DNA from: a virus
Strand: one strand, 5' to 3'
Length of the DNA: 64,000 nucleotides
IMG/VR virus record: IMGVR_UViG_3300022391_000001
Coordinates: 41,470-105,469 of that record
Part shown: positions 1 to 64,000 of the stretch, piece by piece
How the letters are laid out: every line of letters begins with the position of its first letter
Numbering within the stretch: the first letter of the stretch is position 1
The notes under the pieces: model-generated
What the model was told of the DNA's origin: nothing
Databases searched by the model: none
The model's input: the letters and a program-made list of their open reading frames with translations, nothing else
Position numbers and translations under genes: made by a program

Positions 1-1168
1 AGGTGGTGGGGCGGAGGTGTGGGGGCCATGGGTGTTGGGTGATTGGGTGGTAGTTGAGTGGTTCAAAAGGGGTGGAAGTGTGAGACGGTGGCGTGGGAAG
101 CGTGGGGTGGTTGTGCCAGGCATTGGGCTGCGGCGCAGCCCACCCCACGCTTCCGTCCACAGTGGGGGGGTCGCTCCGCTTTCACACCGCAATCGCCCCC
201 ACCTCGGAGCCCTCCGCCGAGACACTCATCCCACCCAACCAGGCATGTGTTATCTGGTAGCTGGGAGCGCCAGATTGTCTACCGGACGGTAGGCAGCGGG
301 CACCCCTCGGAGGGTGTGCGGTCGGAGGGTGAGATTGCCCCTCCGAGGTGTGGTTTGCGCATGCCCTCCGAGCCCTGCTCTATGATGCATTTTTGCACGC
401 AAAATGCCATGCGGTGTTGGGTGATATGTGTGCGAAAGTATAATTATTTAGCTGTGTTGTGTGGAGGTTGAATTATATGGGGTTTCCGCACGCCCTGTGG
501 TGTGTGCGAAGCACACTGCAAGTGGCAGGAAGTTCAACGATTTCGCCACACCACACCCACGCCGCCCACTATCCCCACTAGAGTCATGTTTATTTGTTCG
601 TTTCTCGTCACATCCCCTTCTACGGGCTACCCCATTCAGTCTTATCCCCACTCTATCCGCTCTTCATCCTTTTCTCGCTCCTATCCCTCCCTTGTACTCG
701 TCATACGGGTACTTGTATATGCTCCTATGTTCTTCTCGCTTGTTCTAGTGGCTTCTCTCATTTCTCGTGTAGACTTGTGTTGTAGTTGTCTGCGATGCCT
801 TCTGTTGTTTCCTTGTGCGTGGGGCTTCGAGGTGGGGTCTGGTTTTTCCGGGCTGTGGGAGGGATGGTGTTTTCTGGGCTCGTGCAATGCTGTTGGACTT
901 GAGTTGCTGTGGTGCGCGGATAAACAGCCTCGATGTTTGATCTTGAAGTCCGGTTTCTTAGGGCTTCCAATAAAAGGCGTGTTTCCGGCTTCGTTGCTCG
1001 TTTAGGTGTTGTCCGAGTTGAATTCTATGGGTTTGCGTTGGCTGGAGCATTGTCTGTGTCCATGCGGGTGCGTTTCTTGTGCCGCTTTGGCGTGCCAAAT
1101 TTCTATGGGTGTTTTCGTGTCTCTTCTCGGTGCTTTGTTCAGGTGGCGTTTCCGTCCGGTGGTGCTCG

Positions 1169-1465
1169 TTAGGATTTGTCTGTTTCTGGCTTCGTTTCCG
1201 CACACAGTTCTATGGCGGAATGGGGTGCGCTTGCCTTGATGGTCTTCTCCACGGCGTTGCGGAGCCGTTTGGCCTGCATTTTATGCTTCTCGTTACACCA
1301 CGGGCACGAACGGGCGGGACGCCGCCAGCCCACGTCAACCGCATCGACGTCATAGGTGTGCATGAGCGCTTCTAGCTTGCCGATGAACTCCGTCCTGTCC
1401 CTCGGGTCATTGTCGCAGATGATGTTTCCAACCAGGTTGCTTTCCACTTTGTGCTCCGGTGTCAT
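1169..1465 (-). CDS. hypothetical phage protein (CxxC)
   Basis: Last ORF of a translationally coupled minus-strand chain (ATGA overlap at 1462-1465); CPWC motif. Confidence 0.55.
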   Translation of the reverse strand: MTPEHKVESNLVGNIICDNDPRDRTEFIGKLEALMHTYDVDAVDVGWRRPARSCPWCNEKHKMQAKRLRNAVEKTIKASAPHSAIELCAETKPETDKS

Positions 1466-1683
1466 CCTTCTCGGTTCCCCCGCATGATTTTTGCCTCTTT
1501 GGGCGTGTCAGGTTGCAAACGGTCGGCGTTCACGTCCGGATAAAGCGGCGCCCGGATTTGATCCAGCCGGTCGTTGAGACGCTCTATCGCTTCGGTCAAC
1601 CGTTCTTGCGACTTTCGATGAAGCTGAAGCTCCGTGATCAGCGTCCGGAGATTGTGGTTCAACGTTGATGTGTTTTCCGTCAT
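1462..1683 (-). CDS. hypothetical coiled-coil protein
   Basis: Start MTENTS overlaps the upstream stop (ATGA); heptad-like LTEAIERLNDRLDQI. Confidence 0.6.
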   Translation of the reverse strand: MTENTSTLNHNLRTLITELQLHRKSQERLTEAIERLNDRLDQIRAPLYPDVNADRLQPDTPKEAKIMRGNREG

Positions 1684-2099
1684 GGTTTCTTGCTCCCGCG
1701 TGGCTTCGCGTTGTATCCTGTGCCCATTTTCGGCGGCACGCCCCGGCTGACTTCCGAAAGCACCTTGGCTGCCAGGTCCCTCGGGATGCGATGGAGCCCC
1801 CAATCGGCTGGGATGAACAGTGCTGTGGCCTTTGCACCTGTCCTCCGGATTGCTTCGCGCACCAGCTCGATGTCGGCGCCGTCGGGCGGCGAGCCCTGCT
1901 GGTACTTGAGCAGGATCAAATCACCATCCTCGATGCGGAGCTTGCTCACCATCTCCCTCCATCCATAAAATTGTGTTGCTCGTGCCTGATGCTTGGCCTC
2001 ATATTCTCGTGCCTTGCGTTCCCATCGCTCGTTGTCCCACTCATCGCCCAAGTCCAGCCCGGTCCACAGCACTTCGCCGTCCAAGTCGTTTCGTCCCAT
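1680..2099 (-). CDS. hypothetical protein
   Basis: 139-aa ORF with GGAG upstream; tiles with neighbours. Confidence 0.65.
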   Translation of the reverse strand: MGRNDLDGEVLWTGLDLGDEWDNERWERKAREYEAKHQARATQFYGWREMVSKLRIEDGDLILLKYQQGSPPDGADIELVREAIRRTGAKATALFIPADWGLHRIPRDLAAKVLSEVSRGVPPKMGTGYNAKPRGSKKP

Positions 2100-2130
2100 C
2101 CGGACTGTCTCCTATGGGTGATTTTGTTTG

Positions 2131-2601
2131 TTATTGCCGCCAGCGGTCCCGGAGCTGTTCTAGTGTTGCTGCCGAAAATGGCTTGTTGCTGGTCCTCAGC
2201 TCCTTGGTCATCGCCCTCTGATATTGGATCTGCTCGTCCAGGATGGCCTTCAGCGCGTGCTCCGTCGTTGGGTACTTGAGCACCCGTCCGGAGCGGTCTG
2301 AAATCGTCATCCCCTCCGCGTCCCACTCTATGGTGATCAGCGGCGGAGTGCCGAGGATGTTCTCCGCCGCTTGGCGAAGGTGACTTGGCGCTCCGAGCGT
2401 CCACCCATCCGATCGCATCAGCACGATGTCGTAGTGAATCCCGTCCCGGCGTGCCTGCCAGGTGGGCACCGCGTCCCCCTCGTGGTTGAGCAGAACTCGG
2501 ATGGGCCCCTTCTTCAGCACGCGGACAAGCTCCGCCCCGTGCCCGTTGTCATCTAGCCCGAGCATAACACCACTTTCCTGCTGTTTTCGTGCGTCCCCCA
2601 A
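2131..2601 (-). CDS. hypothetical protein
   Basis: 156-aa ORF tiling in the minus-strand gene chain; start uncertain. Confidence 0.6.
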   Translation of the reverse strand: MGDARKQQESGVMLGLDDNGHGAELVRVLKKGPIRVLLNHEGDAVPTWQARRDGIHYDIVLMRSDGWTLGAPSHLRQAAENILGTPPLITIEWDAEGMTISDRSGRVLKYPTTEHALKAILDEQIQYQRAMTKELRTSNKPFSAATLEQLRDRWRQ

Positions 2602-2615
2602 CCCTCCGCCTGGAC

Positions 2616-2864
2616 TCAGACTCGCCTTTGTTCTATCGGCAAAAATTGGTGATACGTGATGGTGTTGTTGACGTTGTCCTCCGTCCGCTCGATGTGACGG
2701 CGAAGATCAAACCCGTTGATCACCAATTCTTCATGGATTTTGTGGCCCATTTTCTGCGCCGTCTGGAGCGTCACGGTGTGGGTGATGTATCGGTAACCGT
2801 CACCGATGGCCACCCGGTCGCCGTTGACCAGGAGCTTCTTGAAGTGCTCATCCTTGAAGATCAT
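2616..2864 (-). CDS. hypothetical protein
   Basis: 82 aa, GAGG upstream, tiles. Confidence 0.6.
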   Translation of the reverse strand: MIFKDEHFKKLLVNGDRVAIGDGYRYITHTVTLQTAQKMGHKIHEELVINGFDLRRHIERTEDNVNNTITYHQFLPIEQRRV

Positions 2865-3234
2865 CTTCTAACCTCACATCAATGATCCGTCGCCCTTCTC
2901 GGATCTGCTTACAGGTCTCACACTCCGGATCGTGCTCGACAACGCTCTGGAGCCCGAGGATGGCCCGAGCGGCGTTGTGGATGCAATCATCGTATCCGCA
3001 GCTGTTCTCGCACTCCGTCCCGGCGGCGGTCTTCAGCAGCCCTCGGAGCTTCGCGCCTGCTTCCGGATCATCAAATTGCTTGTTCCAATCTTCTGTGCGT
3101 TTCCGTGGCCAGCTGGACACCTCCGGCGCACCCTCCGGTCGCAGAAGGTTGAGCAGGACGCCATCGAGCCGCCAGCCATGAAAACTTGTGCCGTTGTCGC
3201 TGATCTTGTTCCAATCCATGATGTTCTTGGTCAT
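2848..3234 (-). CDS. hypothetical Cys-rich protein
   Basis: Start MTKNIM overlaps the upstream stop; CENSC..C..H and C-x2-C motifs. Confidence 0.6.
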   Translation of the reverse strand: MTKNIMDWNKISDNGTSFHGWRLDGVLLNLLRPEGAPEVSSWPRKRTEDWNKQFDDPEAGAKLRGLLKTAAGTECENSCGYDDCIHNAARAILGLQSVVEHDPECETCKQIREGRRIIDVRLEDDLQG

Positions 3235-3464
3235 GATAGCGTGTATCCCTTGCCGCCGCAATTCATGCAGACTCTCTGGCGGGTGTCGTACCACTTCCTG
3301 CCATCATAGGCGATGCGAGATGCCTTGCGGAGCGTCTGGAGCGCTCCGTCCAGGTATCGGGATTGGACCTTTGTGGACAAGGCGTCGTGGATCTCTGAAT
3401 GACTCAACCTCTTGTCCTTCAGCAACTCCATGATCTCTGCTTCCACCCCATCCTTTCTTTCCAT
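3231..3464 (-). CDS. small putative winged-helix DNA-binding protein with CxxCxGxG tail
   Basis: IMELLKDKRLSHSEIHDAL...LQTLRKASRIAY pattern; CMNCGGKG. Confidence 0.5.
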   Translation of the reverse strand: MERKDGVEAEIMELLKDKRLSHSEIHDALSTKVQSRYLDGALQTLRKASRIAYDGRKWYDTRQRVCMNCGGKGYTLS

Positions 3465-3479
3465 GTTTTATGCGTCCTT

Positions 3480-3776
3480 TCACGGGAGCAACCCGCTTTG
3501 GTATTCATCCCATTGCTCCTGCCAAAACCCCACCCATTCTTCCATGTGTTCTTCACAGAGAATTGGCGGCGTGTCACTTTCTGCGTCCCCGTATGCGGTC
3601 ATCACCGGCGCCCGAGTCCCCTCCGCCTTGCGTCCGTGCCGCTCGCACTCTTCACATGGCCCCGTGCGTGGCAACTTCCAGAACCACCCTGGAACCGACA
3701 ACCCTGGTATGTATGGCTTGATGGGCTCCGGCGGCGGAGTCGAGAAACGGCGGCGCAGCTCATCCAGCGTCGGCAT
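3480..3776 (-). CDS. hypothetical Zn-binding protein
   Basis: MPTLDELRRRF start; CEEC and CEEH motifs. Confidence 0.6.
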   Translation of the reverse strand: MPTLDELRRRFSTPPPEPIKPYIPGLSVPGWFWKLPRTGPCEECERHGRKAEGTRAPVMTAYGDAESDTPPILCEEHMEEWVGFWQEQWDEYQSGLLP

Positions 3777-3975
3777 CAAATCCCCAAGCGAGTGTATCCC
3801 GAGGATGGACACGCACCTTGGTCTGGCCGCGCTGGATGTGGTATATTCCGCGCCTGCTCTCCAGGAGCGCTCCGGTGAAATTCAGCTCCAGATGCGTGAC
3901 CGGCTTGTCGTGGGCGAGTGTGTAGCCCCTCGGGAGCTTGCCGATGATGTCCCTGATGCTCTCGATGTCCGACAC
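3760..3975 (-). CDS. hypothetical protein
   Basis: AAGGAGG RBS before GTG. Confidence 0.6.
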   Translation of the reverse strand: MSDIESIRDIIGKLPRGYTLAHDKPVTHLELNFTGALLESRRGIYHIQRGQTKVRVHPRDTLAWGFDADAG

Positions 3976-4025
3976 GGCGCCACCTCCTTGAACCGTATCT
4001 ACATACAGGGAGCCGTCGGCGCTGA

Positions 4026-4328
4026 TTAGAGCTCACGCGGATGCGGCCCGTCGGTGATCTCTACTATGCTTTGACCCATCTGGTTGGCCGGTCCCGGCGG
4101 CGGCTGCCCATCTCGCTTGCGCCGCTTGATGGCAAATTGGTGTGCCGCTTGAATCGCGGAATTGGAGCTTGGGCCCGTGCCCTCATAGGCTCGGCCATCG
4201 TCGGCGGTGAGCGTCGCTCGCCAGTACTGCGGCCTGTTCTTCTTGCCGCTCGGGATGGGCTTGTCCTTGGGGCCAGTCTCTTTGGGCTTCTCAGGACGTG
4301 GCTTGGGCCCGACTGGATTCTTGGCCAT
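4026..4328 (-). CDS. hypothetical protein (possible dsRBD-like motif)
   Basis: AAGGAGG RBS; WRATLT..DGRAYEGTGPSSNSAIQAAHQFA resembles the dsRBD beta-beta-alpha end. Confidence 0.55.
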   Translation of the reverse strand: MAKNPVGPKPRPEKPKETGPKDKPIPSGKKNRPQYWRATLTADDGRAYEGTGPSSNSAIQAAHQFAIKRRKRDGQPPPGPANQMGQSIVEITDGPHPREL

Positions 4329-4381
4329 CGTGTGCCTCCTTGATGGAGGTGATCATAGCGTGGATGCGTCTGGGAACCGAG

Positions 4382-4957
4382 TCACGGATTGAGCCCGTTC
4401 TTGTAGCCCTTCAGCGCCTTGTCGCCAGCCAGCTCAAATGCTGCTTTACGGGCCAAATATTCTGTGCTGAACACACCCTTGTCGGTGATCTTCATAGCCT
4501 TGCCCCGGCGACCGTACTGGGCCCGCACCTTGTAGGATGTCGTTTTGGTCGCCCCGATGCCAACCTTTGTTGCCAAGATCTCGACCACATACACCTTGTC
4601 GGAACGCTCATCCCGGAGATGAAGCGGGATGCGCTCGTGAACCTTGTAGGGCGGAGGTGGCGGAAGCAGCTCCGCTTCGGCCATTTTCGGCCCGTGCGGG
4701 AGCGGTGGACGCGGCGGCGGAGTCTTGGCCTTGGGGAGCGGCTCTGGCTTGCGCTTCGGTGCTTTCTCAGGCGGAGGTGGCGGCGGCGGAGTATTATCCT
4801 TGAGATGCCCAGGCCCCTTTCCCGACATCGCCGTCAAAGCATCGCCCATATCGTCCAGCCGGGTTTCAAAATCAGGCTTGTTGGCCGTTTTGCTAGGCTG
4901 TGAAGCGGGTGTGTTGCTTGTCCCAAAGCGCTGTCGGAGTTGGTCGAGTGTTGGCAT
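4382..4957 (-). CDS. WGR-domain protein with Pro-rich N-terminus
   Basis: SDKVYVVEI...VRAQYGRRG...KALKGY matches the WGR domain pattern; GGGAGTCAGCCATG leader. Confidence 0.7.
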   Translation of the reverse strand: MPTLDQLRQRFGTSNTPASQPSKTANKPDFETRLDDMGDALTAMSGKGPGHLKDNTPPPPPPPEKAPKRKPEPLPKAKTPPPRPPLPHGPKMAEAELLPPPPPYKVHERIPLHLRDERSDKVYVVEILATKVGIGATKTTSYKVRAQYGRRGKAMKITDKGVFSTEYLARKAAFELAGDKALKGYKNGLNP

Positions 4958-5004
4958 GGCTGACTCCCTTGTACAACTTGTCCAACGAGCCTGGTTTGAA
5001 ATAA

Positions 5005-5032
5005 GGCGGGTGCCTTCTCGGAGGTGCCCGCC
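5005..5032. terminator. GC-rich stem-loop, probable terminator
   Basis: ggcgggtgcct-tctcgg-aggtgcccgcc lies between genes; followed by TTATTT on the minus strand. Confidence 0.45.
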
Positions 5033-5043
5033 CACCTCCCTTG

Positions 5044-5238
5044 CTACAGCGTCAATCCTTCGTTGAGCTCAACAAGGCGCCCGATACGGTCCATGAGCTT
5101 GCGGTATTCCTTGGCGTGATCGTCCCCTTCTCGGACGTTGCCGAGGTTGTATGCCTCGCCCATGAGCTCACCTAGCTCCGTCGCTTGCTCCCGGAGCTTC
5201 TGAATCTTCTTTGCCCTTGCTAGCTGCTTCGCGTCCAT
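5044..5238 (-). CDS. small helical hypothetical protein
   Basis: AAGGAG RBS, 64 aa. Confidence 0.65.
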   Translation of the reverse strand: MDAKQLARAKKIQKLREQATELGELMGEAYNLGNVREGDDHAKEYRKLMDRIGRLVELNEGLTL

Positions 5239-5241
5239 GAC

Positions 5242-5433
5242 CTACTCCTTGCCGATGTCGCCGTTGAGGATGAGCTGGCGCTCCCAATGGGATAGCGTCC
5301 GGAGATCATCGAGTGCCTTGCGGTAGGCTCGCTGATACGCCTCATAACCGGTTCTTGAGGATGTTAGCTGGCGATGTGCCTTCCAATAGCGTCGGGCTTT
5401 GTCGATAACCTGATCCGTTGTTGCTTTCTTCAT
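5242..5433 (-). CDS. small helical hypothetical early protein
   Basis: First gene after promoter P1; GGAG RBS. Confidence 0.7.
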   Translation of the reverse strand: MKKATTDQVIDKARRYWKAHRQLTSSRTGYEAYQRAYRKALDDLRTLSHWERQLILNGDIGKE

Positions 5434-5465
5434 GGTCGACTCCGTTCTTTCCTTGTCCTACCTAT

Positions 5466-5494
5466 ATCATAAGTCCATCCACTGTAAAAGTCGA
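5466..5494 (-). promoter_or_regulatory. sigma70-type early promoter P1
   Basis: TCGACT-17 nt-TATGAT; same architecture occurs six times in intergenic regions. Confidence 0.8.
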
Positions 5495-5571
5495 GTGGAA
5501 GTGGCCAAAAAAGTTGGCGCCCAAGGTCGATTTTGTCCCGTGTTGATTTCTCAAGGCGCCAAAGCGGCTTG

Positions 5572-5592
5572 GGCACCCTCCGAGGGTGCCCG
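5572..5592 (-). terminator. stem-loop after gene 5604..6575
   Basis: Perfect 8-bp stem GGGCACCC-TCGGA-GGGTGCCC. Confidence 0.55.
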
Positions 5593-5603
5593 CCGCTGTG
5601 GTC

Positions 5604-6575
5604 TTAGGCCATCGCGTCCAGAATCATCTCCGCTTCTGCTTCGGCCCGAGGGTCCAAGGACCACTTCTTCAGACCACGGAAGCGCTTGCAGTCGATGTCG
5701 ACCGGAACCAAGAAGCGAGCGAAGTTGCCGTTGAGCTCGACAGCTTCGGGCTGGAGCTTGCCGGAGTCGACCAGATCCTTGACTGCCGCCTTGGCCGCTT
5801 CGGCGGTGACTTCGCCCTTGTCGGTGACCGCGTACACGCCACCGGGCTTGCGCTTCCCGCAGCCCCGCTTGTGCTCCGCTTCGGCGGCGGTGACTTCAAC
5901 CAGGCGGAAACCGGCGGCGGCCATGTCCTTGCGAACCTGCTCGTCATCCTCGGGCTTGAGGATGTATTCGATGGCGCTGGGGATGAACATCCCGAACACC
6001 TTGCCTTGCGGGAGCCGCCCCGTCCCGCCGCAGGTGGCGCACATCGAGGTGTCGGCGACGTTCTTGATGCTGAAGCGCTTGGGCTGATGAAGCCAGTAGT
6101 TGTACTTGCGGTGGTCCCAGATCGAGCCGTCCTTGAGGGTGATGTGCCCGCCGGTCCCTGCCTCGATGGTCTCGGGCTCCGCGTCGTATTGCGCCTGAAG
6201 CTCTGTGGTCTTGCGTGCGCGGTTGTCCAGGAGCTTCTGAAGGCGTGCCTTCTCGGTGACCTCATCGGCGTCGGTGGCGGCTTGGAGTGCGTCGATGAGC
6301 TTGTCGGACTCTGCGCCGATGCGATCGATCTCGTTTTGGAGCTTCCGCCGCTCCGGGTTTTCAATAACGCCGACGCAATCCGGACACTCGCTGTACTCGC
6401 CCTCGTCATGCGCGACGAAAATGACCGTGCCGGGCTCCATAAGGGCGGCGGCGGTGGCGACGTTGGGGAGCCGCTTGGAGACTCCGAGTGCGAGTGCTTC
6501 GTCTGTGTAGGACTCGATGGACCCGTAGTGCTCTTGACCGATCCACATGAGGTAGCTGTTGGTGATCTGTGACAT
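5604..6575 (-). CDS. hypothetical early protein with split Zn finger and coiled-coil insertion
   Basis: CPDCVG ... coiled coil ... CATCGGTG; RGCG motif; GGGAGTCAGCCATG leader. Confidence 0.8.
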   Translation of the reverse strand: MSQITNSYLMWIGQEHYGSIESYTDEALALGVSKRLPNVATAAALMEPGTVIFVAHDEGEYSECPDCVGVIENPERRKLQNEIDRIGAESDKLIDALQAATDADEVTEKARLQKLLDNRARKTTELQAQYDAEPETIEAGTGGHITLKDGSIWDHRKYNYWLHQPKRFSIKNVADTSMCATCGGTGRLPQGKVFGMFIPSAIEYILKPEDDEQVRKDMAAAGFRLVEVTAAEAEHKRGCGKRKPGGVYAVTDKGEVTAEAAKAAVKDLVDSGKLQPEAVELNGNFARFLVPVDIDCKRFRGLKKWSLDPRAEAEAEMILDAMA

Positions 6576-6611
6576 GGCTGACTCCCGTTGGTTTCTTGTC
6601 CGTCTGCCTAT

Positions 6612-6640
6612 ATCATAATTCCATCCACCGGAAAAGTCGA
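6612..6640 (-). promoter_or_regulatory. early promoter P2
   Basis: TCGACT-17 nt-TATGAT. Confidence 0.8.
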
Positions 6641-6687
6641 GTGGAAGTTTGCCAGAATCAGCCTTGGGAGGCAACTTTTTTGGCGGC

Positions 6688-7554
6688 TCACGCTTGCGCC
6701 GCTTCATCCATGTCGCTACGGTGGCGAAGATAGACCGGAAACCTGTATGTGGCGACTGCTGTGGGGTCTTTTTGATGCTTGAACTCAACCCAGCGTCCGA
6801 GGTGCCCCGCTTGGTCTGCCCAGATCTCGTGCCGTTGTTCGTCTGTGAAGCCCGTTCCAACTTCCACCTCTGAGCCGTCAGCCATCTCCAGGATCAACGC
6901 TCCGAGCGTACCCTGGAGACGCCGCGTGCCCTCCTGATAGCCCTTGATGCGCCCGTCGGAGCTTGTCCAGGGCTTGCGTTTCATCCACGCTCGGGAGCGG
7001 CGGCCAACGTATACGCCATCGGGGTCCTTGAGCATAGCCCCCTCGAAATTGTGGGCCAAGAACACCTCAAACACCCGCTCCACCTGCGCATCGTCGGACA
7101 CCTCGATGTGGGGTGTAAGCGACACGTTGGCGGCGCACGAGTGCTCGATCAACTCCTGGAGCCTGTCCTTGCGCTCCCGCAGCGGCGTCTCATCCCCGCC
7201 GGGAAGCACCAAGTCAAACGCATAGAACATCAGCGCGCTGCGGTCCATCTCGGGATCTTCAGTCTTGACGAGCGAGGTGGTGGCGTTCCAGGACTCGCTG
7301 AATGCTTCACCGTCGATCACCACCCCGTCCGGATACAGACGATTGGCCTCATCGACCAGCTGATCAGCGATGAAGCCCAGACGGTCGGTGTAGTCCACAC
7401 CGCTCCGCTGTACGACGATGCCGCTAGACACACCGTTGAACACGAGCTGGAACCGATACCCATCCAGCTTCGGCTCTGCCCATAGGGGCCATTTAGCGTG
7501 CTTCTCGGACCACGCCTCTGCGAGCATCATCGTTGGCTTGTGTTTGGTTGCCAT
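6688..7554 (-). CDS. lig: ATP-dependent DNA ligase
   Basis: Motif I EPKLDGYR, IDGE, YAFDL, EGAMLK, WMKRKP, OB-fold VGTGFTD and RFPVYLR. Confidence 0.93.
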   Translation of the reverse strand: MATKHKPTMMLAEAWSEKHAKWPLWAEPKLDGYRFQLVFNGVSSGIVVQRSGVDYTDRLGFIADQLVDEANRLYPDGVVIDGEAFSESWNATTSLVKTEDPEMDRSALMFYAFDLVLPGGDETPLRERKDRLQELIEHSCAANVSLTPHIEVSDDAQVERVFEVFLAHNFEGAMLKDPDGVYVGRRSRAWMKRKPWTSSDGRIKGYQEGTRRLQGTLGALILEMADGSEVEVGTGFTDEQRHEIWADQAGHLGRWVEFKHQKDPTAVATYRFPVYLRHRSDMDEAAQA

Positions 7555-7564
7555 CGAGCCCTCC

Positions 7565-7771
7565 TCACCCGTCATAGTCTTCTGTGTCCTGCTCAACGTC
7601 AATCGTTTCCACGACGGTGAGCCCCATCGCCGCCACCTGATCGAGCACCCACCTTCGGGGGCCAGCGCACTCTGTCACCCAATCTTCAAATGGGCCGGAG
7701 CGCACTTCCAGTGTCGCCACAGGCAGCCCCGTCGTGAAGCAGCTGAGCAGATGAAGTCTTGCTTCTCGCAT
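7565..7771 (-). CDS. hypothetical protein
   Basis: GAGGGG RBS before MREARL; fills the gap between genes. Confidence 0.5.
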   Translation of the reverse strand: MREARLHLLSCFTTGLPVATLEVRSGPFEDWVTECAGPRRWVLDQVAAMGLTVVETIDVEQDTEDYDG

Positions 7772-7784
7772 CGTCGTTCCCCTC

Positions 7785-8501
7785 TCAGTCAAATGAACCC
7801 GTGTTGCGCCAAAACACCTTGAGGTCGGCGTCCTGGTAGACCACTCGGTTGGGTGCGTCGTATGTCTCGCCCATCGTCTGCGCCTTGTACGTTTCAAAGG
7901 CCACAACATAGCTGCGCTCGATGAACTCGGAGCCGAAGCTGACCTGAATCCAGCCCTTCTCGGCCAACGCTTCCAGATGGGCGTCGGTGAGCTTGAAGGG
8001 GAGCTTCGCCTGCGGCTTGCGGGAGCTGATGATGGCCATGATGTTGATCCAACGCGGCTTGGAGCTGTAGCCCCGCTGGATGGCGACGTTGCCAGACGCT
8101 TGGTTGACCTTGACGACGGTTTCCCACAGCGGCGATGAGCCTTTGTAGCGCACCAGAACCTCATCGCCCGGCTCGATGGCGAGGGTGTCTAGCTTGTTGC
8201 GGCGTGCGTTCCGTCGCTCCCGCTTGTGCTCTTGAGCGTTGTCCCGATTGTCCTCATACTTGCCGGTGGCGGCGGAGATCTCGGCGGCGGTGTATTCCCG
8301 AGATGGCTTCCCAAAGAGATTGGCGCCTGTGACTTTGAAGCCATAGGCATCCTCCTTGGCGGGCTTGGTGAGCGGTGCGAGACTGTACTTGTTGCGCCCT
8401 CGGAAGCGTCCCCGCCGGATTGGCTCGATGTCGATGATGATGACGTCCAGGCGTGGCCCTTTGGCGGGAAGGATGCTGACGATGTCCCCGATCTTGTACA
8501 T
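7785..8501 (-). CDS. hypothetical early protein (two KOW/SH3-like repeats possible)
   Basis: YKIGDIVSI and IEPGDEVLVR; conserved leader motif. Confidence 0.75.
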   Translation of the reverse strand: MYKIGDIVSILPAKGPRLDVIIIDIEPIRRGRFRGRNKYSLAPLTKPAKEDAYGFKVTGANLFGKPSREYTAAEISAATGKYEDNRDNAQEHKRERRNARRNKLDTLAIEPGDEVLVRYKGSSPLWETVVKVNQASGNVAIQRGYSSKPRWINIMAIISSRKPQAKLPFKLTDAHLEALAEKGWIQVSFGSEFIERSYVVAFETYKAQTMGETYDAPNRVVYQDADLKVFWRNTGSFD

Positions 8502-8528
8502 GGCTGACTCCCGCTTGCGTCCGATGTC

Positions 8529-8720
8529 CTATTGAACGTGATCTGGACCGTTCCAGTAGCGTCGGCAAAACGAGCTGAATTGCCGCTCCGTCCACCCCGT
8601 CCCGCTCGCTGCCGCTTTCATCAACACGTCGACATCGGCGTCAAGCGACGGGTCGCAAAGTGTGTCCATGACCATATCCGCCAAAACCTTCAACTCTTCA
8701 ACGGTGTACTTCTCGTTCAT
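8529..8720 (-). CDS. small hypothetical early protein
   Basis: CGGGAGTCGGTCATG leader variant. Confidence 0.7.
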   Translation of the reverse strand: MNEKYTVEELKVLADMVMDTLCDPSLDADVDVLMKAAASGTGWTERQFSSFCRRYWNGPDHVQ

Positions 8721-8756
8721 GACCGACTCCCGTTTGCCCTTGGAAATCTTGGACGT

Positions 8757-8987
8757 TTAGCGCTTGCCATAGGGAACGCCGTTGGACTCTTTGTCGCCTA
8801 GACGCTCGATAAGGCCCTTTTGACAAAGCGAGGAAAACGCGCGGGCTTCGCCGCGCCCGAAGCTCCGGAGGGTCCGACCGTCGAGATCTTTGATCTCCGT
8901 CGGAGGCATATCGGAAGCGGCGAAATCCTCGAAAATGTAGAAGAAATCAGGGAGGGAAGCGAGAAGCTTGGCTTGCGGCTGTGTCAT
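8757..8987 (-). CDS. small hypothetical (possible winged helix)
   Basis: GGAG RBS; SSLCQKGLIER motif; first gene after P3. Confidence 0.6.
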   Translation of the reverse strand: MTQPQAKLLASLPDFFYIFEDFAASDMPPTEIKDLDGRTLRSFGRGEARAFSSLCQKGLIERLGDKESNGVPYGKR

Positions 8988-9023
8988 CGTCGTCTCCGTG
9001 TTGCGCTCGTTGATCATACTTAT

Positions 9024-9052
9024 ATCATAACCCCATCCACTGTAAAAGTCGA
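9024..9052 (-). promoter_or_regulatory. early promoter P3
   Basis: TCGACT-17 nt-TATGAT. Confidence 0.8.
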
Positions 9053-9098
9053 GTGGGCAGAACACAAAATCGACCCAAAGCGGCAACTTTTTTGACGC

Positions 9099-9674
9099 CT
9101 AATTGGAAACCGGCACGATTCCAAACCGTTTGGTCAGCTGAAATTCATTGATCAGCTCGTTGGCAACCTCGTGGGAACCCATTTCCTGGGCAACGATGCT
9201 GAGTGCGAGCCCGATAACGTTGGTGCTGTAGCGGCCAGCCCCGGCGATGGCCTTGCGGATACGCTGCCGTGCCTCCTGAACCACCTCGGGCTCCACCGGC
9301 AAGCACTCGCACACCGCGCAACCGCACTTCGCGCATAGCGGCTTGGGCGCTTGCACCGGCGTTTGCACCGGCGCTTCTGCCGGCGGCGGAGCTTCGGCTG
9401 CGACGGTTTCCTTCACCGGTGGTTTCGCGGTAGCCTTGCGGGACTTCTTCTTGGTTGCACTTCGTGGAGACTTCTTTCTGCCATCGGGCTCCGCCGCCTG
9501 TGGACCGGTTGCCACGGGCGGCGTCCTGATGTCACCGTGCCGATCGCACGCCACATTGCGACAGTAGGCATAAGGGTCCGATGGCTTGACGGGTCCCGCG
9601 TCCATTCGCTTGTACAGCGCCTTGCCGCAACAATCACACCTCGGTTGCTTCGGTCGCCCTTTGTAGTTGCTCAT
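9099..9674 (-). CDS. Cys-rich hypothetical early protein
   Basis: CDCCG...CRNVAC; Lys/Pro linker; CAKCGCAVCEC. Confidence 0.75.
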   Translation of the reverse strand: MSNYKGRPKQPRCDCCGKALYKRMDAGPVKPSDPYAYCRNVACDRHGDIRTPPVATGPQAAEPDGRKKSPRSATKKKSRKATAKPPVKETVAAEAPPPAEAPVQTPVQAPKPLCAKCGCAVCECLPVEPEVVQEARQRIRKAIAGAGRYSTNVIGLALSIVAQEMGSHEVANELINEFQLTKRFGIVPVSN

Positions 9675-9704
9675 GGCTGACTCCAAGTTTGATGTGTCCC
9701 TTCT

Positions 9705-9733
9705 ATCATAGAACCAGGCGCTGAAAAAGTCGA
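9705..9733 (-). promoter_or_regulatory. early promoter P4
   Basis: TCGACT-17 nt-TATGAT. Confidence 0.75.
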
Positions 9734-9750
9734 GTGGGAATTGCTGCCAA

Positions 9751-9990
9751 TCACTGAATGTGAATTTTTGCTATGCGGTCAAACGGGATCCGATCCATCG
9801 GGTCGCCATTGAGTTCAAGCTCCGAGATGACGTCAACGTCAAATCCGTTGAACTGCATAGTCCGGAGCTGGAAGCCCGACAAGCGCCCTTCTCGGCGGAT
9901 GCCGTCGGAAGTCTCCAGCTGCACAAATGAATTCACCGCGCCCAATAGGTGTTCAATCCACCACGCCATCGATGTCTTCTTGCTCGCCAT
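9751..9990 (-). CDS. putative Sm/Lsm/Hfq-like fold protein
   Basis: N-terminal helix, then Sm1-like FVQLETSDGIRREGRLSGF and Sm2-like IPFDRIAKIHI; 79 aa. Confidence 0.5.
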   Translation of the reverse strand: MASKKTSMAWWIEHLLGAVNSFVQLETSDGIRREGRLSGFQLRTMQFNGFDVDVISELELNGDPMDRIPFDRIAKIHIQ

Positions 9991-10189
9991 CTGTCTCCAC
10001 TCCGGCGCACGCAGCGCTGCAAAATCGTTTGCTTTTTGGAACATCTGCGCTGCATTTCTCGCAGTGTCCGATCCTGTAGAATCCAATCGCTTCAGCCTTC
10101 ACCAGATTGGTAAAGGCCAAACGCTCTTGGCGTGTCATGTAGTCCAAATCGGGGCTGTTTCGCCACCCGTAAGTCTGCTTCAGGCTCAT
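9953..10189 (-). CDS. small Zn-ribbon protein
   Basis: CEKC...FCSAAC. Confidence 0.6.
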   Translation of the reverse strand: MSLKQTYGWRNSPDLDYMTRQERLAFTNLVKAEAIGFYRIGHCEKCSADVPKSKRFCSAACAGVETDGEQEDIDGVVD

Positions 10190-10524
10190 GATTTCCTGTT
10201 CACCACCCGGCGTTGACCGGTGGCTTTGGACCAGAAGCGCTCCGCCACCTCGGGCCCAACCACCTCCTCAAGCCGCCGCTTGTGCACCAGTTGGACTCCC
10301 TTGACAGGGTCCTGTTCCAAAGGATAGGAGCCCATCCAATCGACCAAACACCCTCCGGCCAATATGGTGAAATCCTTGTAGTTGCCTTTTATCCCTTTGG
10401 ACACCATCAAGTCCCGGATTATCCGCGCGTTGGCGGTTGGAAGTGATGCCCGCTTCGCTTGGTTGCGGGCTCGGACTTTGGCCTTCAGCTCCCGCGCCTT
10501 CACCTTGATCCGTTCACAGCCCAT
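10186..10524 (-). CDS. hypothetical basic protein
   Basis: Tiles between UDG and the Zn-ribbon gene. Confidence 0.6.
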   Translation of the reverse strand: MGCERIKVKARELKAKVRARNQAKRASLPTANARIIRDLMVSKGIKGNYKDFTILAGGCLVDWMGSYPLEQDPVKGVQLVHKRRLEEVVGPEVAERFWSKATGQRRVVNRKS

Positions 10525-11116
10525 ATGCCAACATCCTTGCCTTCGCAATATCCTTGATCACACACTTGCGTGCCAGCGGATCACATGTACGCAACAAGAA
10601 CGATGGGTGGAAAGTGCAGATGGCTGGCCAAACGCCGATGTCCCCGGTCATCGTGATCATTTCCACATCCACCTTGCGCCCGGACCACTGGGTGATGTTG
10701 GTGACTCCGGCCAAACGCCGTGAAGCCACCTTGCCTAGCAACAGCATCGCCTTGGGCTTCAGCATGTTCACATAGGCCAAGAACCTTGGATGACACGCCT
10801 TGATTTCCAGCGGCGAAGGGTCCCGATTCATCGGTGGTCGACACGCCACGAGATTGACGATGAATGCTTGGTGCTCTTCAACTCCTGCGCTCTTGAAGCA
10901 GCGGTCCAACTCCTGGCCCGCAGGCCCTACAAACGGCTGCCCTAGCTCATCCTCGTGCGCTCCCGGAGCTTCGCCGACAACCAGGAGCTTCGCCGACGGA
11001 TTGCCCCGGCAGTGGACCACGTTTATCCGCCCCTCGTGGAGCTTGCACAGTTGGCAATTCTGCCAGTTGCGATTGATCCGACCCACGTCCTTTATGGTTC
11101 CCCGCGCCTTGCTCAC
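10514..11116 (-). CDS. udg: uracil-DNA glycosylase family 4 (4Fe-4S)
   Basis: CQLCKL, VGEAPG, PFVGPAG, ACRPP.NRDP, FHPS. Confidence 0.92.
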   Translation of the reverse strand: MSKARGTIKDVGRINRNWQNCQLCKLHEGRINVVHCRGNPSAKLLVVGEAPGAHEDELGQPFVGPAGQELDRCFKSAGVEEHQAFIVNLVACRPPMNRDPSPLEIKACHPRFLAYVNMLKPKAMLLLGKVASRRLAGVTNITQWSGRKVDVEMITMTGDIGVWPAICTFHPSFLLRTCDPLARKCVIKDIAKARMLAYGL

Positions 11117-12027
11117 AGTCCCATCTCCCCCATCTTCATCAATCCGTGAAGCTCCGCTGGCGCCATCAACGAGCGGAAGCGATAGACACGGAGGTGTTTC
11201 AGCAGCGTCGCCTGATCGGGCTTTGGGTCGATCAGACGCATCTGGGCTCGTGTCTCGATGGTGGTCAACCGCTTGAACAACCGGATCATCTCCGCCCCTT
11301 CGCTGATAGGAGCCCGGAACCTCTCAGGGATAGGCATAGGACTGCCGCTTTGTGCCGCTCTGATGATTTTCTCGATGCCCCCAAGCCCTTGTATGGCCTG
11401 TGCTGCCGTCTTTGGTCCTATGCCTCGGATGCCCGGGATGCCGTCGGAGTTGTCGCCAGCCAATGCCTTGAGGTCTGCAATCTTGTCCGGCGGCACGCCG
11501 TGCTTTTCCTCCACCTCCAGCGCGTTGTAGGTCTTGTCGGAGTTGCTACGATAGCCCGGCGAGACCACTGTGACGTTGTCGTTGACCAGCTGGCGCAAAT
11601 CGGAGTCGCCGCTGTAGATGACCACCGGCATCCCCTTCAGCGTCGCGTTGCGGGCCACCGTCCCGATGACATCATCGGCCTCATAGCCCACCCCGCAGTA
11701 TTGACGGACGCCGATAGCGCGGAGCATCGCCTTGAGTCGCAGCTCCTGTGCCCTCATTTCATCAGCCAGCGCCTTCATCTCGGCGTCGGGCTCCGCCCTC
11801 TGCTTGTACGCGGGCCAGAGCTTGCGCCGGAAGTTGCCTTGACCTTCCCACGCCACCATACACATCCCACCATAGCGGTTGTGTATCTTCATGGCGCAGG
11901 ACAAGAAGCCATACATGGCCCCTGTGCCCATATCCCGCCCATTGACTTCGGCGCTCAAGTCCTTGAAGGCATCTGCCGTCCGCCACAGCAGGTGGCGCCC
12001 GTCAAAGATCAGCACCGCCGCATTCAT
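11113..12027 (-). CDS. 5'-3' exonuclease / flap endonuclease (PolA N-terminal type)
   Basis: FDG, YKQR, YEADD, SGDSDL, GDNSDGIPGIRGIGPKTA (H3TH). Confidence 0.93.
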   Translation of the reverse strand: MNAAVLIFDGRHLLWRTADAFKDLSAEVNGRDMGTGAMYGFLSCAMKIHNRYGGMCMVAWEGQGNFRRKLWPAYKQRAEPDAEMKALADEMRAQELRLKAMLRAIGVRQYCGVGYEADDVIGTVARNATLKGMPVVIYSGDSDLRQLVNDNVTVVSPGYRSNSDKTYNALEVEEKHGVPPDKIADLKALAGDNSDGIPGIRGIGPKTAAQAIQGLGGIEKIIRAAQSGSPMPIPERFRAPISEGAEMIRLFKRLTTIETRAQMRLIDPKPDQATLLKHLRVYRFRSLMAPAELHGLMKMGEMGL

Positions 12028-12236
12028 CCGACCTCTCCAATCGGCTCGCCCGTCTCCAAGCACCTGGCCGCTACCCGAGCCTGGCACGTCGACAACCGGA
12101 GGGCTCGCAACAGGTCTTTGTCCTCGCAGCCCTGCTCTATCATCGACCGATACACCTCAAAGATCACATCGGCGGCGATCCGGAGCCGTGCCGCCCTGAT
12201 CAACGTATCCCGAGATGGTTGATCATCCTCTGTCAT
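12024..12236 (-). CDS. hypothetical protein
   Basis: ATGA overlap with the next gene; GGAGG RBS. Confidence 0.6.
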   Translation of the reverse strand: MTEDDQPSRDTLIRAARLRIAADVIFEVYRSMIEQGCEDKDLLRALRLSTCQARVAARCLETGEPIGEVG

Positions 12237-12454
12237 TTACCCTCCCCATCATCCGCAATGGTCTGCGGGAAGCAGGCGTTGGGCGGCGCCCAAGTCAGAA
12301 AACCATCTTCATCCACCTTGCTGTAGCAGAAGCACTCCTGAACATCCTCCGACCATTCGCACTCCATATTCTCCATCACTTCTTCAGACTCCGGAGCATC
12401 ATCCATCGCTCCACATCCCACGAGAACCAACAATGCCAATGCTGTGTACTTCAT
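12233..12454 (-). CDS. small lipoprotein
   Basis: Signal peptide with lipobox LVGC; AGGAGG RBS. Confidence 0.65.
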   Translation of the reverse strand: MKYTALALLVLVGCGAMDDAPESEEVMENMECEWSEDVQECFCYSKVDEDGFLTWAPPNACFPQTIADDGEGK

Positions 12455-12463
12455 ATCAACCTC

Positions 12464-12742
12464 CTACAGTCCTTGCTTTTCAACCCACCAGAGCGTGACA
12501 GTGACTTCCTTGTCCGTCGCTTCCAACGTCTGGCTCTTGGGCACCCAAACCTTATCGCCCTCGATGATCAGGAGCGTCGCCTTGTCGGTCATGTGCTCGA
12601 TGCTCTCGTATGCCAACGTGACTGTTTCCGGATCAGCCTTGTCTTCATCCCAACCAACCATGTCCTCTGGATACCACTTCCGTGGCGGCGGCTTGTGCCC
12701 CTTCTTTGCGCCGCGCATCTTGGACATATCGGGCTTTGCCAT
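12464..12742 (-). CDS. hypothetical protein
   Basis: AGGAG RBS before MAKPDM; TDKATLL...WVPKSQ pattern. Confidence 0.65.
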   Translation of the reverse strand: MAKPDMSKMRGAKKGHKPPPRKWYPEDMVGWDEDKADPETVTLAYESIEHMTDKATLLIIEGDKVWVPKSQTLEATDKEVTVTLWWVEKQGL

Positions 12743-12743
12743 C

Positions 12744-13073
12744 TCACACGCTCCTGTGGATGCTGTTCTCCGTGGTGAATCCCGCCGGATATCGGCGGCG
12801 GAGCTTGTCGATATTCTCTGCGACGATATCAGCAAAGTGCAAGTTGCTTTGGCTGGCCAACTCTGCTGTGTACCACATGATGTCGCCAAGCTCCTTGGAT
12901 ACATAGTCTGGATCAAATGGATGACCGTGGTACAAGTGCTTTTTGAGGTGGTCCAGAAGCTCACCCACCTCACCGGCCAACCCCATCGAGGTGTTGGCCA
13001 GTAGCTCCCGCTTGTTCAGCTCCGGATTGCGGGTCCTGGATGCCAGCTCTTGATACTCGTTGAACTCCATCAT
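12744..13073 (-). CDS. MazG-like nucleoside triphosphate pyrophosphohydrolase
   Basis: YQELASRT, GLAGEVGE, KELGDIMWY, NIDKLRRRY. Confidence 0.9.
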   Translation of the reverse strand: MMEFNEYQELASRTRNPELNKRELLANTSMGLAGEVGELLDHLKKHLYHGHPFDPDYVSKELGDIMWYTAELASQSNLHFADIVAENIDKLRRRYPAGFTTENSIHRSV

Positions 13074-13849
13074 TTCTTGCCTTTCGCCAAACAACATTTC
13101 CTTGAACCGCACACGTCGCAGACGGGCTCGTCATGCGGCGTCGGCACCCCGTCCGGATTCTCAATCCACTCCCGGCTGAGCAGATTGATTGGATAGGTCT
13201 TGGTTGTGCGGTTGAACACCTGTATCTCTTTGGGGTGCAAGTCATCCATCCGGAGCTTCCCTGCCCGGAGCTGCACCTCAGTCCAGACCAATTGCGCGAC
13301 CACATAAGCGTCTGCGAGGTCTTCACTGGTTTGGGTGTTGACCTTGCCGGACTTGGCCGGCGGCGGATTGAGCGGCGAGAAGTCCGCGCCCCATCGCTCC
13401 TGCACCGCTCGCTCGATGGCATCCTTGTGGCAGGTCCCGTCGTGAGCGCCGAACATCTTGACCGTGGTCGGATCAGGAAGTCTGATCTTGAATCCCCGGA
13501 ACCAACACAAGATCCGAGCGATGCCGCCCGCTTCGCCCATCTGATGCGCCCCTTGCTCCGCCCGCAGAGCATAGTCCTCAATCCCCACATAGGCGGCATC
13601 GGTGCGCATCAACACCCTCTTGTCCAAGTAGTGCTCGATCCAAGCCAGTCGGATCATTCCCCGCACGTGCTTGTCCTTGCTCCGATCCATCTGCTGGATG
13701 GGCAACCGCTCCCCTCGTTTGGACCTTGCCGCCGCTCCGGCGATGTCGGTCCAATACCAGAAGTTGCTCAGCTCGCCATCGGTGAGCTCAACCGCCGCTC
13801 CGTGATTCAGTGCGATGTCCATCCCGAGCACTTTGGTTTGATCTCTCAT
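13070..13849 (-). CDS. RuvC-like Holliday junction resolvase
   Basis: VLGMDIA, IEDYA, PTTVKMF, DLADAY. Confidence 0.8.
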   Translation of the reverse strand: MRDQTKVLGMDIALNHGAAVELTDGELSNFWYWTDIAGAAARSKRGERLPIQQMDRSKDKHVRGMIRLAWIEHYLDKRVLMRTDAAYVGIEDYALRAEQGAHQMGEAGGIARILCWFRGFKIRLPDPTTVKMFGAHDGTCHKDAIERAVQERWGADFSPLNPPPAKSGKVNTQTSEDLADAYVVAQLVWTEVQLRAGKLRMDDLHPKEIQVFNRTTKTYPINLLSREWIENPDGVPTPHDEPVCDVCGSRKCCLAKGKK

Positions 13850-14541
13850 CGGTCCCACGCCGCGCTGTCCCATTTGTCTTCATCGTCATCGTCACCGGCG
13901 CTGGCTTTGGCCTCCATGATCTCCTTGGTCGCCTTTTTTCGCCACGACACATCGGGCTTGTATCGTTCCAGATAATTCAGAATGTGCCCAAGACGGATGT
14001 CAGCGTTGTCCCGCTCGGTGCGAGCGGCGTCCAGCTCCGATTCCAATTCTGTCACCCTGATGGCCGCGCCAGCGCTATCCTGGATGGCCTGTCTCAAGCT
14101 CTGCTCCACCACCGGCAACACCGCCATATGGACTGCTGCGTCTGTTGCCGACGGCGGCAACACCTCCGGCGGCGGCGGAGCTTCCGGTGTCTTGGGCGGC
14201 GTGGAGGGCTCGTGAACTGCCCTGCCCATCAGAGTCCCGGTGACTGCTGTGTCGCTCATTTGCAGTTCCAAACCGCCCTGCTCCAAAGCCAATCCCAACG
14301 CAGCCCAACAACGGCGCCACACTTCCAACCCCTTGTTCCAATTGAACGTGTGAATCCGCCCGTTGGTGGAGCGGCCAACCCCTCCGGCTCCGCCGGAGCC
14401 GTCGGAGTACACCGACTGAATCGCGTCAGTCAGCCCCTGCCACTCCCGTGGTTCCAGCGCTGGGCCCAACTGCTCGATGCTTATCCGCATATGGTCCGAG
14501 CCCTGTTCAGGGCTGGCAACCAATTGTCTAACTGTCATCAT
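13846..14541 (-). CDS. hypothetical protein with C-terminal coiled coil
   Basis: Tiles; start MMTVRQ. Confidence 0.65.
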   Translation of the reverse strand: MMTVRQLVASPEQGSDHMRISIEQLGPALEPREWQGLTDAIQSVYSDGSGGAGGVGRSTNGRIHTFNWNKGLEVWRRCWAALGLALEQGGLELQMSDTAVTGTLMGRAVHEPSTPPKTPEAPPPPEVLPPSATDAAVHMAVLPVVEQSLRQAIQDSAGAAIRVTELESELDAARTERDNADIRLGHILNYLERYKPDVSWRKKATKEIMEAKASAGDDDDEDKWDSAAWDR

Positions 14542-14719
14542 AATCCACCTTCGCTCCGCAATCAGAACAATAATATTCCACCCGTTGCGATGTCTCTTGA
14601 AGCTCCAAAGCCAATCGTTCCCCATCGGTCTCAATCTGGCTGCGCGTCCCGATGATGATCCGTTTCTCGGGCGGTTCAATCGTCCCACAGTGTTCACAAT
14701 ATGCCCATGGCTGACTCAC
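14528..14719 (-). CDS. small Zn-ribbon protein
   Basis: CEHC...CSDC; GGAGG RBS; GTGA overlap. Confidence 0.65.
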   Translation of the reverse strand: MSQPWAYCEHCGTIEPPEKRIIIGTRSQIETDGERLALELQETSQRVEYYCSDCGAKVDYDDS

Positions 14720-16674
14720 ATCCGCACCTCCAGTCTGCTGACGCCACCCTCCTTGGTTACCCACGCGGTGTGCTCGAACACCTCCCCAACCTCAGCTTCG
14801 TGGCTGATCACAAATATGGTGCCACGCTCCGCGCGCAAGGACTGAAGCAGCGTCAATACTCGTTGGCATCCCTCTGCGTCCAATCCGTCCAGCACTTCAT
14901 CGAGCATCAACAAATCTACATGGCCCCCTTCTCGGGTCGCCACGAGGTCCATCAGGGCCAAGTCGGTTGCAACCTCCATCTTTTTGAGCTGCCCACCGCT
15001 TGGCGGATAGTTATCCTCCAACCCCTCAACGTCCCACTGGATGTCGATCTCATCCCGATACTCGCCCTTGGCTGACTTGAGCTCCCGCTGGGTGGCGAAG
15101 CGCATTGTGATGTCGCCGTCGGCCAGCGTCTCCAAATAGTGGTTGGCCCGATCTGTTATGTAAGGCATCACTTCATCGAGGATGAACGATGACAACCCTT
15201 GGCCCGAGAAGCCCCGCACCCAAAACTCATGGTGGGCGAGGTCTTGAGACACCAGGACACTTTGCGAGCGGAGCTTCATCAGCTCCGCCTGGTATTCTTC
15301 AATCTTGGCCTTGGCGGTGGCCAGTGCCCCGTCAAAGGGATTCTCACACGCCATGATCCGCTTGATCTGCTCAACGTGCTCCTTGGCCATCGCAACGGCG
15401 TGCTTCGCTTCGCCGACGCGCCGTTGCTGCTCTTGCTCCAGGCGTTCCCGGCGCAAGCGAGCGGCGGAAATTCTCTGGTTGATCGCGTTCAGTCGGCGAA
15501 GGCATTCAGATGCTTCGGCGGCGGCGGAGCGATAGCGCTTGCGCATCTTCTGGATGGATGCCATAGCGTTGTGGTGGTTTTCTATCTGTTCTGTGCACTT
15601 CGCCGCCTTCACAGATGCCTCTTGGAGTGCTTCGGATAGCTCCCGGCGGTGCTCTTGGACGTGCTCCGAGGTCAACGGCGTACTACAGACCGGACACACC
15701 TCGCCATCGAGCGCTTCCAATGCTTCAGTCTTGGCCGCCACCGTCGCTCGATGCTGGGACTCCATCCTATGCGCCTTGTCCCGCCGACGCTCCAGCTCGT
15801 CCAGATCGAGGTCCAGCTTGTCTATCTGCTCTTCAGCTCCGTCGGATTCTGTGATCTTGGCTCTGAGCTCTTCAGCCTTGGCCTCCAGTGCGTCCGTGTC
15901 GGTTTCCTCTGTGTCCTCCGGCTGCCCCGCTAACAGCTCCTGCGCCTTTTGCTTCAGCCCCTGGACCTTGACCTTCAGCGAGTCAACCTGCCTTTCTCGG
16001 TCATTCTCCCACTCTTCTCGCTGTGACTCCAATTCATTGAGATCGTGCTCATCTATCCGCCACTGGTAGCCCTCCGCTGCCCTCTCAATCTCATCCAGAC
16101 TCCGCTTCAGCTCTGTGCGCTTCTCGCGCACACGCTCGTGACACTGCTTGAGGATGTCCGTGCGCAAGATCTTGTGCAACATTTCCTTGCGGTCGACATC
16201 CTTGGTCCGAGGGTCGGCGAAGCGTGCCGAATCGTTCTGGCCATACATCACCGTGTTCTTGAAGGCCAAGAAGTCCAGCCCCACCATCTCATTGATCTTG
16301 TGCTGCAGCGCGTCCCTGGAGCCCGAGAAGGGCTTGCCGTCGGGCTGAATCAGTTGGAGCTTGGGCGCACCCTTGGTCCGAGCCCGCTCCACCGTCCAGT
16401 ATTGCTCCGGCTGCTCGAACATCCGCACACGCACCGTTGCTCGGGTCGCCCCCCGACGGATCACCCGGTCGCCCGCTTCCCCGTCGATGGATTGGCCCCA
16501 CAGCCCCCATCCCAGAGCTTTGAGCAAGGTGGACTTGCCCGAGCCGTTGCTCTGGGATGACTCGGTGTCCAGATTGGTCCCGCCCAAGAATATCAACCCT
16601 TGGCGGTGCAGAGGCAGCGTGGCGGCGGCGAAGCTCCCGAAGTCAGTCAGCTGAACATCATACAGGTCCATCAT
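14716..16674 (-). CDS. SbcC/Rad50/gp46-like SMC ATPase
   Basis: Walker A NGSGKST, zinc hook CPVC, signature SGGQ, Walker B LMLDE, ISH. Confidence 0.93.
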   Translation of the reverse strand: MMDLYDVQLTDFGSFAAATLPLHRQGLIFLGGTNLDTESSQSNGSGKSTLLKALGWGLWGQSIDGEAGDRVIRRGATRATVRVRMFEQPEQYWTVERARTKGAPKLQLIQPDGKPFSGSRDALQHKINEMVGLDFLAFKNTVMYGQNDSARFADPRTKDVDRKEMLHKILRTDILKQCHERVREKRTELKRSLDEIERAAEGYQWRIDEHDLNELESQREEWENDRERQVDSLKVKVQGLKQKAQELLAGQPEDTEETDTDALEAKAEELRAKITESDGAEEQIDKLDLDLDELERRRDKAHRMESQHRATVAAKTEALEALDGEVCPVCSTPLTSEHVQEHRRELSEALQEASVKAAKCTEQIENHHNAMASIQKMRKRYRSAAAEASECLRRLNAINQRISAARLRRERLEQEQQRRVGEAKHAVAMAKEHVEQIKRIMACENPFDGALATAKAKIEEYQAELMKLRSQSVLVSQDLAHHEFWVRGFSGQGLSSFILDEVMPYITDRANHYLETLADGDITMRFATQRELKSAKGEYRDEIDIQWDVEGLEDNYPPSGGQLKKMEVATDLALMDLVATREGGHVDLLMLDEVLDGLDAEGCQRVLTLLQSLRAERGTIFVISHEAEVGEVFEHTAWVTKEGGVSRLEVRM

Positions 16675-17843
16675 CCACCCCTTGCAGCGGCCAGAGTCTC
16701 ACGCCCGATGCGCTTCAGCTCCCCAACATCGAGGTCCCCAGTCACCACCCCGGCAGCGTCCACGTATCGTGCGATGGCGGCGTCCAGCGTCGGCGCCGTC
16801 GCCATCTGCTTGCTGTCCGTGTCCCCTTCCAATCGGACCTTGTGGTGATAGATCGGCTTGTGCTTCGCCGATGCCTTGATCCCTGTCGATTGAAGAGCGT
16901 CGCAAATCGCCTTGACCTTGGGCTTCAACGTCGCCCAATCAGCGTTGGTACACGCAACCTCAAGACGCAGATAATCACCAGCTTCAATCTTGTTGGACTT
17001 GACGTATCCAGCTACAGTGGCAGGCTCAAACTTGTTGCCCATCCCCGTCGCCTTGTAGAAGCGGGGCATCTTGGGCTCGATGTACTGGCCCTCTGCTCCG
17101 CCCTGGTTGAACTCGATCAACCAATAGCCCGCTTCGCGGCCCACATCCCCGTAGTGGTGATGCATTGGCGCGCCGAGATACAGCCCTTGGGCGTCGGCGC
17201 CGAAGCGCTGGCGGTCGTGAAAGTGCCCGGAGTACACCTGATCGAAGCCCTCCGTCACCTCATCAGCTTCCAACCCGTCGTCACAGGTCCACTGGAGATG
17301 GGTGCACCCGAGGATGGAGTTGTGCATGAGCAGCACGTTATGCTGATCGGGGTCCAGTCGGGCTCGGATCTCCGCCAACCGCTCCCGAGTGTCCTCCACC
17401 GGCATGTACTCCACAGGCCAGAAGCGAAGCCACGTGTCAAACTCGAATGGTTCCCCGGTCTTGAACACCCGGATGTTGTCCCGGCGCATCCGGCCAAATG
17501 CCTCCACCGTGAAGCGTCCACCTCGGACGCTGTTGGCGTCGTGGTTCCCCGGCAGGATGTACACTGGCTGATCCAACGCGGTGACCGCTTCCACCGTGTG
17601 GGTCAGCGTCACGGCGTCGATCAGAGCCTTGTCGAATAAGTCCCCAAGGACAAACACCGCGTCCACATTGGAGGCGTCGGCGCAACGCTTCATCTCGTCC
17701 CAAAGGCGCAGCTGGTCCTCCAGCCTGTCGGTCATCCCGTTCTGAGTGGGCTTGGCGTAGGGCAGCCGGTTGGACATATGGATGTCTGCGACCATCAACG
17801 CCCTGAACACGGATGGGCTCAAGGAGCTGTCCCGCTTTGCCAT
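16671..17843 (-). CDS. SbcD/Mre11/gp47-like metallophosphoesterase nuclease
   Basis: ADIH, GDLFD, GNHD, GHFH; adjacent to the SMC ATPase. Confidence 0.93.
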   Translation of the reverse strand: MAKRDSSLSPSVFRALMVADIHMSNRLPYAKPTQNGMTDRLEDQLRLWDEMKRCADASNVDAVFVLGDLFDKALIDAVTLTHTVEAVTALDQPVYILPGNHDANSVRGGRFTVEAFGRMRRDNIRVFKTGEPFEFDTWLRFWPVEYMPVEDTRERLAEIRARLDPDQHNVLLMHNSILGCTHLQWTCDDGLEADEVTEGFDQVYSGHFHDRQRFGADAQGLYLGAPMHHHYGDVGREAGYWLIEFNQGGAEGQYIEPKMPRFYKATGMGNKFEPATVAGYVKSNKIEAGDYLRLEVACTNADWATLKPKVKAICDALQSTGIKASAKHKPIYHHKVRLEGDTDSKQMATAPTLDAAIARYVDAAGVVTGDLDVGELKRIGRETLAAARGG

Positions 17844-18916
17844 CGCTTGTACAGCTCCTTGTGTATGGCATCCCGCTTCTCGGTGTCCTTTTTCAGCGCC
17901 TTGGCGGCGGCAGGGAGCCCCTGGCCGCCCAATTTCTCGCCCTTGTATTCATAGGCGTTGCCCGCCTTTTTGATGATCCCGTCGGCCACGCCCTGGGCGA
18001 CCAGAGCTTGCTCCTGGTTGATCCCGTGACCATAGTCAATCAGCACTTCCGCCTTGCGAAACGGCGGCGCAATCTGATTCTTCTTGCATTCAACCACAAG
18101 TTTATTGGCCACCTTCTCGCCGTCGGAGTCCTTGTTGGTCGCCACACGCCGGACATCCAGGAGTAGGCTCGCATAGAATTTGGGCGCGTTGCCGCCGGCA
18201 GTCTCGGTGTCATTGCCAAACATCACCATCTTCTTTCGCACCTGGCTGATCCACAGAAGGGCCACATCTTCTTTGGACACCTTGGGCATGAGCTTCGGTA
18301 ACAGCTCCGAGTAGACTCGTGCCTGCGGCGCCATGTGCTTGTCCTCCCACTCGCCCTCATACTGCGCCTTGGTGATGGCCGCGTTCATCGAGTCCAACAC
18401 GATGAGGATTGGGATGCGTTCCCCGCCCTTGCGCAGCTCCGCCGCTCGCTCGATGACCCCTTCACACGTCGCAAACACCGACTCCAAGTGCGGCGGCTGG
18501 GCTAGCACCAATTGATCAATGTTCACCCCGATGGCCCGAGCGTAGTCAGGGTCCAGCTTGTACTCTTTGTCGATGTAGACTGCCACCCCTCCGAGCCGCT
18601 GCGTCTCAGCGACGATGTGCAGCGCAAGCGTGGTCTTGCCGGAGCCCTCCATGCCGTGGAGCAGCGTGAGACGGGAGCGTGGGATGCCGCCGCGTCCAAT
18701 GGCCGCGTCGATGGTCGCGCACTGTGTGGAGATGACGCCCCGGATCTTGATGGCTAGCCCATCGCTCCCGAGCAACATGGCGCTATCGTCGCCCAGCTTG
18801 GAGCGTATGCTATCCAGCACCCCGGTGGCGAAGTCTAGCTTGATGGCCGCTTCGCCGCCGGGTGCTTCTGGAGTCGCCACCGCCACCTGCTTCTTGGTGG
18901 CAGTCTTCTTTGGCAT
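17819..18916 (-). CDS. recA: RecA recombinase
   Basis: GGIPR, GMEGSGKTT, QAR, ISQVR, GGNAPKFYAS, KNQIAPPFR. Confidence 0.95.
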   Translation of the reverse strand: MPKKTATKKQVAVATPEAPGGEAAIKLDFATGVLDSIRSKLGDDSAMLLGSDGLAIKIRGVISTQCATIDAAIGRGGIPRSRLTLLHGMEGSGKTTLALHIVAETQRLGGVAVYIDKEYKLDPDYARAIGVNIDQLVLAQPPHLESVFATCEGVIERAAELRKGGERIPILIVLDSMNAAITKAQYEGEWEDKHMAPQARVYSELLPKLMPKVSKEDVALLWISQVRKKMVMFGNDTETAGGNAPKFYASLLLDVRRVATNKDSDGEKVANKLVVECKKNQIAPPFRKAEVLIDYGHGINQEQALVAQGVADGIIKKAGNAYEYKGEKLGGQGLPAAAKALKKDTEKRDAIHKELYKRWQSGTAP

Positions 18917-20109
18917 CAGCCCTTCTTGCCGCCCTTCTTGCCGCCCTTGGCCTTAGTTTTGGCCTTGTCCTTGCCTTTGCCGCCGGAGATCCGATCCAAC
19001 TCGGCATCCAGCGCGTCCAGCCCCAAGTCGTCATCGTCCTGTTTCTTGGTCTTGGACACCACAACTTTCTTGCCCTGCTTCGGCGGCTTCACAGGCTCGG
19101 GCTCCGGCTCATCATCATCGTCGCCTTCATCGTCGCCTTCATCGTCGGCGTCGTCGTCGGCGTCGTCACCTTCATCGTCGTCGGCGTCGTCATCGTCGGC
19201 GTCGTCGGCGTCGTCATCGTCGGCGTCGTCATCGTCGGCGTCGTCGTCATCGTCGGCGTCGTTCTCATCGTCGTCATCGTCGGCGTCGTCGTTCTCATCG
19301 TCGTCGCCGTTCTCATCGTCGTCGTCACCAAAGGCATCATCGTCGGCGTCATCTAGCTTCACGCCAGAGATCATCGCCTGGATATCCTGTGGAGTCTTGA
19401 CCATGTTGGCGACCAGCTTAAACAGGTCGCAATCGCCATTCTCAGCCATCGCCTTCAGGATCTTCTTGCGCAGCTCCTTGGACAACTTCACAGGCTTCTT
19501 GAGGCTTTCGGTGTCAGCCTGGACCTTGTATTTGGTGTCATTCTTTCCGCGCCCTTCGCGGCTGATTCTGGCCAATATCGCGGCGTCTGGATCAGTGATG
19601 TCGCCGTTGTCAAAGAACAGCTCCATCAACCCCTCATACACCGTCTTGCCGCACATGAGCACGGCTGGTTTCTCCGGCAATTTCTGCCACGGCTCCGACT
19701 TGGCGCGACGATGCTTCAACGGCGTGACGCCCCACAGAAAACGAGACTGTGGACGAGCGTTGTCTGCCTCTTCATCGCTCAATTGACCCGTCCGAAGTGC
19801 TTCAGCCATCGGACACTCCGACGGGAGCTTGAAGCCCTTTTTCTTGCGCAAAAATGCCTTGACAAATGGATGCTTGATCACCGGGTTGGCGTCGGTGTCC
19901 AATGATACCACCATCCCGTTGTTCTTGCCCACCCCGAAGTGGACGGTGACGGGCACATAGTTGAGCCCGGCTGTGGGCGGGTGCTCATCGTCATCCCTAC
20001 AGGGAGGATGGATGTACACCAAAGTGTCCCCCTCGGGCGGAGCCCAGAAGTCCCCGCCGCGCTGCTGCGCCTCATAGCCCTTGCGCATACGCCCCATATC
20101 AACGGCCAT
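18916..20109 (-). CDS. putative single-stranded DNA-binding protein (gp32-like) with long acidic tract
   Basis: Next to recA; GDITDPD..I.ISREG.G..DTKYKV pattern; long Asp-rich C-terminal region. Confidence 0.7.
   Translation of the reverse strand: MAVDMGRMRKGYEAQQRGGDFWAPPEGDTLVYIHPPCRDDDEHPPTAGLNYVPVTVHFGVGKNNGMVVSLDTDANPVIKHPFVKAFLRKKKGFKLPSECPMAEALRTGQLSDEEADNARPQSRFLWGVTPLKHRRAKSEPWQKLPEKPAVLMCGKTVYEGLMELFFDNGDITDPDAAILARISREGRGKNDTKYKVQADTESLKKPVKLSKELRKKILKAMAENGDCDLFKLVANMVKTPQDIQAMISGVKLDDADDDAFGDDDDENGDDDENDDADDDDDENDADDDDDADDDDADDDDADDADDDDADDDEGDDADDDADDEGDDEGDDDDEPEPEPVKPPKQGKKVVVSKTKKQDDDDLGLDALDAELDRISGGKGKDKAKTKAKGGKKGGKKG
19110..19352. repeat. low-complexity GAC/GAT repeat encoding an Asp-rich tract
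   Basis: Imperfect tandem gtcgtcatcgtcggc units. Confidence 0.9.
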
Positions 20110-20158
20110 CACTCACTCTCCTTGAACTGGTGCTGATGTATTCAATCGTCCCGCAGCG

Positions 20159-20671
20159 CTATGCCCGGGCTTTTCTTTTCTGGTTGATTGCACGCATCGC
20201 TGATTCCGCGTGCGCCATATCAGGATTCTTGGCTGCCCTGGGGCGTGTAGACATGCCTGTGGCCTCCAGCTCCGCTCGGGCCATCGCGCCTTTGGATTGG
20301 AGCATATTGGCTTTGGTCCTGAATGCCTCATAGATGGCGCGGGTGAGTGTGACGTTGCGGGTGGCGGCGGCCAAGCTCTTTTTGATCGTCATGAAGCGAG
20401 GGTCCGCTTCAAGAGCCTGCCGCACCTTCCACTCCGACATCTTGCCGTCCGCTTCGATCATGGCAGCGCCGGTCTTGGCCCGCCAAGCCCGATACCACGC
20501 GTCAGCAGACTTCATCTCCGCTTCGGCTGCCGCCCAAACGGCTCCCCAGTATGCCATTTTGGCGGCGACCTGATCCATGTCTTTGCTCAGGTCGCCCACC
20601 TGCAACTCGACATCCACATTGATGGCGACCGATTGGCCGTCCACCTCGATATTGACTTCACCGAAGCTCAT
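20159..20671 (-). CDS. UvsY-like recombination mediator (helical)
   Basis: All-helical protein upstream of SSB and recA; AFRTKANMLQS pattern. Confidence 0.55.
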   Translation of the reverse strand: MSFGEVNIEVDGQSVAINVDVELQVGDLSKDMDQVAAKMAYWGAVWAAAEAEMKSADAWYRAWRAKTGAAMIEADGKMSEWKVRQALEADPRFMTIKKSLAAATRNVTLTRAIYEAFRTKANMLQSKGAMARAELEATGMSTRPRAAKNPDMAHAESAMRAINQKRKARA

Positions 20672-20672
20672 C

Positions 20673-21176
20673 TCAGCTCGCTTTCTTGACACCGCCAGAC
20701 GCTTTGCGCGGGCCACCCTTCGCCTTTGGCGCCGCTTTGGCTGCCTTGCTGACTTCCTTGGCTGCCTTTGCAGGCTCGGACTTGGGTTGTACCTCGGACT
20801 TCACCTCCGCCGGCTCAGTCTTATTGGGCTTCTTGCCCTTTGGTTTCTTGGTTCCAGACTTCTTGGCCTTTGGCTTCTCGGGTGCTTCAATCGGTAGCTT
20901 GGCATTCAGCCACTGCTTGGCACTCGCGTGTGCGGAGAAATTGAGCACCCACTTGTCACCGTAGGTGATAGAGCCACCCTCCAGGACTGGCGACGTGATC
21001 GTGCGGCCCTTCATGAGCTTGCGCTTGAACGTCCCAAACTTGTGGACTCGCAATTCAGTGCTCTTGGTCAGCAACTCCAACATGACTTCGAACGTCTTTT
21101 GAATTTGATCCTTGTGGACGCCAACCGCCTTGGCGATATCCGACACGCCCAAAATGACCTTTGTATCGTCTGACAT
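20673..21176 (-). CDS. HU/IHF-like DNA-binding protein with Lys/Ala-rich tail
   Basis: LRVHKFGTFKRK...RTITSP...LNFSA. Confidence 0.75.
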   Translation of the reverse strand: MSDDTKVILGVSDIAKAVGVHKDQIQKTFEVMLELLTKSTELRVHKFGTFKRKLMKGRTITSPVLEGGSITYGDKWVLNFSAHASAKQWLNAKLPIEAPEKPKAKKSGTKKPKGKKPNKTEPAEVKSEVQPKSEPAKAAKEVSKAAKAAPKAKGGPRKASGGVKKAS

Positions 21177-21206
21177 GATTCACCTCCTGTTTGTGTCTTT
21201 CCTGTC

Positions 21207-24200
21207 TTATGCAGCCCGCGCATGTTTGGCTGACTTTTTCAGGAGCTTGATCGCACCGTTGTTCAAGAAATATTGCCAACTTTTCCTGTCTTTCTTGCGA
21301 TCTAGCTGAATTCGGAGATGATTGCCCGCCTTGATGTGCTTCTTGGCACTCGCGTCCCATGCCGACGCAAAGCAGATCACATCGATGTAGTTGCCAATCC
21401 CGTCGATGATGCCAAAAAAGGCCATTTCATTGCTGTTCTTGTCGTACTTCAACCGCACATGGGTAATGACCCCGGTGAACCAACTGCTCAACCCGAGTTC
21501 AAAGAGCTGATTGGTGATCGCGCTGGCGCGAAGCGTCGTGACCACTTCGCCCTCCGCGCCCTTGTATTTGATCTGCTTGTCGGCCCAAGGGTAGGACACC
21601 GACGGGTGCTGGCCTGCTATGATGCGCTCCCAGACAGTCAGCGGTGCCCCCTCGTTCACCTTCTTGCGGTACACTTCCAGATCCAATAGGAAATGGGCGC
21701 GCAAATTCTCATACCGCGCATTGGCCGACGCGTGAACCACCACCGGGGTCCCAACGCCCGCGTCAACCACCTCACGGAAGTCATCAAAGATGTCAAAGTC
21801 AACCTTGATCCGGTTCTGCTTCCCGCCGACATCCTCCACGTTGACATTCGCATACCTCGCTCCCCAGAACATGTCCCGCCGCTCTTCAGCAGACGGAAGC
21901 TCCCCTGTGTGAAAGTCCCCCACCTGGTTGTACTTCACCTCCACAACAACGCCGACGATGAACACTCCGGCTCCGTCGTTGTTCACCCAAAAGTCTTCAT
22001 CGCTCATGGCGGCGATTGGAACCTTGATGTTCTTGGAGATGAAGTCCCCGTATGCATCAACTGGATGCTTCCCAAAGGCCAGAGGGTTGACCTGGGACGC
22101 GATCAACTGCCGCTCTTCATCGGCATAGTCGGGCTCCGCCGCCCATTGCTTCAGAAGCTCCCGAAGCCCCTCCTTGTCCTTCTTGTTGTACACCTTCCAG
22201 AAGTCTTCAATGCCCTCGATGAACTGCTTGATATTGGGCAACATCTCATCGAGCGCTCCCGCGCGGGCCAGCGCCAAGACCACGCCCTTGTGACACTTGC
22301 GCCGGTCCACGCGGGCAAGGAAGTCAAACAGCCCCTTGTAAGGTTGATTCTCCATGATCGTTGTCGCCGCCGCTTCACCAACACCCTTGATGTCAACCAA
22401 ACTCCCCCGGATGGCCCTGCGTCCCGAGTCAATTGCAAACTGCTTCTTGGACATCGACACAGAGGGTGGCAGCAGCTCGATGTCGTGGCGCTTGACATCC
22501 TTTGCGATCTGCTGGATGCGGAGCCGCTGCGGCTCGTTCTTGAGCAGCGCCCAGTAGAATTCAAGCGGATACTTCCGCTTGAGCCACATCCCCCAATAGG
22601 CGATAACTGCATAACATACAGCGTGAGAGCGGTTGAATCCATAGCTGTTGTGTGATTGAAAATATTGAGGATTTGCACCTTTGGAACAGACCAAATAGTT
22701 GGCTAATTCACCACCGTGCTCACACTCGATGTCCCACATCGACTCCACGCCGATATCTCGGACTTCAACCACAACGGCGGAGCTTCCCAACGCCAACATC
22801 CTCACGCCCGGATACAGATCATTGGCTTTCATCCACCCTTTGTCGGTATTCCACCAATGATCTGGAGAGCAAGCAAGAGTCTGGCCGCCTGTGAGCTTGA
22901 TGTCGAATTGCCGACGCACGCCCGTCCTAGCAACCGTCTTGACTCTGTTTTCGGTTGGCCGCCCCTCGGAATCCAAGGACACGATTGAATCGCCTGGCTT
23001 CAAGTCGCTGATTGCTTTCGTTTCAGCCTGTAACTCCGAGAATAATGCATCGAACACATGTTCTTGCTGTATGTGACTCTGCCGCACCCCAAATAAATGC
23101 ATATCGGCTCTTGCCGTTTTGAGCCCTTCAGATGATAGGATGTGTGCGGCCCTCGTGCTGTTATCTCCAGATTGTCCAGAGTGTTGTTCGTCGTGTCGCC
23201 GTCGATATGATGCACCATCTCTCTGGACAACAGCTTCCGACCAATCATCTTTTCCATGGCCACTCTGTGCTCCAGCTCCCAGCCATTCTCCGTCTTGATC
23301 GTCAAGTAACCATTCTGCTTCCCCTTGTCGCCAATTTTCTTCTTGCAAGTTGGCGCGCCGCGCTCCGTTGTCAACTCTAAATTGTCGATGTCGTTGTTCA
23401 TCGGATCGCCGTCCTTGTGGATCACTTGCTCCCGATTTGTCAACCGCCGGCCTATCTTCTGCTCCATGAGCCATCGATGCTCTCTCACCCATCCCCTCTT
23501 TGTCTTCACATCCATGTATTTGCCGTCGCGTCGGCGGCTCCCTATTGGCTTGGCTTTCGGCATCCTCTTGACTCCCGTTGTCGTTTCGTTTAGCTTCTAA
23601 CGAAACGACAACGCAAGAACAAGAGGGCAAACAACCAAAAAAAGTTATCGCGTCCATCACCCGCCCAGCGGTCTTGGCGTCCATACCGCAAGTTGCCTTC
23701 GCGCCCTCGATGAAATTTTGACGCTCCTTGCCAATAGTCTCGTCGCCCCACTTCTTTGCGATCTTTTTCCTGAGTGAGTCAGCGGTGGCCGGAGGGAACC
23801 CGGCGACCTGTGTGAAAATCTTCAGCACATGCTCCTGGTACACGATGATCCCGAGGGTGTCCTTGGTGATCTCATCTACCAACGGGTGGCCAAAGGCTGA
23901 CTTCTTGATCAGCTTCGGGTCCTTTTTGCGCGCCACGTACTGGGTGGCCAAGCCCGAGCGTGCGGTGCCCGGTCGATTCAGCGCTGTCATCGCAGCGATG
24001 TCTTCAAAGTTGTTGAACTCAACGCCTGAGCAAATCTTGTCGGCGCCCGGGGAATCGTATTGGAAGATCCCCACATAGTCATGGTCTGTGAACCCCTGGA
24101 GCACATCAGGCTCGTTGAGGTCCAACTTCTCCAAGTCGATGTCCACCCCGTGCCGCTCCTTGATCGCCTTCACGCAGTCGTTCAACACGGTCAGAGTCCG

Positions 24201-26078
24201 GAGCCCGAGCACATCGAGTTTAAGCAGCCCCATCGCCGCCACGCCATACATGTCGATGGCGCTGACCACGACATCCTTGCCCTCGTGCTTCCGGATCTCC
24301 AATGGAACCAGATCCGTGAGCGGCACCGGTGATGTAATCACCCCGGCGGCGTGTATGCCGAGGGTCTTGGCCATCCCCTCCAGCCGCTTGGCGTGACGGA
24401 GCACGTCTGGATACTTCGCGTTGAATTCCTGACACACCTTGAATTCAGCGAAGCTGTCCTCAATGGTCTGGCTGGCCCGCTCATCGCCGCTGCTCCGCTC
24501 GATGATCGAAGCGGTGACCGCGTTCACCTCGGCATAGGGCACGTCCAGGACTCGGGACACATCCTTCAGGCACTGCTTCCCTGACAGTTTACCCACTGTC
24601 GCGATCTGACACACCTTGTCGGCGCCATACTTCTCACGCAAGTGGTCGATGATCTCCTGGCGACGCACATCCTCAAAGTCCATGTCGATGTCGGGCATGT
24701 CGATACGACTGGGTGAGATGAACCGCTCAAAGATCAACCCGTGCTCGATGGGGTCCACGGAGGTGATGCCCAGCAGGAATGAGACGATTGAACCGGCGGC
24801 GGAGCCCCGCCCTGGCCCGCAGGCGATGTTCTGGCGTCGCACCCAATCATACAAGTCTCGGACCAGCAGGAAGTAACCGATGAACCTCTGCCGCTTGAGC
24901 GCCCCCAATTCCATCTTCAGACGGTCCCGGTAGATGGCGACGGCTTGGGCCGGCGGCATCTTCATCCGGCGGGCATAGGCGGCTGCCCGGCTCGGGATAT
25001 CCCGCCAGCTCCAACCTCCGATGCACAGCTCTTTCAGGTACTGATACTGCTGTGCATCTGTGGCGTCATATCCGCCATATTCACTCGGGAGCCGAAGCGC
25101 CGGCATCAAGCACGCGAAGCGGTCGATGTTGATGATCTTCGGCTCGATCATGCTATTGAACAGCAGAGTGTTGTCCAATGCCTCCTTGATGACCTTGTCA
25201 GACATGAATTCATGGTTATCTTGGAAGGCTGTCTTCATCTCCGCCCGAGTCCGGAGGTGAAACTCATTGTTGCCGAAGCGGAACCTGTCTGGGTTGGACA
25301 TCCTGTCCCCGGTCCCGATACAGAGCATCACCTCGTGGGCGTCGGCATCCTTCTGGTCGACATAGTGGGCGTCTTGCGTCGCCAACAGGCGTGCGTGCTT
25401 GCCCCAACGCTCCCGGAGATCCAATGCGAATTGGTTGGCCAACCGTTGATCGTCGATGGCGTGCGGTTGCACCTCCAGCCAGAGGTCTTCACCGAAGCGC
25501 TCCCGCAGCTTCTCGGCGTCGGCCAATGCCATCCGCTTCTTGCCCGTCGCAACCCGGTCGTTGATCGGCGATGACAAGCAACCGGTGGCAACCGCCAATC
25601 CGTCGCCGTGTTCCATCAGCGCCTTGAGGTCGATGCGCGGCTTGTAGTAGAATCCCTCTGTCCAGCCCATCGTGGACAGCCGATACAAGTTGCGGAGCCC
25701 TTCGGCGTTCTTGGCCCAGACGGTGATGTGCCACCGGTCCCGGATCCCCCAGTGCTCCTCATACCCCTTGACGGCGTTCTTGGCGTCGGCGCGATTCATC
25801 CCCTGGGTGATCTCCGCCCGCTCTTCAGGCGTGATCCCCTTGCGATGCATGTCCATCGCGACATAGAATTCAATCCCGTATATGGGCTTGACGCCGTGCT
25901 CCTGGCACTCCAACAGCTGCTGGTAATATCCGCGCATCGTGCCGTGGTCGGTGATCGCGATGGCTGGCGCTCCGCGCTCCTTGGTCGCCTTGACATAGTC
26001 GGCGACCTTGCCGCAACCGTCCAATTGGCTCATATCCGCGTGTACGTGCAAGTGGACAAAGTCTTCAGCCTTTGACAC
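21207..26078 (-). CDS. dnaE: DNA polymerase III alpha subunit, intein-containing
   Basis: PHP HLHVH and ITDHG, GRGSAAGS, MPDIDMDF, LLKLDVLGL, YQE, YGFNRSHA. Confidence 0.96.
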   Translation of the reverse strand: MSKAEDFVHLHVHADMSQLDGCGKVADYVKATKERGAPAIAITDHGTMRGYYQQLLECQEHGVKPIYGIEFYVAMDMHRKGITPEERAEITQGMNRADAKNAVKGYEEHWGIRDRWHITVWAKNAEGLRNLYRLSTMGWTEGFYYKPRIDLKALMEHGDGLAVATGCLSSPINDRVATGKKRMALADAEKLRERFGEDLWLEVQPHAIDDQRLANQFALDLRERWGKHARLLATQDAHYVDQKDADAHEVMLCIGTGDRMSNPDRFRFGNNEFHLRTRAEMKTAFQDNHEFMSDKVIKEALDNTLLFNSMIEPKIINIDRFACLMPALRLPSEYGGYDATDAQQYQYLKELCIGGWSWRDIPSRAAAYARRMKMPPAQAVAIYRDRLKMELGALKRQRFIGYFLLVRDLYDWVRRQNIACGPGRGSAAGSIVSFLLGITSVDPIEHGLIFERFISPSRIDMPDIDMDFEDVRRQEIIDHLREKYGADKVCQIATVGKLSGKQCLKDVSRVLDVPYAEVNAVTASIIERSSGDERASQTIEDSFAEFKVCQEFNAKYPDVLRHAKRLEGMAKTLGIHAAGVITSPVPLTDLVPLEIRKHEGKDVVVSAIDMYGVAAMGLLKLDVLGLRTLTVLNDCVKAIKERHGVDIDLEKLDLNEPDVLQGFTDHDYVGIFQYDSPGADKICSGVEFNNFEDIAAMTALNRPGTARSGLATQYVARKKDPKLIKKSAFGHPLVDEITKDTLGIIVYQEHVLKIFTQVAGFPPATADSLRKKIAKKWGDETIGKERQNFIEGAKATCGMDAKTAGRVMDAITFFGCLPSCSCVVVSLEAKRNDNGSQEDAESQANREPPTRRQIHGCEDKEGMGERASMAHGAEDRPAVDKSGASDPQGRRSDEQRHRQFRVDNGARRANLQEENWRQGEAEWLLDDQDGEWLGAGAQSGHGKDDWSEAVVQRDGASYRRRHDEQHSGQSGDNSTRAAHILSSEGLKTARADMHLFGVRQSHIQQEHVFDALFSELQAETKAISDLKPGDSIVSLDSEGRPTENRVKTVARTGVRRQFDIKLTGGQTLACSPDHWWNTDKGWMKANDLYPGVRMLALGSSAVVVEVRDIGVESMWDIECEHGGELANYLVCSKGANPQYFQSHNSYGFNRSHAVCYAVIAYWGMWLKRKYPLEFYWALLKNEPQRLRIQQIAKDVKRHDIELLPPSVSMSKKQFAIDSGRRAIRGSLVDIKGVGEAAATTIMENQPYKGLFDFLARVDRRKCHKGVVLALARAGALDEMLPNIKQFIEGIEDFWKVYNKKDKEGLRELLKQWAAEPDYADEERQLIASQVNPLAFGKHPVDAYGDFISKNIKVPIAAMSDEDFWVNNDGAGVFIVGVVVEVKYNQVGDFHTGELPSAEERRDMFWGARYANVNVEDVGGKQNRIKVDFDIFDDFREVVDAGVGTPVVVHASANARYENLRAHFLLDLEVYRKKVNEGAPLTVWERIIAGQHPSVSYPWADKQIKYKGAEGEVVTTLRASAITNQLFELGLSSWFTGVITHVRLKYDKNSNEMAFFGIIDGIGNYIDVICFASAWDASAKKHIKAGNHLRIQLDRKKDRKSWQYFLNNGAIKLLKKSAKHARAA
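23000..23563 (-). CDS. double-HNH homing endonuclease in the +1 frame inside the intein
   Basis: Two repeats: EHRWLME..VIHKDGDPMNNDIDNL and EHRVAME..VHHIDGDTTNNTLDNL; C-terminal C..GC...CSMHY; GGAG RBS 8 nt upstream. Confidence 0.9.
   Translation of the reverse strand: MPKAKPIGSRRRDGKYMDVKTKRGWVREHRWLMEQKIGRRLTNREQVIHKDGDPMNNDIDNLELTTERGAPTCKKKIGDKGKQNGYLTIKTENGWELEHRVAMEKMIGRKLLSREMVHHIDGDTTNNTLDNLEITARGPHTSYHLKGSKRQEPICIYLGCGRVTYSKNMCSMHYSRSYRLKRKQSAT
23576..23613. promoter_or_regulatory. perfect 15-bp inverted repeat abutting the HNH RBS
   Basis: cgttgtcgtttcgtt-tagcttct-aacgaaacgacaacg. Confidence 0.75.
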
Positions 26079-26128
26079 CCGATCCCTCCAATCGGCGGCG
26101 TGTATATCCTACCAAACCACTCGGACGT

Positions 26129-26716
26129 TTATTCGCCCAACCTTGATAGGACTGCGCGCGCCGCGTCGCCTTTGACCACGTTGGTGGTTGTGATATGGCA
26201 CTTTGGAACCGTGATGGAGCGCTCGAACATCAGCGTGAACAGCCGGTCCAGTGTTCTCCAATCGGCCTGCGATGGGAACCACCTCCCCTCGCAGCGCCGC
26301 TTACAAACGTCATAGGCGGCGGTCATCCAAACGTACAGCACATCGCCGCCCTGCTGTGTCATCAGCTCCTGCCAGAATCCCACCAATTTGCGGCTCGCAG
26401 ACAGGTCCTTGTAGTAACCATCCAGATGGTTGTGAAGCACACCATAGGCGACAGCGGAGGGCAGCGAGCGGTCCAATATGACGTTTGCTCGGAGGGTGCC
26501 TAGCAGGTCTGCCGTGAAAAGATCCTCGATGTGGCAGTTCAGAGGTATCCGGAAGTCATCCCTGAGCACTCGCTCCGCGTCGCCCTCGTGCCCCCAATGC
26601 AGATCGGAGTTGCCCCGCCTGAACGGCCGATACACCGGCCATTCAAGCCACTGCGACAGCTCCTGGGCACAAGATGACTTGCCAGTCCCGTTGAGCCCCT
26701 CCAATATGATGATCAC
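26129..26716 (-). CDS. dNMP kinase-like P-loop protein
   Basis: IIILEGLNGTGKS, ILDRS; GTGA overlap with the aminotransferase. Confidence 0.8.
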   Translation of the reverse strand: MIIILEGLNGTGKSSCAQELSQWLEWPVYRPFRRGNSDLHWGHEGDAERVLRDDFRIPLNCHIEDLFTADLLGTLRANVILDRSLPSAVAYGVLHNHLDGYYKDLSASRKLVGFWQELMTQQGGDVLYVWMTAAYDVCKRRCEGRWFPSQADWRTLDRLFTLMFERSITVPKCHITTTNVVKGDAARAVLSRLGE

Positions 26717-27990
26717 AGAGCCAACCCCTTGTGAACAGCATCCACCGCTGCCAATGCCCAAGCCAGATCATTCTCCGGGATGGTCAGCGGCGGTGTGAAT
26801 CGGATAGGCCCGAATTGCCGATGCGTGGCAAACAACAATCCGACTTCCCGCGCCCGATGGATGAACTGAAAACCGTCATATCCATAGGTGTGAAAGTCGG
26901 GCGTGAAGGCGTTGAGCATCCCGAAACCATCGACGCTGGCCACCCAATCATAGCCACCCAACACCGTCCGGATCATCTCCCCCCGTTTACGCACCATCGG
27001 CAAATTGGCATCCAACCATCTGAACATCTCCGCTGCCATGTGACAGACAAAGGGCGAGCCCCCGAAGGTGTTGAAGTGGACTCCTGGAGTGAACGCCTTG
27101 GCGACATCCTCCGACGCCAGCATACAGCTCATCGGGAAACCCATGGCCAAGCCCTTGGCCAGCGTCATGATGTCGGGCTTGACTCTGATCTTCGGGTGCT
27201 GCCACGTGGCGTGATAGCCCGCGCGTCCCGAGCCCGCTTGCACATCGTCATAGATGAGCAGGAAACTGTGCTGCTTGCGTATCCTGGCCAACTCTTGCCA
27301 GAATGCAGGCGGATATGTGTGCACAGTGTTGTTGCCCAAGACGGGTGCGAGAATGACGGCGGCGACTGTGTCCCAATCTGGCGCCTTGGGCTCGTGCTCG
27401 GCGCCGTCTGTAACCACCTGTTGGAGCACCAACTCATCTTCACGCCATCTAGGGTCCAGGACTCCGAAGCCAGCAGCGATGGGCCCAAACCCGTGGCGGT
27501 GATATGGACTGACTCGGAAGTCCCCGGCGGCGAGACTCAGACCGGTGCGCCCATGGAAGTTGCCTTCCATCGTCAAGATGCGGCGCCGCTCTTCATGCCC
27601 CCGGTCCCACCAATACTTGCGCGCAATCTTGATGGCTGCCTCGTTGGCTTCAGTCCCGCTGTTGGAAAAGAAGATCCTGTCCATCTCCGTGCGCTGGCAA
27701 ATCAGCTCCGCCGCTTCCCAGCGCGTTGGATTGGGATAGATGTCAGGGAGCTGGTGCGGAGCCCCGGTGCCAAAGAATTTGAACACCGCCTGAAGAACCT
27801 CCGGCGTGTTGTAGCCCAGCGCGCAGACACCCTCATCCCCCCAGAAATCCAAAAGGCGTTGTTGCTTCTCAACATCCTTGACGGCACTTCCGGCTGCCGA
27901 TTCAACCGTTATCGGCAGCCGTACCACGTTGTTCATCAGACGGCCGTTGTACTTCTCGGTGTTGACCGTCGTGTCCTCATTCTGGTTCAT
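26713..27990 (-). CDS. class III PLP-dependent aminotransferase (ArgD-like, divergent)
   Basis: FSNSGTEANEAAIK, FHGRT, DDVQAGSGR, DIMTLAKG, NTFGG, RFTPPL. Confidence 0.92.
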   Translation of the reverse strand: MNQNEDTTVNTEKYNGRLMNNVVRLPITVESAAGSAVKDVEKQQRLLDFWGDEGVCALGYNTPEVLQAVFKFFGTGAPHQLPDIYPNPTRWEAAELICQRTEMDRIFFSNSGTEANEAAIKIARKYWWDRGHEERRRILTMEGNFHGRTGLSLAAGDFRVSPYHRHGFGPIAAGFGVLDPRWREDELVLQQVVTDGAEHEPKAPDWDTVAAVILAPVLGNNTVHTYPPAFWQELARIRKQHSFLLIYDDVQAGSGRAGYHATWQHPKIRVKPDIMTLAKGLAMGFPMSCMLASEDVAKAFTPGVHFNTFGGSPFVCHMAAEMFRWLDANLPMVRKRGEMIRTVLGGYDWVASVDGFGMLNAFTPDFHTYGYDGFQFIHRAREVGLLFATHRQFGPIRFTPPLTIPENDLAWALAAVDAVHKGLAL

Positions 27991-28946
27991 CGGCCATCCT
28001 TTCTGGTGCCTGTCCAAGGATCCCTGCCCCAGAAGCGTTCATATTGCGTCGCACGCTCCATCATCTCCGCCTTCATCGGCACGTCCACGTTGCCCAATGC
28101 CAAGGGCAAGGGCTCCGTCGTCCATTCGCGGTTGAGATGGAGCGGACACGGTGGCAGCTTGTCGTCCCCGGTCAACCGGCGGCGGCATTCTTCTTTGTAC
28201 ACGCATCCCATGAAGTCATCTCCCGACATGCACGGCGGTGAGACCATCTCCCGGAATATGGGGTGAATCTTCTCGGCGCACTCGTTGATCATCCCCTCGA
28301 TGATGGGCCCCCAAATTCCAAGCTGCAAAATCCAACATCCCCGCTTGCCCACGATGTGCTGCAGCGCTGAGATGTTCAGCTTCCAGCTGATCCGGTGTTG
28401 CGCCCCCAACGGTATCAGCTCCCGAGCATCCTCCATCGGTATCCCTGCCGCCACCAGCGCGTTGTATCCCGCCTGAATCCGCTCCATTGTCGCCCTGTAC
28501 AAGTCAATGAGCGTGCTATCCGGATGTTGCTGAATTGTCAAGGGCAGCCGGTATGCCTCATTGGTGGCAAAGCTCCCCATGTCCTGGATGCGCATCGACT
28601 GAGACCACCATGAACTCTTGGCCAAATCAGGTATCTCATCCATCACTATGTCGGCGCCCACTCGCTCCGGCGAAGGGAGCGTGCCGATCCGATGGCGCAC
28701 CGCCTGCTCCCGCCAAGATACAGAGACACCCTCCAGCATGAACACGAGGTCCACGTGCTCGCCGATCGGGATGCGCTGGGCTATCACCGCCCTGAAGAGC
28801 TTTTCAATCTCTTCAGGGGCCACGTCCCGCTTGATCTCCGCCGGAGTCCGAAGCGGCTCCTCAGTCTTGCTGGCCTCCCACACGCTGTACACCAGCTCCA
28901 AAGGGTCCCGAGTCCAGGTCAGCAGGGTCACTTCCGGTTCATTCAT
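27987..28946 (-). CDS. ThyX-family flavin-dependent thymidylate synthase-like protein (divergent)
   Basis: EH, QAVRHR, SQSMR, EDARELIP, KRGC. Confidence 0.8.
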   Translation of the reverse strand: MNEPEVTLLTWTRDPLELVYSVWEASKTEEPLRTPAEIKRDVAPEEIEKLFRAVIAQRIPIGEHVDLVFMLEGVSVSWREQAVRHRIGTLPSPERVGADIVMDEIPDLAKSSWWSQSMRIQDMGSFATNEAYRLPLTIQQHPDSTLIDLYRATMERIQAGYNALVAAGIPMEDARELIPLGAQHRISWKLNISALQHIVGKRGCWILQLGIWGPIIEGMINECAEKIHPIFREMVSPPCMSGDDFMGCVYKEECRRRLTGDDKLPPCPLHLNREWTTEPLPLALGNVDVPMKAEMMERATQYERFWGRDPWTGTRKDGR

Positions 28947-29716
28947 CGCACAATCTCCTTGAATTCTCTCACCACTTTAACAGGCACCTTGTCCTGCACT
29001 TCTTCAATCTCCAACGCCCCTTGCGGAGCCCCCCGCTGAAGCAAGAACATCGATGACATCCGATGCCACGTCACCACCATAAGTGTGCCAAAGTCGTATC
29101 GCTCCTTGTATTTCCGAGCCACCACCCGAAAGTAGTCAGGCCAGTGATCAGGGTGCATCCCGATGGACTTGTGGTATGACGCCCGGTTCTTGGGGAATCG
29201 GGACAATCCGAAAATGGCGCTGTCGGTGATCGTCACCCACTTCTTGGACGCCTTGAAGATGGCGTCAACCGCGTCCATGTAGCGCTTCTCGGTCAGAAAT
29301 CGGTTGAATGTGAGCTGATTGAAATCGGCGTGCACCCAATCCCAATACCGTTTGGGTTGTTCACCGATGAAAGCATAAGAGTCTGTGACCCTGGCGTTCA
29401 CGTCCGGAAGCGATCGCTTGATGGACATCACGCAATCCTTCTCGATGTCCAATGCCAGGTGCGCCCTTGGTTTGCACAGCTGCTGGATGATGGAAGCGTG
29501 CCAGCCGGAGCCGCCAAACAGTTCCACCACGCGCCCCACCTTGCCCACCTTCTCGGCCACCTTTTGGAATGCGGCTAGCTCCGCGTGAATCTCATGCCGG
29601 CGGATGGCGTAGTGCGAGTGCGGAGCGTCCTTGCCGATCAGCGCCCGCTCTTCATCGCTCGATGAATCGCACACATACATGCGTTGGCCGCCCAGATCAA
29701 TCTCGGTGATGTTCAT
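28943..29716 (-). CDS. class I SAM-dependent methyltransferase-like protein
   Basis: VVELFGGSG (motif I), ALDI, DS, WDWVHAD. Confidence 0.65.
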   Translation of the reverse strand: MNITEIDLGGQRMYVCDSSSDEERALIGKDAPHSHYAIRRHEIHAELAAFQKVAEKVGKVGRVVELFGGSGWHASIIQQLCKPRAHLALDIEKDCVMSIKRSLPDVNARVTDSYAFIGEQPKRYWDWVHADFNQLTFNRFLTEKRYMDAVDAIFKASKKWVTITDSAIFGLSRFPKNRASYHKSIGMHPDHWPDYFRVVARKYKERYDFGTLMVVTWHRMSSMFLLQRGAPQGALEIEEVQDKVPVKVVREFKEIVR

Positions 29717-30635
29717 CCCGGTTCCCTTCGATGGCTTCGGCGGCGCGTTTGACAATAGCAGGCCAATCAGACACCCGTTGAATCAGCCGCGTATCCTTCA
29801 ATTCCCTGTTGTATGGCCAATCCAATAACAGAACAGGCACACCTATGGACGCGACTTCCAGACAATGCTTCACCCGGTCCTCCACAAAGAAGGTTGGGCG
29901 CGCTGGAAAGATGTGCTCATAGATCAATTCTGCCTTGTCTTTCCCGAATAAAATCAAGTCATAGGCCATCCCGTGTTCTCTGAGCCAAAACATCGTATCG
30001 GCATACAGGTTCTTGTATTGCGCATATGGCCGTGCTGTCATCAACACGATCTTGAACCCGAGGTCCCGGATGGCTTGCGTTGCTTCAGAAGCCCCTCTTA
30101 TGGGCGGCAGCTCCCGGAATTGGCCACCCCTGTAGAAATCCTCCTTGAGCGATTCAAGCAGAGCGATGGTCCGATCGTTCATTGGGGCTCCGCCCTGGGC
30201 ACTGTTGAGTTTGTCTTGCCACTCGCTCAAATCGGCCAGGCAGTTGTCCACGTCGATGACAACCAAGCGGGTGGAAGTCTCCAGCGCCAAACGCTCCCCT
30301 CGGGCTCGATCATCGACCACCGCCGACTTCCGCATGAACGAGTCATACAGCCCGTCGGAGTCCACCCCGTACAGCTGCGCGATTGCAATCAGATACTTGA
30401 GCACATCGGCGGCTTCATCAGCCAAATTGACCTGCTCCACGGGTCTGCTCCGGAGCACATGCGCCTTGAAGTGCGTGGCGACCCGCATCAGCTCCGCTGC
30501 TTCTTCAAACATCCCCAAGGCCAAGTCCTTGGACACCCGAGCCCGGTCCATCGGCGACATCGCCGATGGGTCCAGGTTGAACGTCTCTTGCTGTCGCGCT
30601 TGGCGCTTGAACATCTCATCCCATCGGTCGGACAT
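29697..30635 (-). CDS. MazG-like pyrophosphatase / HAD 5'-nucleotidase fusion
   Basis: EEAAEL...DEAADVLKY, then IDVDNCLAD, TARP, FVED. Confidence 0.85.
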   Translation of the reverse strand: MSDRWDEMFKRQARQQETFNLDPSAMSPMDRARVSKDLALGMFEEAAELMRVATHFKAHVLRSRPVEQVNLADEAADVLKYLIAIAQLYGVDSDGLYDSFMRKSAVVDDRARGERLALETSTRLVVIDVDNCLADLSEWQDKLNSAQGGAPMNDRTIALLESLKEDFYRGGQFRELPPIRGASEATQAIRDLGFKIVLMTARPYAQYKNLYADTMFWLREHGMAYDLILFGKDKAELIYEHIFPARPTFFVEDRVKHCLEVASIGVPVLLLDWPYNRELKDTRLIQRVSDWPAIVKRAAEAIEGNRDEHHRD

Positions 30636-31593
30636 CGAACCATCTCTCAGCCAGGTCAATCGCATCCTCCAACACCACATCCATGGTGGAGCGTGAATTC
30701 CATGTCGCAAATCGGCCCAGCGGTGCTATGTTATTTGGCCACTCGGGCTCCACTTCCAACGGCAGCAGATGCCCCTTCAACCCCTCCGTCACTTGATCTA
30801 TGGCCCACCCATCCTGAAAGATGAAATTGAGGTCAGAGTGCATCCTCGGGACATCCAACTGGCCGTTGATCTCCACGGAGTAGCCGGAGCCCGACGGCGA
30901 GAAACGGTGAACGGCGTCGGCAGGGGTGTACGGTGTGTACACATAGTCCCATTGGACGTATCGGTCCCGCAGGGGATGGACCTGGATGACGTTCAGCTTC
31001 ATCGCAACGCCCTCCGGCACATAGAAGTCAGCCATCCGACGCACCGCCCACAACGGAATTGTGACCACGCAGTAGTCATAGGGCACTGACACCCCTGATG
31101 CGGTCTGCAACGCACCACCCCGGATCCCCGTCACCGCCGTCTTCATCACCATGAGCCCACCGGCCAATTTCGTGATCACCTCTGGGAAGTGAGCCCGGAT
31201 GGCCTTGCGGGGCTTGGCTGCCGCCGGATCATTCATCGCCGTCGCTGCGGACTCCGCGTCCGCTTCTGTGCGTCGCGTCTTGCGGTAGTGATCGGCTCGT
31301 ATCCGGGCTGCCTCGGAGCCCGGAAGCGAGTGCAAATATTTGGGATAGGGATGCACCCCGCCGCGAAGCATGATCCCGCCTGAAATCGCATAGTCGCTGT
31401 AGACCACCCCCAATTCATCAAACAGGTTGATCATCCCGATGGTGTGGTGAATGTATTTGAGCCCTCCGGCGAGAAATTCCCCGCCCAAGGCGCCCGACTC
31501 TATCACCAGAACCTCCGCTTGCAGTCGCCTGAACACATACGACGCGATCAGTCCAGACATACCACCGCCGATGAGAACCACGCGCGGTTTCAT
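30616..31593 (-). CDS. FAD-dependent oxidoreductase (protoporphyrinogen oxidase / Glf-like)
   Basis: LIGGGMSG, IE...LGG, YDYCVVTIPL, LGRFATW. Confidence 0.85.
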   Translation of the reverse strand: MKPRVVLIGGGMSGLIASYVFRRLQAEVLVIESGALGGEFLAGGLKYIHHTIGMINLFDELGVVYSDYAISGGIMLRGGVHPYPKYLHSLPGSEAARIRADHYRKTRRTEADAESAATAMNDPAAAKPRKAIRAHFPEVITKLAGGLMVMKTAVTGIRGGALQTASGVSVPYDYCVVTIPLWAVRRMADFYVPEGVAMKLNVIQVHPLRDRYVQWDYVYTPYTPADAVHRFSPSGSGYSVEINGQLDVPRMHSDLNFIFQDGWAIDQVTEGLKGHLLPLEVEPEWPNNIAPLGRFATWNSRSTMDVVLEDAIDLAERWFDVRPMG

Positions 31594-31618
31594 TGATTGC
31601 CCCAATTATTGTTGGATT

Positions 31619-31715
31619 AAAAGGCGGGTGACGCCGCTGATGGCCGGAAGTCAGCCATGAAAACCCACCATCGCGGCGCCACCCACGCCTCCACCGAGCC
31701 CCGGACAAGGAAAGC
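31619..31715 (-). ncRNA. candidate 3'-UTR antisense sRNA / terminator hairpin
   Basis: About 22-bp stem with G-U pairs only on the minus strand; 22-nt loop containing CAUGGCUGACUUCCG; followed by UUUU. Confidence 0.6.
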
Positions 31716-32588
31716 TCATACTGGTGGAGGCAACCAGTTTAGTCTACCCTCACGGATCATCCGCCCGTAAACCTGCGCCACAAACCTCGCTCCGTCCTTG
31801 TCGTGATCTGAGGCACGAGAAGTGAAGAAACCATCGACATGCGGGGCCAAGTGGAGCTGTTTGAGTTCAGCTTGAGAAACACCCTTCCACTCCGTCGCTC
31901 GGAGCGGTGTCAAGACATCTACCAGCCCAGTCCGTGGCTTGAAGAGAACCAACGCCAATGGCTGGTCCCGCCCGCTCGATGTTCTCACATAGATTGACAT
32001 GTATTTGCTCTTCTTGCGCCTATCCGATGTGTACAGCCGTCCCGGCAAGAGCGCTTGGGAGCCCTTGGGATACTTGTACGGGATCTGCTCCAGCAACGCC
32101 GCTCGGAAGTGCTCAAAAATCTTGTAACAGTCCAACCGGTTGCGGATCGACAACGCCACCAGCGCTTCCGTCGCCGCGCTCTGCGAACAATCGCGTGGCA
32201 GCCGCTTGTTCTTGCGTCGCCCCTTCGCGCTGCGAATCATGTGTTTGCGTGGTGTTACCTTGGACGGATCCCTCTTGGACAATCCGCCCCGGATGCCCCA
32301 ACGCCGGATGACCTTGTCCAGCTCTTTCATGAACTCGGTGGCATCCTGCTTGGCGATGGCGTAATGATCCTCCACTCCGTCCACCTCGCACAGCTGGATC
32401 TCCACCAAATCGTCCGTGGTCTTCTTGCTTTCCCTCAAATAGATCTGGAAGGCAGCACAGTGGTTCCGCCACAAACAAGGCTCGCTCTGATCCGGATCTT
32501 CGTGCTCCGGTTCCCCGTCACAGGTCTCATCCCCACGCTCGTATTGCCCCACGCAGGGTGGCATGTATTTGTTGGCATCGTCGCTCAT
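31716..32588 (-). CDS. hypothetical protein (N-terminal Cys cluster)
   Basis: AAGGAGG RBS; ATGA overlap with the sigma gene; C..C..C..C motif. Confidence 0.75.
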   Translation of the reverse strand: MSDDANKYMPPCVGQYERGDETCDGEPEHEDPDQSEPCLWRNHCAAFQIYLRESKKTTDDLVEIQLCEVDGVEDHYAIAKQDATEFMKELDKVIRRWGIRGGLSKRDPSKVTPRKHMIRSAKGRRKNKRLPRDCSQSAATEALVALSIRNRLDCYKIFEHFRAALLEQIPYKYPKGSQALLPGRLYTSDRRKKSKYMSIYVRTSSGRDQPLALVLFKPRTGLVDVLTPLRATEWKGVSQAELKQLHLAPHVDGFFTSRASDHDKDGARFVAQVYGRMIREGRLNWLPPPV

Positions 32589-33661
32589 TCTTGCCCCTCC
32601 TTGAGCCGCTTCACCAGGTCCCCATACCAACCTACAGGCACCTTTTCGCGTGCGCCGTCGGCACCGTAGACCACACCTAACAGCGCGTTGAATTTCCCCT
32701 CAAGCACCAATGTGCGGCGGAGCTTCCCCTTGCCCAAGACCAACACCACGCCCCACTCATAACGCTCGATCATCCGAGACCACTCACCGGCTGCCTGGAA
32801 GTGATCCGGCTCCGCCGCGTAGCCCGGAATTGGCCGAGGGTCCAATCCCCTCCGCTCGATCACCTCTGCCACAAACTCGTGATCGTGATAAGGGGCCTTG
32901 CTGATGTGAATCACCGGCCACCCCTTTTCTGCTACTGCCTCGCCAAACAATTCGCTGAATTCCGAGTCATACTTGGCCATTTTTGTGAACAACAAACGGA
33001 TTTTGTGCAAGCTCCAATCAACTGTGTTCTTGGTGACCCCTAAGTAGCGTGCGATGGCGATGCTGGGGACTTCCTTGCTCGCGTCGCCGCCGCTGTTCTT
33101 GATCATCTTCAGCAGCTCCACCGACGGATTGCATCGGGCTGTAAATACCTTCTTGTCCAACCCCGTCAAGGTGTTGAGCAGTCGGAGCTTCATCCGCTTC
33201 GCTTGCGCGTCCAACTCCGCCCAGCTACACACCACCTCGGGCGATTCATCCGACGCTGCCGGCTCATAGCCCCAACCGTCGCCGTCCCATGCGAGCATGT
33301 CATCGAGCGACAACAATGGAAGTGGACGCTTCACGGCGTTGCCGTCGGCGTCGGTCACGATCACAAAGGGAGTCCGACACTGCGCCAGCTCGTGATACAC
33401 CAGACCAAGGTAGGCATTGGTCAGGACGCGGCTGGCATAGGCCACCAAGCCGCCCTTCGCCTTGTTGTAGTCGTATCGCAACAGCGCGCCGAGAAGGGCC
33501 AACCGTCCCTCCTGGATGGCGTCGTCCACGCCGATGGACGGGAGCGAGCGGTGCAACGCCCGGCTCTTATGGAGGATGGCTGGATACACCCTCCGCTCGA
33601 TGTCGGGGTACATCTCCCGGAGCGCTTCAGGGCAGCGCCAGCCCTCTGGGAAGGTGGTCAC
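32585..33661 (-). CDS. phage RNA polymerase sigma factor (sigma70 family)
   Basis: Region 2 DAIQEGRLALLGALLRYD...LVAYA; LSLD; region 4 HTH IARYLGVTKNTVDWSLHKIR. Confidence 0.8.
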   Translation of the reverse strand: MTTFPEGWRCPEALREMYPDIERRVYPAILHKSRALHRSLPSIGVDDAIQEGRLALLGALLRYDYNKAKGGLVAYASRVLTNAYLGLVYHELAQCRTPFVIVTDADGNAVKRPLPLLSLDDMLAWDGDGWGYEPAASDESPEVVCSWAELDAQAKRMKLRLLNTLTGLDKKVFTARCNPSVELLKMIKNSGGDASKEVPSIAIARYLGVTKNTVDWSLHKIRLLFTKMAKYDSEFSELFGEAVAEKGWPVIHISKAPYHDHEFVAEVIERRGLDPRPIPGYAAEPDHFQAAGEWSRMIERYEWGVVLVLGKGKLRRTLVLEGKFNALLGVVYGADGAREKVPVGWYGDLVKRLKEGQE

Positions 33662-35631
33662 GCTGCCACTCCCTTCTTGCCCTTGAGCAACTGGCTCCGC
33701 ATCAGCTTGTACACTTCAACGGCCAATGCCTCAATGTCGTTCACGATGACATGGGTGGCGCCGTGCCGCTCGTTGTAGAAGTCCTGGACGGTCCTGGTCT
33801 GTGCGCCGATCCCAATCACCTCGATGCCCGAGCGTGTGATCTTCTGGATTGCTTCCTTGAGTGCCTTCTCGTTGGTATCTATCGCGACACCGCCGCCTGC
33901 CGGTTGGCCGTCAGAGAGCACGAACATGATCTTGCGTGTCTCGGAGCGCTTCGCCAGCCGCTCCGCGACCATCATCACCGCTTCACAGTCCACGTTGTCT
34001 TGGCGGCCCGTGATCGTCGTGAGACGGCTCCGCACCTTGCGGTAGGACTCGCTGAACGCCTTGAACATGTGGTATTCCATCGGTGCCATGCGGCTGTAGC
34101 CGTCCCGCTCGCAGCGGATACTGTCGCGAGTGCGAGTGTGGAAACCGATGATCTCAAATGGAATGTTCAGCGCGGCGAAAGTCTCACCCAGCGCCACTGC
34201 CATCAGCTTCGCCTGGTATGCTTTGGTGGTGTAGCTGTATCGGCTGTTGCCGTCGCCGTTGCCCATCGAGCCGCTGAGGTCGATGAGGATGCTGATCGCG
34301 GTGTCTAGCTTCTCGCCCTGCTCTTCAACCTGAAACACCGCCCGGTTGCCGGTGCGCACAGAAGCGAGCCTGGAGCTGTCCAACTCGCCGCTCCGCTGAT
34401 CGCCGATGAGCTTGGATGCCGCCCGAGCCCGAATGACGGTGGTGAGCTTGCCCTTCAGCCCTCGGATCTGCGCGGCCACCTTCTCTTTGATGACGTTGTA
34501 CTCCAGGTTGCTGTCGGCACGAGTGTGCGGGATAATCTGTGCATCCGCCGCTGCCGCTTGCGGGTGTGCGGAGTATCGGCGATTGCGGCTGCCGTCGGCG
34601 CGAGCGGCGTCAATCACTTGCTCCTTGGCCAGCTCCATGAGGTCGCCGTTGTCGGCGTCCTTGAGCATCGCTTGGCGGCCAGCTTCGGCGGCTGCTTCAC
34701 GGGCTGCCTCGTCACCTTCGCCACCGCTGTCCTCGGAAGCCCCTCCGCTGCCCGTCTCTGCGTCTTTGTCCTCGCCCTCATCCTCGCCCTTGGACTCGCC
34801 TGAATCCTGGTCTTCTGCGGCATCCTCGTCATCCTCGTCACCAGCGGCACTGGACTCGCCGTCTGCCTCGTCACCCTCGTCACCGGCGGAGCCGCTCTGC
34901 TCGCCCTGCTCACCCTCGGACTCGCCCTGCTGACCCTGCTCGCTCTGCGCTTGGTCGGCGTCTTGGCCCTGCTCGCCCTTCTGCTGCGGCTCGCCCTTCT
35001 GCTGCTCGGGCTGTTCCAGCTCTTCAGCCTTGTCGCCGATCTTCTTGATCGCGCTACGGGCCAGCGCCAGACTGTCGGAGCCCCAACGGGACTTCGGGCC
35101 AGCGGCGATCTCGTCAGCAACGGCGTCCATGTAGGGTGTGAACTCGGCAGGCATCCAGCTCGTGTCCAGGCCGTGCGCCGCGAAGATGATGCCGCACCCG
35201 AGGGTGTGCCAGAAATTCTTGGAGTGATCGGACTTCTGCTGATACTGCCGGACGCTGTTGAGGTTGGCGGCGGCCAAATTCTCCGCCATCCCCGGATACC
35301 TGGCGCTGTACTTGTGCTCAATCCGGATGTCCTCAAACACGTTGAGGAGCATCTTCTCACGATTGGTCCGGCACTTCCGGCAAAGCTGAAGCGGAGTGAT
35401 CTGCCCGGCGTCGGCGTGATCCCGCTCGTCAGCTACGTGCGCCGTCTCGTGGTCGAGAAGCCCGTGGAGAACCTTCTGATCGGCGTCCTTGAGGTGGTCG
35501 GCGTTGAACGGGTACTTGATCGTGTCGCCGTCGGTGCAGCACTCATATCCCGAGGGCACTACGTTGACCTGCCAATTGCGGCTCATCGCCCGAGCGATGT
35601 TCGTGAAAAGGGAGCTTCGGTCTGTGATCAT
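33658..35631 (-). CDS. CobT-like protein: metallopeptidase-like N-domain, acidic linker, vWA domain
   Basis: HETAH..EDIRIE; MIDAS DLSGS; LSDGQP; VIGIG. Confidence 0.88.
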   Translation of the reverse strand: MITDRSSLFTNIARAMSRNWQVNVVPSGYECCTDGDTIKYPFNADHLKDADQKVLHGLLDHETAHVADERDHADAGQITPLQLCRKCRTNREKMLLNVFEDIRIEHKYSARYPGMAENLAAANLNSVRQYQQKSDHSKNFWHTLGCGIIFAAHGLDTSWMPAEFTPYMDAVADEIAAGPKSRWGSDSLALARSAIKKIGDKAEELEQPEQQKGEPQQKGEQGQDADQAQSEQGQQGESEGEQGEQSGSAGDEGDEADGESSAAGDEDDEDAAEDQDSGESKGEDEGEDKDAETGSGGASEDSGGEGDEAAREAAAEAGRQAMLKDADNGDLMELAKEQVIDAARADGSRNRRYSAHPQAAAADAQIIPHTRADSNLEYNVIKEKVAAQIRGLKGKLTTVIRARAASKLIGDQRSGELDSSRLASVRTGNRAVFQVEEQGEKLDTAISILIDLSGSMGNGDGNSRYSYTTKAYQAKLMAVALGETFAALNIPFEIIGFHTRTRDSIRCERDGYSRMAPMEYHMFKAFSESYRKVRSRLTTITGRQDNVDCEAVMMVAERLAKRSETRKIMFVLSDGQPAGGGVAIDTNEKALKEAIQKITRSGIEVIGIGAQTRTVQDFYNERHGATHVIVNDIEALAVEVYKLMRSQLLKGKKGVAA

Positions 35632-35666
35632 GGCTGACTTCCTTGCTTGTCCTTGTCCTATTCCCT

Positions 35667-35695
35667 AGCATAATTGATGCGTGTTCAGAAGTCGA
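35667..35695 (-). promoter_or_regulatory. early promoter P5
   Basis: TCGACT-17 nt-TATGCT. Confidence 0.7.
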
Positions 35696-35733
35696 CCCCA
35701 AATTAAGGCAAAATCGACCTTGGGGGCCAACTA

Positions 35734-36909
35734 TCATGCAACATCGCCACCGAAATAGCGCTGAATCAGGTTATCCACGAATTTGGCGTCATCAGCTGAC
35801 AGCTTGTTGACGACGGTGATCTGCGCGGCGCGGCGGGCATCGCGCATCCGGACTGCCTTGCTAGCCCACGCGATCAGCCGGCGAGTGCTGAAGGTGCAGT
35901 AGCACATCTCGTTGGCAAGGGCTTCTCGGACCTTGGATGCGATGGTGACCATCTTCTCTGCGATGGCCCGATTCACGCGGGTGCGATTCATCAGGATCTC
36001 AACCTCTGTCTCCTTGGCGGGATAGTTTGCCTTGATGACCACGCCGAAGCGGTCCAGGGTTGCCTCGTTGATCACGTTGGTGCCGGCGTACAACCCGGTG
36101 TCGTCGCCGCGCCCGTTGGTGTTGTCGGTCGCCATGAAGCGGAAACTGGCGTGAGGCACGACCACTTCGCCGCCGTTGTCGGTGAGCACGAGCGGCTTGC
36201 CTTCCAGGACGGCTTGGAGCTTCATGAGGATGCCGGCCGGAGCGGCGGTGATCTCGTCAAGCAGGAGCCACCAGCCGTTGCGCATCGCTTGGGGCAGGAG
36301 CCCGTCGCGCCAAACGGTCGTGCCGTCGGCGGCGATCTCGTGGAAGCCCACAAACTCGGCAGTGGTAAAGCGCTGGTTGAGCTGGACTCGGACGCAAGGC
36401 TGGTTGAGCATCGCTGCCAGCTCTTCAACGAGCGTGGACTTGCCGCAGCCGGTTGGACCGTAGATGAACGCGGGGCTGTTCTCTTCAACGGCCAACCCCA
36501 ACTCCTCCAACATCTGCTCCTCAGTCTTGCCGACCATCCAGTTGGGATTGTGCTTCGGCACGTACACGCCGTCATCGGCTCCGAGGTCCCGGCGGATCTT
36601 GAGCTGGACGCAACCGAAGTGGAGGGTGTCGGGCGAAGCGACGGGCTTGGCTTCCTCAATCGGGTATCCCGTCGGCGACGTCACCGGCTTGGGCGCGGTG
36701 ACCTTGTTCTGACCGGATTTGGCGCGGTGACGCGCCGTCGCGCTGATTGTCGGAGCCCCGGGGAAGCGCTCGTTGTACTCTGCGACGTTGGTCTTGTGCG
36801 CGAAACCGAGGTGCGCGTCTAGGCGGTGATACCAACACTCGCACAACTTACATTGGATCTTCTCGGAGCCGTCTTTGTCGAAGCGCTCGTGCTTAGCGTC
36901 CTTGGCCAT
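35734..36909 (-). CDS. CobS/CbbQ/MoxR-type AAA+ ATPase with N-terminal Zn finger
   Basis: GPTGCGKS, LLDE, ATDNT.G.GD, EATLDRF, STRRL; C..C...H...H. Confidence 0.9.
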   Translation of the reverse strand: MAKDAKHERFDKDGSEKIQCKLCECWYHRLDAHLGFAHKTNVAEYNERFPGAPTISATARHRAKSGQNKVTAPKPVTSPTGYPIEEAKPVASPDTLHFGCVQLKIRRDLGADDGVYVPKHNPNWMVGKTEEQMLEELGLAVEENSPAFIYGPTGCGKSTLVEELAAMLNQPCVRVQLNQRFTTAEFVGFHEIAADGTTVWRDGLLPQAMRNGWWLLLDEITAAPAGILMKLQAVLEGKPLVLTDNGGEVVVPHASFRFMATDNTNGRGDDTGLYAGTNVINEATLDRFGVVIKANYPAKETEVEILMNRTRVNRAIAEKMVTIASKVREALANEMCYCTFSTRRLIAWASKAVRMRDARRAAQITVVNKLSADDAKFVDNLIQRYFGGDVA

Positions 36910-36969
36910 GGCTGACTTCCTTGTGCTAACTGTCTTGTTTTGTCCGGTTGCTCTTGTCCGTTATCTGAT

Positions 36970-36998
36970 AGCATAATTCCATCCATCGCAAAAGTCGA
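36970..36998 (-). promoter_or_regulatory. early promoter P6
   Basis: TCGACT-17 nt-TATGCT. Confidence 0.75.
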
Positions 36999-37022
36999 GT
37001 GGATATTGACCAGAAAATTGCC

Positions 37023-38042
37023 CTATGCCCTAAGTGCACGATCTTGTTGATACCGATCAGCCAACTTTCTTTGGGCTGAGGCCAATGAAGCGGCCAAGCG
37101 AGCACTCCGCCCACCGGTGTAGCGCTCCGCCGACTCAACCGCCATCCTTGCTTGGTTCCTAGTTGCCGAACCAGGGTCAACCCCATCCGGCAGGCGAGCA
37201 ATGTGGACCGATCCAAACCGACATGTGAGTTGTCGGGCCACGTCATAGGGCGCCGTCTGCTCTTCAGGGTCCAACATCACCGTGATTCCGGCGTCCACAG
37301 GCTTGGCCAACAACATTTCCAGCTGCTCTTTGTGAAGCACCTTGCCCATCAGGGCCAACGCCGGGATGCCGTGCTGCCATAACTTGATGGCGTCCAATGG
37401 CCCCTCAACCAATGCAACGTCGCCATCGAGCGGCGCGTGCTTCCACCCCAACAAAAGGCGCCCGTGGTTGGCGCCCGCTGGGTTCAGGTATTTCGGTTCC
37501 TGCTGGCCCGTCATGTCCCGAGCGGTGAAGCTCCGCCCGTTGGGACACTCGACAGGGATGATGAGACGGCACGCAAACCTGCCTGTGCGGGCCCAACCGA
37601 GCCCCCATTCACGTGCCGTCTCACGCGTCACCCCTCGCTCCCGCAGATACACCGGCATCTTCCATTTCCCTGCTCTGAAGACTGGTATGAACTCGGATGG
37701 AAGCTCCGTGTTCTGCTGAACCTCGGGCTGCTCGCCCCCTCGCATTGCCAGCAAGCGCTGAAGCAACGTCTGCGGAGTCCCTTGCCGCCGGAATTGGACT
37801 GCCCGCCGGAGGATGTATTGGCGTGCCTCGTTGCGGGTGATCCCCTCGACACGCGCAATCAATCCAACCAGCCAGCGTCCCCGCTCCTGGCACTTGAAGC
37901 AGATGTAGTGGCCCTCCTCAGCGTCCACGTAGAATCGGCCATCCTTGCCGCACCAAGGGCACCGCCCCACATACTGATTGGACCCGTTGAGCCTGGCGCC
38001 CTCGATGTGACTCTGACACCATTCTTTGACGTCAAACTGCAT
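37023..38042 (-). CDS. DNA primase (DnaG-like)
   Basis: Zn finger CPWC...CFKC, YLRERG, PKYLN, TOPRIM VEGPLD, DP. Confidence 0.9.
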   Translation of the reverse strand: MQFDVKEWCQSHIEGARLNGSNQYVGRCPWCGKDGRFYVDAEEGHYICFKCQERGRWLVGLIARVEGITRNEARQYILRRAVQFRRQGTPQTLLQRLLAMRGGEQPEVQQNTELPSEFIPVFRAGKWKMPVYLRERGVTRETAREWGLGWARTGRFACRLIIPVECPNGRSFTARDMTGQQEPKYLNPAGANHGRLLLGWKHAPLDGDVALVEGPLDAIKLWQHGIPALALMGKVLHKEQLEMLLAKPVDAGITVMLDPEEQTAPYDVARQLTCRFGSVHIARLPDGVDPGSATRNQARMAVESAERYTGGRSARLAASLASAQRKLADRYQQDRALRA

Positions 38043-38665
38043 CAGCTGATCTTCGCTTGGACGGCTCTCACCGCTTCCATGATCGCCTTGTGGACCTGGC
38101 CAACTTCCGCGTCTGCATTGACGATCGGCCAAGTTTGCTTGCCGTGGATCTCCTGCTCCGCCATCCGCTTCCAGAACCACCGATAACGCTTCACCACCTT
38201 CTCCATCAACCCCGGTTGCTGCTCGTATCGGTCCCTACGCTCCGGCCGTCGCTCCGCTGAAACAGAGGGCTCCGCATCCAACAGAATATGGATATCGGCC
38301 TTGGGCAGATAAGCGTGCATGACCACGAGTTGACGGGAGTCCAATCCATCCTCCGCCCCATAGACCACGCCGGAGGGCCACCACCGATCGGCGACCGCAT
38401 TGACCATCATCTTCTTGGTCCAAGCGATCGTGTCCGCGTGCTCCATCTGATTGGCGAGCTGAAGCGCCTGGAACACCAGTGCGTTGGTCATCCCGTCGGC
38501 GTCGGGCTCCGCCCTCCACTCCCGATTCAGATGCGCATAGATCAGCTTCCCCACTGGCGTCTCAACATCCGGAAACTTGAACAGCTTTGCGTTCATCCGC
38601 TTCTTCAGCAGCTCCGCCTGCGTGGACTTCCCACAAGCGTCAATCCCTTCCAGCACCACAAACAT
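38042..38665 (-). CDS. tmk: thymidylate kinase
   Basis: VLEGIDACGKSTQ, FP, DRWWPSG, DRYE. Confidence 0.88.
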   Translation of the reverse strand: MFVVLEGIDACGKSTQAELLKKRMNAKLFKFPDVETPVGKLIYAHLNREWRAEPDADGMTNALVFQALQLANQMEHADTIAWTKKMMVNAVADRWWPSGVVYGAEDGLDSRQLVVMHAYLPKADIHILLDAEPSVSAERRPERRDRYEQQPGLMEKVVKRYRWFWKRMAEQEIHGKQTWPIVNADAEVGQVHKAIMEAVRAVQAKIS

Positions 38666-38937
38666 CACTTGCTCCTGTTGATCGGAACGGAGCCTGTAGC
38701 CCAAAATCTGTATCGCGCATAGTCGCCCGGCCGGTCCTTGAACGCCAACAGCACTTCCGACGGATAGCGCTGCCACCGGTCCCGCTCTGACCCATGCATC
38801 CCGCTGGTCTTTGCGTACAAAAGCCCCTTCAGCTCCACTTGCTCCAACGTCAAGTGGGACTTCTCGCAATCATCCGCCGCTTCTCGGCGGCTGTAATGTG
38901 TCTCACAGACGTTGCAGATCCACGCTTCTTTGGGCAT
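38665..38937 (-). CDS. small C2H2-like Zn-finger protein
   Basis: CNVC...CEKSH; TGATG coupling. Confidence 0.65.
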   Translation of the reverse strand: MPKEAWICNVCETHYSRREAADDCEKSHLTLEQVELKGLLYAKTSGMHGSERDRWQRYPSEVLLAFKDRPGDYARYRFWATGSVPINRSK

Positions 38938-39649
38938 CGCGCAACCCCGTTATTCGCTGGATGGATGTCTTGATGGCTTGGCCCGAAGTGTCAATGCCGA
39001 TGTAGTCCCGCTCGTTGTTCAGAGCGGCAATCCCCGTTGTACTGGAACCGCAGAAGGGGTCCAACACCACTTGGCCCGGCTTGGTTGAATTCAGCACCAG
39101 AGCTTCGCACAGCCCAACGGGCTTCTCAGCCGGATAGCCCCGGTGAATCCGAGCGTAGCGCAGGACATCCCGCTGTCTCAAGTCGTTGAGCCGCCGCTTG
39201 CCCTTCTCCAAGAAGACGATGAACTCATACTGGCATCGCCAGTGGTAGCCCATCCCTATCTTCATCTTATCCCACACCAGACGCTTCCACCACTTGAACT
39301 TCATCTTGTCCACGATCGGCCGGAGAACATCGCTGGTCTCGTCATCGCAGAAGATGTACAGGTGCGAGTTGGGCTTCATCACCCGCCAGCACTGTATCAA
39401 GAACGGCAAGAAGCGCTCGTTGGGGAATACCGTGAACCAATCGTTGCTGCTCTTGGCCGAGTGCTTCAGCCGCGTCGTGCTCCCCACCGCCCGGTGTTTC
39501 TCGATGGACTCATATGGAGGGTCTGTAATGATACAGTCCACCGAGCCCTCCACCAAGTTCTGCATCACCTCGATGGCATCGCCCTGGAACACGGACCAGC
39601 CCGGTCCACCCTGCCCTCTGTACTTGATTCTGAACATGTCAGGCTCCAT
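38903..39649 (-). CDS. DNA amino-methyltransferase (N6A/N4C, beta class)
   Basis: TDPPY precedes EKP and VLDPFCGSST. Confidence 0.9.
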   Translation of the reverse strand: MEPDMFRIKYRGQGGPGWSVFQGDAIEVMQNLVEGSVDCIITDPPYESIEKHRAVGSTTRLKHSAKSSNDWFTVFPNERFLPFLIQCWRVMKPNSHLYIFCDDETSDVLRPIVDKMKFKWWKRLVWDKMKIGMGYHWRCQYEFIVFLEKGKRRLNDLRQRDVLRYARIHRGYPAEKPVGLCEALVLNSTKPGQVVLDPFCGSSTTGIAALNNERDYIGIDTSGQAIKTSIQRITGLRDAQRSVDLQRL

Positions 39650-39845
39650 ATGGGATCCTATCACCCAACTTCCGCGCCAGCTTCCAGCCCTTCAAAGTCA
39701 GCTTGTATCGCTTCAGCGTCGGGCGCACCCGCTTCGCCAGCCCTGCTTCTTGCAGCAGCCGGAGATCATCGTCATAGACTCCTGATGCTTCTATCACCCC
39801 AAAATTCTTGGATGCCTTGGAGATCATCCATGAAATCCTGTTCAT
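39639..39845 (-). CDS. small winged-helix-like protein
   Basis: LQEAGLAK...YKLTLKG. Confidence 0.5.
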   Translation of the reverse strand: MNRISWMISKASKNFGVIEASGVYDDDLRLLQEAGLAKRVRPTLKRYKLTLKGWKLARKLGDRIPYGA

Positions 39846-40102
39846 GTCCCCGTCTTGCAATTTCTCCCCCGTGCGTCATCTCTGTTCTTCACATCCCAAC
39901 GCCAAGAATTCAGATTGGCGCAACACCCTTCGCTGATGTACAATTCATAGCGCCATTCAGCCGCTTGCTGGCACACGTATCGCCCTCGCTCTTCATCCCA
40001 CGCCAACGCCGGGCAGTCCAAGAGCCCCCACTTGGCCAATGACAAGGGGCACGGGACTTTGATGCAGCACCATCCGCAACCGACACAAGGATGGGTCTTC
40101 AC
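39842..40102 (-). CDS. CxxCxxCC (YkgJ-like) Fe-S/Zn cluster protein
   Basis: CVGCGWCC...CPAL...C...CC; coupled to the helicase. Confidence 0.65.
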   Translation of the reverse strand: MKTHPCVGCGWCCIKVPCPLSLAKWGLLDCPALAWDEERGRYVCQQAAEWRYELYISEGCCANLNSWRWDVKNRDDARGRNCKTGT

Positions 40103-41487
40103 GCTTCTCGCTCCTGCTCCGCTTCAGCGATGTACATGCGCGTGAACTCCGCTTCCAACGGGAATGTGATGTCACCTTTGCCGTCCCGGTATTTGGCCAG
40201 ATACAGCTCCATGTGCTTTGTGTCGGGCTTCAGCGGTCCCTCCGTCGGCGCTGCCTCTTCACCGTCGTCATCGTCTATGGACACCCGCGTTGAGCGGGTG
40301 CGCTTCTCGGGCGTGTTCAGGGTTATGACCAGGTCAGCGATGCGCGCCTTGTCGTAGGACTCGGCGGTTGCCTCTGCCTTGGCGATCTTGTCCTTCCACT
40401 CCTTGCCCGCCTGCGTGGAAGTCCACACACCGTAGCCCTCGCCAGCGAGCCCGGCGATGTCCCAGTACACCTCCGCCTGCTGGAGCCTATGTGACTCAAA
40501 CCGCCCCACGCCGCGCATGTGATCGGCGGAGTCCAAGATGATCACCTTGGGGTGAAAGTCGTGCTCCGTCCGCAGATCATCCAACGCGGCGCGCACGGTG
40601 TTGATATCACACCGGCGAAGCGGCATCTCAACGATATGGAGCAACCCCTCAAACTGCTTCAGCGCCTTGCCCTGCTTTGCCTCCAGCTGGCGAAGCTCCG
40701 AAGGTTTGAAGTCATATTCCTTGAACTTCTTGTATTCCATACGTGACCAGCGGGAGTCCATCCGCTGAGCAATCTGGAACAAAGGCATCTCAAGGCTGAA
40801 ATACACCGTGGGATAGCCCCGGGCGATGGCGTTGTAGGTGAGGTTGCTCAGGACGATGGACTTGCCCACGCCCGTCGTTGCGACCACCAGACCTAGCTCG
40901 CACAGCTCCAGCCCTCCACTCAGGATCCGGTCCAGTCGCTTGAACCCGGTTGGGATGCGTGTCCACTCTTCAGGGTGCTCCCGGCGACGCTTCCGCTCCA
41001 TCTGCCGGTGCTGAAAGTCCGAGATCCACTCAATGCTGTTGTAGTCCCGTGGCTTGAGCTCCCGGTCCACCGCCGACCGCAACGCCTTGTACACATCATC
41101 CACTTGGCCCTTCTCCAGCGACCTTGCCGCTGCTTCCATGGCCAGTTGGGCGTTGACCGTGCGGACAAACTCCGAGAGTTGATCCAGCGATGCCAAAGCC
41201 GCCTTGGGCTGGCGCCGAATGAGCTTGCGCACCAACTCCAGGTGAACCGCTCGCTCCCCATCCTCACGGAAGTCCACCCGCGCCCGAGCGATCAAGTGCG
41301 CGGCGGTGGTCTGCTCCCGGTATTTGGTCCAGATCTCATAGATCCCCTTCCACACCCATGCGTGCTGCGGAGTGTTGAAATGGTGCTCCGCCACCAACCG
41401 CGCTGCCCGTTTCAAATAGTCTTTGTCACGCAGCGCGCGACAAAGGATGTCCTCTTCAAACTCCTGATCCAGAATCAGGTTTGTCAT
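40099..41487 (-). CDS. dnaB: replicative DNA helicase (DnaB family)
   Basis: IPTGF..LD, ATTGVGKS, SLEM, ILDSAD, TQ, AKYRDG. Confidence 0.9.
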   Translation of the reverse strand: MTNLILDQEFEEDILCRALRDKDYLKRAARLVAEHHFNTPQHAWVWKGIYEIWTKYREQTTAAHLIARARVDFREDGERAVHLELVRKLIRRQPKAALASLDQLSEFVRTVNAQLAMEAAARSLEKGQVDDVYKALRSAVDRELKPRDYNSIEWISDFQHRQMERKRRREHPEEWTRIPTGFKRLDRILSGGLELCELGLVVATTGVGKSIVLSNLTYNAIARGYPTVYFSLEMPLFQIAQRMDSRWSRMEYKKFKEYDFKPSELRQLEAKQGKALKQFEGLLHIVEMPLRRCDINTVRAALDDLRTEHDFHPKVIILDSADHMRGVGRFESHRLQQAEVYWDIAGLAGEGYGVWTSTQAGKEWKDKIAKAEATAESYDKARIADLVITLNTPEKRTRSTRVSIDDDDGEEAAPTEGPLKPDTKHMELYLAKYRDGKGDITFPLEAEFTRMYIAEAEQEREA

Positions 41488-42196
41488 ATCCCATCTCGCG
41501 CACCATCTCGGCGCCTTGGTTGCGGCGATAATCCCCAGGCTCCATACAGACTGTGTAGAACCTCCCCTGTAGCATCGACTTGACCGTTGGCCCGTATGCT
41601 TGATGCAGATGTTGCAATGACAAATTGGTGGCGAAGATCACCGGCATTGAATCATCAAGTCGCTCCTTGAACACTCGTTCCAACTGAGCGTCCATATACC
41701 GATTGGACGCCTTCACCCGCTCCTTGCCCAGCTCATCGATCACGACAAAGTCAGAGGTCAGCATCAGAGACAGCCTACGTTGCCGCTCTGCGTCGTTGAA
41801 ACCTGCCTTGATGTCTAGGTCCAGCTGTGGCATCGTCGTGTAGTACGCGGTGAACGAGGCACGCAGAGCACACACGATCACGTATGAGCAGAACATCGTC
41901 TTGCCGGTCCCGTTGTCCCCGGTCAGCAGCAGACCATACCCATGCTTCAACGCCCGACGGAAGTTGGCCACATACCGGCGGATCACGAGGTCAAACGCCT
42001 GCCGATTGTGTTTGACCTGATCATCCTTCACATACCAGAATTGCCTGGGCACGCAGGATTCATATGCTTCCAGAGCGTATTCAAACTGCTCCCGGCACGA
42101 ACATCGCCTGCCCCGTCCCTCGCACTTCCGGCACAAAATGACGTGCCGGAAATAGGCTCGGGCTCTGAATTCTTCCACCTCCGCCTCAGTCCTCAT
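41456..42196 (-). CDS. DnaC/IstB-like helicase loader ATPase
   Basis: CRKC..CSC, GDNGTGKT, VIDELGKE, ATNL. Confidence 0.88.
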   Translation of the reverse strand: MRTEAEVEEFRARAYFRHVILCRKCEGRGRRCSCREQFEYALEAYESCVPRQFWYVKDDQVKHNRQAFDLVIRRYVANFRRALKHGYGLLLTGDNGTGKTMFCSYVIVCALRASFTAYYTTMPQLDLDIKAGFNDAERQRRLSLMLTSDFVVIDELGKERVKASNRYMDAQLERVFKERLDDSMPVIFATNLSLQHLHQAYGPTVKSMLQGRFYTVCMEPGDYRRNQGAEMVREMGYDKPDSGSGV

Positions 42197-44051
42197 GATA
42201 CATATTCTCCGCCGCCCACTGCACCCAAACGTCGTGCTTGCCCACGAACACGACTGCGCCTGCCCCTCGGGACATGGCGGCACTCTGGACAGACATCAAG
42301 TAGCGATCTGAAACCCCGCTGATGTCAAAGCCCGCTGACTCCAACCCCGGTCGGAGTCGAGGGTCCAACTTGGTCACATCGCCATAAGAATGGCGATTGG
42401 ACGCGCCCTCTGCGCCGGCCTTGAAGTCCCCGGCTCGCCATTGACGCCCCTTCTCGCTCGTCACCTCCATCGCCTGGCACGCCACCCGGTCCACGTTGGT
42501 CGGCGAAGTCAAGAATGTGATCGGGGGCACACGAAGCTTCGCGTCAGCGAAGTGCTTGATCTGCACGTGCCAGTATTCCAGCACCTGGCGTGGCGTCACG
42601 GAATACTGGAGACAGAGGATGGCCGCCGCGATGGCGTGTTTTTTCTCCTTGGCGTTGAACTCATAGTTGACCACCCGTCCCGTCTCACGCTGGTCCATCC
42701 GGCGATATCGGCTGTAGATGCGGGCATACTCGTCACCCAGCTTGCTGACCAGCTCCCGCCGCTTCGGGTTTTGGGGCGACAGCCTCAGCGTCTCCAGCAT
42801 CTCAACCCGTTGCGCATCGGAGGGCTCGAATGTGACCTGTGGACGCCCCCTCTGGTCCAACTTGGTCCAGTCAATCGGTTGCTTCGCCGCCGCCGCTTCC
42901 GCCACACGCTGGGCTGAGGCTGCCTTGCGCTTCCCCGCCTGCTTCTCGGCGCCTGCTCGCATCGCCGACATGTCCACGCCAGTCTTCTTTGGCGTGGGTG
43001 GCGTGGGTGCTTTTGCACTTCCTGATACTTTACGCCTAGTTATAGCCTGCCCCCCCTTATCCGATAGGGATCTAGGGGTTAAGGATCTAGGGGTTAAGGA
43101 TCTAGGGGTTAAGGATCTAGGAATAGGATCTAAGGATCTAGGTTCTAAACTACTAGCCACTTCTGCGAAACGATGGGTGGAATTAGAACAATCGCTGGGG
43201 ACTCTCACATGATTCTTGTCTTTCTTGGTGTTTTTCGCCATAGGGGTCTTTTCGCTCGATGATGCTGTTCTTGTCCGGTCTTGTGCGCTTCGCGCACATG
43301 CAGATTCTGTCGAATCTGCTTGTTCTTCATAGGGTTTTTGATTTGTGCTATCCTTCTTGAGTGCTTCGATGAAACAACGAACAGCAGAACTGCCACAATA
43401 TATTGGGTTGCCTAAGGGGTCATGATAGGACATTAAACCAAGATTCAGCTTCCCAAGCGGGATTTTCAGTGAGTGGCCGGTGTTTTGATCAAAAAACCTT
43501 ATATTTCCATCATCTATGCCATGAAGTGCAGCCGATTTGCTAGTGGATTTTCCACCCATCCCGTCGTTCCCAGCCGGTGGAGAGTCGTTTTTAACCGATG
43601 GCACCAGCTTCCCGCCCGTGAGATTCATCCGAACGTCTGGTGGGATGTCCTCTGCTCGGGCGAAGTCTATGTCATCTTCACGCAACAAATCGTCCGCAGC
43701 CAAGACGCCGATGTTGGAATCAGGGATCAGATGGCGGGTGAGCTTCACGAGCCGGTTGGGCCCAGAGATGAGGGCTCGCTTCAGGATCTTGACGACAGTG
43801 GGGACTCCGATTGCCTCACGGTAGATCTCGATGTATCCCTTGTCGTGAAGCTCCTTGAGGATGACCGACGCTCGCCCCTCGGACAACCCCAAGATCTCGG
43901 CCACCTCTGGACGCCCACGAGACAACTCCGAGTCCGAAGCCACCTGGAAGCGCATCCAGGCTGAGAACCCTTCTTGCGACAGCTCCAGGTAGGCTTGTTG
44001 GATGGTGGCGTGGCCCTTGGCAAAGATGTTGGGATCAGGCTCTTTAACCAT
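42186..44051 (-). CDS. putative replication initiator protein
   Basis: N-terminal HTH (VAEILGLSEGRASVILKELHDKGYI); directly upstream of dnaC and dnaB; internal direct repeats. Confidence 0.65.
   Translation of the reverse strand: MVKEPDPNIFAKGHATIQQAYLELSQEGFSAWMRFQVASDSELSRGRPEVAEILGLSEGRASVILKELHDKGYIEIYREAIGVPTVVKILKRALISGPNRLVKLTRHLIPDSNIGVLAADDLLREDDIDFARAEDIPPDVRMNLTGGKLVPSVKNDSPPAGNDGMGGKSTSKSAALHGIDDGNIRFFDQNTGHSLKIPLGKLNLGLMSYHDPLGNPIYCGSSAVRCFIEALKKDSTNQKPYEEQADSTESACARSAQDRTRTASSSEKTPMAKNTKKDKNHVRVPSDCSNSTHRFAEVASSLEPRSLDPIPRSLTPRSLTPRSLTPRSLSDKGGQAITRRKVSGSAKAPTPPTPKKTGVDMSAMRAGAEKQAGKRKAASAQRVAEAAAAKQPIDWTKLDQRGRPQVTFEPSDAQRVEMLETLRLSPQNPKRRELVSKLGDEYARIYSRYRRMDQRETGRVVNYEFNAKEKKHAIAAAILCLQYSVTPRQVLEYWHVQIKHFADAKLRVPPITFLTSPTNVDRVACQAMEVTSEKGRQWRAGDFKAGAEGASNRHSYGDVTKLDPRLRPGLESAGFDISGVSDRYLMSVQSAAMSRGAGAVVFVGKHDVWVQWAAENMYHED
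43068..43145. repeat. 15-bp tandem repeats (GGATCTAGGGGTTAA x3 plus partial copies); putative origin iterons
   Basis: Six GGATCTA cores in a lower-GC stretch inside the initiator gene. Confidence 0.7.
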
Positions 44052-44065
44052 TCTATGTGCCCCCG

Positions 44066-44143
44066 AAAAAAAGCCCGGCGGCACGCACGTTGATCCTACA
44101 GGACGTACAGGACGCACGCCCACAACGTGAACGCCGCTCGGGC
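44066..44143 (-). terminator. long hairpin plus U7 tract in the initiator leader (attenuator or sRNA)
   Basis: gcccgagcggcg..cacgttg / caacgtg..gccgccgggc followed by TTTTTTT; TAGAAT 7 nt upstream. Confidence 0.65.
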
Positions 44144-44235
44144 AACTTCAATTCTAGCCGACAAAACAACAGTAGGATTTGTCGCCGGGAGTCTCTATCG
44201 CTGATGCTGCACTGAAAGTCGAGTCCTTTTATTGC

Positions 44236-45654
44236 CTACTCGACCACTCGGATATTGAAGGCAGGCTCCGCCCGGTAGGACGCCAGACGCTCCGCCGAAT
44301 GGCCAGCAAAGTATGGGTTTGTGGTGTCCATGAAGTCAATAAATATGGCCTCTGTTTTGCCGGCGTGCGGCGTCATATTTCGCATCCGCTGGACGCTCGC
44401 CTTCATGTCGCGGCCACCCTCCGCGTTGATAACCACTTCAACTTCAGGGATGTCGATGCCTTCACCAAAAACGGTCCCGATCAGGATCGGACACGATCGG
44501 GAAGTGAACGCCTCGACATTCTCCGCCCTGGTCTCGGAGCGGTCCTTGCCGGTGACCGCTCGATGGTCCAACCCGGCGGCGGTCATCTTCTCGGCGAGGT
44601 CCCGGATCTGGTTCAGCCGATTGCTCACGATCAGCACAGACAGCCCTTCTCGGACCTTCGCCGCCGCCAGCTCCACTATCTTGCGGTTGCGCCAATCGTT
44701 CATGTAGATCAATTTGTCCCGAAGCTCTTGGGACCACTTCCAATCCTTGAACCCTTGGGGCTCATTGCAGCGATGCAGCTCCACGTTCTGGCGCATCAGA
44801 TAGCCCGCTTCAATCAGCCGCGTCGTGGACACGTCAATCCGGATCTCGCCACAACAGCCGCGAAGCCAGATCACCCCTCGCTCCTGCTCCCGCTTGGAGT
44901 CGAAATACACAGTGGCGCTGAGGCCCACCCTGTAGCACGCTCCGAGGTCCATCACGACCTTGTGCCAGACATCCCCTCGGAGGTGGTGGGACTCATCGAA
45001 GATCACCAGGTCATAAGTCTTGGCCACGTGCCTGTATCGTGGTTCCCCTCGGACCTTGCTCAGCGTCTGGACGGTCGCCACCGTAACGCATTTTTCATCC
45101 CAATGTGAATCGCCTATCCTGCCAACGTTGAAACACAGTGCCTCGCTCAACGAGGCGTGCGTCTGGTGGAGAAGCATCTGGGACGGCACGATGAAAAGGG
45201 TCTGCTTGCCCAGCCGGTGGATCAGCCCCGCCGCTGTCTTTGTCTTGCCGGAGCGGATAGGCATCTTCAAGATGCCGAGCCCGGTCTCAACCCCGGGCTC
45301 CGTGATCGCTTCGATGGCCTCCATCTGGTAGTCACGGAGCTTGATCCCGTCATTCCACTCATACCGGACATCGTGGGCCGATGGTCGGCGCTGATTGTCC
45401 AACCGGTAGGGGACCTCCATGTCATCGAACGTGAGCAGGACGGTGCGCAGGAGCCCGATGGGGACTGAATAGCCTCGCTGCGCGTGGTAGGTCATCAGGT
45501 GCTCTCGCCCGTCCCAACGTCCGTTGCGGAATGACGGCGCGAAGCGATGACCTGCGACTGGATAGCTGGTGGCCCTGCTCAACGTCCGGATGATCTGGCG
45601 CGAAGCTCCGTTGATGAGCAGGTGACGGTTTGTTGCTGTTAGCTCGATGACCAT
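44236..45654 (-). CDS. SF2 DEAD/DEAH-box helicase (UvsW/Rad25-like)
   Basis: LRDYQ, RSGKT, DESHH, SAT, EGIDIP, QRMRNM. Confidence 0.9.
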   Translation of the reverse strand: MVIELTATNRHLLINGASRQIIRTLSRATSYPVAGHRFAPSFRNGRWDGREHLMTYHAQRGYSVPIGLLRTVLLTFDDMEVPYRLDNQRRPSAHDVRYEWNDGIKLRDYQMEAIEAITEPGVETGLGILKMPIRSGKTKTAAGLIHRLGKQTLFIVPSQMLLHQTHASLSEALCFNVGRIGDSHWDEKCVTVATVQTLSKVRGEPRYRHVAKTYDLVIFDESHHLRGDVWHKVVMDLGACYRVGLSATVYFDSKREQERGVIWLRGCCGEIRIDVSTTRLIEAGYLMRQNVELHRCNEPQGFKDWKWSQELRDKLIYMNDWRNRKIVELAAAKVREGLSVLIVSNRLNQIRDLAEKMTAAGLDHRAVTGKDRSETRAENVEAFTSRSCPILIGTVFGEGIDIPEVEVVINAEGGRDMKASVQRMRNMTPHAGKTEAIFIDFMDTTNPYFAGHSAERLASYRAEPAFNIRVVE

Positions 45655-45700
45655 GCTCGGCGTATACTGCGCCCGAGCAAGAGACGATGAGTCATATCGT

Positions 45701-45916
45701 TCAGGTTCCTGTTGCCGCCGCTGCTGTCTTCACGCGTTGTAGGGCTCGGAGCCTATCCTTGAGTTCATGTAGGCGTTGGATGCTTTCGTCCAATGTGTCC
45801 AAACGTCTTTGTCGTTGGAGGTCTGCACGGCGGATCATACACACCCGTCGTTTGTCCAACACCGCTTCCAGATCCCTGTTGTGATCCTTTTCAGCCCACT
45901 CGCAGCACCCCTTCAT
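45701..45916 (-). CDS. small coiled-coil protein
   Basis: GGAGGG RBS; end of the lysis cluster. Confidence 0.55.
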   Translation of the reverse strand: MKGCCEWAEKDHNRDLEAVLDKRRVCMIRRADLQRQRRLDTLDESIQRLHELKDRLRALQRVKTAAAATGT

Positions 45917-45929
45917 GGCTTCGCCCTCC

Positions 45930-46145
45930 TCAACGGTGTAGATCCGACAACCCCTTCAGCGTATCATTCAGCGCTTCTGTGATCTCTTGGTACTTTTTGG
46001 CATCACTCTCTGATTTCTCGATGAGCCTAAGATACAACGCCTCCACCTGTTTGTCCTTCTTGATCACCGCATATGTCAGGGCTGCTACGCAGATGCCCAA
46101 CACCCCATACTCGGAAATGGCCGACAACAGCTGGGTGAAGCTCAT
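45930..46145 (-). CDS. holin-like membrane protein
   Basis: One N-terminal TM segment (YGVLGICVAALTYAV) plus coiled coil. Confidence 0.55.
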   Translation of the reverse strand: MSFTQLLSAISEYGVLGICVAALTYAVIKKDKQVEALYLRLIEKSESDAKKYQEITEALNDTLKGLSDLHR

Positions 46146-46480
46146 TGGGCATTCACGATGATAACGCCCATCTGGATTGCTAGGCTAGTGACCAGGACTC
46201 CGACGCCAAAGCCCACCCACCGCTGGAAGCCCGATTGCTCATACCACTTCGGGTCCCTCATTCTGCGGTCCAATTGGCTCTCCAGCCGCTCGATGTATCG
46301 GGCGTCAATCATCTTCTGCTGCTCCGCTTGATCCGCCTTCACCTCCGCCAACAGTAGTGCGGCGAAGCGGTCATCTTGGAGCAGGACGCCGCTGAAGGGC
46401 GCTGGCGTGTCTTCTCGGAGGGCCACGGCGTCGCCTGCGGTGGCGGTCAGCATCACAGCGAGGATGGCCGCGTGGATCAC
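46142..46480 (-). CDS. spanin-like protein (signal peptide, C-terminal TM)
   Basis: Signal peptide, APFSGVLL, coiled coil, KWY, C-terminal TM. Confidence 0.5.
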   Translation of the reverse strand: MIHAAILAVMLTATAGDAVALREDTPAPFSGVLLQDDRFAALLLAEVKADQAEQQKMIDARYIERLESQLDRRMRDPKWYEQSGFQRWVGFGVGVLVTSLAIQMGVIIVNAQ

Positions 46481-46764
46481 GTCCCCCTCCTGTTGTTGAA
46501 CTCAACCAAGCGTCGGCGCCGCTCATCAGGGTCCGAGATCTCCTGGATGTCCTCCAGCTCCAACACCCGCGATTCCATCTTGAGCTTGAGCAATTCATGC
46601 TCGCGTTCCCGTCGGTCCCGATTCATTTGAGCCCTGTATTGAAGCCGCTCTGCTTCAGGACTGTGCGGGAGCAGACGGAGCACGAGACAGATGGCGGCGG
46701 CGATGACAACCAATAGCCACAGCCAGTATCGGCGGAGCCAATCGCAAATGTCGTTAGCCATCAC
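46477..46764 (-). CDS. membrane-anchored coiled-coil protein (i-spanin-like)
   Basis: N-terminal TM followed by a charged helix. Confidence 0.5.
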   Translation of the reverse strand: MMANDICDWLRRYWLWLLVVIAAAICLVLRLLPHSPEAERLQYRAQMNRDRREREHELLKLKMESRVLELEDIQEISDPDERRRRLVEFNNRRGT

Positions 46765-46973
46765 GGCACCTTCTCGTTGGCCTTGATTTTAGCCATCTCC
46801 CGGCGCCACACACGTTCAAGTGAGTGACCAAAGTCGGGCTTGTTTACCTTGTGGACCTGATCAAACCTCTGCTTGCCCCCTTCATCTGCCACATCATACA
46901 CAAACTTGATCGTGTCCGGTGTACCTTCCGGATCTCCAGACACAATCATCTGTGCGTATTCCAGCCGCCTCAT
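46761..46973 (-). CDS. hypothetical protein
   Basis: Tiles in the lysis region. Confidence 0.55.
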   Translation of the reverse strand: MRRLEYAQMIVSGDPEGTPDTIKFVYDVADEGGKQRFDQVHKVNKPDFGHSLERVWRREMAKIKANEKVP

Positions 46974-46984
46974 GGGAGTCCACC

Positions 46985-47524
46985 CTATCCGAGCCGTTTT
47001 TCAGCCTTCCACTTGTTCAACAGCTCATTCCACCCGACAGCGCCCATTCCAGCCAACGCTCCGGCGACCAATGAATTGAGCAGGTGGCCGCTGGTCTGGT
47101 AGCTGACTGCTACCATCGCCGCCGCTCCGAGCCCGGCGGCGATGTAAGGCTTGATCCACTTCCGTCGCTTGTTCTGAAACCAATTGTTGATGGGACCAAA
47201 TTTCAGAAGCTTCATCAGGAGCTGAAGCAACGCGATCAATCCGGCGAGATAGCCCAGCTTGCTCCAGTCGTTGATCACCCGGCCGATGTCATTGATCAAC
47301 TCCTTGGGCGTGGGCTCCGCTTCGGCGCCCTCCGCTGGCGCCAGATGTGTCGCTCCGGAGCCCTCCGTGTCGTTTCCTGCTGTCGCCGACGGTGACGTGG
47401 GCATAGGGCTGGGCGCCGGAGTGCGGATGCTCTCTGCTGTGCCTAGCGGCGTCGTCTGAGCGGCGACCGTCGGCGACGCTAAGCACAACGCCGCTCCGAG
47501 TGCGAGTGCCAAAGGGAATCTCAT
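46985..47524 (-). CDS. membrane protein, holin/antiholin candidate
   Basis: Signal peptide, Pro/Thr linker, three hydrophobic segments; directly after the endolysin; AGGAGG RBS. Confidence 0.6.
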   Translation of the reverse strand: MRFPLALALGAALCLASPTVAAQTTPLGTAESIRTPAPSPMPTSPSATAGNDTEGSGATHLAPAEGAEAEPTPKELINDIGRVINDWSKLGYLAGLIALLQLLMKLLKFGPINNWFQNKRRKWIKPYIAAGLGAAAMVAVSYQTSGHLLNSLVAGALAGMGAVGWNELLNKWKAEKRLG

Positions 47525-47537
47525 CGATCACCTCCTG

Positions 47538-48299
47538 TCAGTAGGACAACGCAAGCTGAAAATGCATGTCATCCCGATTGCGCCACCGTCCTCCCCACGA
47601 GAAACCATGTTCTTCAAACACAGCCACGAAAGCAGGGTCCATCGTCCCCACCTCGCCCACCGGATTGTCAGCCCAGTTGATGTCGCAGGCGATGGCCCAG
47701 CTGTGAGTTGACAGCCCTCGCTTCGGGTCGTGCATCTTGTGTCGAGGGCACCACAGGCTGAATTGCCGGATGAGTTCAGCCAAGCCTTCATCCAGGAGTT
47801 TGTGGAGCACCGATTTGAAGATCGGTTCCACCTTCTTGTGTACAAGTTGTTGACCTACCACCGGCAATTCAGCGCTTGTGATGTGCCTTTCGGCCCAATC
47901 ATTGGTGATCGTGATGTAGCCCCCTTGTGCCTCCTTGTACTCGATGGCGCCATACAGAGCTTCGATTTGGTCCAATCCCCTGGGCACCGGAAATGGCGGA
48001 AGTGTCTCGATGCTTCGGGATGCAACGGCGATCATCACGCGATCGATTGCCTCCTGCGTGGCATCGTCTACAACTCCGGTGACCATGTAGGCTGATTGAA
48101 ATTTGGCCACAGCCGCTTGTGTCTTTGGGCCATAGATGCCGTCAACGACTTCCACAAGCCCGAGCGTGCGCAGAGCCTTCTGCAGCTCGATGACTGCCAG
48201 CCCTCGGGAGCCCCGGCGCAACACGTCATCCACCGTCTCAGACAGCACCAAGCGTGGTGGCGGTTGCCTTGGGGTGAAGACTCGTTTCAGCCAGTCCAT
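47538..48299 (-). CDS. endolysin: peptidoglycan-binding domain plus M15 peptidase
   Basis: LRRGSRG..V.ELQ..L...DGIYGPKTQAAV..FQ; STHSWAIACD; WGGRW...DDMHFQ. Confidence 0.9.
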   Translation of the reverse strand: MDWLKRVFTPRQPPPRLVLSETVDDVLRRGSRGLAVIELQKALRTLGLVEVVDGIYGPKTQAAVAKFQSAYMVTGVVDDATQEAIDRVMIAVASRSIETLPPFPVPRGLDQIEALYGAIEYKEAQGGYITITNDWAERHITSAELPVVGQQLVHKKVEPIFKSVLHKLLDEGLAELIRQFSLWCPRHKMHDPKRGLSTHSWAIACDINWADNPVGEVGTMDPAFVAVFEEHGFSWGGRWRNRDDMHFQLALSY

Positions 48300-48371
48300 G
48301 ACCTTGACTCATAGCCGGTGTTCACGGCTGAGTCTATTGTAGCCTGGCTTGTGGCGGAGCCCGAGTCTGAT

Positions 48372-48812
48372 TTAGGATTTGTTGGGCTTGCTGGGGATAG
48401 GTGTTGGTGATGGTGGTTTGGCGCCAGGTGCTTCAGGTGCCTTTTCGCCCTCCGGCGGAGCTTCTTTTTCAGCGGCGGCTGCTGCTTCCGCTTTCTCGGC
48501 GGCTTTGGTGGCTTTGCGCCGAGACCACTCCGCTGAAACCAGCATCCGAGCATAACCGCCCATCTCGCCTGACACCTCTGCGATGGCCGTCCCGAGCCCG
48601 GTGACTTGTTGGTTTAGCGCTTCCACCTGTTTCTCAACATCCGACTTCCGGGTGTTCAGCTCTCTGACTCGCCGCGAAGTCTCGGTGAGCGTTCTCAGCA
48701 TTTCCTGCTCCAGCGGCGACGCTTCGGCCGGAAGCTCCGAGCGTCCTGCTTGGAGCTTGCCGATGTATTCTTGTGCCTCTTCAGGCGGCATCTGGTCTTG
48801 TTGCTGTTGCAT
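48372..48812 (-). CDS. coiled-coil protein downstream of the tail fibre (possible chaperone)
   Basis: GGGGAG RBS; heptad repeats. Confidence 0.6.
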   Translation of the reverse strand: MQQQQDQMPPEEAQEYIGKLQAGRSELPAEASPLEQEMLRTLTETSRRVRELNTRKSDVEKQVEALNQQVTGLGTAIAEVSGEMGGYARMLVSAEWSRRKATKAAEKAEAAAAAEKEAPPEGEKAPEAPGAKPPSPTPIPSKPNKS

Positions 48813-48851
48813 GTTCTCCCCTTTGAGCCCTCGGAGGGCCAATCAAGGCAA

Positions 48852-51800
48852 TCAAGTTTGTAGGGTGTTAGGGCGCCCCACGACTGTAAAACGAATGTGG
48901 TCAACATCCTCAGCATTGCGCCTAATGAATGCATCTTGAAAAGATGTTGATATGGTGGTGCCTCCACTTACGCTGCACCGGATTTGGTGGATGATGAGTC
49001 CGATTGCTGTGGTGCTAATCCAATAAGTGTGACAAATGCTCATGGAACTTTGGATCCCACTCAAATCCAATGTAACATGTATTTCACTATCAGGATCCAC
49101 TGCTTGATCCAAGTTGATTTGATAGGTCCCTGTCCCCAAATTGGAAACAGAAGCGACATTCCAATGGTTGCCAGAAATAGTGGGGGAAGCTGGTGTCGTG
49201 ATGTCTATCGTTCCGCGCGCAACGATCAGGTTCTGCTGATTCCTGATCAGCAAGTCCCCCTGGCTGGTCGGAGCTTGTGTGCTGTTGTATGTTCTCGTTT
49301 GTTCGGCGTACAGCGCATCCCATCGGTTTGCTGTTGCGGTCGCTCCGAGGTCCTGGCTAGCGGCGCCCGGCAACAAGTCGCCTGTGTCCAACAAACTGAG
49401 CTTGGTGCTGCTGCCAATGACGAAACGCAAATCATCGCCGGAGCGATCATAATCCAGGTAATCATTGTCATCAAATTGCACATAGCTGTTTGCAGTCACA
49501 GCATAGAGCTTCGGCCCGGCGTCGTTGGTGTTCTGGCTGTAATAGATGTTTCGGGCGTACACGGATGCCCACCGCAGCACGGTGGTGCCTAGGTAATTCC
49601 ACCCGTGCGATCCTGGGCTGAAGGACATGTTGGCTGCATCTTCTTGTCTGAAGACGCAATATCTCGTTGCGTCGCCGATGTACACCAGAGCGGTTGCCGG
49701 CGATGAGTTGCAGTCATAGACGATGGAGAACTGCTCGGTGCTCAAAGCGGCGGAGTCGGCTAGCTTGAGCACCGCATCGACAGTCTCGGAGCTGCTGGCG
49801 ATCAGGAGCTTCGCCCCGGCGCCATAGACCATGGCATCGGCACTGTCCAGCGGGGCGTCTTGGCCCGTCCCCATGACAGTGCCGTCGGTGCTGACTCGGA
49901 ACATTTGCGTGCCAGTTGTCGGGCCGGTGGTGGCGCCTGCATGGATTTGAAATCCAGTATAAGCACTCAAACGAGCATCGCTGGATTCCCGTGTGATGGA
50001 AAAGATGTGGGTTGTGCTAGCATAGCCCAACAGCCCATCGTCAGCGCTTGTGGCGTCAAACCGGATGTTGCCGGAAACATCGAGTTTGGTTGTAGGCTGG
50101 ACACCGATGCCGACGTTACCGCCGAAGTAGGTCTCTCCCGCGTTGACATAGATAGCGTAGCCTGGCGTTGCCCCTTGGATGTAGATACCGTAGTTGGTAG
50201 CTGCGCTCGTTAGCGACAGCACGTAGAGCCCGACCTGTTGAGTTATTGTGCCTCCGACTACATTGTTAGCTTGAAAATGCCTGAAGTTAGTTACAGTAGT
50301 AGAAGTCCCAAGACCCCCAAGTGAAACGAAGCCGTAGTAATTGCCTATTGAGCCAGCATTGTTTGAGATATTTAGCAAGGATCGAACGGCCGAGCATTCA
50401 GTAATTGTGCCCGTACCGCTCGGCTTGTTGACATTGCTATACACCCCACGAAGGTCGTCGATTACTTTGCCACTCGCAGCAGTCGATTCAGTAAGAACAT
50501 ACGCACCCCCGACGATACCGCTGCTAGTACCTTGGATCTGATTCTTTGTCAGAGAACCCCAGCCATCAGTATCGCCGTCAGAGGTGATGCCAAGTACGTT
50601 GAACTGGTAGTCTGCATTTGGAGCGACACCGATGCCGACCTGGCCTGTGTTGCTGATAAAAACTCGGTCACCAGCGGAGGTGCGGAAGATCATATTGTCG
50701 GTGTTGTTGTCGTATTTGACACCACCAACGTCCCGGTCATCCACATCGCCAAAAAGGATGCCTGTTTGACCTGTCGTGCCCGCAACGATGACGACATAGG
50801 CGTTGTCGCCAGCCGCTCCATTGTTGCGAAAGCAGGCGACGTCATTGGAATCCCAGCTAGGGGTCCCTTCGGCGACACCGTCTGGACCGACCACGTCGAA
50901 TTTGCGCACGGCGTCGGCGGAAGTGCCTATTGCCAACGTGCCGGGAAACTTGATTGCTCCATCGGCATCAAACTTGGCCACCAGGGTGTCATATGTGTTA
51001 TCGGTTTGCCAATCCCCTCCGCCAGAGACGATGGCAAATGAGTCATCCGTCCCATTCTCACGCAGCCCCATGACAAGCTGGCCGCTGCCCGTCCCTTGGA
51101 TGAGGGAACCGAAAGTTGAGCCAGAGACGATGCTTGTGATGTCCGTGTCTGCTGAGGTGTAATACGCTAACCTCAGCCCAGCGAGGTTCAGGTCCAACCC
51201 TCCGATTTGGTCCAAGACCATCTTGGGTGCGCTCTCAAGAGTCGCGTCGGTGGCGGTGCCGTCCTGTGTGAAGAATTCCAGTGCGCTGGAAGCGTTGTAC
51301 AGCGTTGCTGCGCTCCATGTCGCTCCGATTGAGCGCACCCGGATTGCCGCCGCCGGGTGATACAGCGCCCCCCGGCGACCTTCCCACTTGATGCCGCCGA
51401 GATACATTCCAGAGGTGACGATGTCCTCGGTGGAGGTGAGCTTGAGATACACGTCTGCGGCGGATGAAAGGTGCAATCGCTCTGCTGGTGTCGTTATCCC
51501 TATGCCGACCTTCCCGTTGCTGTCAATTTTGAGTCTGTTGGTTCCAGATCCGGCTATACCGGTCCATATATTGAAGGAATCATCTGTTGATTCTTTTGTG
51601 ATATGAAATGACGTAGAAATATTGTCGCCCAGAATAACTGAGCAGTAATCAGAACCGTTGGTCACATGTAACGTACCGGCCGGTGCAGCACCGATACCTA
51701 CAGCACCGTCAAATCGACAAATGCCCGAGTCCACCCAGATGGAGTAGTTGTTGCCGCTTCCGCCCGAAGCTCCGCCGATGTACAAGCCATAGTTGTCGAC

Positions 51801-54098
51801 CGATGCGGCATTTTGCGTGGCGATACGGACACCCCAAGCACTGGTGATGGTTCCAGAGCCGGTTGGAGTTGCCACATTCAGACCATACAACCCGCCAATC
51901 GTCCCCGTATGGTTGTAAACTCCATCGGCATAATAGTGGAAATGATTGGTGATATCGCCAGCATCTGCCGTGGTTGTGTATGACCTGAAAGCATAATAGC
52001 TTGTGATGTCGCCAGCTTCAGTCTTTTCCAGACGGCTAAACACCCCGCGCAAATCAACTATGTCTCCAGTCGTGTGTGCGGTCTTGTGGTAGAAGCTGCC
52101 CGTTGTTAGCGCTCCGGCGCTTGCCCCGGTGATGTTGTGATATAATTCAGATACAGTTTGCGTCAAAGATGTGGAGCTGTCCCTCCACACTCGCAACTGT
52201 TGTGCCGTCGCTGGTGTTGTCCCTATGGCAACGTTGTCGTCAATGCGTACGGTCCCGCTGTCTACCCAAAGAGCGTATCCTGGACTGGCGCCCGCGATGT
52301 ACACGCCATAGTTGTTGGTGCCACGTGTCAGGTTTTCAACGTGGAGCCCGTACTGAGCGTTGATCGTCCCGGCGCCCGCCGGATTGTCTGCTCGAAAGTG
52401 CGTTAGGTCCGTCACCGTGCCGGCGGTGGTGTTGCCGGCGGAGTGGAAGCCCTTGACGCTGGTGACGGTGCTCGTTTGCGACTTGTCAAAATAGTGCTTG
52501 TAACCAACCACTTCTGCCGAGGTCCCGGTGCCGGTCAGAGCGAGATCACTCACATAGGCATCGTACACGCCCTTGGTGTTGGCGGATGCGTCGTTGATGT
52601 ACGCTCGGGCGTGGACGCAATATTCATCCAGAGACTGGTGATCGAGGTCCGCCACCGACTGCAAGTAATGTTGGAGGTTGACAGATGTGTGGTCCCCGAA
52701 GTAGCCCTTGACCGAGTGCGTCTCAGCCCAGCGGATGGCAGGCGTCCCGAGGTCCTGCGAATTGTCCAGTGCCGGGATGAAGTCCCCGCTGAAGGACAAG
52801 TTGGCCGTATAGATATTGGCCCAACGTTCCGTCGGCGACCCCAGGTTGTATGTGTCCGGCGAAGCGGGCAGGATGGTCTGTGTGTTGAGCAGCCCTCCGA
52901 TAGCCAGCTTTGCTGTTGTGTCCGGAGTCCGAGCGATGCCGATGCGCCCCGTGGGCCCATCGACGATGAAGTGGTTGGCGGTCCCGGCGGTGTCGGTGTG
53001 CTTCCACTCGCCTTTGATCAGGTGGGTGTCCACCGCCGCGTCGTCACCGGCGGTCAGGTTGTCCGTGATCGTCTGTGACGCGTTGACCTGGACAAAGTCC
53101 TGTTGCGTCGTGGTGCCTTCAACCGTGAGGTCGCCCTCGATGACCACATTGCCCGCCTCATCGACGGAGAACATGGTGGAGCCTGTGTAGTCCTTGACTG
53201 TGATCTGCGGCTCCGCCGATTCCCCGGCGATTGACTTCACCTCGATCTTCAGCCGGTCGTTGCTGGCCACTCGGGTGATATGGCTGAGGGTGGACAACGA
53301 AGCTGGAATCAGCTCCTGCTCGTCCGTGTCAAATACGCTGGGTGTGAATCCCGCTCCGACGCCAGTGACAGTGCCCAGGAAGCAGCTCAACCCCGCCACG
53401 CGGGGGTCTGTGTATCGTTGGACAACGGGTCCTAGCAGGATGACCGTGTAGTCAGCCGGAGTCGTGGACACGTCACCAACGTCTTGGCCCAAGAGCCCGG
53501 TGGTGGTGATCACATTCTGGCCGCCCGACCACGCCACTGTCGCCGTCTCGATGGCCACCGCTGCCGTCGTTGCTCCAACAGGCAGATCATTCTTGTACAC
53601 CAACACCTGGCGTCCTGCGTTGGATGCGCCGGATTCTGTGATGGTGTTCACCCGGAAAGTGAGGGTGGCCCCGTTGTTGGTGACCAGGTCAGGGGTCCCG
53701 GCTCTGCCCAGGATCTCCCTGTATGTGCTGTACTCGGGATAACCGCTCCGAGGGTTGATCTGAACATCGGCTGGACGCAGAGCCCGTTGGAGCGCCACAT
53801 AGTAGTCCACACCAACCGCGTTCTCAAAGTAGATGCCGGACTTGACCGCTGAGGCGTCGGAGATGTCGATGAGGTTGCCGATGCCGTCGGACACCAGGTC
53901 TGTGCCCGCGATTTGGATCCTGTCAGCCCCGTCGGCGGCGATGGTCAACCCGTTCCCGTGGACCGCTCCGGAGCTGAAGACACGCTCCGCGTGCTCACGC
54001 AACCCTTCGCGCAGATAGTCCAGAAATTTGTCGCCAAAGTCCTGATACCCAAGCAGCTTCTTGGCGGTGATGCTTGTAAATTCAGCGCCTGTTGACAT
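48852..54098 (-). CDS. long tail fibre / receptor-binding protein
   Basis: 1748 aa, Gly/Thr/Ser-rich; repeated VGIG, NYG.YI and LG....RW motifs; follows baseplate genes. Confidence 0.85.
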   Translation of the reverse strand: MSTGAEFTSITAKKLLGYQDFGDKFLDYLREGLREHAERVFSSGAVHGNGLTIAADGADRIQIAGTDLVSDGIGNLIDISDASAVKSGIYFENAVGVDYYVALQRALRPADVQINPRSGYPEYSTYREILGRAGTPDLVTNNGATLTFRVNTITESGASNAGRQVLVYKNDLPVGATTAAVAIETATVAWSGGQNVITTTGLLGQDVGDVSTTPADYTVILLGPVVQRYTDPRVAGLSCFLGTVTGVGAGFTPSVFDTDEQELIPASLSTLSHITRVASNDRLKIEVKSIAGESAEPQITVKDYTGSTMFSVDEAGNVVIEGDLTVEGTTTQQDFVQVNASQTITDNLTAGDDAAVDTHLIKGEWKHTDTAGTANHFIVDGPTGRIGIARTPDTTAKLAIGGLLNTQTILPASPDTYNLGSPTERWANIYTANLSFSGDFIPALDNSQDLGTPAIRWAETHSVKGYFGDHTSVNLQHYLQSVADLDHQSLDEYCVHARAYINDASANTKGVYDAYVSDLALTGTGTSAEVVGYKHYFDKSQTSTVTSVKGFHSAGNTTAGTVTDLTHFRADNPAGAGTINAQYGLHVENLTRGTNNYGVYIAGASPGYALWVDSGTVRIDDNVAIGTTPATAQQLRVWRDSSTSLTQTVSELYHNITGASAGALTTGSFYHKTAHTTGDIVDLRGVFSRLEKTEAGDITSYYAFRSYTTTADAGDITNHFHYYADGVYNHTGTIGGLYGLNVATPTGSGTITSAWGVRIATQNAASVDNYGLYIGGASGGSGNNYSIWVDSGICRFDGAVGIGAAPAGTLHVTNGSDYCSVILGDNISTSFHITKESTDDSFNIWTGIAGSGTNRLKIDSNGKVGIGITTPAERLHLSSAADVYLKLTSTEDIVTSGMYLGGIKWEGRRGALYHPAAAIRVRSIGATWSAATLYNASSALEFFTQDGTATDATLESAPKMVLDQIGGLDLNLAGLRLAYYTSADTDITSIVSGSTFGSLIQGTGSGQLVMGLRENGTDDSFAIVSGGGDWQTDNTYDTLVAKFDADGAIKFPGTLAIGTSADAVRKFDVVGPDGVAEGTPSWDSNDVACFRNNGAAGDNAYVVIVAGTTGQTGILFGDVDDRDVGGVKYDNNTDNMIFRTSAGDRVFISNTGQVGIGVAPNADYQFNVLGITSDGDTDGWGSLTKNQIQGTSSGIVGGAYVLTESTAASGKVIDDLRGVYSNVNKPSGTGTITECSAVRSLLNISNNAGSIGNYYGFVSLGGLGTSTTVTNFRHFQANNVVGGTITQQVGLYVLSLTSAATNYGIYIQGATPGYAIYVNAGETYFGGNVGIGVQPTTKLDVSGNIRFDATSADDGLLGYASTTHIFSITRESSDARLSAYTGFQIHAGATTGPTTGTQMFRVSTDGTVMGTGQDAPLDSADAMVYGAGAKLLIASSSETVDAVLKLADSAALSTEQFSIVYDCNSSPATALVYIGDATRYCVFRQEDAANMSFSPGSHGWNYLGTTVLRWASVYARNIYYSQNTNDAGPKLYAVTANSYVQFDDNDYLDYDRSGDDLRFVIGSSTKLSLLDTGDLLPGAASQDLGATATANRWDALYAEQTRTYNSTQAPTSQGDLLIRNQQNLIVARGTIDITTPASPTISGNHWNVASVSNLGTGTYQINLDQAVDPDSEIHVTLDLSGIQSSMSICHTYWISTTAIGLIIHQIRCSVSGGTTISTSFQDAFIRRNAEDVDHIRFTVVGRPNTLQT

Positions 54099-54113
54099 GA
54101 CTTCGCCTCACGG

Positions 54114-55349
54114 TCACGGGTTGATGTCCACCGTTGTTGTTTCTAAGGGCAGCTGGAACATTTCCACTTCGTCCACTTCGGCTTGGCCATCGGCGATGTA
54201 GGCTGCCAGCTTGCCAGAGGTGTAGTCCCCGTTGAGGGTGTTGATCACCTCTTCAGAGTCCAGATACACCTTGATCCTGTTGGAGCCGCCCTCGGGCTGC
54301 ACTTCCACGCGCAAGCCATAGTAGGTGTTGGGCAACAGCGGCTCTGCCAATACTACTGGAAGATATGTGGTGATTGCTCCGCCTACAAGGCTAACAAAGA
54401 CCACGCTGTTGGCGGCGTGATCAAGCGCTGCGGCATAATAGTTGTCATCATCCTGGTAATAGAAGCACAGCGCGAAGCCATCGGTGCTCTTTGCCCGCAT
54501 GAATGCCACTTGCGCTTCCCAATCGGAGTCCCCGCTCACATTGGTCGCCACGATGGTAGGTGTACCATCGGAAGTCAAGCTCATCACCCCATCGGCGACC
54601 GTCGGCGCGACGACTCCTGTGACAAATTGCCACTGGAGCAAATCATTGTCCGTTCTGAACAAATCCAAGAAGTCCAGCCAGCTGATTTCCACCCGCTCGC
54701 TCGATGGTCGTGTGAGCTTCACCAGGTTCTCAACCAGCTCCCGATCCAACGTCCCATCGTCCATGATTCTGAGGTTGGACCGGTATTCATCGACATCCGG
54801 TGGCCCCGGAAGCGAGATCATCCACGGGTCCCGCCCGTCGTGATCTTCACCCACGCCCGTCTCATCGAGCACAAACCTGAAGTCAAACCAGTTCCAGATG
54901 CGCATCCGGGAGCCCGTCGTGAGCTGCAACACGTTGAGCGTCGTGTCCTCTGGCCCTCGGGACTTCCACAGCGCTGCTGAGGTTGCCAGGAGCTTCCGCA
55001 GCTGGTCGGCGGTGAGCGCATCTGTGATGTGGTCCAGCTCCGGCGTCCACCCCAAGATCCGCTTCAGGTAGATCAGGTGCTCATCGGCGATGTCCGTGAT
55101 GGACCACAGGTCCTTGAGCGCAAAGATCTTGGCTTGGATGTCCGTCCAGAGCTGCTGCGGCCCTTCCAAGAGCCGCTTGACAAACAACGCCCCCTCGGGC
55201 TTGGCATCCTCCGTGCGTATCGGATCCAGCAAGAACCGATACATGCGCAGCGGCAGCGTCTCTTCAGGCTCCGGCGGCTCAATGTAACCCAAGACCTGGC
55301 CGGTGGTCCCGGGTGCGATTGGATTGCCTACCAGGTCTTGGATTGCCAT
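54114..55349 (-). CDS. baseplate wedge protein (P2 gpI-like) with C-terminal beta-sandwich
   Basis: HLIYLKRILGW...LRKLL...WKSRG. Confidence 0.7.
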   Translation of the reverse strand: MAIQDLVGNPIAPGTTGQVLGYIEPPEPEETLPLRMYRFLLDPIRTEDAKPEGALFVKRLLEGPQQLWTDIQAKIFALKDLWSITDIADEHLIYLKRILGWTPELDHITDALTADQLRKLLATSAALWKSRGPEDTTLNVLQLTTGSRMRIWNWFDFRFVLDETGVGEDHDGRDPWMISLPGPPDVDEYRSNLRIMDDGTLDRELVENLVKLTRPSSERVEISWLDFLDLFRTDNDLLQWQFVTGVVAPTVADGVMSLTSDGTPTIVATNVSGDSDWEAQVAFMRAKSTDGFALCFYYQDDDNYYAAALDHAANSVVFVSLVGGAITTYLPVVLAEPLLPNTYYGLRVEVQPEGGSNRIKVYLDSEEVINTLNGDYTSGKLAAYIADGQAEVDEVEMFQLPLETTTVDINP

Positions 55350-55358
55350 GTCCTTGCC

Positions 55359-56087
55359 TCAAGGGGTGACGGTGAGCGTGTACAGCGTCCCCGGCGTTTG
55401 ATCCGAAGTGACCAGCTTGACTGTATCCGAGTCCACCTCCAGCACGCTCAAGACCGACAACCCACCGTCAAAATTGTACTTGGCGGGGTTGCGTATGTCG
55501 GCGTTGTCCGTCATCGGCTCGTTGAAGATCACATCCACTCGGTTCTCACTGATGGACTGAACGCTGGACAACGTCGGTGCGACTCCCACGCCGGTGAAGC
55601 CGCCTGAGTTGGCACTCGGATCTGTCGGTGTCCCTTCGGGGTCTGTGGCGCCCGGGGACAACGCCTCGACAGAATAACTGGCCCCGGTGGTGTGCTCCGA
55701 AGTCAACAGGTCCACGTATGTGGGTTGGCTGCCCGGTCCCTTCTCGGCGCTGAGAAACGTCAGCGCCGCTGCTCCCGGCGTGACCGTTGTGAAGCTGTAG
55801 CTGGACGCGAGCCGCAACGCGGCGTTATTGGCCATCGGTCGATCAAAGGTGACTCGGACTCGCCCGGCGGCGGGCACGGTCACCGATGAGACTTTGACCA
55901 ACTGCACTAAATTGGCCAACGGCGTTGCCGTCGCTTCGGCGATGCCGTAGCCTGCTATGTCGGCATTGGACCGTGCCTTCAAATCCGAGACCACAGAGGT
56001 GGTCCCGGCGGCGGCATGCTGGATGGCGCCCTTGCCCAGCGGAGTTGCTTGGGCTGCTGAGAGCCCTCTGGCGTCTATCACACCCAT
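55359..56087 (-). CDS. virion protein with tandem Ig-like domains
   Basis: VRVTFDRPM and VDVIFNEPM repeats; Y.L.V endings. Confidence 0.65.
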   Translation of the reverse strand: MGVIDARGLSAAQATPLGKGAIQHAAAGTTSVVSDLKARSNADIAGYGIAEATATPLANLVQLVKVSSVTVPAAGRVRVTFDRPMANNAALRLASSYSFTTVTPGAAALTFLSAEKGPGSQPTYVDLLTSEHTTGASYSVEALSPGATDPEGTPTDPSANSGGFTGVGVAPTLSSVQSISENRVDVIFNEPMTDNADIRNPAKYNFDGGLSVLSVLEVDSDTVKLVTSDQTPGTLYTLTVTP

Positions 56088-56090
56088 TGG

Positions 56091-56504
56091 CTAGTCCAGG
56101 CTGATCCTAAGCTGTGAGGCCAAGAATCGGAAGGTGTCCCCGTCGTTGACTTGGCGCGGTTGCGCGACTCCGGAGCCGTTGTCCAGGATGCCGTTGGCAA
56201 TCTGAGTGGCCCCGTCATACATCGCCCAGTGGGTGATGAGCCCCCAATTGCCGCCGGATGCCGCTGGAAACACAATCTGATTGGCGTTGCTCTTGATGCC
56301 CGAGGCAGCGGCTGGCCATTCCGTCCCGTTGTTCGTCACGGTGATCCGAGCATAGCCGTTGCCCGAGGGTTCATCCAGCCCCGTCCCGTCATCTCCGGGG
56401 TCTGCCTTGGACAACGCGATGTCCACCGAGCCGCCCACTAGGGTCGCTCCGGCGCCCAGCATCGCGTCCAGAACGGCATTCTCAAAAGAGTCTGTGAATG
56501 ACAT
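56091..56504 (-). CDS. tail/baseplate-associated structural protein
   Basis: EPSGNGYAR, IVFPAASGGNWGLITH, GDTFRF. Confidence 0.7.
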   Translation of the reverse strand: MSFTDSFENAVLDAMLGAGATLVGGSVDIALSKADPGDDGTGLDEPSGNGYARITVTNNGTEWPAAASGIKSNANQIVFPAASGGNWGLITHWAMYDGATQIANGILDNGSGVAQPRQVNDGDTFRFLASQLRISLD

Positions 56505-56513
56505 CGCACCCTC

Positions 56514-58673
56514 CTATGGCTCCACGACTGTGATGGTCATCGTTCCTGCAACCGGAAGCTCCCGAGCGGCCAACGGCACATCGGCGGCTGGCGTCGTGAT
56601 CACTACGTTGGTGATTGAATCGTCTGTCTCAAAAATCTCGTGAATCAATCGGTTCAATGGCACCTCCCCGCCGAATGTCCATTCATAGGTCACCCCGTCC
56701 ACTTTCAGAGCTTCGGGTTGGATGACCTGATTCAACCGATTGATCACCGCTTGCTCTGTGACATCCCCGTACACCGTGGCCGTCACATCGATGGCCTTGG
56801 GGGTGTAATTGACCGCCGCCACCTCGTGGTTGGCGATCAGATGCTTTGCCACAGGCGGGTTGGCGTATCGGTCGCCGTTGAAATACAGCTCCAGGGCTGC
56901 CAACTGTGCCGCAGACGCGAGCCCTCCGCCTTGTGCGACCACCACCACCTCGATGGTCTTGGGCCCATAGCCCTCCTCAAACACCGTTGCTCGTCCAAAG
57001 GGGCTGGCGCCGTCGGAGTCGACAAAGGCCACGGTGAGCGTGATCACGTCATCGGGGCCGATGGCGACGGTGCCGGTGCGAAGCGATGCCGGTCCCTCGA
57101 TCTTGGCCCGCTCCAAACTCGCTTCGGAAGCCCCCTGTGCTTCTGCCCACCCCGTCGCTTGGCGAGGGTTAAAGAGCTTGTTGACGTAGGTCAAACCTGT
57201 CTTGTCTACGACAACTGTTTGTGCCCCTACGTTACCGTCCACAGCAGCTCCATACCGATAGCTGGCTGCGATGTTGCCCACCCCGATAGGTGGAATCTTG
57301 CCATTTGCTCCATCACCGAAGGTGAGGGTGGCCCGGTCATTCTCGCCCAGCGTCAACACCACGTGGGTATCCGCCGCCGCGCTGTTCAAGAAGTTGTCCA
57401 CCACCGTCCACTCGATATCATCGACGGTGACCACCATCGTCCCGCTGATGTAGTTGTTCTTGCTGGTGGTGAAGGTTTGGTTGGCGAGCCCCGTGCTGGA
57501 GCCCAGCGGATCATCGGTGCGGCTTTGCCCTTGCGTCGCCGACCTGAGCACGTACTGCTTGCCTTCATCCATCCTCGTGCGGCGAAGCGTCGGTGATGTC
57601 GCTCCGGTCGCTTGGACAATCCTGTAGCGTAGCCAGTATGCCTCGATGCTGTTGATCGTGGTGGGCTGCCAATTCTGGTCCAACGTCTGTGGGACGGGAT
57701 ACTCCACCGAGCCCGAGACTGTGAGGTCAGAGGTCCCGTCTGTCGCTTCTTCAAGGATGGTCCAGTCAGAGCCGATGGTGTAATCAGCAGGGTCCGTGCT
57801 GGGTGATACCTGCCCAAGAAGCCCGACGGTGGCGATATTGGCGGAGCCGTTCCAAGTGCTGAGCACATCCTCGTATGCCGTTGTGCTGTTCAGCTGCACC
57901 CGTACATAAGTCCCTTGCCGGTTGGTGGTCCCGAGCAAGGTGGCCAGGTCCACCTCCAGACTCCCGCCCAGATTGTTCACAGACGTTGGTGCCGTCTTGC
58001 GGAAGTCCCCGTCATAGACTTCCCACACGCCGACCATGTTGGACGCGGCGACCACGAGGGTCACGCCCAATTCATCCCACATCGCCGTATCATGGCCCCA
58101 ATACAGAGCATCGCCGACCACCGGCGTGACCCAAGGCACGAAATCATCGACCGTCGGCGTGTCGCTGTTGGCCTTGGCGGTGTAGTCTGTGAAGGCGCCC
58201 GACTCCTCAGCCAGCACTGCTGTATGTTGATCCGTCCTGGAGATGGTCAACGCTGTCAGCGCTTCAAACGGAATGGCGGCGGTGTCGCCCTCCTTGCGCG
58301 TCGCCGCCTGTGCTGCCTCGGGTATCAGTTGGAATGCGGCGGTGAACACCCGGCTCAACTCATAGACGATGTCCACCTGTGCCGGAGTTGCCGGCCGCAG
58401 CTCATAGTCGATCAGGCGGAGCATGTTGCGCACCTGCTCCACGAGCTTGGCCGTGGGCAGGGTGGACTCGTTGGCCACGAGATCGATCAGCACATTGTTC
58501 ATGTGCCCGACCAACGCAAACGCCCGGAGCAGCTGGATGAAGGGCTCAAACTCCGACTCATCGGTCAACTCGGGCACATTGAGGCGTTTGTACTGAATCA
58601 ACGCCTCCAGCAGCTCCGGATAATACAACCCAGCGCCGAAATTGAAGTCAGGGATGGTGATCTCAGTTGCCAT
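56514..58673 (-). CDS. baseplate J-like wedge protein
   Basis: LIDYELRPATPAQV, STGLANQTF, FGDGANGKIP, YRYG...GNVGA. Confidence 0.85.
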   Translation of the reverse strand: MATEITIPDFNFGAGLYYPELLEALIQYKRLNVPELTDESEFEPFIQLLRAFALVGHMNNVLIDLVANESTLPTAKLVEQVRNMLRLIDYELRPATPAQVDIVYELSRVFTAAFQLIPEAAQAATRKEGDTAAIPFEALTALTISRTDQHTAVLAEESGAFTDYTAKANSDTPTVDDFVPWVTPVVGDALYWGHDTAMWDELGVTLVVAASNMVGVWEVYDGDFRKTAPTSVNNLGGSLEVDLATLLGTTNRQGTYVRVQLNSTTAYEDVLSTWNGSANIATVGLLGQVSPSTDPADYTIGSDWTILEEATDGTSDLTVSGSVEYPVPQTLDQNWQPTTINSIEAYWLRYRIVQATGATSPTLRRTRMDEGKQYVLRSATQGQSRTDDPLGSSTGLANQTFTTSKNNYISGTMVVTVDDIEWTVVDNFLNSAAADTHVVLTLGENDRATLTFGDGANGKIPPIGVGNIAASYRYGAAVDGNVGAQTVVVDKTGLTYVNKLFNPRQATGWAEAQGASEASLERAKIEGPASLRTGTVAIGPDDVITLTVAFVDSDGASPFGRATVFEEGYGPKTIEVVVVAQGGGLASAAQLAALELYFNGDRYANPPVAKHLIANHEVAAVNYTPKAIDVTATVYGDVTEQAVINRLNQVIQPEALKVDGVTYEWTFGGEVPLNRLIHEIFETDDSITNVVITTPAADVPLAARELPVAGTMTITVVEP

Positions 58674-58687
58674 CAGCGGCTCCCCTC

Positions 58688-59065
58688 TCAATCAGCCGTG
58701 GTAAACGCTCGCCTGAAGAACACCTCTTCATCAGACTCCAGGTTGACATACCTGAATTCCAAGATCAACTCCTGTTGCGTGGCATTCTCCGACCACTTGA
58801 GGGTGTCACGCAGGAGCTTGAAGCGCTTCTGCGTCTGAAAATTCTGGAACAGCCGAATCACCCGCCGCTGAATCTGCGACCTGAGCACGGAGTCTGAGAT
58901 GTCGAAGATCATCCCGGTCCCCAGCCCGATGTCCTGCTGAAAGGCATTTTCGTTGTCGTCGCTGGACAAGGCCAGCTTGATGATCTTGGCGTCGTTGATG
59001 TCGCCATCGACCAACGCCGCTCCGCCGCTCGGGTTGACCCCCACTGGCACCTTCAATCCTAGCAT
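58688..59065 (-). CDS. gp25/GPW-like baseplate protein
   Basis: Size and position before baseplate J; GLGTGMIF. Confidence 0.7.
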   Translation of the reverse strand: MLGLKVPVGVNPSGGAALVDGDINDAKIIKLALSSDDNENAFQQDIGLGTGMIFDISDSVLRSQIQRRVIRLFQNFQTQKRFKLLRDTLKWSENATQQELILEFRYVNLESDEEVFFRRAFTTAD

Positions 59066-59072
59066 AGCAACC

Positions 59073-59570
59073 TCACAGTATCGGCGATGGCCCTGGACCT
59101 GCCGGTGGTGGTGGTATCAAGGCAATCCCGCCCAGCTGTGTAGGGTGAATCGCCGTCGCCACCGCGTTGGCCGCGTCTGCCAATGATAGATCCCCGGCTG
59201 TGTTGGCGGCGAATGCGGCGGTGAGCGCCGCTGCTATCCCTCCGAGCCCCGGCGGCGGTGTCGCGCCCGTCGGCGGCGGAGCCGTCACCCAGATACTCGC
59301 CGCCGCTCCGGCGACCACTCCCCAAAAGGATGTGATCCCTGCTGCTATCTTTGCCGCTCCTGCGCCGTTGACGGACATCCCAACCAGAGATCCCTTCATG
59401 GCGCTGATTGCGCTAGAAAGTGAGCCCGGGGTGGTAGCGATGCCTAGCACAGACGCATCCTTGAAGTAGATTTCCCAAGCCGCCGCGAAGTTGTTGATGG
59501 CGTCCGGCTCGTTGTCCACCGGCGCCAAATTGGCCAACTCGGGGCCCAGCACTGAAGAGACCAATGGCAT
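59073..59570 (-). CDS. Ala/Pro-rich baseplate-associated protein
   Basis: TGATG coupling with the spike gene. Confidence 0.6.
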   Translation of the reverse strand: MPLVSSVLGPELANLAPVDNEPDAINNFAAAWEIYFKDASVLGIATTPGSLSSAISAMKGSLVGMSVNGAGAAKIAAGITSFWGVVAGAAASIWVTAPPPTGATPPPGLGGIAAALTAAFAANTAGDLSLADAANAVATAIHPTQLGGIALIPPPPAGPGPSPIL

Positions 59571-60457
59571 CAGGTATCCGGCACGCTCATCTTGGAGCTG
59601 TTGATGTTGGAGTCCCAATCCGGAGCGGAGATGGTCGGATTGGGTGGCCCGCTCGGACCCATCCCCGTCGGATGGACGTGCGTATCGAAGGTGTCCAGTT
59701 GAGTCTTCAACGCTTCATACAACGACTGCAGGTGATCCGCGATGGCAACCTTGACTGCCCCGTCACCTAACACGGCGGTGGCGTCGGCGTCCTTGCCGTT
59801 GAGCTTCAGATTGGCGCCCTCGCTCAGATTGAGTGCGAGCTCATCCGGCTTGATCACCAGCGTGTGTTTCCCCTCCTCAAGCGACACCTCCAACTCGTTG
59901 TCGGGCTTGAGGTGAATGAACTGCTGGTTCAAGATCGTGAACTTCACCGAGCCGTCTGTGTCGATCAGGAGCTGGGTGATCTTCTCGGGCTCCGCCGCCG
60001 CTCCGGGCTCGGGTCGCTCTTGGGCCCATGTGAGGTGAATTCGGGTCCCGCCCTCTGTATCATCAAACAACAGCACGTGGCCGCCTGGTGTAGCAAATCC
60101 CCTCCGCTTCCCATAATTCTCCAGGAAGTCTGGATGGATTGCGCTGGGCGTGTTCTCGCCCTCCACCTCGGAGTCTGTGATGAAGCGTTTTCCCCGCCAC
60201 TTGATGTCCAGATTGTCCAAGGACATTTGGCCATATGCCTCATCCTCGTCAGAACTGACAACAACCTCCACCTCGACAATCTCGCCGACATCGGGCAAAC
60301 AGAACCACCCCCAATCGTGGACCGGCTCCACGAGCATGGGCAGCTCCGTCTCTTCATCGCCCAGCAGTTGCGCGCACGCCACTCGGATCCTGCCCCGGTT
60401 CTCTTCATCCTCCACGGATGTGACCACCGCCGGATAACGCTCCGTCACCACGCCCAC
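59570..60457 (-). CDS. baseplate central spike (gpV/gp5-like OB fold, HxH tip)
   Basis: VTSVEDEENRGRIRV, LPDVGEIV, TPGGHVLLFDD, HVH. Confidence 0.85.
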   Translation of the reverse strand: MGVVTERYPAVVTSVEDEENRGRIRVACAQLLGDEETELPMLVEPVHDWGWFCLPDVGEIVEVEVVVSSDEDEAYGQMSLDNLDIKWRGKRFITDSEVEGENTPSAIHPDFLENYGKRRGFATPGGHVLLFDDTEGGTRIHLTWAQERPEPGAAAEPEKITQLLIDTDGSVKFTILNQQFIHLKPDNELEVSLEEGKHTLVIKPDELALNLSEGANLKLNGKDADATAVLGDGAVKVAIADHLQSLYEALKTQLDTFDTHVHPTGMGPSGPPNPTISAPDWDSNINSSKMSVPDT

Positions 60458-61629
60458 TACGGCACCACCTTTCTGGCGGCGAAGTCTATCACATAGCCCT
60501 GCGACTTGGAGCAGATGTGCTTCACCTTGGTGAAGTAGTATTCACCCTCAAACGTGTCGCCGACTCCGCCGAGAAGGTGGATTTGTCGGGCTCGGACTTC
60601 GGTGGTGCCGATTGTGCGCCCACGCGACAACACGAAATTCTCCCGATGACGACGGAACCACTGCTGTGCCCACGCGATCACTTCGGCGTTGGACCGGAAG
60701 CGCCGGTTGGAGATGATGTTGAAGCTGAAGTCCCCGATGAACAACTTGATGTCGCTGGCTGAAGTGACTTCCCCGCCGACTTCCCCGGTGACATCCCCGG
60801 TGGCATCGATGTCAGGGCTGGCGTTGTTCTCTTCTTCAACCTCCGCCTTGTACACCGCCCCGGTTCTGACATCCTTGACCACGGCGGCGATCTTGGTCAC
60901 AGCGCCCTTGATGAGCAACTCCGGCGTGAAGGCGAGAAGGGAGCTGAAGTCCCCTTGGTTGTAGATGAAGGTGAACTGTTTGTCCTGGAAGTCCTGGAGT
61001 GCTCCCGGCTCTTTGAAGTGCAGCGTCCACTCGCCCGTGTCGGAGCCGTCCACCCAGAAGTAGTAGCCTGTGATGTTGCTCAACCCACGCACAAACTCAT
61101 AGTCCGAGATGCCCGGCCGCTGAATGAAGTTGTGGGGAGCATCGGTGGTCGGATCGACATCGGGCGTCATGTCATAGTCGCCCACTCGCTCTTCAACCGC
61201 GTCGCTGAACTTCATGTCCTTGAAGAGCCGCCCTCCCTTGCCGCCCTTTTTCTTGGGCTCTTCAGGCTCGTTGTCCATCATCTTGGAGTCTTTGGTGTAG
61301 CCGACAACCTGGATGGTGGGCATCCCCTCCTGTGGGAAATTGGGTGTCTGCTTGGAGATGACCACCCGCCCGATGTGCTTGACATCGCCATCCCCGTATC
61401 CCATGTACACGTCCATCTCGTTGCCCGGCTGAAACACCTTGGCGTCGGAGATGATGAAGTTGGGGTTGACCGCCCGGATGCGCGCGACATCGGCGATACC
61501 GTCCGCACTCTCATATTCCACAGCCTCGATGAACTGGGTGACACCATAGTCCAGCTCGGTTCCGGCGACCTTGACCACAAACGTCGGAGCGAATGGATCG
61601 CCTTTGCCGAGCCCCCCGAAGCTGGTCAT
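60457..61629 (-). CDS. baseplate hub (gpD/gp27-like)
   Basis: QRPGISDYEFVRGL..ITGY; GEYYFTKVKH. Confidence 0.8.
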   Translation of the reverse strand: MTSFGGLGKGDPFAPTFVVKVAGTELDYGVTQFIEAVEYESADGIADVARIRAVNPNFIISDAKVFQPGNEMDVYMGYGDGDVKHIGRVVISKQTPNFPQEGMPTIQVVGYTKDSKMMDNEPEEPKKKGGKGGRLFKDMKFSDAVEERVGDYDMTPDVDPTTDAPHNFIQRPGISDYEFVRGLSNITGYYFWVDGSDTGEWTLHFKEPGALQDFQDKQFTFIYNQGDFSSLLAFTPELLIKGAVTKIAAVVKDVRTGAVYKAEVEEENNASPDIDATGDVTGEVGGEVTSASDIKLFIGDFSFNIISNRRFRSNAEVIAWAQQWFRRHRENFVLSRGRTIGTTEVRARQIHLLGGVGDTFEGEYYFTKVKHICSKSQGYVIDFAARKVVP

Positions 61630-62393
61630 GCGATCACCACGTGGCTGACATAGGTCCGGTTGCGCGCGTCAAACATTTCCAACCGCCGCTCTTTCTGCGC
61701 GGTGAGCTTCTTGCCGTAGGCAGTGGTCAACGGAATGGACTTGGGCTCCACCCGCTCGGAGCGGATGGCCTCGATGGACGGCATCTTGATGACATCGCCA
61801 ACCTGGAGCACGGGCTGCGTTGGGTGGCGCTTCCGGATGACATCGCCCAGCAGGGGTTGCTTGTACTCCCGCTCGCTGATCAGCTCATAGTAGTCACGCA
61901 CCCGGCTGCGGTGATACCGCGTCTCAAAGATGCCGGTGGACTCAAGGCTGAAGGGCTCGTATTGGAGCAGGTTGATCGTGAGTGAGACTTCTCGGAGCCC
62001 GCCAAAGAAGGTTGGGCGCCCGTATGTGATCCCATCGAGCGAGGTGATCACGCAATCGATCTGCTGCAGGTGCCCGTCGCCCACCCAGAATGACATCGTG
62101 GGTGGGCGGTTGTACTTCGGGTCAATCTCTGTCCAGGACTCCAACAGCTTCAGCGTATCTTCAGCCTGAAACTCCAGAGCGTGGCGGTTGAAGAGACGCG
62201 CCCTGAACGAGATTGTTTCCGCCGCCCGGTTCAGGAATTGAAGGATGGGGTTTTGTCGATTGAGCGCCGTGTGCTGAGCGTAGTTGACGGCGATGTTCTT
62301 GGTTGTACCTTCAGGCTCAAACTGGCCCTTCAGGATCTGGCCTGTATCGACGTTGGCCAGAAACCACGTCTTCAGATTGGGAAACATCAACAT
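61626..62393 (-). CDS. tail tube initiator (gpU-like) with LysM-like C-terminus
   Basis: QFEP, LQFLNRAAETISF; LISEREY...LQVGDVIKMP. Confidence 0.75.
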   Translation of the reverse strand: MLMFPNLKTWFLANVDTGQILKGQFEPEGTTKNIAVNYAQHTALNRQNPILQFLNRAAETISFRARLFNRHALEFQAEDTLKLLESWTEIDPKYNRPPTMSFWVGDGHLQQIDCVITSLDGITYGRPTFFGGLREVSLTINLLQYEPFSLESTGIFETRYHRSRVRDYYELISEREYKQPLLGDVIRKRHPTQPVLQVGDVIKMPSIEAIRSERVEPKSIPLTTAYGKKLTAQKERRLEMFDARNRTYVSHVVIA

Positions 62394-62397
62394 CTGA

Positions 62398-64000
62398 TCA
62401 CCCCGTCGCTGACGCGGTCACCGGCGCCGCGCCCTGTTCCAACATCACCCTCCGTTGCCACGGCGTCGCCCGGAACCCGGCTCTGTCCTGAATCTCCTGC
62501 TTGTGCCGCGCCGACGCGACATTGAGACTTTCTCCGTCCACGCACATCTTGTTGTTGATGTTGAGGGTGCGCTTGTCTGTGAGATCCGCCTGGACCTGAA
62601 CCTTGGGTGCCTCTTGTTGGCGCTGCTTCTCTTGAACCTTGAGGTCTGTGATGCCCTTCAGCTGCTCCTTGAGCGTCGCCAGTTGGGACTTCCGGTCCTG
62701 CTCCGCCGCCACTTGAGGCTGCGTGGGCGCGGTGGTCGCCGCCGCTTCGGCGCCCTTCTGTGCCACCTCCACTGCGGTCTTCTTTTGCTGCTCGGGCTTC
62801 GGGAATGTGAACCCTTGGAGCCCTTCATCCGCAAACTTCTGCAACCCCTGTGGGATCTTGCTCTCGACTCCGGGGATGAGCTTGGCCAGCTCCAGGACGC
62901 CCTTGAGCGCCATTCGGATTGGCGTGGTCAGCACATCAAAGATGGCCACCCCGATCTTGGCGAGCCCGGTCAAGAAGTTGCCTTCCATGAGGTCGATGAT
63001 CCCATCAAAGGTGAGCCCCAAGAAGTTGTCAAACGCTTGGAAGGGCATGGTCAAGACTTTGAACAAAACGCCCATTACCTTTGTGGCCGTCTTGACCAAG
63101 AATCCGATCGTCTCAATGACGGCAATGACCATCGCCGCCACGAAATTGGCCACCGTCTTGCCCATCTCCACCCAATCAACGGTCATGGCGTCGGTGCCAA
63201 ACCCCCATGCGGCTGAGATCTCCTGGATGTGGGATTTGATGTCGGCGATGACTTCGGTGAACACCTGTATCACAGAACCGATGGTGTTGTCCCATGCCTC
63301 CTTGATGTCGGCGGTGAGCACCTGCCAGGCCAGCCGGAAGCCCTCGATGAAGGGCTGAATCACCCCAACCCAAACCTCGATCACCTTGGCCTTGATGCCT
63401 TCCCAGACGCGGGTGACCGTCTGCATCACAGTCTCGTTTTCCCGGCGGATGAGAGCAAAGGCGAGCCCGACGGCTCCGAGCACGAGCGTGATAGGCCACA
63501 GAGCCGCCATGAGCATCCCGGCGGCGCCTGACATGAAGGTGAACACTCCGCTGGCGATGGTCCACAAGGCGGCAAACGCGGTGGTCAGCCCGCTGATGAA
63601 GAAACCGACGGTGGCTAAAGCGATCAACACCGGTACAACCGCCGCTGTGATCAGAGTGATGACGGTGATGATCTTGGTCAGCCGGCGGAGCCCTTCATCG
63701 CCCAGTTGCTGGCGAAGTGCGTCGCCGAAATTCCGGACGGATTGGACCAATCTGTCCCATCCATTCTTGAGGGTGTCGATAGCGTCCTGAATGCCTTGGG
63801 CAATGGACACAGCGCCCTTGCCGTGCTTCTCTTCAATCTCTTGCAGCCGCTCGATGGTGTGGATTTGGGCTCGGATTGAGTCTTCACGCTGCTCCAGCCC
63901 GACCATGATTGAAGCGTCGGCGGCGAGTGTCGTGGCCAACTGCTTCCGCTGTTCAGCGCTAAGACCGGCGGAAGTCTCCAGCGCCAGCTGAAGGGTCCGC
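62398..64000 (-). CDS. tape measure protein, C-terminal part (truncated by the window edge)
   Basis: Ala/Gly-rich amphipathic helices with periodic Trp/Phe and a hydrophobic segment; upstream of baseplate genes. Confidence 0.8.
   Translation of the reverse strand, partial: RTLQLALETSAGLSAEQRKQLATTLAADASIMVGLEQREDSIRAQIHTIERLQEIEEKHGKGAVSIAQGIQDAIDTLKNGWDRLVQSVRNFGDALRQQLGDEGLRRLTKIITVITLITAAVVPVLIALATVGFFISGLTTAFAALWTIASGVFTFMSGAAGMLMAALWPITLVLGAVGLAFALIRRENETVMQTVTRVWEGIKAKVIEVWVGVIQPFIEGFRLAWQVLTADIKEAWDNTIGSVIQVFTEVIADIKSHIQEISAAWGFGTDAMTVDWVEMGKTVANFVAAMVIAVIETIGFLVKTATKVMGVLFKVLTMPFQAFDNFLGLTFDGIIDLMEGNFLTGLAKIGVAIFDVLTTPIRMALKGVLELAKLIPGVESKIPQGLQKFADEGLQGFTFPKPEQQKKTAVEVAQKGAEAAATTAPTQPQVAAEQDRKSQLATLKEQLKGITDLKVQEKQRQQEAPKVQVQADLTDKRTLNINNKMCVDGESLNVASARHKQEIQDRAGFRATPWQRRVMLEQGAAPVTASATG

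Follow-up and report, generated by a model that had tools for sequence, protein, structure and literature searches.

A candidate cis-splicing DnaE intein in a metagenome-derived phage genome, with a tandem HNH endonuclease gene in an overlapping reading frame

The DNA polymerase III alpha gene (dnaE) in the window analysed here (the whole stretch of 64,000 nucleotides, positions 41,470 to 105,469 of IMG/VR record IMGVR_UViG_3300022391_000001) is the only polymerase gene of the phage and carries an insert, probably a class-1 intein that splices in cis and whose homing nuclease is encoded by a separate, overlapping gene (Table 1). According to the proposed mechanism, ribosomes on dnaE would first translate block A (11 residues), then pass through ~190 HNH codons out of register, which would yield a hydrophilic, unstructured linker, and finally translate the remaining Hint domain; the Hint fold would close around the linker, and the 329-residue insert would be spliced out via Cys1, the block-B His, the terminal His-Asn and Ser+1, restoring the finger motif FFG-SYGFNRSH. 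The tandem HNH_3 nuclease would be translated separately, starting at an AUG of its own within the dnaE mRNA; it would presumably nick or cut the intein-less dnaE alleles of co-infecting phages, and repair would copy in the intein together with its gene.

Table 1. Positions of the predicted features in the window (position 1 is the first letter of the window)
Feature	Positions	Strand	Description or basis
dnaE (Pol III alpha)	21207..26078	(-)	single ORF, 1623 aa; Pfam PHP, DNA_pol3_alpha, finger and HHH_6 domains
Candidate class-1 intein	22647..23633	(-)	329 aa, Cys1 to His-Asn, then Ser+1; insertion at FFG|SYGFN
Block A, first Hint strands	23601..23633	(-)	CLPSCSCVVVS; mean pLDDT ~80, modelled as strand
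Linker in dnaE frame, same DNA as HNH gene	23028..23600	(-)	~190 aa; stop avoidance, pLDDT, composition
Rest of Hint domain	22647..23027	(-)	KAISDLKPGD onward; weak Pfam hits, remote homologues, AF2 and VIA-align
Block B	22857-22868	(-)	S-P-D-H, within the distal Hint part
Block G	22647-22655	(-)	SHN, C-terminal end of the intein
HNH endonuclease gene	23000..23563	(-)	187 aa, +1 frame relative to dnaE; two HNH_3 repeats and Cys/His tail
HNH_3 repeat 1	23360..23479	(-)	motif IH-K-D-G-D...NN...NLEL
HNH_3 repeat 2	23165..23269	(-)	complete motif HH-I-D-G-D...NN...NLEI...H
Cys/His tail	23039..23107	(-)	sequence motif C-x4-C...C-x2-H-Y
RNA stem-loop	23549..23639	(-)	perfect 15-bp stem, 23599-23613 with 23576-23590, lengthened where block-A codons pair with the RBS/AUG of the HNH gene
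SD-like sequences of HNH gene	23564..23576	(-)	GGGAG, then AAGAGG; both base-paired in the hairpin
U7 run	23637..23643	(-)	ACU UUU UUU GG; shaped like a -1 slippery site; strong stem 8 nt downstream

The intein and its host polymerase

The 329-residue intein of the original prediction was recovered in an uninterrupted dnaE frame, and its limits could be set by comparison with nine related phage contigs whose intein-less alleles run contiguously through the site (...ITFFG-SYGFNKSH), which fixes both junctions and Ser+1. All class-1 splicing residues are present: Cys1, S256-P-D-H259 in block B, W-D301-I-E in block F, and S-H-N329 before the Ser. Block A aligns with the block A (CLTGDT/CIPGES) of 11 other inteins at the same site; a degenerate second block A (FDALFSELQAET, resembling FGCLTGETLIKT) was rejected as an artefact of mis-set flanks, since with proper flanks the real block A aligns. 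The Pfam profiles PT-HINT, Hint and Intein_splicing match weakly, below threshold, and a HMMER search of 1.8 billion proteins with the distal Hint part returned remote Hint domains only (27-43% identity, best E 1e-14), with no close relative among them. The interval between block B (SPDH) and block F (WDIECE), where an in-frame endonuclease would be located, spans ~40 residues and is of mini-intein size; the canonical endonuclease position is empty, as predicted.

In the AlphaFold (AF2) model, block A is docked onto the distal Hint residues to give an intein fold, and the overlapped stretch of ~180 residues (model residues 35-212) is disordered, with pLDDT below 50. In a comparison of the model against 48,161 PDB representatives, inteins or Hint domains made up all of the top 32 matches, among them the atypically split VidaL and Cat inteins; the best match reached Z 10.0 with an rmsd of 1.7 Å over 79 residues, the alignments covered model residues 21-350, and the model Cys1 was aligned to chain residue 1 of solved inteins. 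As modelled, a complete Hint fold forms with no contribution from the overlapped stretch.

Searches of the complete 105-kb phage genome found dnaE as its sole DNA polymerase gene, in a single copy, and no PolA or PolB genes; having no second polymerase, the phage has to get rid of the insert, which makes splicing a necessity. This requirement, together with the intact splicing residues, suggests that the insert is removed by cis protein splicing. The GC content of the intein (0.47-0.53) lies below that of the exteins (0.56-0.59). Alternatively, the insert could stay unspliced as a tolerated loop in DnaE, as proposed for the ShiLan insertion in phage methylases, where an out-of-frame HNH gene within an unspliced in-frame insertion has been documented (PMC11855218); yet the dnaE insert, unlike ShiLan, combines a full Hint fold with the whole set of class-1 splicing residues, and it breaks up an invariant finger motif (FFG-SYGFNKSH) in the phage's sole polymerase, so that this alternative appears highly improbable.

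The overlapping HNH gene and the open dnaE frame

The HNH gene occupies intein nucleotides 70-634, between block A and the second strand. The 187-residue +1-frame ORF with two HNH repeats that the original prediction had described is borne out by the profile search proposed along with it: HNH_3 (PF13392) matched well above its cut-off (E 2.2e-19, 69.2 bits against 24.8) in two stretches, and the separate matches scored 40.4 bits for repeat 1 and 34.1 bits for repeat 2. Aligned with one another, the repeats share 54% identity. Repeat 1, in which the HH pair has Ile in place of its first His, is probably degenerate; repeat 2 retains the invariant residues H99, H118, H119, N127 and N131 in an alignment with relatives, and is modelled by AF2 with pLDDT values of 88-96. 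A Foldseek search with the HNH model found I-HmuI (1u3e) as the best match, albeit a weak one (E 0.46, TM 0.27, 69 columns), and a sequence search of the PDB with the HNH protein gave no match. The Cys/His tail is likely to be a zinc-binding motif; the same C..GLC..HY..YR motif occurs at the N-terminus of the HNH genes of the L002 type (a related phage contig, see below) and of a free-standing HNH gene (L042). The TGA of the HNH gene spans the Leu-Lys codons of KAISDLK, within the codons where it had been predicted, and the ORF is intact over 187 codons, compared with 14 stops in the third frame.

Read in the dnaE frame, the same DNA gives a linker in which 73% of the residues are polar, Gly or Pro; this composition and the low pLDDT agree with the low-information, hydrophilic stretch of ~190 residues described earlier. 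The linker is free of stops in a manner that is difficult to attribute to chance. Codons of the HNH gene that start with AA, AG or GA are at risk, in that they can complete an off-frame stop; a T-ending codon precedes none of the 61 at-risk HNH codons, against 26 of 126 elsewhere (Fisher p 1.4e-5), and with the genome-wide rate of T at the third position before at-risk codons (14.7%) the zero in the window has a probability P of ~6e-5. Among 20,000 synonymous permutations of the HNH gene, none kept the dnaE frame open, and the mean was 7.5 stops. The codon statistics indicate that the dnaE frame across the HNH gene is kept open by selection, and the linker is stop-free yet otherwise unconstrained. 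Additional selection for a hydrophilic linker was inconsistent, being marginal in the window (0.02), significant in the related cassette of contig L083, and not significant in four others; for the most part, the linker is hydrophilic simply because HNH codons are read there in a shifted register.

As the source genome is a metagenome-assembled contig, one may ask whether the HNH region is in truth an in-frame intein domain, displaced by two compensating indel errors in assembly or sequencing. This explanation is barely plausible: an in-frame HNH domain predicts ~7 stops in the present dnaE-frame reading, where there are none; stop avoidance codon by codon cannot arise from indels; and the same design recurs in six independent contigs from different samples.

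An out-of-frame HNH gene was found in five other phage dnaE intein sequences (six contigs) at the same insertion site, and the stop-avoidance signature was present in L002, L006, L010, L079 and L083 as well (p 5e-3 to 5e-12). Conservation per frame was measured on L002, L006 and L010, which carry a different HNH from that of the window; among these three, the HNH frame is 40-51% identical and the dnaE frame 22-29%, equal to the unused frame, and positions 1 and 2 of the HNH codons are better conserved than position 3. Because the intein and the HNH gene of the window have no close relatives, we infer purifying selection on this HNH gene from the integrity of its ORF and the conservation of its motifs.

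Of 15 close relatives, 9 have no insert at the site, and such sporadic occupancy is the pattern expected of a homing element. A related phage (L112) carries a nuclease-less mini-intein at the same dnaE site, and free-standing, single-repeat HNH relatives with ~50% identity occur in other phages. The original suggestion that a free-standing type of HNH gene is nested out of frame in a mini-intein gains support from these two observations, as well as from the selection for an open frame and from the Hint fold. Searches for the element itself gave no match when the DNA of the region was compared with 50,697 phage records, or when viral contigs were scanned with the intein peptide; an HNH protein search of 5.8 billion proteins returned partial matches only, and a metagenome scan with the HNH protein recovered only free-standing or TerL-nested relatives, with at most 54% identity over substantial matches. 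The DNA pattern of the C-terminal junction was found zero times in 185,579 prokaryote genomes; that of the N-terminal junction had 46 matches in viral contigs, which added the L112 mini-intein as the only further dnaE intein.

The RNA hairpin and expression of the nuclease

A scan for sigma-70 promoters and terminators around the cassette found no coding-strand site; with no promoter-like site near the cassette, the HNH gene is probably read from the dnaE mRNA. The gene's own ribosome-binding site, given as GGAG in the original prediction, is approximately as described: a GGGAG is found 11 nt upstream of the ATG, and a second SD-like sequence, AAGAGG, directly adjoins the ATG. Both are part of an RNA stem-loop that RNAfold predicts at -47.3 kcal/mol (z = -6.3; none of 200 shuffles folded as well), and repeat folding gave z = -6.5. 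The block-A codons double as the 5' arm of this hairpin. When each of the other five out-of-frame HNH cassettes was folded, a comparable structure was missing. Since the predicted stem pairs the RBS and AUG of the HNH gene with block-A codons, initiation is probably rare, and it may need dnaE ribosomes to open the stem.

To judge from the folded sequence, the buried start may mean that the nuclease is made rarely or not at all, and the second of these possibilities leads to a different interpretation: the HNH ORF would be a silent or decaying relic, untranslated or inactive, in an intein that splices, keeps its host frame open, and is inherited only vertically. The sequestration of RBS and AUG in a very stable stem, the suboptimal SD spacing, the loss of one catalytic-motif His from repeat 1, and the lack of close relatives that would document a recent spread of this exact element are all in accordance with a relic. 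However, an ORF of 187 intact codons next to a third frame with 14 stops, a Pfam score far over threshold with both repeats, and the retention of every invariant family residue in repeat 2 argue against decay; moreover, hairpins that sequester the RBS are a normal form of control in active phage homing-endonuclease genes (PMC2677866, section 14). On balance, a relic is unlikely, and a functional nuclease gene with restrained expression remains the preferred reading.

The hairpin also has to be considered together with the U7 run that precedes it, which is one of just two A/T homopolymers of at least 7 nt in the genome. A -1 slip or drop-off at U UUU UUU, 8 nt upstream of the strong stem, could functionally split the gene; the C-terminal piece would then start at an internal AUG, for which an in-frame ATG (MHLFGV...) is available 37 codons before the Hint domain resumes, and the two pieces would be joined by trans-splicing as in fractured genes, where hairpins before the nuclease gene are known (PMC2677866). 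A programmed -1 frameshift is judged unlikely because the -1 frame ends 17 codons on, at a UAA in the hairpin loop, and removes block A, which leaves no usable N-intein piece. The strong selection against stops across the 187 overlapped codons, which five relatives share, has an explanation only where ribosomes have to cross the cassette in the dnaE frame, and T6 runs at the same Phe-Phe codons are also present in relatives without the hairpin. Taken as a whole, a functionally split gene is very unlikely, and the contiguous, cis-splicing intein is retained as the explanation for the window.

Comparison with known systems and implications

The original prediction had cautioned that out-of-frame HNH genes may have precedent, and indeed both out-of-frame HNH insertions (PMC11855218) and out-of-frame intein endonucleases (bioRxiv 10.1101/2025.01.02.630785) have already been published; out-of-frame intein endonucleases are a known kind since 2025. 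Gosselin, Arsenault and Gogarten described non-canonical inteins of actinobacteriophages in which the homing endonuclease has a reading frame of its own; they proposed that these originate when a free-standing endonuclease gene invades an intein, and noted that annotation pipelines miss such ORFs (bioRxiv 10.1101/2025.01.02.630785). These inteins resemble that of the window in their contiguous intein frame, in an endonuclease ORF on the same strand in another frame, and in an in-frame translation of the overlapped stretch that lacks recognisable structure. They differ in that an endonuclease VII-like gene lies in frame 3 of the usual endonuclease region, in actinophage proteins, whereas the window has a tandem HNH_3 gene in frame +1, in DnaE, after block A and not between blocks B and F, with an RBS-sequestering hairpin; stop avoidance has also been quantified for the window. 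New here are the position of the gene after block A, at the engineered S1 split site and not at the canonical endonuclease site; the tandem HNH_3 nuclease; DnaE as the host; and a hairpin of -47 kcal/mol, formed in part by block-A codons, that buries the HNH start.

In fractured genes, split inteins flank a free-standing endonuclease gene (Dassa et al., 2009; PMC2677866), and a hairpin is found just upstream of the nuclease start at 15 of 16 loci (PMC2677866). They share with the window a same-strand nuclease gene of free-standing type inside an intein, a hairpin upstream of its start, a nuclease 3' end that overlaps the downstream intein coding sequence, and DnaE among their hosts; yet their host ORF is broken, with a stop after the N-intein and a new start before the C-intein, whereas the host frame of the window runs through the nuclease gene. 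By analogy, the window element resembles a fractured gene in unbroken form, either as its counterpart or as its precursor; a fractured version of the dnaE intein was not seen among the N-junction pattern matches in viral contigs. Hidden HNH insertions of the ShiLan type, known from the DNA methylases of phages (Arsenault et al., 2025; PMC11855218), likewise place an out-of-frame HNH gene within a host ORF without internal stops; they have no detectable splicing domain and are thought to remain as a loop, in contrast to the complete Hint domain around the cassette in the window.

The predicted intein is interrupted ~11-14 residues from its N-terminus, which corresponds to the engineered S1 split site (N-intein of 10-12 aa). 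S1-type split inteins with a very short N-fragment have been engineered from Ssp DnaB, Ssp DnaX and Ter ThyX (PMC3620165); they are physically split, whereas the parts of the window intein are joined by a disordered ~190-residue linker that doubles as a gene. Natural atypically split inteins with a very short N-fragment, which are physically split as well, include VidaL and AceL (PDB 6vgw, 6zgq). As a caveat, a break at the S1 position was tolerated by just 4 of 14 engineered inteins (PMC3620165), which counts against our best explanation. Canonical inteins whose HNH lies in frame occupy the same DnaE site in six contigs (L075, L077, L081, L082, L084, L085) and share with the window the site FG|C...HN|SYGFN, class-1 chemistry and a nuclease of the HNH superfamily; there, the HNH forms part of the intein polypeptide, as a domain between blocks B and F, whereas the window has it as a gene of its own that differs in both frame and site.

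The cassettes are found in two slots, after block A (window, L079, L086) and at the canonical position (L002, L006, L010, L083). One HNH family occurs in both, at the canonical position in the latter four and after block A in L079 and L086; the L079/L086 HNH is unrelated to that of the window although the slot is common, and the ORFs of the window and L079 terminate at one and the same pair of Hint-domain codons, those for Leu-Lys. One family in two slots, and two unrelated families in one slot that end on the same codon pair, lead us to suggest, tentatively and with considerable doubt, that the nuclease cassette and not the intein is the mobile unit, in the sense that HNH genes with a stop-free alternate frame move between inteins and between positions within an intein. 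If the cassette is mobile, the slot after block A would provide a natural contiguous precursor of atypically split inteins with very short N-fragments, and would be an exception to the rule that intein endonuclease domains are all found at one conserved site (PMC6801210).

A natural intein that, as modelled, tolerates a 190-residue disordered insert at S1 could also serve as a guide to conditional or peptide-complemented inteins. As the HNH gene will be passed over by gene callers, the homing nucleases of phage genomes are under-counted. One stage predicted by models of intein evolution is a mini-intein invaded by a free-standing nuclease gene that has neither broken it nor turned into an in-frame domain; the window element would be a clear, statistically supported example of this intermediate stage, in which the invasion has taken place at the loop after the first strands, where interruption is known only from engineered and rare natural atypically split inteins.

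The dnaE intein and its open reading frame

The virus record is complete (105,469 bp, direct terminal repeats, 58.6% GC), and searches of this genome found one copy of DnaE and no family A or family B polymerase. The insert in this DnaE is absent from 9 of 15 related dnaE genes in IMG/VR (N-terminal parts 32-71% identical); these read ...ITFFG-SYGFNKSH, which fixes both intein junctions and assigns the +1 Ser to the extein. Within the insert, CLPSCSCVVVS aligns under block A (CLTGDTIIY, CIPGESLVLVV) of 11 further inteins that occupy this dnaE site; blocks F and G are also matched there, and block B is covered by a pairwise local alignment with the intein of L079, another viral contig (37% identity, 115 residues). 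Profile searches of both frames gave weak Pfam Hint-family matches in the distal part of the insert and HNH_3 in the +1 ORF (E 2.2e-19, over two stretches). Searched exhaustively, 1.84 billion representative proteins yielded nothing but remote Hint domains, and no close relative of exactly this element is present in the collections searched. When the insert was modelled with AlphaFold2 together with 20 flanking residues on each side, pLDDT was ~80 for block A, 56-88 for the distal 135 residues, and below 50 for model residues 35-212; the top 32 matches among 48,161 PDB representatives were inteins or Hint domains (Z up to 10.0), with Cys1 (model residue 21) aligned to residue 1 of solved inteins and the disordered stretch skipped. 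Based on the block alignments, the model and the structural matches, the insert is a mini-intein, presumably splicing, whose first strands are set apart from the remainder by ~190 residues. This agrees with the original prediction of an open 329-aa intein frame in which the Hint domain resumes ~190 aa after block A; the stretch from block B (S-P-D-H) to block F (W-D-I-E), where an endonuclease usually sits and which was said to be empty, is indeed short.

With the HNH gene in the +1 frame, every HNH codon starting with AA, AG or GA creates a dnaE-frame stop if it follows a T-ending codon. T-ending codons precede none of the 61 such codons, compared to 26 of the 126 other codons of the ORF (Fisher p 1.4e-5); since T-ending codons precede such codons at a rate of 14.7% genome-wide, a general dinucleotide bias is excluded as the cause. 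The dnaE frame stayed open in 0 of 20,000 synonymous permutations (mean 7.5 stops), and the third frame has 14 stops; the open dnaE frame is not a product of chance. An assembly artefact was considered originally; assembly indels cannot produce avoidance codon by codon.

Features of the dnaE region and inteins at the same dnaE site of other viral contigs
Feature	Position	Strand	Description
dnaE ORF	21207-26078	minus	1623 aa, single ORF; PHP, DNA_pol3_alpha, finger, HHH_6 domains (Pfam)
Intein insert	22647-23633 (DnaE residues 816-1144)	minus	Cys-Leu start, Ser-His-Asn end, then Ser
HNH ORF	23000-23563	minus	+1 frame relative to dnaE; 187 codons; Pfam HNH_3
Hairpin stem	23599-23613 with 23576-23590	minus	perfect 15 bp
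U7 run	23637-23643	minus	ACU UUU UUU GG, -1 slippery heptamer form; 8 nt upstream of strong stem
Aminotransferase	26713-28017	minus	class III (Pfam E 2e-67)
P-loop protein	26129-26761	minus	GxxGxGKS; no Pfam match
398-aa protein	18916-20112	minus	no Pfam match; Asp/Glu-rich tail of ~110 residues, then Lys-rich end
Histone-like protein	20673-21176		Bac_DNA_binding; Lys/Ala-rich tail
L002, L006, L010, L083	dnaE FFG/S site		classic HNH gene, +1 frame, canonical site between blocks B and F
L079, L086	dnaE FFG/S site		identical inteins, different contigs; HNH family of L002 group, +1 frame, start at intein nt 40-43, immediately behind block A, like the window gene
L075, L077, L081, L082, L084, L085, L087	dnaE FFG/S site		in-frame HNH at canonical site
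L112	dnaE FFG/S site		mini-intein without nuclease

The aminotransferase and P-loop genes lie directly upstream of dnaE, an arrangement reminiscent of phage DNA base-hypermodification clusters. Outside the window, the sole other HNH-superfamily match of the genome (PF01844, 32 bits, G000:C1:33220-33330) sits in a small, apparently free-standing open frame of 116 aa.

The HNH gene and its expression

A second search also gave two separate HNH matches, and the two repeats are 54% identical; together with a Cys/His tail similar to a motif found in other phage HNH genes (C..GLC..HY..YR), the 187-aa protein has the composition originally described. Repeat 2 retains every residue invariant among 17 relatives (pLDDT 88-96 in the model), and repeat 1 has Ile-His in place of the family His-His. 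Among known structures, the HNH model comes closest to I-HmuI, a nicking endonuclease of phage, although the match is weak. The nearest relatives are free-standing single-repeat genes on other phage contigs (~50% identity over the core); among more distant HNH_3 relatives, some lie out of frame within large ORFs. In these (L031:2167-5751, L033:2956-5739, L059:2154-4697, L060:1167-4748), ORFs of 205-231 aa that encode HNH_3 plus a zinc ribbon occupy another frame inside ORFs of at least 847-1194 aa, so that the two-frame layout recurs in further host genes (possibly terminase); the L031 host ORF starts like an intein (CVDEETEILT).

From 23650 to 23540 the RNA (111 nt) has a predicted folding energy of -47.3 kcal/mol (z = -6.3); its extended stem pairs block-A codons with the Shine-Dalgarno sequences and AUG of the HNH gene. 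Each of the other five out-of-frame cassettes has a plausible Shine-Dalgarno sequence, but none has a comparable hairpin. No promoter-like site was found near the cassette. Phage homing-endonuclease genes are known to be controlled by hairpins that hide ribosome-binding sites; in fractured genes, 15 of the 16 nuclease genes have such a hairpin upstream (PMC2677866). The predicted fold suggests that translation of the HNH gene from the dnaE mRNA may be infrequent, possibly occurring when the stem is opened by a dnaE ribosome.

Besides the U7 run, the 105-kb genome contains just one other A/T homopolymer of at least 7. Ribosomes slipping by -1 at the U7 run would stop 17 codons on, at a UAA in the hairpin loop, and yield a truncated DnaE. 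At this position relatives carry T6 or less, and they lack the hairpin.

The slot after block A and allele states at the dnaE site

The intein is interrupted ~11-14 residues from its start, a position coinciding with the engineered S1 split site, where splitting leaves an N-intein of 10-12 aa and worked for 4 of the 14 inteins examined (PMC3620165). The window and L079 inteins share a block A of the type C-[IL]-P-x-x-S-x-V-x-V; identity is 37% between the two Hint domains and 68-79% between the exteins, and the cassettes belong to unrelated HNH families. Both HNH ORFs nevertheless terminate at one shared Leu-Lys codon pair within the conserved motif (D/T)-L-K-(P/V)-G-D; in the window, the stop falls inside the KAISDLK codons, as had been noticed. 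Beyer et al. place all intein endonuclease domains at one conserved site and discuss reasons for the absence of others (PMC6801210); the window nuclease is a gene, not a domain, and the intein carries a disordered linker at the odd site.

Relatives were found by a DNA pattern for the C-terminal junction (HN/SYGFN[KR]SH), which gave 13 viral loci that were pooled with the first dnaE set. In the five out-of-frame relatives, T-ending codons before stop-prone HNH codons number 0/50, 0/76, 0/44, 0/57 and 0/62 (p from 5e-3 to 5e-12). Avoidance is strongest in the AT-rich intein L083:1193-2083 (36% GC; 0/62 vs. 46/106, p 5e-12), whose linker is more hydrophilic than synonymous shuffles predict. Among L002, L006 and L010, identity is 40-51% for the HNH-frame proteins and only 22-29% for the dnaE-frame readings of the same DNA, no better than for the unused frame; conservation is higher at HNH codon positions 1 and 2 than at position 3. 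These per-frame identities and codon-position patterns show that selection acts on the nuclease sequence, and on the other frame only for the absence of stops.

A second intein with an in-frame HNH lies 7 residues downstream (GFNK/...SHN/SHATAYG) in L112:1979-4299 and L007:6001-10662. Its first residue, Thr (TVGRSAM / TLWENSY), is unusual; in L112 it directly follows the FFG/S mini-intein, possibly with a third insert further on.

Precedent for out-of-frame HNH genes in phage insertions, anticipated in the original prediction, exists. An endonuclease VII-like gene out of frame in contiguous actinophage inteins was reported in 2025, with the same invasion model proposed (bioRxiv 10.1101/2025.01.02.630785), phage methylases carry an out-of-frame HNH in an unspliced insertion (PMC11855218), and the fractured genes (PMC2677866) represent a broken version of the window layout; the out-of-frame-nuclease intein is therefore already known as a kind. 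The present case differs from the known ones in having a tandem HNH_3 nuclease placed behind block A, a host site in DnaE at which a full series of allele states is seen, and a hairpin between block A and the HNH ribosome-binding site.

Follow-up and report, generated by a model that had tools for sequence, protein, structure and literature searches.

A conserved operon centred on an atypical ThyX enzyme lies directly before the polymerase gene of an uncultured phage, and its six genes suggest that thymidine may be replaced in this virus by a base that bears an amine and is built on the nucleotide, by enzymes new to DNA modification. We analysed a window of 64,000 nucleotides, to which all coordinates refer, together with the complete 105,469-bp genome to which it belongs (IMGVR_UViG_3300022391_000001). 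In our preferred, tentative reading (probability roughly 0.45), a C5-modified dUMP is synthesised before replication while dTTP and dTMP are removed, and the product feeds DnaE and replaces thymidine. That the product is of the aminomethyl type is a guess.

An overlapping operon upstream of dnaE

The six overlapping ORFs of the original prediction are present at positions 26129-31593, immediately before dnaE, and lie on the minus strand. Their starts were refined using homologue alignments and ribosome-binding sites. A second Tmk and a second MazG, also claimed in the prediction, both exist elsewhere. The genes considered here are the following:

30616..31593, minus strand: flavoprotein of the amine-oxidase / protoporphyrinogen-oxidase / UDP-galactopyranose-mutase (UGM) fold, orphan family, 325 aa
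29697..30635, minus strand: fusion of an N-terminal MazG-type all-alpha NTP pyrophosphatase and a C-terminal NT5C/HAD 5'(3')-deoxyribonucleotidase
28943..29716, minus strand: accessory ORF, possible class I SAM-dependent methyltransferase, 257 aa
27987..28946, minus strand: divergent ThyX-fold flavoenzyme of a phage-only subfamily, 319 aa
26713..27990, minus strand: class III (omega-amine:2-oxoacid) aminotransferase, ArgD/OAT-type, 425 aa
26129..26716, minus strand: Tmk/YorR-like dNMP kinase, 195 aa, GTG start
21207..26078, minus strand: dnaE, DnaE-type DNA polymerase III alpha (PHP, DNA_pol3_alpha, finger and HHH domains)
38042-38869: canonical Tmk (Pfam 1.5e-17)
12744-13112: stand-alone MazG (4e-10)
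10514-11116: UDG-superfamily glycosylase (PF03167, 2e-29)

From flavoprotein to kinase, neighbouring genes overlap by 20, 20, 4, 4 and 4 nt, and 50 nt separate the kinase stop from the dnaE start. Related loci have dnaE in the equivalent position, and the DnaE polymerase is the likely consumer of the operon's product. This translational coupling, directly upstream of dnaE, counts in favour of a module acting on the nucleotide pool.

Distribution of the module

About 25 related IMG/VR phage contigs share five of the genes, those for the flavoprotein, MazG-HAD, ThyX, aminotransferase and kinase. The association persists at ThyX identities down to 41% and in several loci with permuted gene order (aminotransferase before ThyX, or kinase before ThyX), which again supports a pool module. 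SDR and sulfotransferase genes are variably present as accessories, inserted at differing positions. Because most loci with the module come from a single phage clade (DnaE identity 46-71%), the synteny could partly reflect inheritance rather than selection. No cultured phage carrying the module was found.

The original prediction treated all six genes as a set expected to recur in other phages. Five do so, but the 257-aa ORF is patchy, being found only in the window and in L002/L005, L003, L033 and L055 (about five distinct loci), at varying positions within the module. "SAM methyltransferase-like" was also the weakest of the predicted labels: the ORF is present and carries ELFGGSGW, a motif-I-like stretch that is invariant, together with HADFN, in five homologues, but it has no match in Pfam, PHROG or NCBIfam. 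A PDB profile search aligned only motif I of PCMT (E = 1.2), and ESM Atlas language-model neighbours include methyltransferase clusters at 0.92. Given so few loci, the N-methylation step envisaged earlier cannot be part of the core pathway.

A ThyX subfamily without Tyr91

The ThyX-like protein shares its fold with canonical ThyX (TM0449, M. tuberculosis; PF02511, TIGR02170); in Foldseek its AF2 model matches the T. maritima and M. tuberculosis enzymes at E = 1e-6, with 17% identity. It exceeds the Pfam Thy1 gathering score (E = 3.3e-19) but falls below the TIGR02170 equivalog cut-off (53.8 versus 87.9). It retains the FAD-binding motif RHR along with counterparts of S88, R90, E144, R147 and R174, and the residues that bind FAD and dUMP are kept. 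R174 of ThyX contacts the uracil carbonyl, and the equivalent Arg is invariant in the subfamily. In contrast to canonical ThyX, Tyr91 is replaced by Ile in the window protein and by Ile, Val or Leu across the subfamily, and the His53 equivalent is not conserved. About 26 residues are inserted after RHR and before the SxR loop (RHR-x7-S motif), the RxxxxxQ segment has three extra residues, and there is a Cys-rich C-terminal extension of about 100 residues. Canonical Tyr91 and Ser88 are reported to be strictly conserved and critical, Y91 mutants of T. maritima ThyX being 1000-fold slower, and His53 to stack on folate (PMC11940539). Homologues are interrupted by inteins close to the SxR loop and to R202/C204, which would fit a functional importance of these sites.

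The subfamily comprises 225 clusters at 50% identity (E <= 1e-30), has members in phage contigs only, and was absent from the 185,579 prokaryote genomes and 50,697 deposited phage records searched. It is monophyletic relative to canonical ThyX (support 100/98), which, with the replacement of Tyr91 and the loss of a conserved His53, argues for the pool module. The same subfamily also occurs next to PolA in PolA-type phages, where no aminotransferase, flavoprotein, MazG-HAD or clear kinase lies within 10 kb. ThyX alone therefore does not imply the pathway; it can work without these partners and may be a dTMP synthase that still functions despite its divergence.

Partner enzymes and genome context

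The HAD half of the fusion matches Pfam NT5C above cut-off (E = 4e-8), with DxD, T, K and ED invariant in the homologue alignment and human cytosolic and mitochondrial deoxyribonucleotidases as top PDB profile matches (7.5e-7). NT5C (PF06941) members of known specificity prefer dUMP or dTMP. The dTMP-specific phosphatase of the dU-DNA phage PBS1 belongs to this Pfam family (PMC12697855), and this shared membership is a further point for the pool module. The MazG half has a weak MazG / PRA-PH Pfam match and invariant EExxE and D..K; its PDB profile matches are small MazG proteins (1e-4), the nearest including DCTPP1, with weak E-values.

By its sequence matches the aminotransferase (Pfam Aminotran_3, E = 1.7e-67) falls, within class III, into the aldehyde/primary-amine branch (ArgD, AstC, OAT, putrescine aminotransferase). 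The best NCBIfam hit is the argD subfamily, below that family's cut-off, and PDB profiles return acetylornithine, succinylornithine, ornithine and putrescine aminotransferases (3e-98 to 1e-61). The PLP lysine (LAKG), DxxQ aspartate and FHGRT arginine are invariant and the PLP site is intact, which together with the branch assignment favours the pool module. In ornithine aminotransferase the FHGRT arginine binds the substrate carboxylate, so its retention keeps an amino-acid substrate compatible.

Pfam signal in the flavoprotein is limited to an N-terminal Rossmann region. The N-terminus matches polyamine and amine oxidases, and the AlphaFold model (pLDDT 89.7) has UDP-galactopyranose mutase, protoporphyrinogen oxidase and amine oxidases as structural matches. 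Members of this family were found only in these phages. The kinase matches PHROG 761 thymidylate kinase (E = 4e-14) and, in PDB profiles, SPbeta YorR (2e-10) and Aquifex Tmk (1e-9), with EGxNGxGKS (P-loop) and LDRSxxSxxAY invariant; no BLAST-level homologue was found among deposited phages.

The original prediction saw no ThyA-like hydroxymethylase in the window, and a search of the complete genome likewise found no ThyA. Nor does the genome encode a dCMP deaminase, dCTP deaminase or dUTPase; the lack of ThyA, dCMP deaminase and dUTPase counts for the pool module. No glycosyltransferase of the GT1 family was found, and genome searches for aGPT-Pplase3 and HMUD2 gave no match, a weak result as they had no positive control. 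Complete exclusion of thymidine is hard to reconcile with the canonical Tmk; in three relatives with loci long enough to cover the syntenic position, this gene was not found there. The stand-alone MazG counts against the pool module. Taken together, the earlier proposal that a specialised set of pyrimidine nucleotide genes supplies the polymerase gains from gene co-occurrence, the loss of critical ThyX residues and the PBS1-family HAD domain, and loses from the stand-alone occurrence of ThyX.

A proposed pathway

The steps below attach inferred activities to observed gene families. The MazG half would hydrolyse one of the canonical dNTPs, dTTP being the probable one, to its dNMP, and the fused NT5C-type half would dephosphorylate this to the nucleoside, withdrawing the canonical nucleotide from the pool. 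The ThyX-derived flavoenzyme would bind dUMP and FAD but, because the Tyr91/His53 pair is missing, would not perform normal folate-dependent reductive methylation; it may instead place an oxidised or nucleophile-trapped one-carbon (or hydroxyl) group on C5. The flavoprotein and aminotransferase would then turn that group into a primary amine, possibly from 5-hydroxymethyl via 5-formyl to 5-aminomethyl-dUMP. Amine-oxidase-fold enzymes usually target C-N or C-C bonds rather than alcohols, which weakens the hydroxymethyl-to-formyl step; alternatively, an amino-acid adduct could be cleaved oxidatively, MnmC-style. The Tmk-like kinase would phosphorylate the modified dNMP, host NDP kinase would complete the dNTP, and DnaE would incorporate it. 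In some relatives further tailoring may involve the putative methyltransferase (as in the window phage), SDR or sulfotransferase.

Alternative explanations

The most serious alternative, which we consider unlikely but of real weight, is ordinary nucleotide metabolism beside unrelated auxiliary genes. ThyX would be a divergent dTMP synthase and the kinase a Tmk; the fusion would serve house-cleaning or host dNMP breakdown, like the T5 5'-deoxyribonucleotidase, and the aminotransferase and flavoprotein would belong to the metabolism of amino acids or polyamines, for instance interconverting putrescine and ornithine for DNA packaging. The Thy1 score, the retained FAD- and dUMP-binding arginines, the solitary ThyX beside PolA and the lack of any other thymidylate synthase fit this explanation, as do the nearest relatives of the aminotransferase, its FHGRT arginine and the amine-oxidase-like N-terminus of the flavoprotein. 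Against it stand the subfamily-wide loss of residues whose mutation cripples T. maritima ThyX (PMC11940539) and the sub-cut-off TIGR02170 score. A dTMP synthase beside a dNTPase and a dTMP/dUMP-family nucleotidase would also form a futile cycle, and the aminotransferase and the phage-confined flavoprotein remain in the module across several rearrangements.

Less probable again is a division of labour in which ThyX makes a simple modified dNMP (for example 5-hydroxymethyl-dUMP), the kinase activates it and DnaE incorporates it, the flavoprotein and aminotransferase acting later on DNA or making an amine donor for attachment to the base, as happens in putrescinyl- or glycinyl-thymidine. Characterised thymidine hypermodifications are all completed on DNA, with PLP and flavin enzymes, and the flavin-iminium chemistry common to ThyX, MnmG and TrmFO could let a nucleophile trap the exocyclic methylene (PMC8989533). 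Variable late tailoring would suit the radical SAM/SPASM enzyme directly upstream of ThyX in two PolA-lineage loci, and the aminotransferase resembles enzymes for diamines and amino-acid semialdehydes. However, neither it nor the flavoprotein has an evident DNA-binding domain, the dedicated kinase and dNTPase/nucleotidase point to core modification in the pool, and the missing GT1 and, weakly, aGPT-Pplase3 and HMUD2 argue the same way.

Cytosine is an improbable target. The MazG half would be a dCTPase and the ThyX-like enzyme would modify dCMP, as in T4 or 5-hydroxycytosine phages. DCTPP1 is among the weak MazG matches, the ThyX subfamily sequence does not reveal nucleobase specificity, and dCMP has become the substrate of thymidylate-synthase homologues on several occasions (PMC13326640). 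Yet the fused nucleotidase would consume dCMP, the required substrate; its family's dUMP/dTMP preference, including the dTMP-specific PBS1 member (PMC12697855), the Tmk-like kinase and the invariant R174-equivalent Arg all point elsewhere.

Highly improbable is a genome with uracil for thymine, made by removing thymidine nucleotides and phosphorylating dUMP as in PBS1, DSS3_VP1 and phiR1-37: the MazG, NT5C-type nucleotidase and special Tmk-like kinase follow the PBS1 dTMP phosphatase / dUMP kinase logic (PMC12697855) and dUTPase is lacking, but the phage encodes a UDG-superfamily glycosylase and no dCTP/dCMP deaminase, and the conserved ThyX-fold enzyme, aminotransferase and flavoprotein would be superfluous.

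Comparison with known systems

Synthesis of a C5-modified dUMP in the pool, our preferred reading, follows the same logic as the pre-replicative pathways of T4, SPO1/SP8 and RB69/DLP3, with a partly similar layout in which modifier and YorR/Tmk-like kinase precede replication genes. T4 uses a dCTPase, a dCMP hydroxymethylase and a dNMP kinase, and SPO1/SP8 a dTTPase, a dTMPase, a dUMP hydroxymethylase and a kinase. RB69 and DLP3 have 5-hydroxycytosine clusters in which a thymidylate-synthase homologue adjoins a YorR/Tmk-like kinase, and their MazG-like dNTPase lies elsewhere in the genome (PMC13326640), whereas here it is in the operon, fused to a nucleotidase. The layout and kinase PDB neighbours shared with these clusters count for the pool module. 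Unlike all of these, the window phage has a ThyX-type rather than ThyA-type modifier, a class III aminotransferase and an amine-oxidase-fold flavoprotein as core components, and no glycosyltransferase that we could find.

The HAD half shares PF06941 with the PBS1 Dtm dTMP phosphatase, and PolA-lineage relatives carry a YfbR-like HD nucleotidase (PF12917), as in DSS3_VP1 Dtm (PMC12697855); the window phage differs from these dU-DNA phages in having a UDG and no dCTP deaminase. With the post-replicative systems of phiW-14, SP10, ViI, M6 and PaMx11 the module would share amine-bearing C5 substituents and the use of flavin and PLP enzymes, and in PaMx11 an MnmC-like flavin lyase produces 5-aminomethyl-dU as a known intermediate (PMC8989533, PMC11472151). 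Those phages use a ThyA-type dUMP hydroxymethylase followed by a 5-hmdU DNA kinase and aGPT-Pplase on DNA, none of which was found here. Their PLP enzyme is a decarboxylase rather than a transaminase, and their flavoenzyme is MnmC/DAO-like rather than of the amine-oxidase/UGM fold.

In the tRNA mnm5U pathway, MnmEG, the MnmC oxidase domain and the MnmC methyltransferase domain act in turn to give aminomethyl- and methylaminomethyl-uracil. That pathway acts on RNA and has no counterparts of the aminotransferase, kinase or dNTPase. Its order of enzyme types is the same as in the operon, from flavin/methylene-folate chemistry at C5 through an FAD oxidoreductase to an optional SAM methyltransferase, a likeness at the level of enzyme types.

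The operon upstream of dnaE

The six genes that precede dnaE form a real, conserved and so far undescribed module, which is best classed as a putative variant of pre-replicative base replacement in phages and whose enzyme families have not previously been linked to DNA modification. They belong to a 105,469-bp IMG/VR virus record with direct terminal repeats, rated complete, of which the window takes up bases 41470-105469. The six open reading frames lie on the minus strand between positions 26129 and 31605 of the window. Their real starts, assigned by homologue alignments and ribosome-binding sites, fall at 31593, 30635, 29716, 28946, 27990 and 26716; consecutive genes then overlap by 20, 20, 4, 4 and 4 nt, and dnaE begins 50 nt past the last of them. 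The overlapping, coupled arrangement directly before dnaE that was described in the original prediction is thus borne out. Within the operon block, scans for promoter and terminator consensus sequences gave site counts not above those in shuffled sequence.

Genes of the operon and the polymerase gene that follows them (window coordinates, strand, assignment)
30616-31593, minus: flavoprotein, amine-oxidase-type fold
29697-30635, minus: MazG and NT5C/HAD fusion (Pfam NT5C and motifs)
28943-29716, minus: 257-aa protein, no family match
27987-28946, minus: ThyX-fold protein (Pfam Thy1 and fold)
26713-27990, minus: class III aminotransferase (Pfam and PLP site)
26129-26716, minus: Tmk/YorR-like kinase (PHROG 761 and PDB profile)
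21207-26078, minus: DnaE polymerase (PHP, pol3-alpha, finger and HHH domains)

A canonical Tmk and a second MazG had been placed elsewhere in the window, and both were found on the minus strand: the Tmk at 38042-38869 (Pfam, 1.5e-17), with its start probably at the ATG at 38665 (MFVVLEG...), and a stand-alone MazG pyrophosphatase, distinct from the fusion, at 12744-13112 (PF03819, 4e-10). In three related loci (L002, L005 and L006) the canonical Tmk was not found at its syntenic place between the DNA methylase and primase genes, so we regard it as sporadic. The neighbouring N6/N4 DNA methyltransferase gene (38903-39664, minus; PF01555, 1.5e-32) is conserved in the same three loci, and the phage probably also carries simple methylation.

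The claim that no ThyA-like hydroxymethylase is visible in the window extends to the complete genome, which gave no match to PF00303 in a search whose positive control was found in 10/14 genomes. The complete genome is also without a dCMP/dCTP deaminase (PF00383), a dUTPase or a GT1 glycosyltransferase. Searches for PF18746 (aGPT-Pplase3) and PF18747 (HMUD2), both run without a positive control, gave no match in the genome. The phage, which has no dUTPase, encodes a uracil-DNA glycosylase of the UDG superfamily (10514-11116, minus; PF03167, 2e-29). Upstream of the operon, at 33658-36909 (minus), lie genes for a 657-aa CobT-like VWA protein and a 391-aa AAA ATPase of the MoxR/CbbQ type, separated from it by two conserved ORFs without a family match (31716-33661).

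Contigs of one estuary metatranscriptome run cover positions 26129-31605 whole (share 1.00), and two further runs from 2018 cover them partially (0.27-0.29). The estuary run may be the source sample of the stretch, and an estuarine habitat for the phage is only a lead. The 105-kb genome of the phage apparently stems from the assembly of an RNA-labelled library.

A ThyX-like protein without Tyr91 and His53

At 69.9 bits, the ThyX-like protein scores above the Pfam Thy1 gathering threshold of 24.8, and the best Foldseek matches of its model are the ThyX enzymes of T. maritima and M. tuberculosis (E = 1e-6, 17% identity). Against the equivalog model TIGR02170 it falls below the cut-off (53.8 bits vs 87.9). 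It was compared in an alignment with five canonical ThyX proteins and 26 relatives, and by HMMER with T. maritima ThyX, whose numbering is used here for three-letter residue names. The contiguous RHR-x7-S-x-R-Y signature is absent: RHR (84-86) and S117-x-R119 are kept, with about 26 extra residues between them, a stretch that is disordered in the predicted model. Equivalents of Ser88, Arg90, Glu144, Arg147 and Arg174 are retained along with RHR. S117, R119, R175 and R202, which correspond to Ser88 and the dUMP phosphate/base-binding arginines Arg90, Arg147 and Arg174, are invariant in 11 sequences; the equivalences of R175 and R202 were taken from the HMMER alignment to 1kq4/3g4a.

Two further positions have changed. 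Tyr91 aligns with I120, where the subfamily has Ile, Val, Leu or Met, and in the alignment with the five canonical ThyX His53 aligns with R58, a variable position. PMC11940539 describes Tyr91 and Ser88 of T. maritima ThyX as critical and strictly conserved, and mutation of Tyr91 as slowing the enzyme 1000-fold; His53 is described as packing against the pterin of the folate and forming a hydrogen bond with Tyr91. Judging from its residues, the subfamily keeps nucleotide and FAD binding but lacks the two residues associated with folate handling and methylene transfer. Such a scaffold would still hold FAD against a pyrimidine dNMP, and is unlikely to be an efficient folate-dependent methylase.

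The subfamily comprises at least 560 proteins, with 225 clusters at 50% identity and E <= 1e-30, and is monophyletic relative to canonical ThyX (support 100/98). Within the reach of a pattern search it was not found in 185,579 prokaryote genomes; because the matches there were canonical ThyX only, at 24-31% identity, they give no clue to the host. It was not found in 50,697 deposited phage records either, where tblastn returned distant canonical ThyX only. HNH-endonuclease inteins interrupt six homologues (P0242, P0293, P0317, P0329, P0376 and P0278) at two positions, one close to the SxR loop and the other close to R202/C204, and P0293 apparently has two. A search for fusions of the subfamily to another enzyme gave none that was informative: all the long members checked are intein hosts or carry extensions without a Pfam domain.

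The accompanying enzymes

Sequence models recognise only an N-terminal dinucleotide-binding motif in the flavoprotein. Its AlphaFold model (pLDDT 89.7) has a two-domain amine-oxidase-type fold, with Foldseek matches at E ~1e-14 to UDP-galactopyranose mutase, nicotine oxidoreductase and L-amino-acid oxidase, and its ESM Atlas neighbours agree. The approximately 180 homologues are all unnamed metagenomic proteins.

The NT5C half of the fusion scores above the PF06941 cut-off (33.8 bits vs 24.8) and has invariant HAD motifs I-IV (DxD at 153/155, T225, K259, E277-D278), with a PDB profile match to human cdN, a 5'(3')-deoxyribonucleotidase (7.5e-7). This Pfam family also includes the phosphatase of the dU-DNA phage PBS1, which is specific for dTMP (PMC12697855). 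The MazG half falls below the PF03819 cut-off (16.8 bits vs 22); its E69-E70-x-x-E73 and D102, at positions of the metal-binding motif, are invariant, and its PDB profile matches 2q73/2q5z/2gta at 1e-4.

The aminotransferase scores above the PF00202 cut-off (228 bits vs 30.5) and has an intact PLP site, with K288 (LAKG), D257 and Q260 invariant. It is below the ArgD cut-off (TIGR00707, 233.8 bits vs 410) and every other listed NCBIfam cut-off. Its nearest kin are acetylornithine, succinylornithine, ornithine and putrescine aminotransferases, enzymes that turn a terminal aldehyde into a primary amine and back. It retains the FHGRT arginine, which in ornithine aminotransferase presumably binds the substrate carboxylate.

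The kinase is below the cut-offs of PF02223 (17.4 vs 27) and TIGR00041 (22.4 vs 83) and matches PHROG 761 (4e-14). Its PDB profile matches Aquifex Tmk over the full length (1e-9) and SPbeta YorR over part of the profile (2e-10), and the P-loop EGxNGxGKS and the LDRS motif are invariant. The 257-aa protein is matched by no model of Pfam, PHROG or NCBIfam; it has a motif-I-like ELFGGSGW, a weak PDB profile match (E = 1.2) and ESM Atlas proximity (0.92) to methyltransferase clusters. Among deposited phages, tblastn matched neither the flavoprotein nor the kinase, and found the HAD half alone of the fusion; megablast of the whole operon gave no match.

Two groups of phages

Two scans of IMG/VR produced 46 loci, and profile searches of their ORFs split these into two groups. 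Group A consists of about 25 loci from DnaE phages of ~80-116 kb, with ThyX identity to the window protein ranging from 73% down to 41%. The same searches show that the flavoprotein, MazG-HAD fusion, ThyX, aminotransferase and kinase are kept throughout the group. The gene-neighbourhood survey proposed in the original prediction therefore finds five genes together in about 25 IMG/VR loci; the sixth, methyltransferase-like gene does not belong to this core, being limited to the window, L002/L005, L003, L033 and L055, where it occupies three different positions. The order of the core genes also varies: the aminotransferase precedes ThyX in L006-L009, L035 and L038, and the kinase does so in L008 and L038. 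In locus L051 just ThyX, the aminotransferase and a Tmk-like kinase are present. Two additional genes encode candidate alternative tailoring enzymes of the module: an SDR (NAD-dependent epimerase/dehydratase) between ThyX and aminotransferase (L037:10765-12180) and a sulfotransferase downstream of the kinase (L014:12488-13261).

The roughly 10 loci of group B come from ~40-kb PolA phages. They encode ThyX proteins of this subfamily, with all its peculiarities, and their main clade is nested among group A lineages in the ThyX tree. Here the flavoprotein, MazG-HAD fusion, aminotransferase and kinase are all missing within 10 kb of ThyX, which directly precedes PolA. Upstream are genes for a nucleoside-2-deoxyribosyltransferase-like protein, a YfbR-like HD 5'-deoxynucleotidase and a DUF6378 protein (in L043, at 8552-9061, 9040-9672 and 9650-9955). 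PF12917, the YfbR-like family, also contains the dTMP phosphatase of DSS3_VP1 (PMC12697855). In two loci a radical SAM/SPASM enzyme lies directly upstream of ThyX (L041:8787-9809, L048:8940-9977) and may tailor the same ThyX product by another route. Three loci encode a family-4 UDG (for example L041:4224-4790).

Some assignments in group B were rejected. DUF6378 is not MazG-like by hhalign (probability 0.2%), and a PDB search of the DUF6378 protein gave nothing meaningful; a 180-aa ORF of L048 aligns with kinases over 27 C-terminal columns only. L045 has two ThyX-like paralogues (7742-8650 and 9980-10924), the first of which is very divergent, with the longest branch in the tree and without the region after RHR.

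What the pathway may make

Our preferred reading, to which we give a probability of roughly 0.45, is that the pathway makes an amine-bearing C5-modified dUMP with variable tailoring on top. An amine is favoured because the flavoprotein and the aminotransferase both deal with aldehyde/amine chemistry. The route could run from hydroxymethyl through formyl to aminomethyl, by an MnmEG/MnmC-like trap-and-cleave reaction, or by hydroxylation and then amination. The fusion of a dNTPase to a nucleotidase of the dTMP/dUMP family points to thymidine, not cytidine, as the probable target, since such a fusion is sensible only when the nucleotide it breaks down does not have to serve as a precursor. Any one specific product is improbable.

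A fuller scheme, which we consider doubtful, is that a ThyX-derived enzyme that has abandoned reductive methylation, the omega-transaminase and the amine-oxidase-fold flavoprotein build a pyrimidine dNTP with an amino function (such as 5-aminomethyl-dUTP, in some phages N-methylated) wholly at the nucleotide level, that the fused dTTPase-dTMPase clears thymidine, and that DnaE writes a fully substituted genome. The substrate of the flavoprotein and aminotransferase could be a nucleotide, DNA or a donor metabolite. Our confidence in an amine-bearing product is further held back because group A is mostly one phage clade, because the aminotransferase keeps its FHGRT arginine, and because amine-oxidase-fold enzymes rarely oxidise alcohols.

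Alternatively, and with a lower though appreciable probability, the operon genes could serve ordinary metabolism. Arguing for this, the group B ThyX works without the aminotransferase, flavoprotein and kinase, and its product may be a simple one, or even dTMP formed in an altered way. Counter to this, the loss of Tyr91 and His53 speaks against efficient methylation from folate. A dU-DNA genome is disfavoured: a phage of the PBS1 type is expected to have a dCTP/dCMP deaminase and no UDG, whereas this phage encodes a UDG and its genome has no deaminase match.

If the fuller scheme is true, it would be the first DNA base-replacement pathway known to rest on ThyX, and also the first to rest on a transaminase, and a widespread clade of uncultured ~105 kb phages would carry it. 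A ThyX-type enzyme that lacks residues critical for methylation and is tied by its operon to a transaminase, a dedicated kinase, an orphan flavoprotein and a fused dNTPase-nucleotidase would constitute a new enzymatic route to modified DNA, and could add a new base. With at least 225 clusters and no characterised member, the ThyX subfamily is a large block of viral dark matter that would be annotated by assigning its reaction. Enzymes that make amino-functionalised dNTPs in vivo, with an accepting DnaE, would be useful for labelling and for making DNA that resists restriction or CRISPR.

Relation to known systems

Our literature searches on ThyX with an aminotransferase or with hypermodification in phages returned no paper describing the module. 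To our knowledge, all characterised phage pyrimidine replacement and hypermodification begins with a ThyA-type enzyme, and amine-bearing thymidine modifications are completed on DNA, after replication. The known thymidine hypermodification systems use a ThyA-type dUMP hydroxymethylase, for which this genome gave no match, together with a 5-hmdU DNA kinase and aGPT-Pplase. RB69 and DLP3 have their dCTPase gene elsewhere in the genome (PMC13326640). The operon, in which an enzyme of the thymidylate-synthase superfamily, a dedicated Tmk/YorR-like kinase and a dNTPase are placed before the polymerase gene, shares the logic of pre-replicative pyrimidine replacement with T4, SPO1 and the 5-hydroxy-dCMP system of RB69/DLP3 (PMC13326640).

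Follow-up and report, generated by a model that had tools for sequence, protein, structure and literature searches.

What does a hairpin RNA do at the end of a phage operon when its loop is the reverse complement of the ribosome-binding sites at which that operon and a set of early genes begin? The question is raised by an IMG/VR phage genome of 105,469 bp with direct terminal repeats (G000 below), of which bases 41470-105469, a stretch of 64,000 nucleotides, were analysed and are referred to as the window. A sequence-only reading of this DNA, made before any database search, had proposed a phage-encoded RNA that occludes the start sites of early genes.

Genomic context of the hairpin

Nearly all genes of the window are carried by the minus strand. 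The operon of interest runs, all on that strand, in the order AAA (CobS-like), vWA (CobT-like), sigma factor and hypothetical gene, followed by the hairpin and a FAD-dependent oxidoreductase-like gene:

35734-36909, minus strand: CobS/MoxR-like AAA+ ATPase gene, first of the operon (AAA_5, 2.7e-26; CbbQ_C; phrog_249)
33658-35631, minus strand: CobT-like vWA gene of the operon
32585-33661, minus strand: divergent sigma-70-family factor gene, third of the operon, assigned by profile against SigA structures
31716-32630, minus strand: conserved hypothetical gene (304 aa), last before the hairpin, with its stop codon at 31716-31718
30616-31593, minus strand: FAD/NAD-binding oxidoreductase-like gene directly downstream of the hairpin, with its ATG at 31593; the synteny anchor for relatives

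Database searches support the gene content that had been read from the letters, namely CobS-like, CobT-like, divergent sigma factor and hypothetical genes. The sigma-like gene matches SigA structures by profile (E 1.2e-7) and Sigma70_r2, the sigma-70 region 2 domain, is found in 11 of 13 homologues; the window protein on its own reaches only E 0.01 against Sigma70_r2. The hypothetical protein gave no family or structure match in searches. It shares with its homologues four invariant cysteines near the N terminus, in a zinc-ribbon-like arrangement, and is a candidate partner of the hairpin RNA or of the sigma factor. Downstream of the hairpin (26713-31593, minus strand) are nucleotide-metabolism genes: FAD oxidoreductase-like, NT5C/MazG-like, unknown, ThyX-like and class-III aminotransferase. 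No promoter of its own is visible between the hairpin and the first gene of this FAD operon, so the FAD operon must be read through the hairpin, which may therefore also act as an attenuator.

A private gene-start motif and its antisense copy

The hairpin loop holds the reverse complement of GGAAGTCAGCCATG, an SD-spacer-AUG motif that heads 7-9 genes. With at most one mismatch, GGRAGTCRGYCATG has nine matches where 0.35 are expected (25-fold enrichment); eight lie on the minus strand, and the sole plus-strand copy is the hairpin loop. Seven of the eight minus-strand copies are the SD, spacer and ATG of real genes (4955, 6573, 8499, 8718, 9672, 35629, and 36907). The claim that the loop is the reverse complement of a leader motif used elsewhere in the window is thus sound. 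The predicted target initiation regions (TIRs), with net interaction energies, are:

36907-36920, minus strand: TIR of the CobS-like AAA gene; exact 14-nt match; net -16.7 kcal/mol
35629-35642, minus strand: TIR of the CobT-like vWA gene; exact over 14 nt, 15 with the next A; net -17.0 kcal/mol
9672-9685, minus strand: TIR of an early gene, TGGAGTCAGCCATG, first gene after the promoter at 9704-9733; net -8.0 kcal/mol
8718-8731, minus strand: TIR with GGGAGTCGGTCATG; three differences from the loop complement, all G-U compatible; net -11.7 kcal/mol
8499-8512, minus strand: TIR of a 238-aa early gene, GGGAGTCAGCCATG; net -12.9 kcal/mol
6573-6586, minus strand: TIR of a 323-aa early gene, first after the promoter at 6611-6640; net -9.5 kcal/mol
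5427-5443, minus strand: weaker TIR, GGAGTCGACCATGAAGA, after the promoter at 5465-5494, in a leader that also carries GGACAAGGAAAG (5447-5458); net -7.0 kcal/mol
4955-4968, minus strand: TIR of a 191-aa gene, GGGAGTCAGCCATG; net -14.4 kcal/mol

On the minus-strand RNA the loop is the exact antisense (14/14) of the start regions of AAA and vWA, both in its own operon; a 14-bp helix within a closed loop of 21 nt is sterically unlikely, so an initial kissing contact, or the real pairing, may be shorter. The net energies (-7 to -17 kcal/mol) are the sum of the duplex energy and the opening energies of hairpin and target; this sum replaced RNAcofold, which is unsuited to pairing of a loop with a linear strand and returned trivial dimers only. 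No known family was found for the early target proteins.

The motif is linked to early promoters. The window has six early promoter cassettes (TCGACTT, spacer, TATGMTA), and after five of them the first gene bears the motif, as had been stated before. Two of the cassettes are:

36969-36998, minus strand: early promoter cassette (TCGACTT-N-TATGCTA) upstream of the AAA gene
35666-35695: second early promoter cassette

Beyond the window, a plus-strand promoter at genome position 29288 is followed by another weak relative of the motif. A further candidate at 14706-14719 (minus strand), GTGAGTCAGCCATG, has 11 nt in common with the motif and was rejected as a gene start, its ATG being followed by a stop after four codons; at this site a 652-aa gene adjoins the one that follows.

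The coordinates given in the sequence-only reading all hold, with one correction: GGACAAGGAAAG lies at 5447-5458, not 5446-5457. The fully G-U-compatible deviation of the 8718 leader, at three positions, is also as that reading described it.

Structure of the hairpin

The element lies between the stop codon of the hypothetical gene and the FAD-oxidoreductase-like gene. It begins at that stop codon, on the same strand and with no promoter between, and has these parts:

31688-31730, minus strand: small hairpin upstream of the main one and across the stop codon of the hypothetical gene; contains CUUUCCUUGUCC at 31703-31714
31623-31689, minus strand: main GC-rich stem-loop; arms 31623-31645 and 31667-31689, loop 31646-31666 (21 nt)
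31646-31659, minus strand: anti-TIR core in the loop, RNA CAUGGCUGACUUCC, complementary to the SD, spacer and AUG of target genes
31619-31622, minus strand: U4 tract after the stem, a weak intrinsic-terminator tail

The minus-strand hairpin with its U4 tail, first noticed by eye, folds far better than shuffled sequence: the hairpin alone (68 nt) has a folding energy of -46.7 kcal/mol (z -5.7), and none of 200 shuffles folds equally well. For a 131-nt region the minus strand reaches -70.3 kcal/mol (z -5.9) and the plus strand -60.2 kcal/mol (z -5.0). The anti-TIR core sits in the apical loop, with a mean P(unpaired) of 0.54.

A second stretch of complementarity, of 12 nt, had been pointed out between the upstream hairpin and the 5427-5443 leader, and it is exact: CUUUCCUUGUCC (31703-31714) is the antisense of GGACAAGGAAAG, and this 12-mer occurs just twice, here as antisense and in the leader at 5447-5458. 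Its CUUGUCC core complements a GGACAAG box found in several leaders (the GGACAAG(GAAAG) leader box). The second antisense box is real in G000; no consistent equivalent site could be demonstrated in relatives.

Relatives and conservation of the element

No relative was found among GenBank phages, either by DNA or by the FAD protein (50,697 phage records for the latter), and in IMG/VR nothing was matched by the exact promoter pattern or by the hypothetical protein alone. Metagenomes contain more than 190 homologues of the FAD-like protein, many of them on contigs of 90-110 kb; the phages that carry it are a large, wholly uncultured group. More than 20 syntenic loci were obtained from IMG/VR and JGI metagenomes. 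More than 15 uncultured relatives share the order AAA-vWA-sigma-hypothetical-FAD without exception, and at nearly all syntenic loci a large-loop hairpin lies just upstream of the FAD gene. Two loci (L008 and L009) are the same at the hairpin and were not counted as independent; L010 ends before the locus.

Fifteen syntenic hairpins have z-scores of -4.2 to -6.7, stems of very different sequence, loops of 10-38 nt and an anti-TIR sequence in the apical loop. After the stem most relatives have a tract of 4-7 U (judged by eye from the folds), G000 has U4 and G001 has none. Termination at the hairpin is therefore not universal, and given the short U4 tail in G000 itself a discrete terminated sRNA is not assured.

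Two complete relatives, G008 (from L045) and G009 (from L047), have no hairpin, and neither shows a private gene-start tag. In G009 the sole high-copy gene-start candidate is a terminal tandem repeat; both ends of that genome (about 14-89 and 94367-94529) carry arrays of 18-21-nt tandem repeats that are GAAGCGGCCGAGGATGAGG-like. On a poorly resolved tree of the FAD protein the hairpin-less lineages are scattered among hairpin-bearing ones, G008 being sister to the motif-bearing G006 with 98/94 support; this scatter suggests that the hairpin has been lost repeatedly.

Loop and tag change together

Each lineage has its own gene-start tag, mirrored by its own loop, rather than the tag of G000. 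Tags were counted anchored on the SD; acidic coding repeats dominated plain k-mer counts around ATG. Five relatives read as follows:

G001 (105 kb, complete): tag GGAGAACCGGCCATG at 13 gene starts; one opposite-strand copy, which is the loop and reads ...GAGAACCGGCCAAG
G002 (107 kb, complete): tag GGAGAACGGACATG / GGAGAACGGACA at 11 gene starts; one opposite-strand copy, which is the loop
G006 (104 kb): tag CCTGGAGATCAG; opposite-strand copy between the hypothetical and FAD genes (CCCGGAGATCAGC, one G-U)
G010 (114 kb): tag GGAGATCGAA, GGAGAT(T)CGAA, at about 15 gene starts; loop complement GGAGATCGAAG
G003 (77% complete): two gene starts; loop with one transversion mismatch to both

At five further loci (L034, L035, L041, L042, and L049) the loop is complementary over 10-13 nt to a gene start of the AAA operon; for three others (L027, L032, and L039) the short contigs available yielded no gene start that matched. 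When loops and tags of 10 lineages are compared all against all, the longest complementary run averages 11.4 nt within a lineage vs 7.4 nt between lineages, and the duplex energy -22.5 vs -15.6 kcal/mol. In 100,000 permutations the value observed on the diagonal was never reached; as the lineages are related, this test overstates their independence and should not be read as a literal probability. Tags are different at numerous positions, and loop and tag must therefore have changed jointly several times; independent changes could not be counted on the poorly resolved FAD tree. Covariation of loop and leader in related phages, named beforehand as a check of the idea, is thus found across 10 lineages and gives the core of that idea strong support.

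Three relatives show further features. In L027 (5080-5150) the loops of the syntenic hairpin (UUGUGCAC, CUUUUA) carry no anti-SD and mismatch its vWA gene start; this hairpin may be a degenerate or retargeted version. In L046 (9880-9985; genome G006) the anti-tag GCUGAUCUCCGGG lies upstream of the big hairpin, overlapping the stop codon of the hypothetical gene, and within that hairpin an inner loop is complementary to the vWA leader over 13 nt, counting G-U pairs. In G010, the genome of L044, two more copies of GGAGATTCGAA lie on the opposite strand outside the syntenic hairpin (53577 and 20240), and may be extra anti-tag elements or chance. A separate observation comes from the early region of G002 (12150-18360 of the oriented copy), where a canonical TTGACT-N17-TATAAT promoter and a near-identical leader precede at least five tagged genes.

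The covariation bears on whether the hairpin is just an ordinary intrinsic terminator or attenuator, with a loop sequence that has no function of its own. That explanation predicts what most relatives show, a GC-rich stem with a U tract behind it, at a site between two operons. Terminator loops are usually 3-8 nt long, however, and those found here are 10-38 nt; a consensus terminator scan that allowed loops of 3-8 nt did not report the whole hairpin. In addition, the loop covaries with each lineage's own motif and its exact 14-mer match is not expected by chance, which together make a functionless loop extremely improbable.

A second alternative accepts the pairing and confines it to the operon. 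The loop would contact the AAA and vWA starts of its own mRNA (a 5'-3' contact) and tune translation or stability of that transcript, the other tags having another reason. It is true that no matches are better or more widely conserved than those to the AAA and vWA starts of this operon, that several relatives show just these targets in the DNA available, and that G001 is without a terminator tail. Yet complete G000, G001, G002, G006, and G010 carry the tag at 7-16 gene starts in other transcription units, with wobble-compatible variants, and action in cis only is accordingly considered unlikely.

Which strand acts

The differences between loop complement and gene starts are informative about strand, as a G-U pair is tolerated in one direction of change and a mismatch results in the other. 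Among gene starts with at most two mismatches to the loop complement, filtered for start codons, 12 types of transition are wobble-compatible and 2 break pairing (binomial p=0.0065); by instances, 24 are G-U compatible vs 4 incompatible. This count replaced a looser one with three mismatches, which was noisy. The G000 loop has U or G at all three positions where its targets vary; at position 3 it has the partner of the minority A, a U that can pair with A as well as with G. Equal transitions both ways would be predicted for a DNA site, a decoy or an open reading frame, and the bias favours pairing of loop and tag as same-strand RNA.

The same count weighs against a double-stranded DNA site, that is, an operator for a DNA-binding protein such as the phage sigma factor or a repressor, of which the inverted copy at the end of the operon would be one more example. 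Such a site predicts identical sequence on either strand, and a sigma-like gene does lie within the operon. But the spacing of the motif is fixed to start codons and not to promoters, every inverted copy lies between GC-rich inverted repeats, which would be meaningless in duplex DNA, and a 12 vs 2 bias to G-U-compatible transitions is not expected of an operator, making this explanation very unlikely.

A product of the opposite strand could take two forms: the plus-strand ORF 31657-31770 (37 aa), with the motif as its RBS, or an antisense transcript whose mimic of a ribosome site titrates a motif-binding factor. The loop complement does have SD, spacer and ATG in G000 and L030. At the start position, however, G001, L028/L043, L031, and L032 have AAG, and L034, L035, G002, and G006 have other non-start triplets. 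Expression of this ORF had been named in advance as evidence against an antisense RNA; the ORF is not conserved, most relatives having AAG or no start codon, and it overlaps a conserved gene at that gene's end. The plus strand near the hairpin yielded no promoter-like site, sigma-70-like sites included, and the wobble bias favours the gene strand. An opposite-strand product is thus highly improbable.

Comparison with known systems

Rfam holds no family to which the element belongs by these scans: cmscan of the whole window at the gathering threshold gave 0 matches, a scan of 31450-31850 at E<=10 gave chance-level hits only (the best, AS-traI, at 18 bits vs a cutoff of 99), and the hairpin does not match the C4 covariance model. 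The design, in which the sequence-only reading recognised no described phage circuit, nevertheless has precedents: the c4 RNA of phages P1/P7, the cuckoo/CcsR RNAs and RNAIII also use anti-RBS sequences displayed in loops.

In the P1/P7 c4 antisense repressor RNA, complementary loops pair around the RBS of a phage mRNA and block its translation (Citron & Schuster 1990, summarised in PMC12197685). The present hairpin is, by sequence, likewise complementary in its loop to the RBS region of phage mRNA, and like c4 it is phage-encoded and lies in the same transcription unit as a target. In contrast, c4 has one target (icd/ant), serves the immunity of a temperate phage and lies upstream of its target (PMC12197685), whereas the hairpin is of terminator type, lies at the 3' end of an operon and matches 7-16 privately tagged gene starts.

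The Cuckoo/CcsR1-4 sRNAs of Alphaproteobacteria are 3'UTR-derived hairpins with variable stems and an anti-SD in the loop (PMC4615179, PMC8034643), and resemble the phage hairpin in both stem and loop. They present an invariant CCUCCUCCC in two to four adjacent hairpins and have host mRNA targets (PMC4615179, PMC8034643), whereas the phage element is one main hairpin whose lineage-specific loop co-evolves with the phage's own gene starts; CUCC or CUUCC alone is common among its loops.

The C-rich hairpin loops 7, 13, and 14 of Staphylococcus aureus RNAIII contact the SD of several mRNAs, block the initiation complex and recruit RNase III (PMC2837412). RNAIII, by contrast, belongs to host quorum sensing and uses a generic UCCC seed, without a private extended tag or a link to a phage operon terminator. 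The T4 translational repressor RegA and endoribonuclease RegB act on initiation regions (GGAG) of many early mRNAs and shut them down after the early phase (PMC3014915, PMC1702504). They follow the same logic and are analogues in function, but as proteins, whereas the phage hairpin would recognise its targets by base pairing of an RNA loop. New here are the extended, lineage-specific tag that co-evolves with its reader, the placement of the reader in a terminator-type loop, and a multi-gene phage regulon.

Proposed role of the hairpin

The explanation favoured here, and in our judgement the probable one, is that a conserved 3'-end hairpin pairs through its loop with private gene starts and lowers their translation, giving negative feedback and damping of the early regulon. 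The structure and position of the hairpin, its complementarity to gene starts, the covariation and the strand bias are direct observations on these genomes; from them we infer a stable RNA species, repression, action in trans and a possible early-to-late shut-off.

The hairpin would form the 3' end of the transcript of the CobS-like/CobT-like/sigma/hypothetical operon, which would stop in the stem-loop or run through it; in most relatives the hairpin also appears to have the shape of an intrinsic terminator. Its large loop would display the antisense of the private initiation motif (SD and spacer, with or without AUG) and could pair at the starts of AAA and vWA, in its own operon, and at those of the set of early genes. 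Such pairing would block 30S binding or invite RNase III, and less of the targets would be translated. Expression of the sigma-factor operon would let this stable 3' hairpin build up and exert negative feedback; the early regulon would thus be damped post-transcriptionally, in step with expression of the phage sigma factor.

A more far-reaching version can be entertained tentatively. A phage family would tag its CobS/CobT-like genes and early regulon, and one terminator-loop RNA, made together with the sigma factor, would read the tag; the result would be an orthogonal, RNA-only switch that times the early-to-middle transition, with tag and reader co-evolving like lock and key.

The sequence itself gives the target set, and compensatory changes occur naturally in more than 10 lineages, so the proposal is directly testable with synthetic pairs of leader and reporter, independently of the host. 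If it is true, the pairs of ribosome-site tag and RNA reader would be orthogonal and useful as synthetic-biology parts, and within each genome the pairing would explain why the spacer between SD and AUG is conserved.
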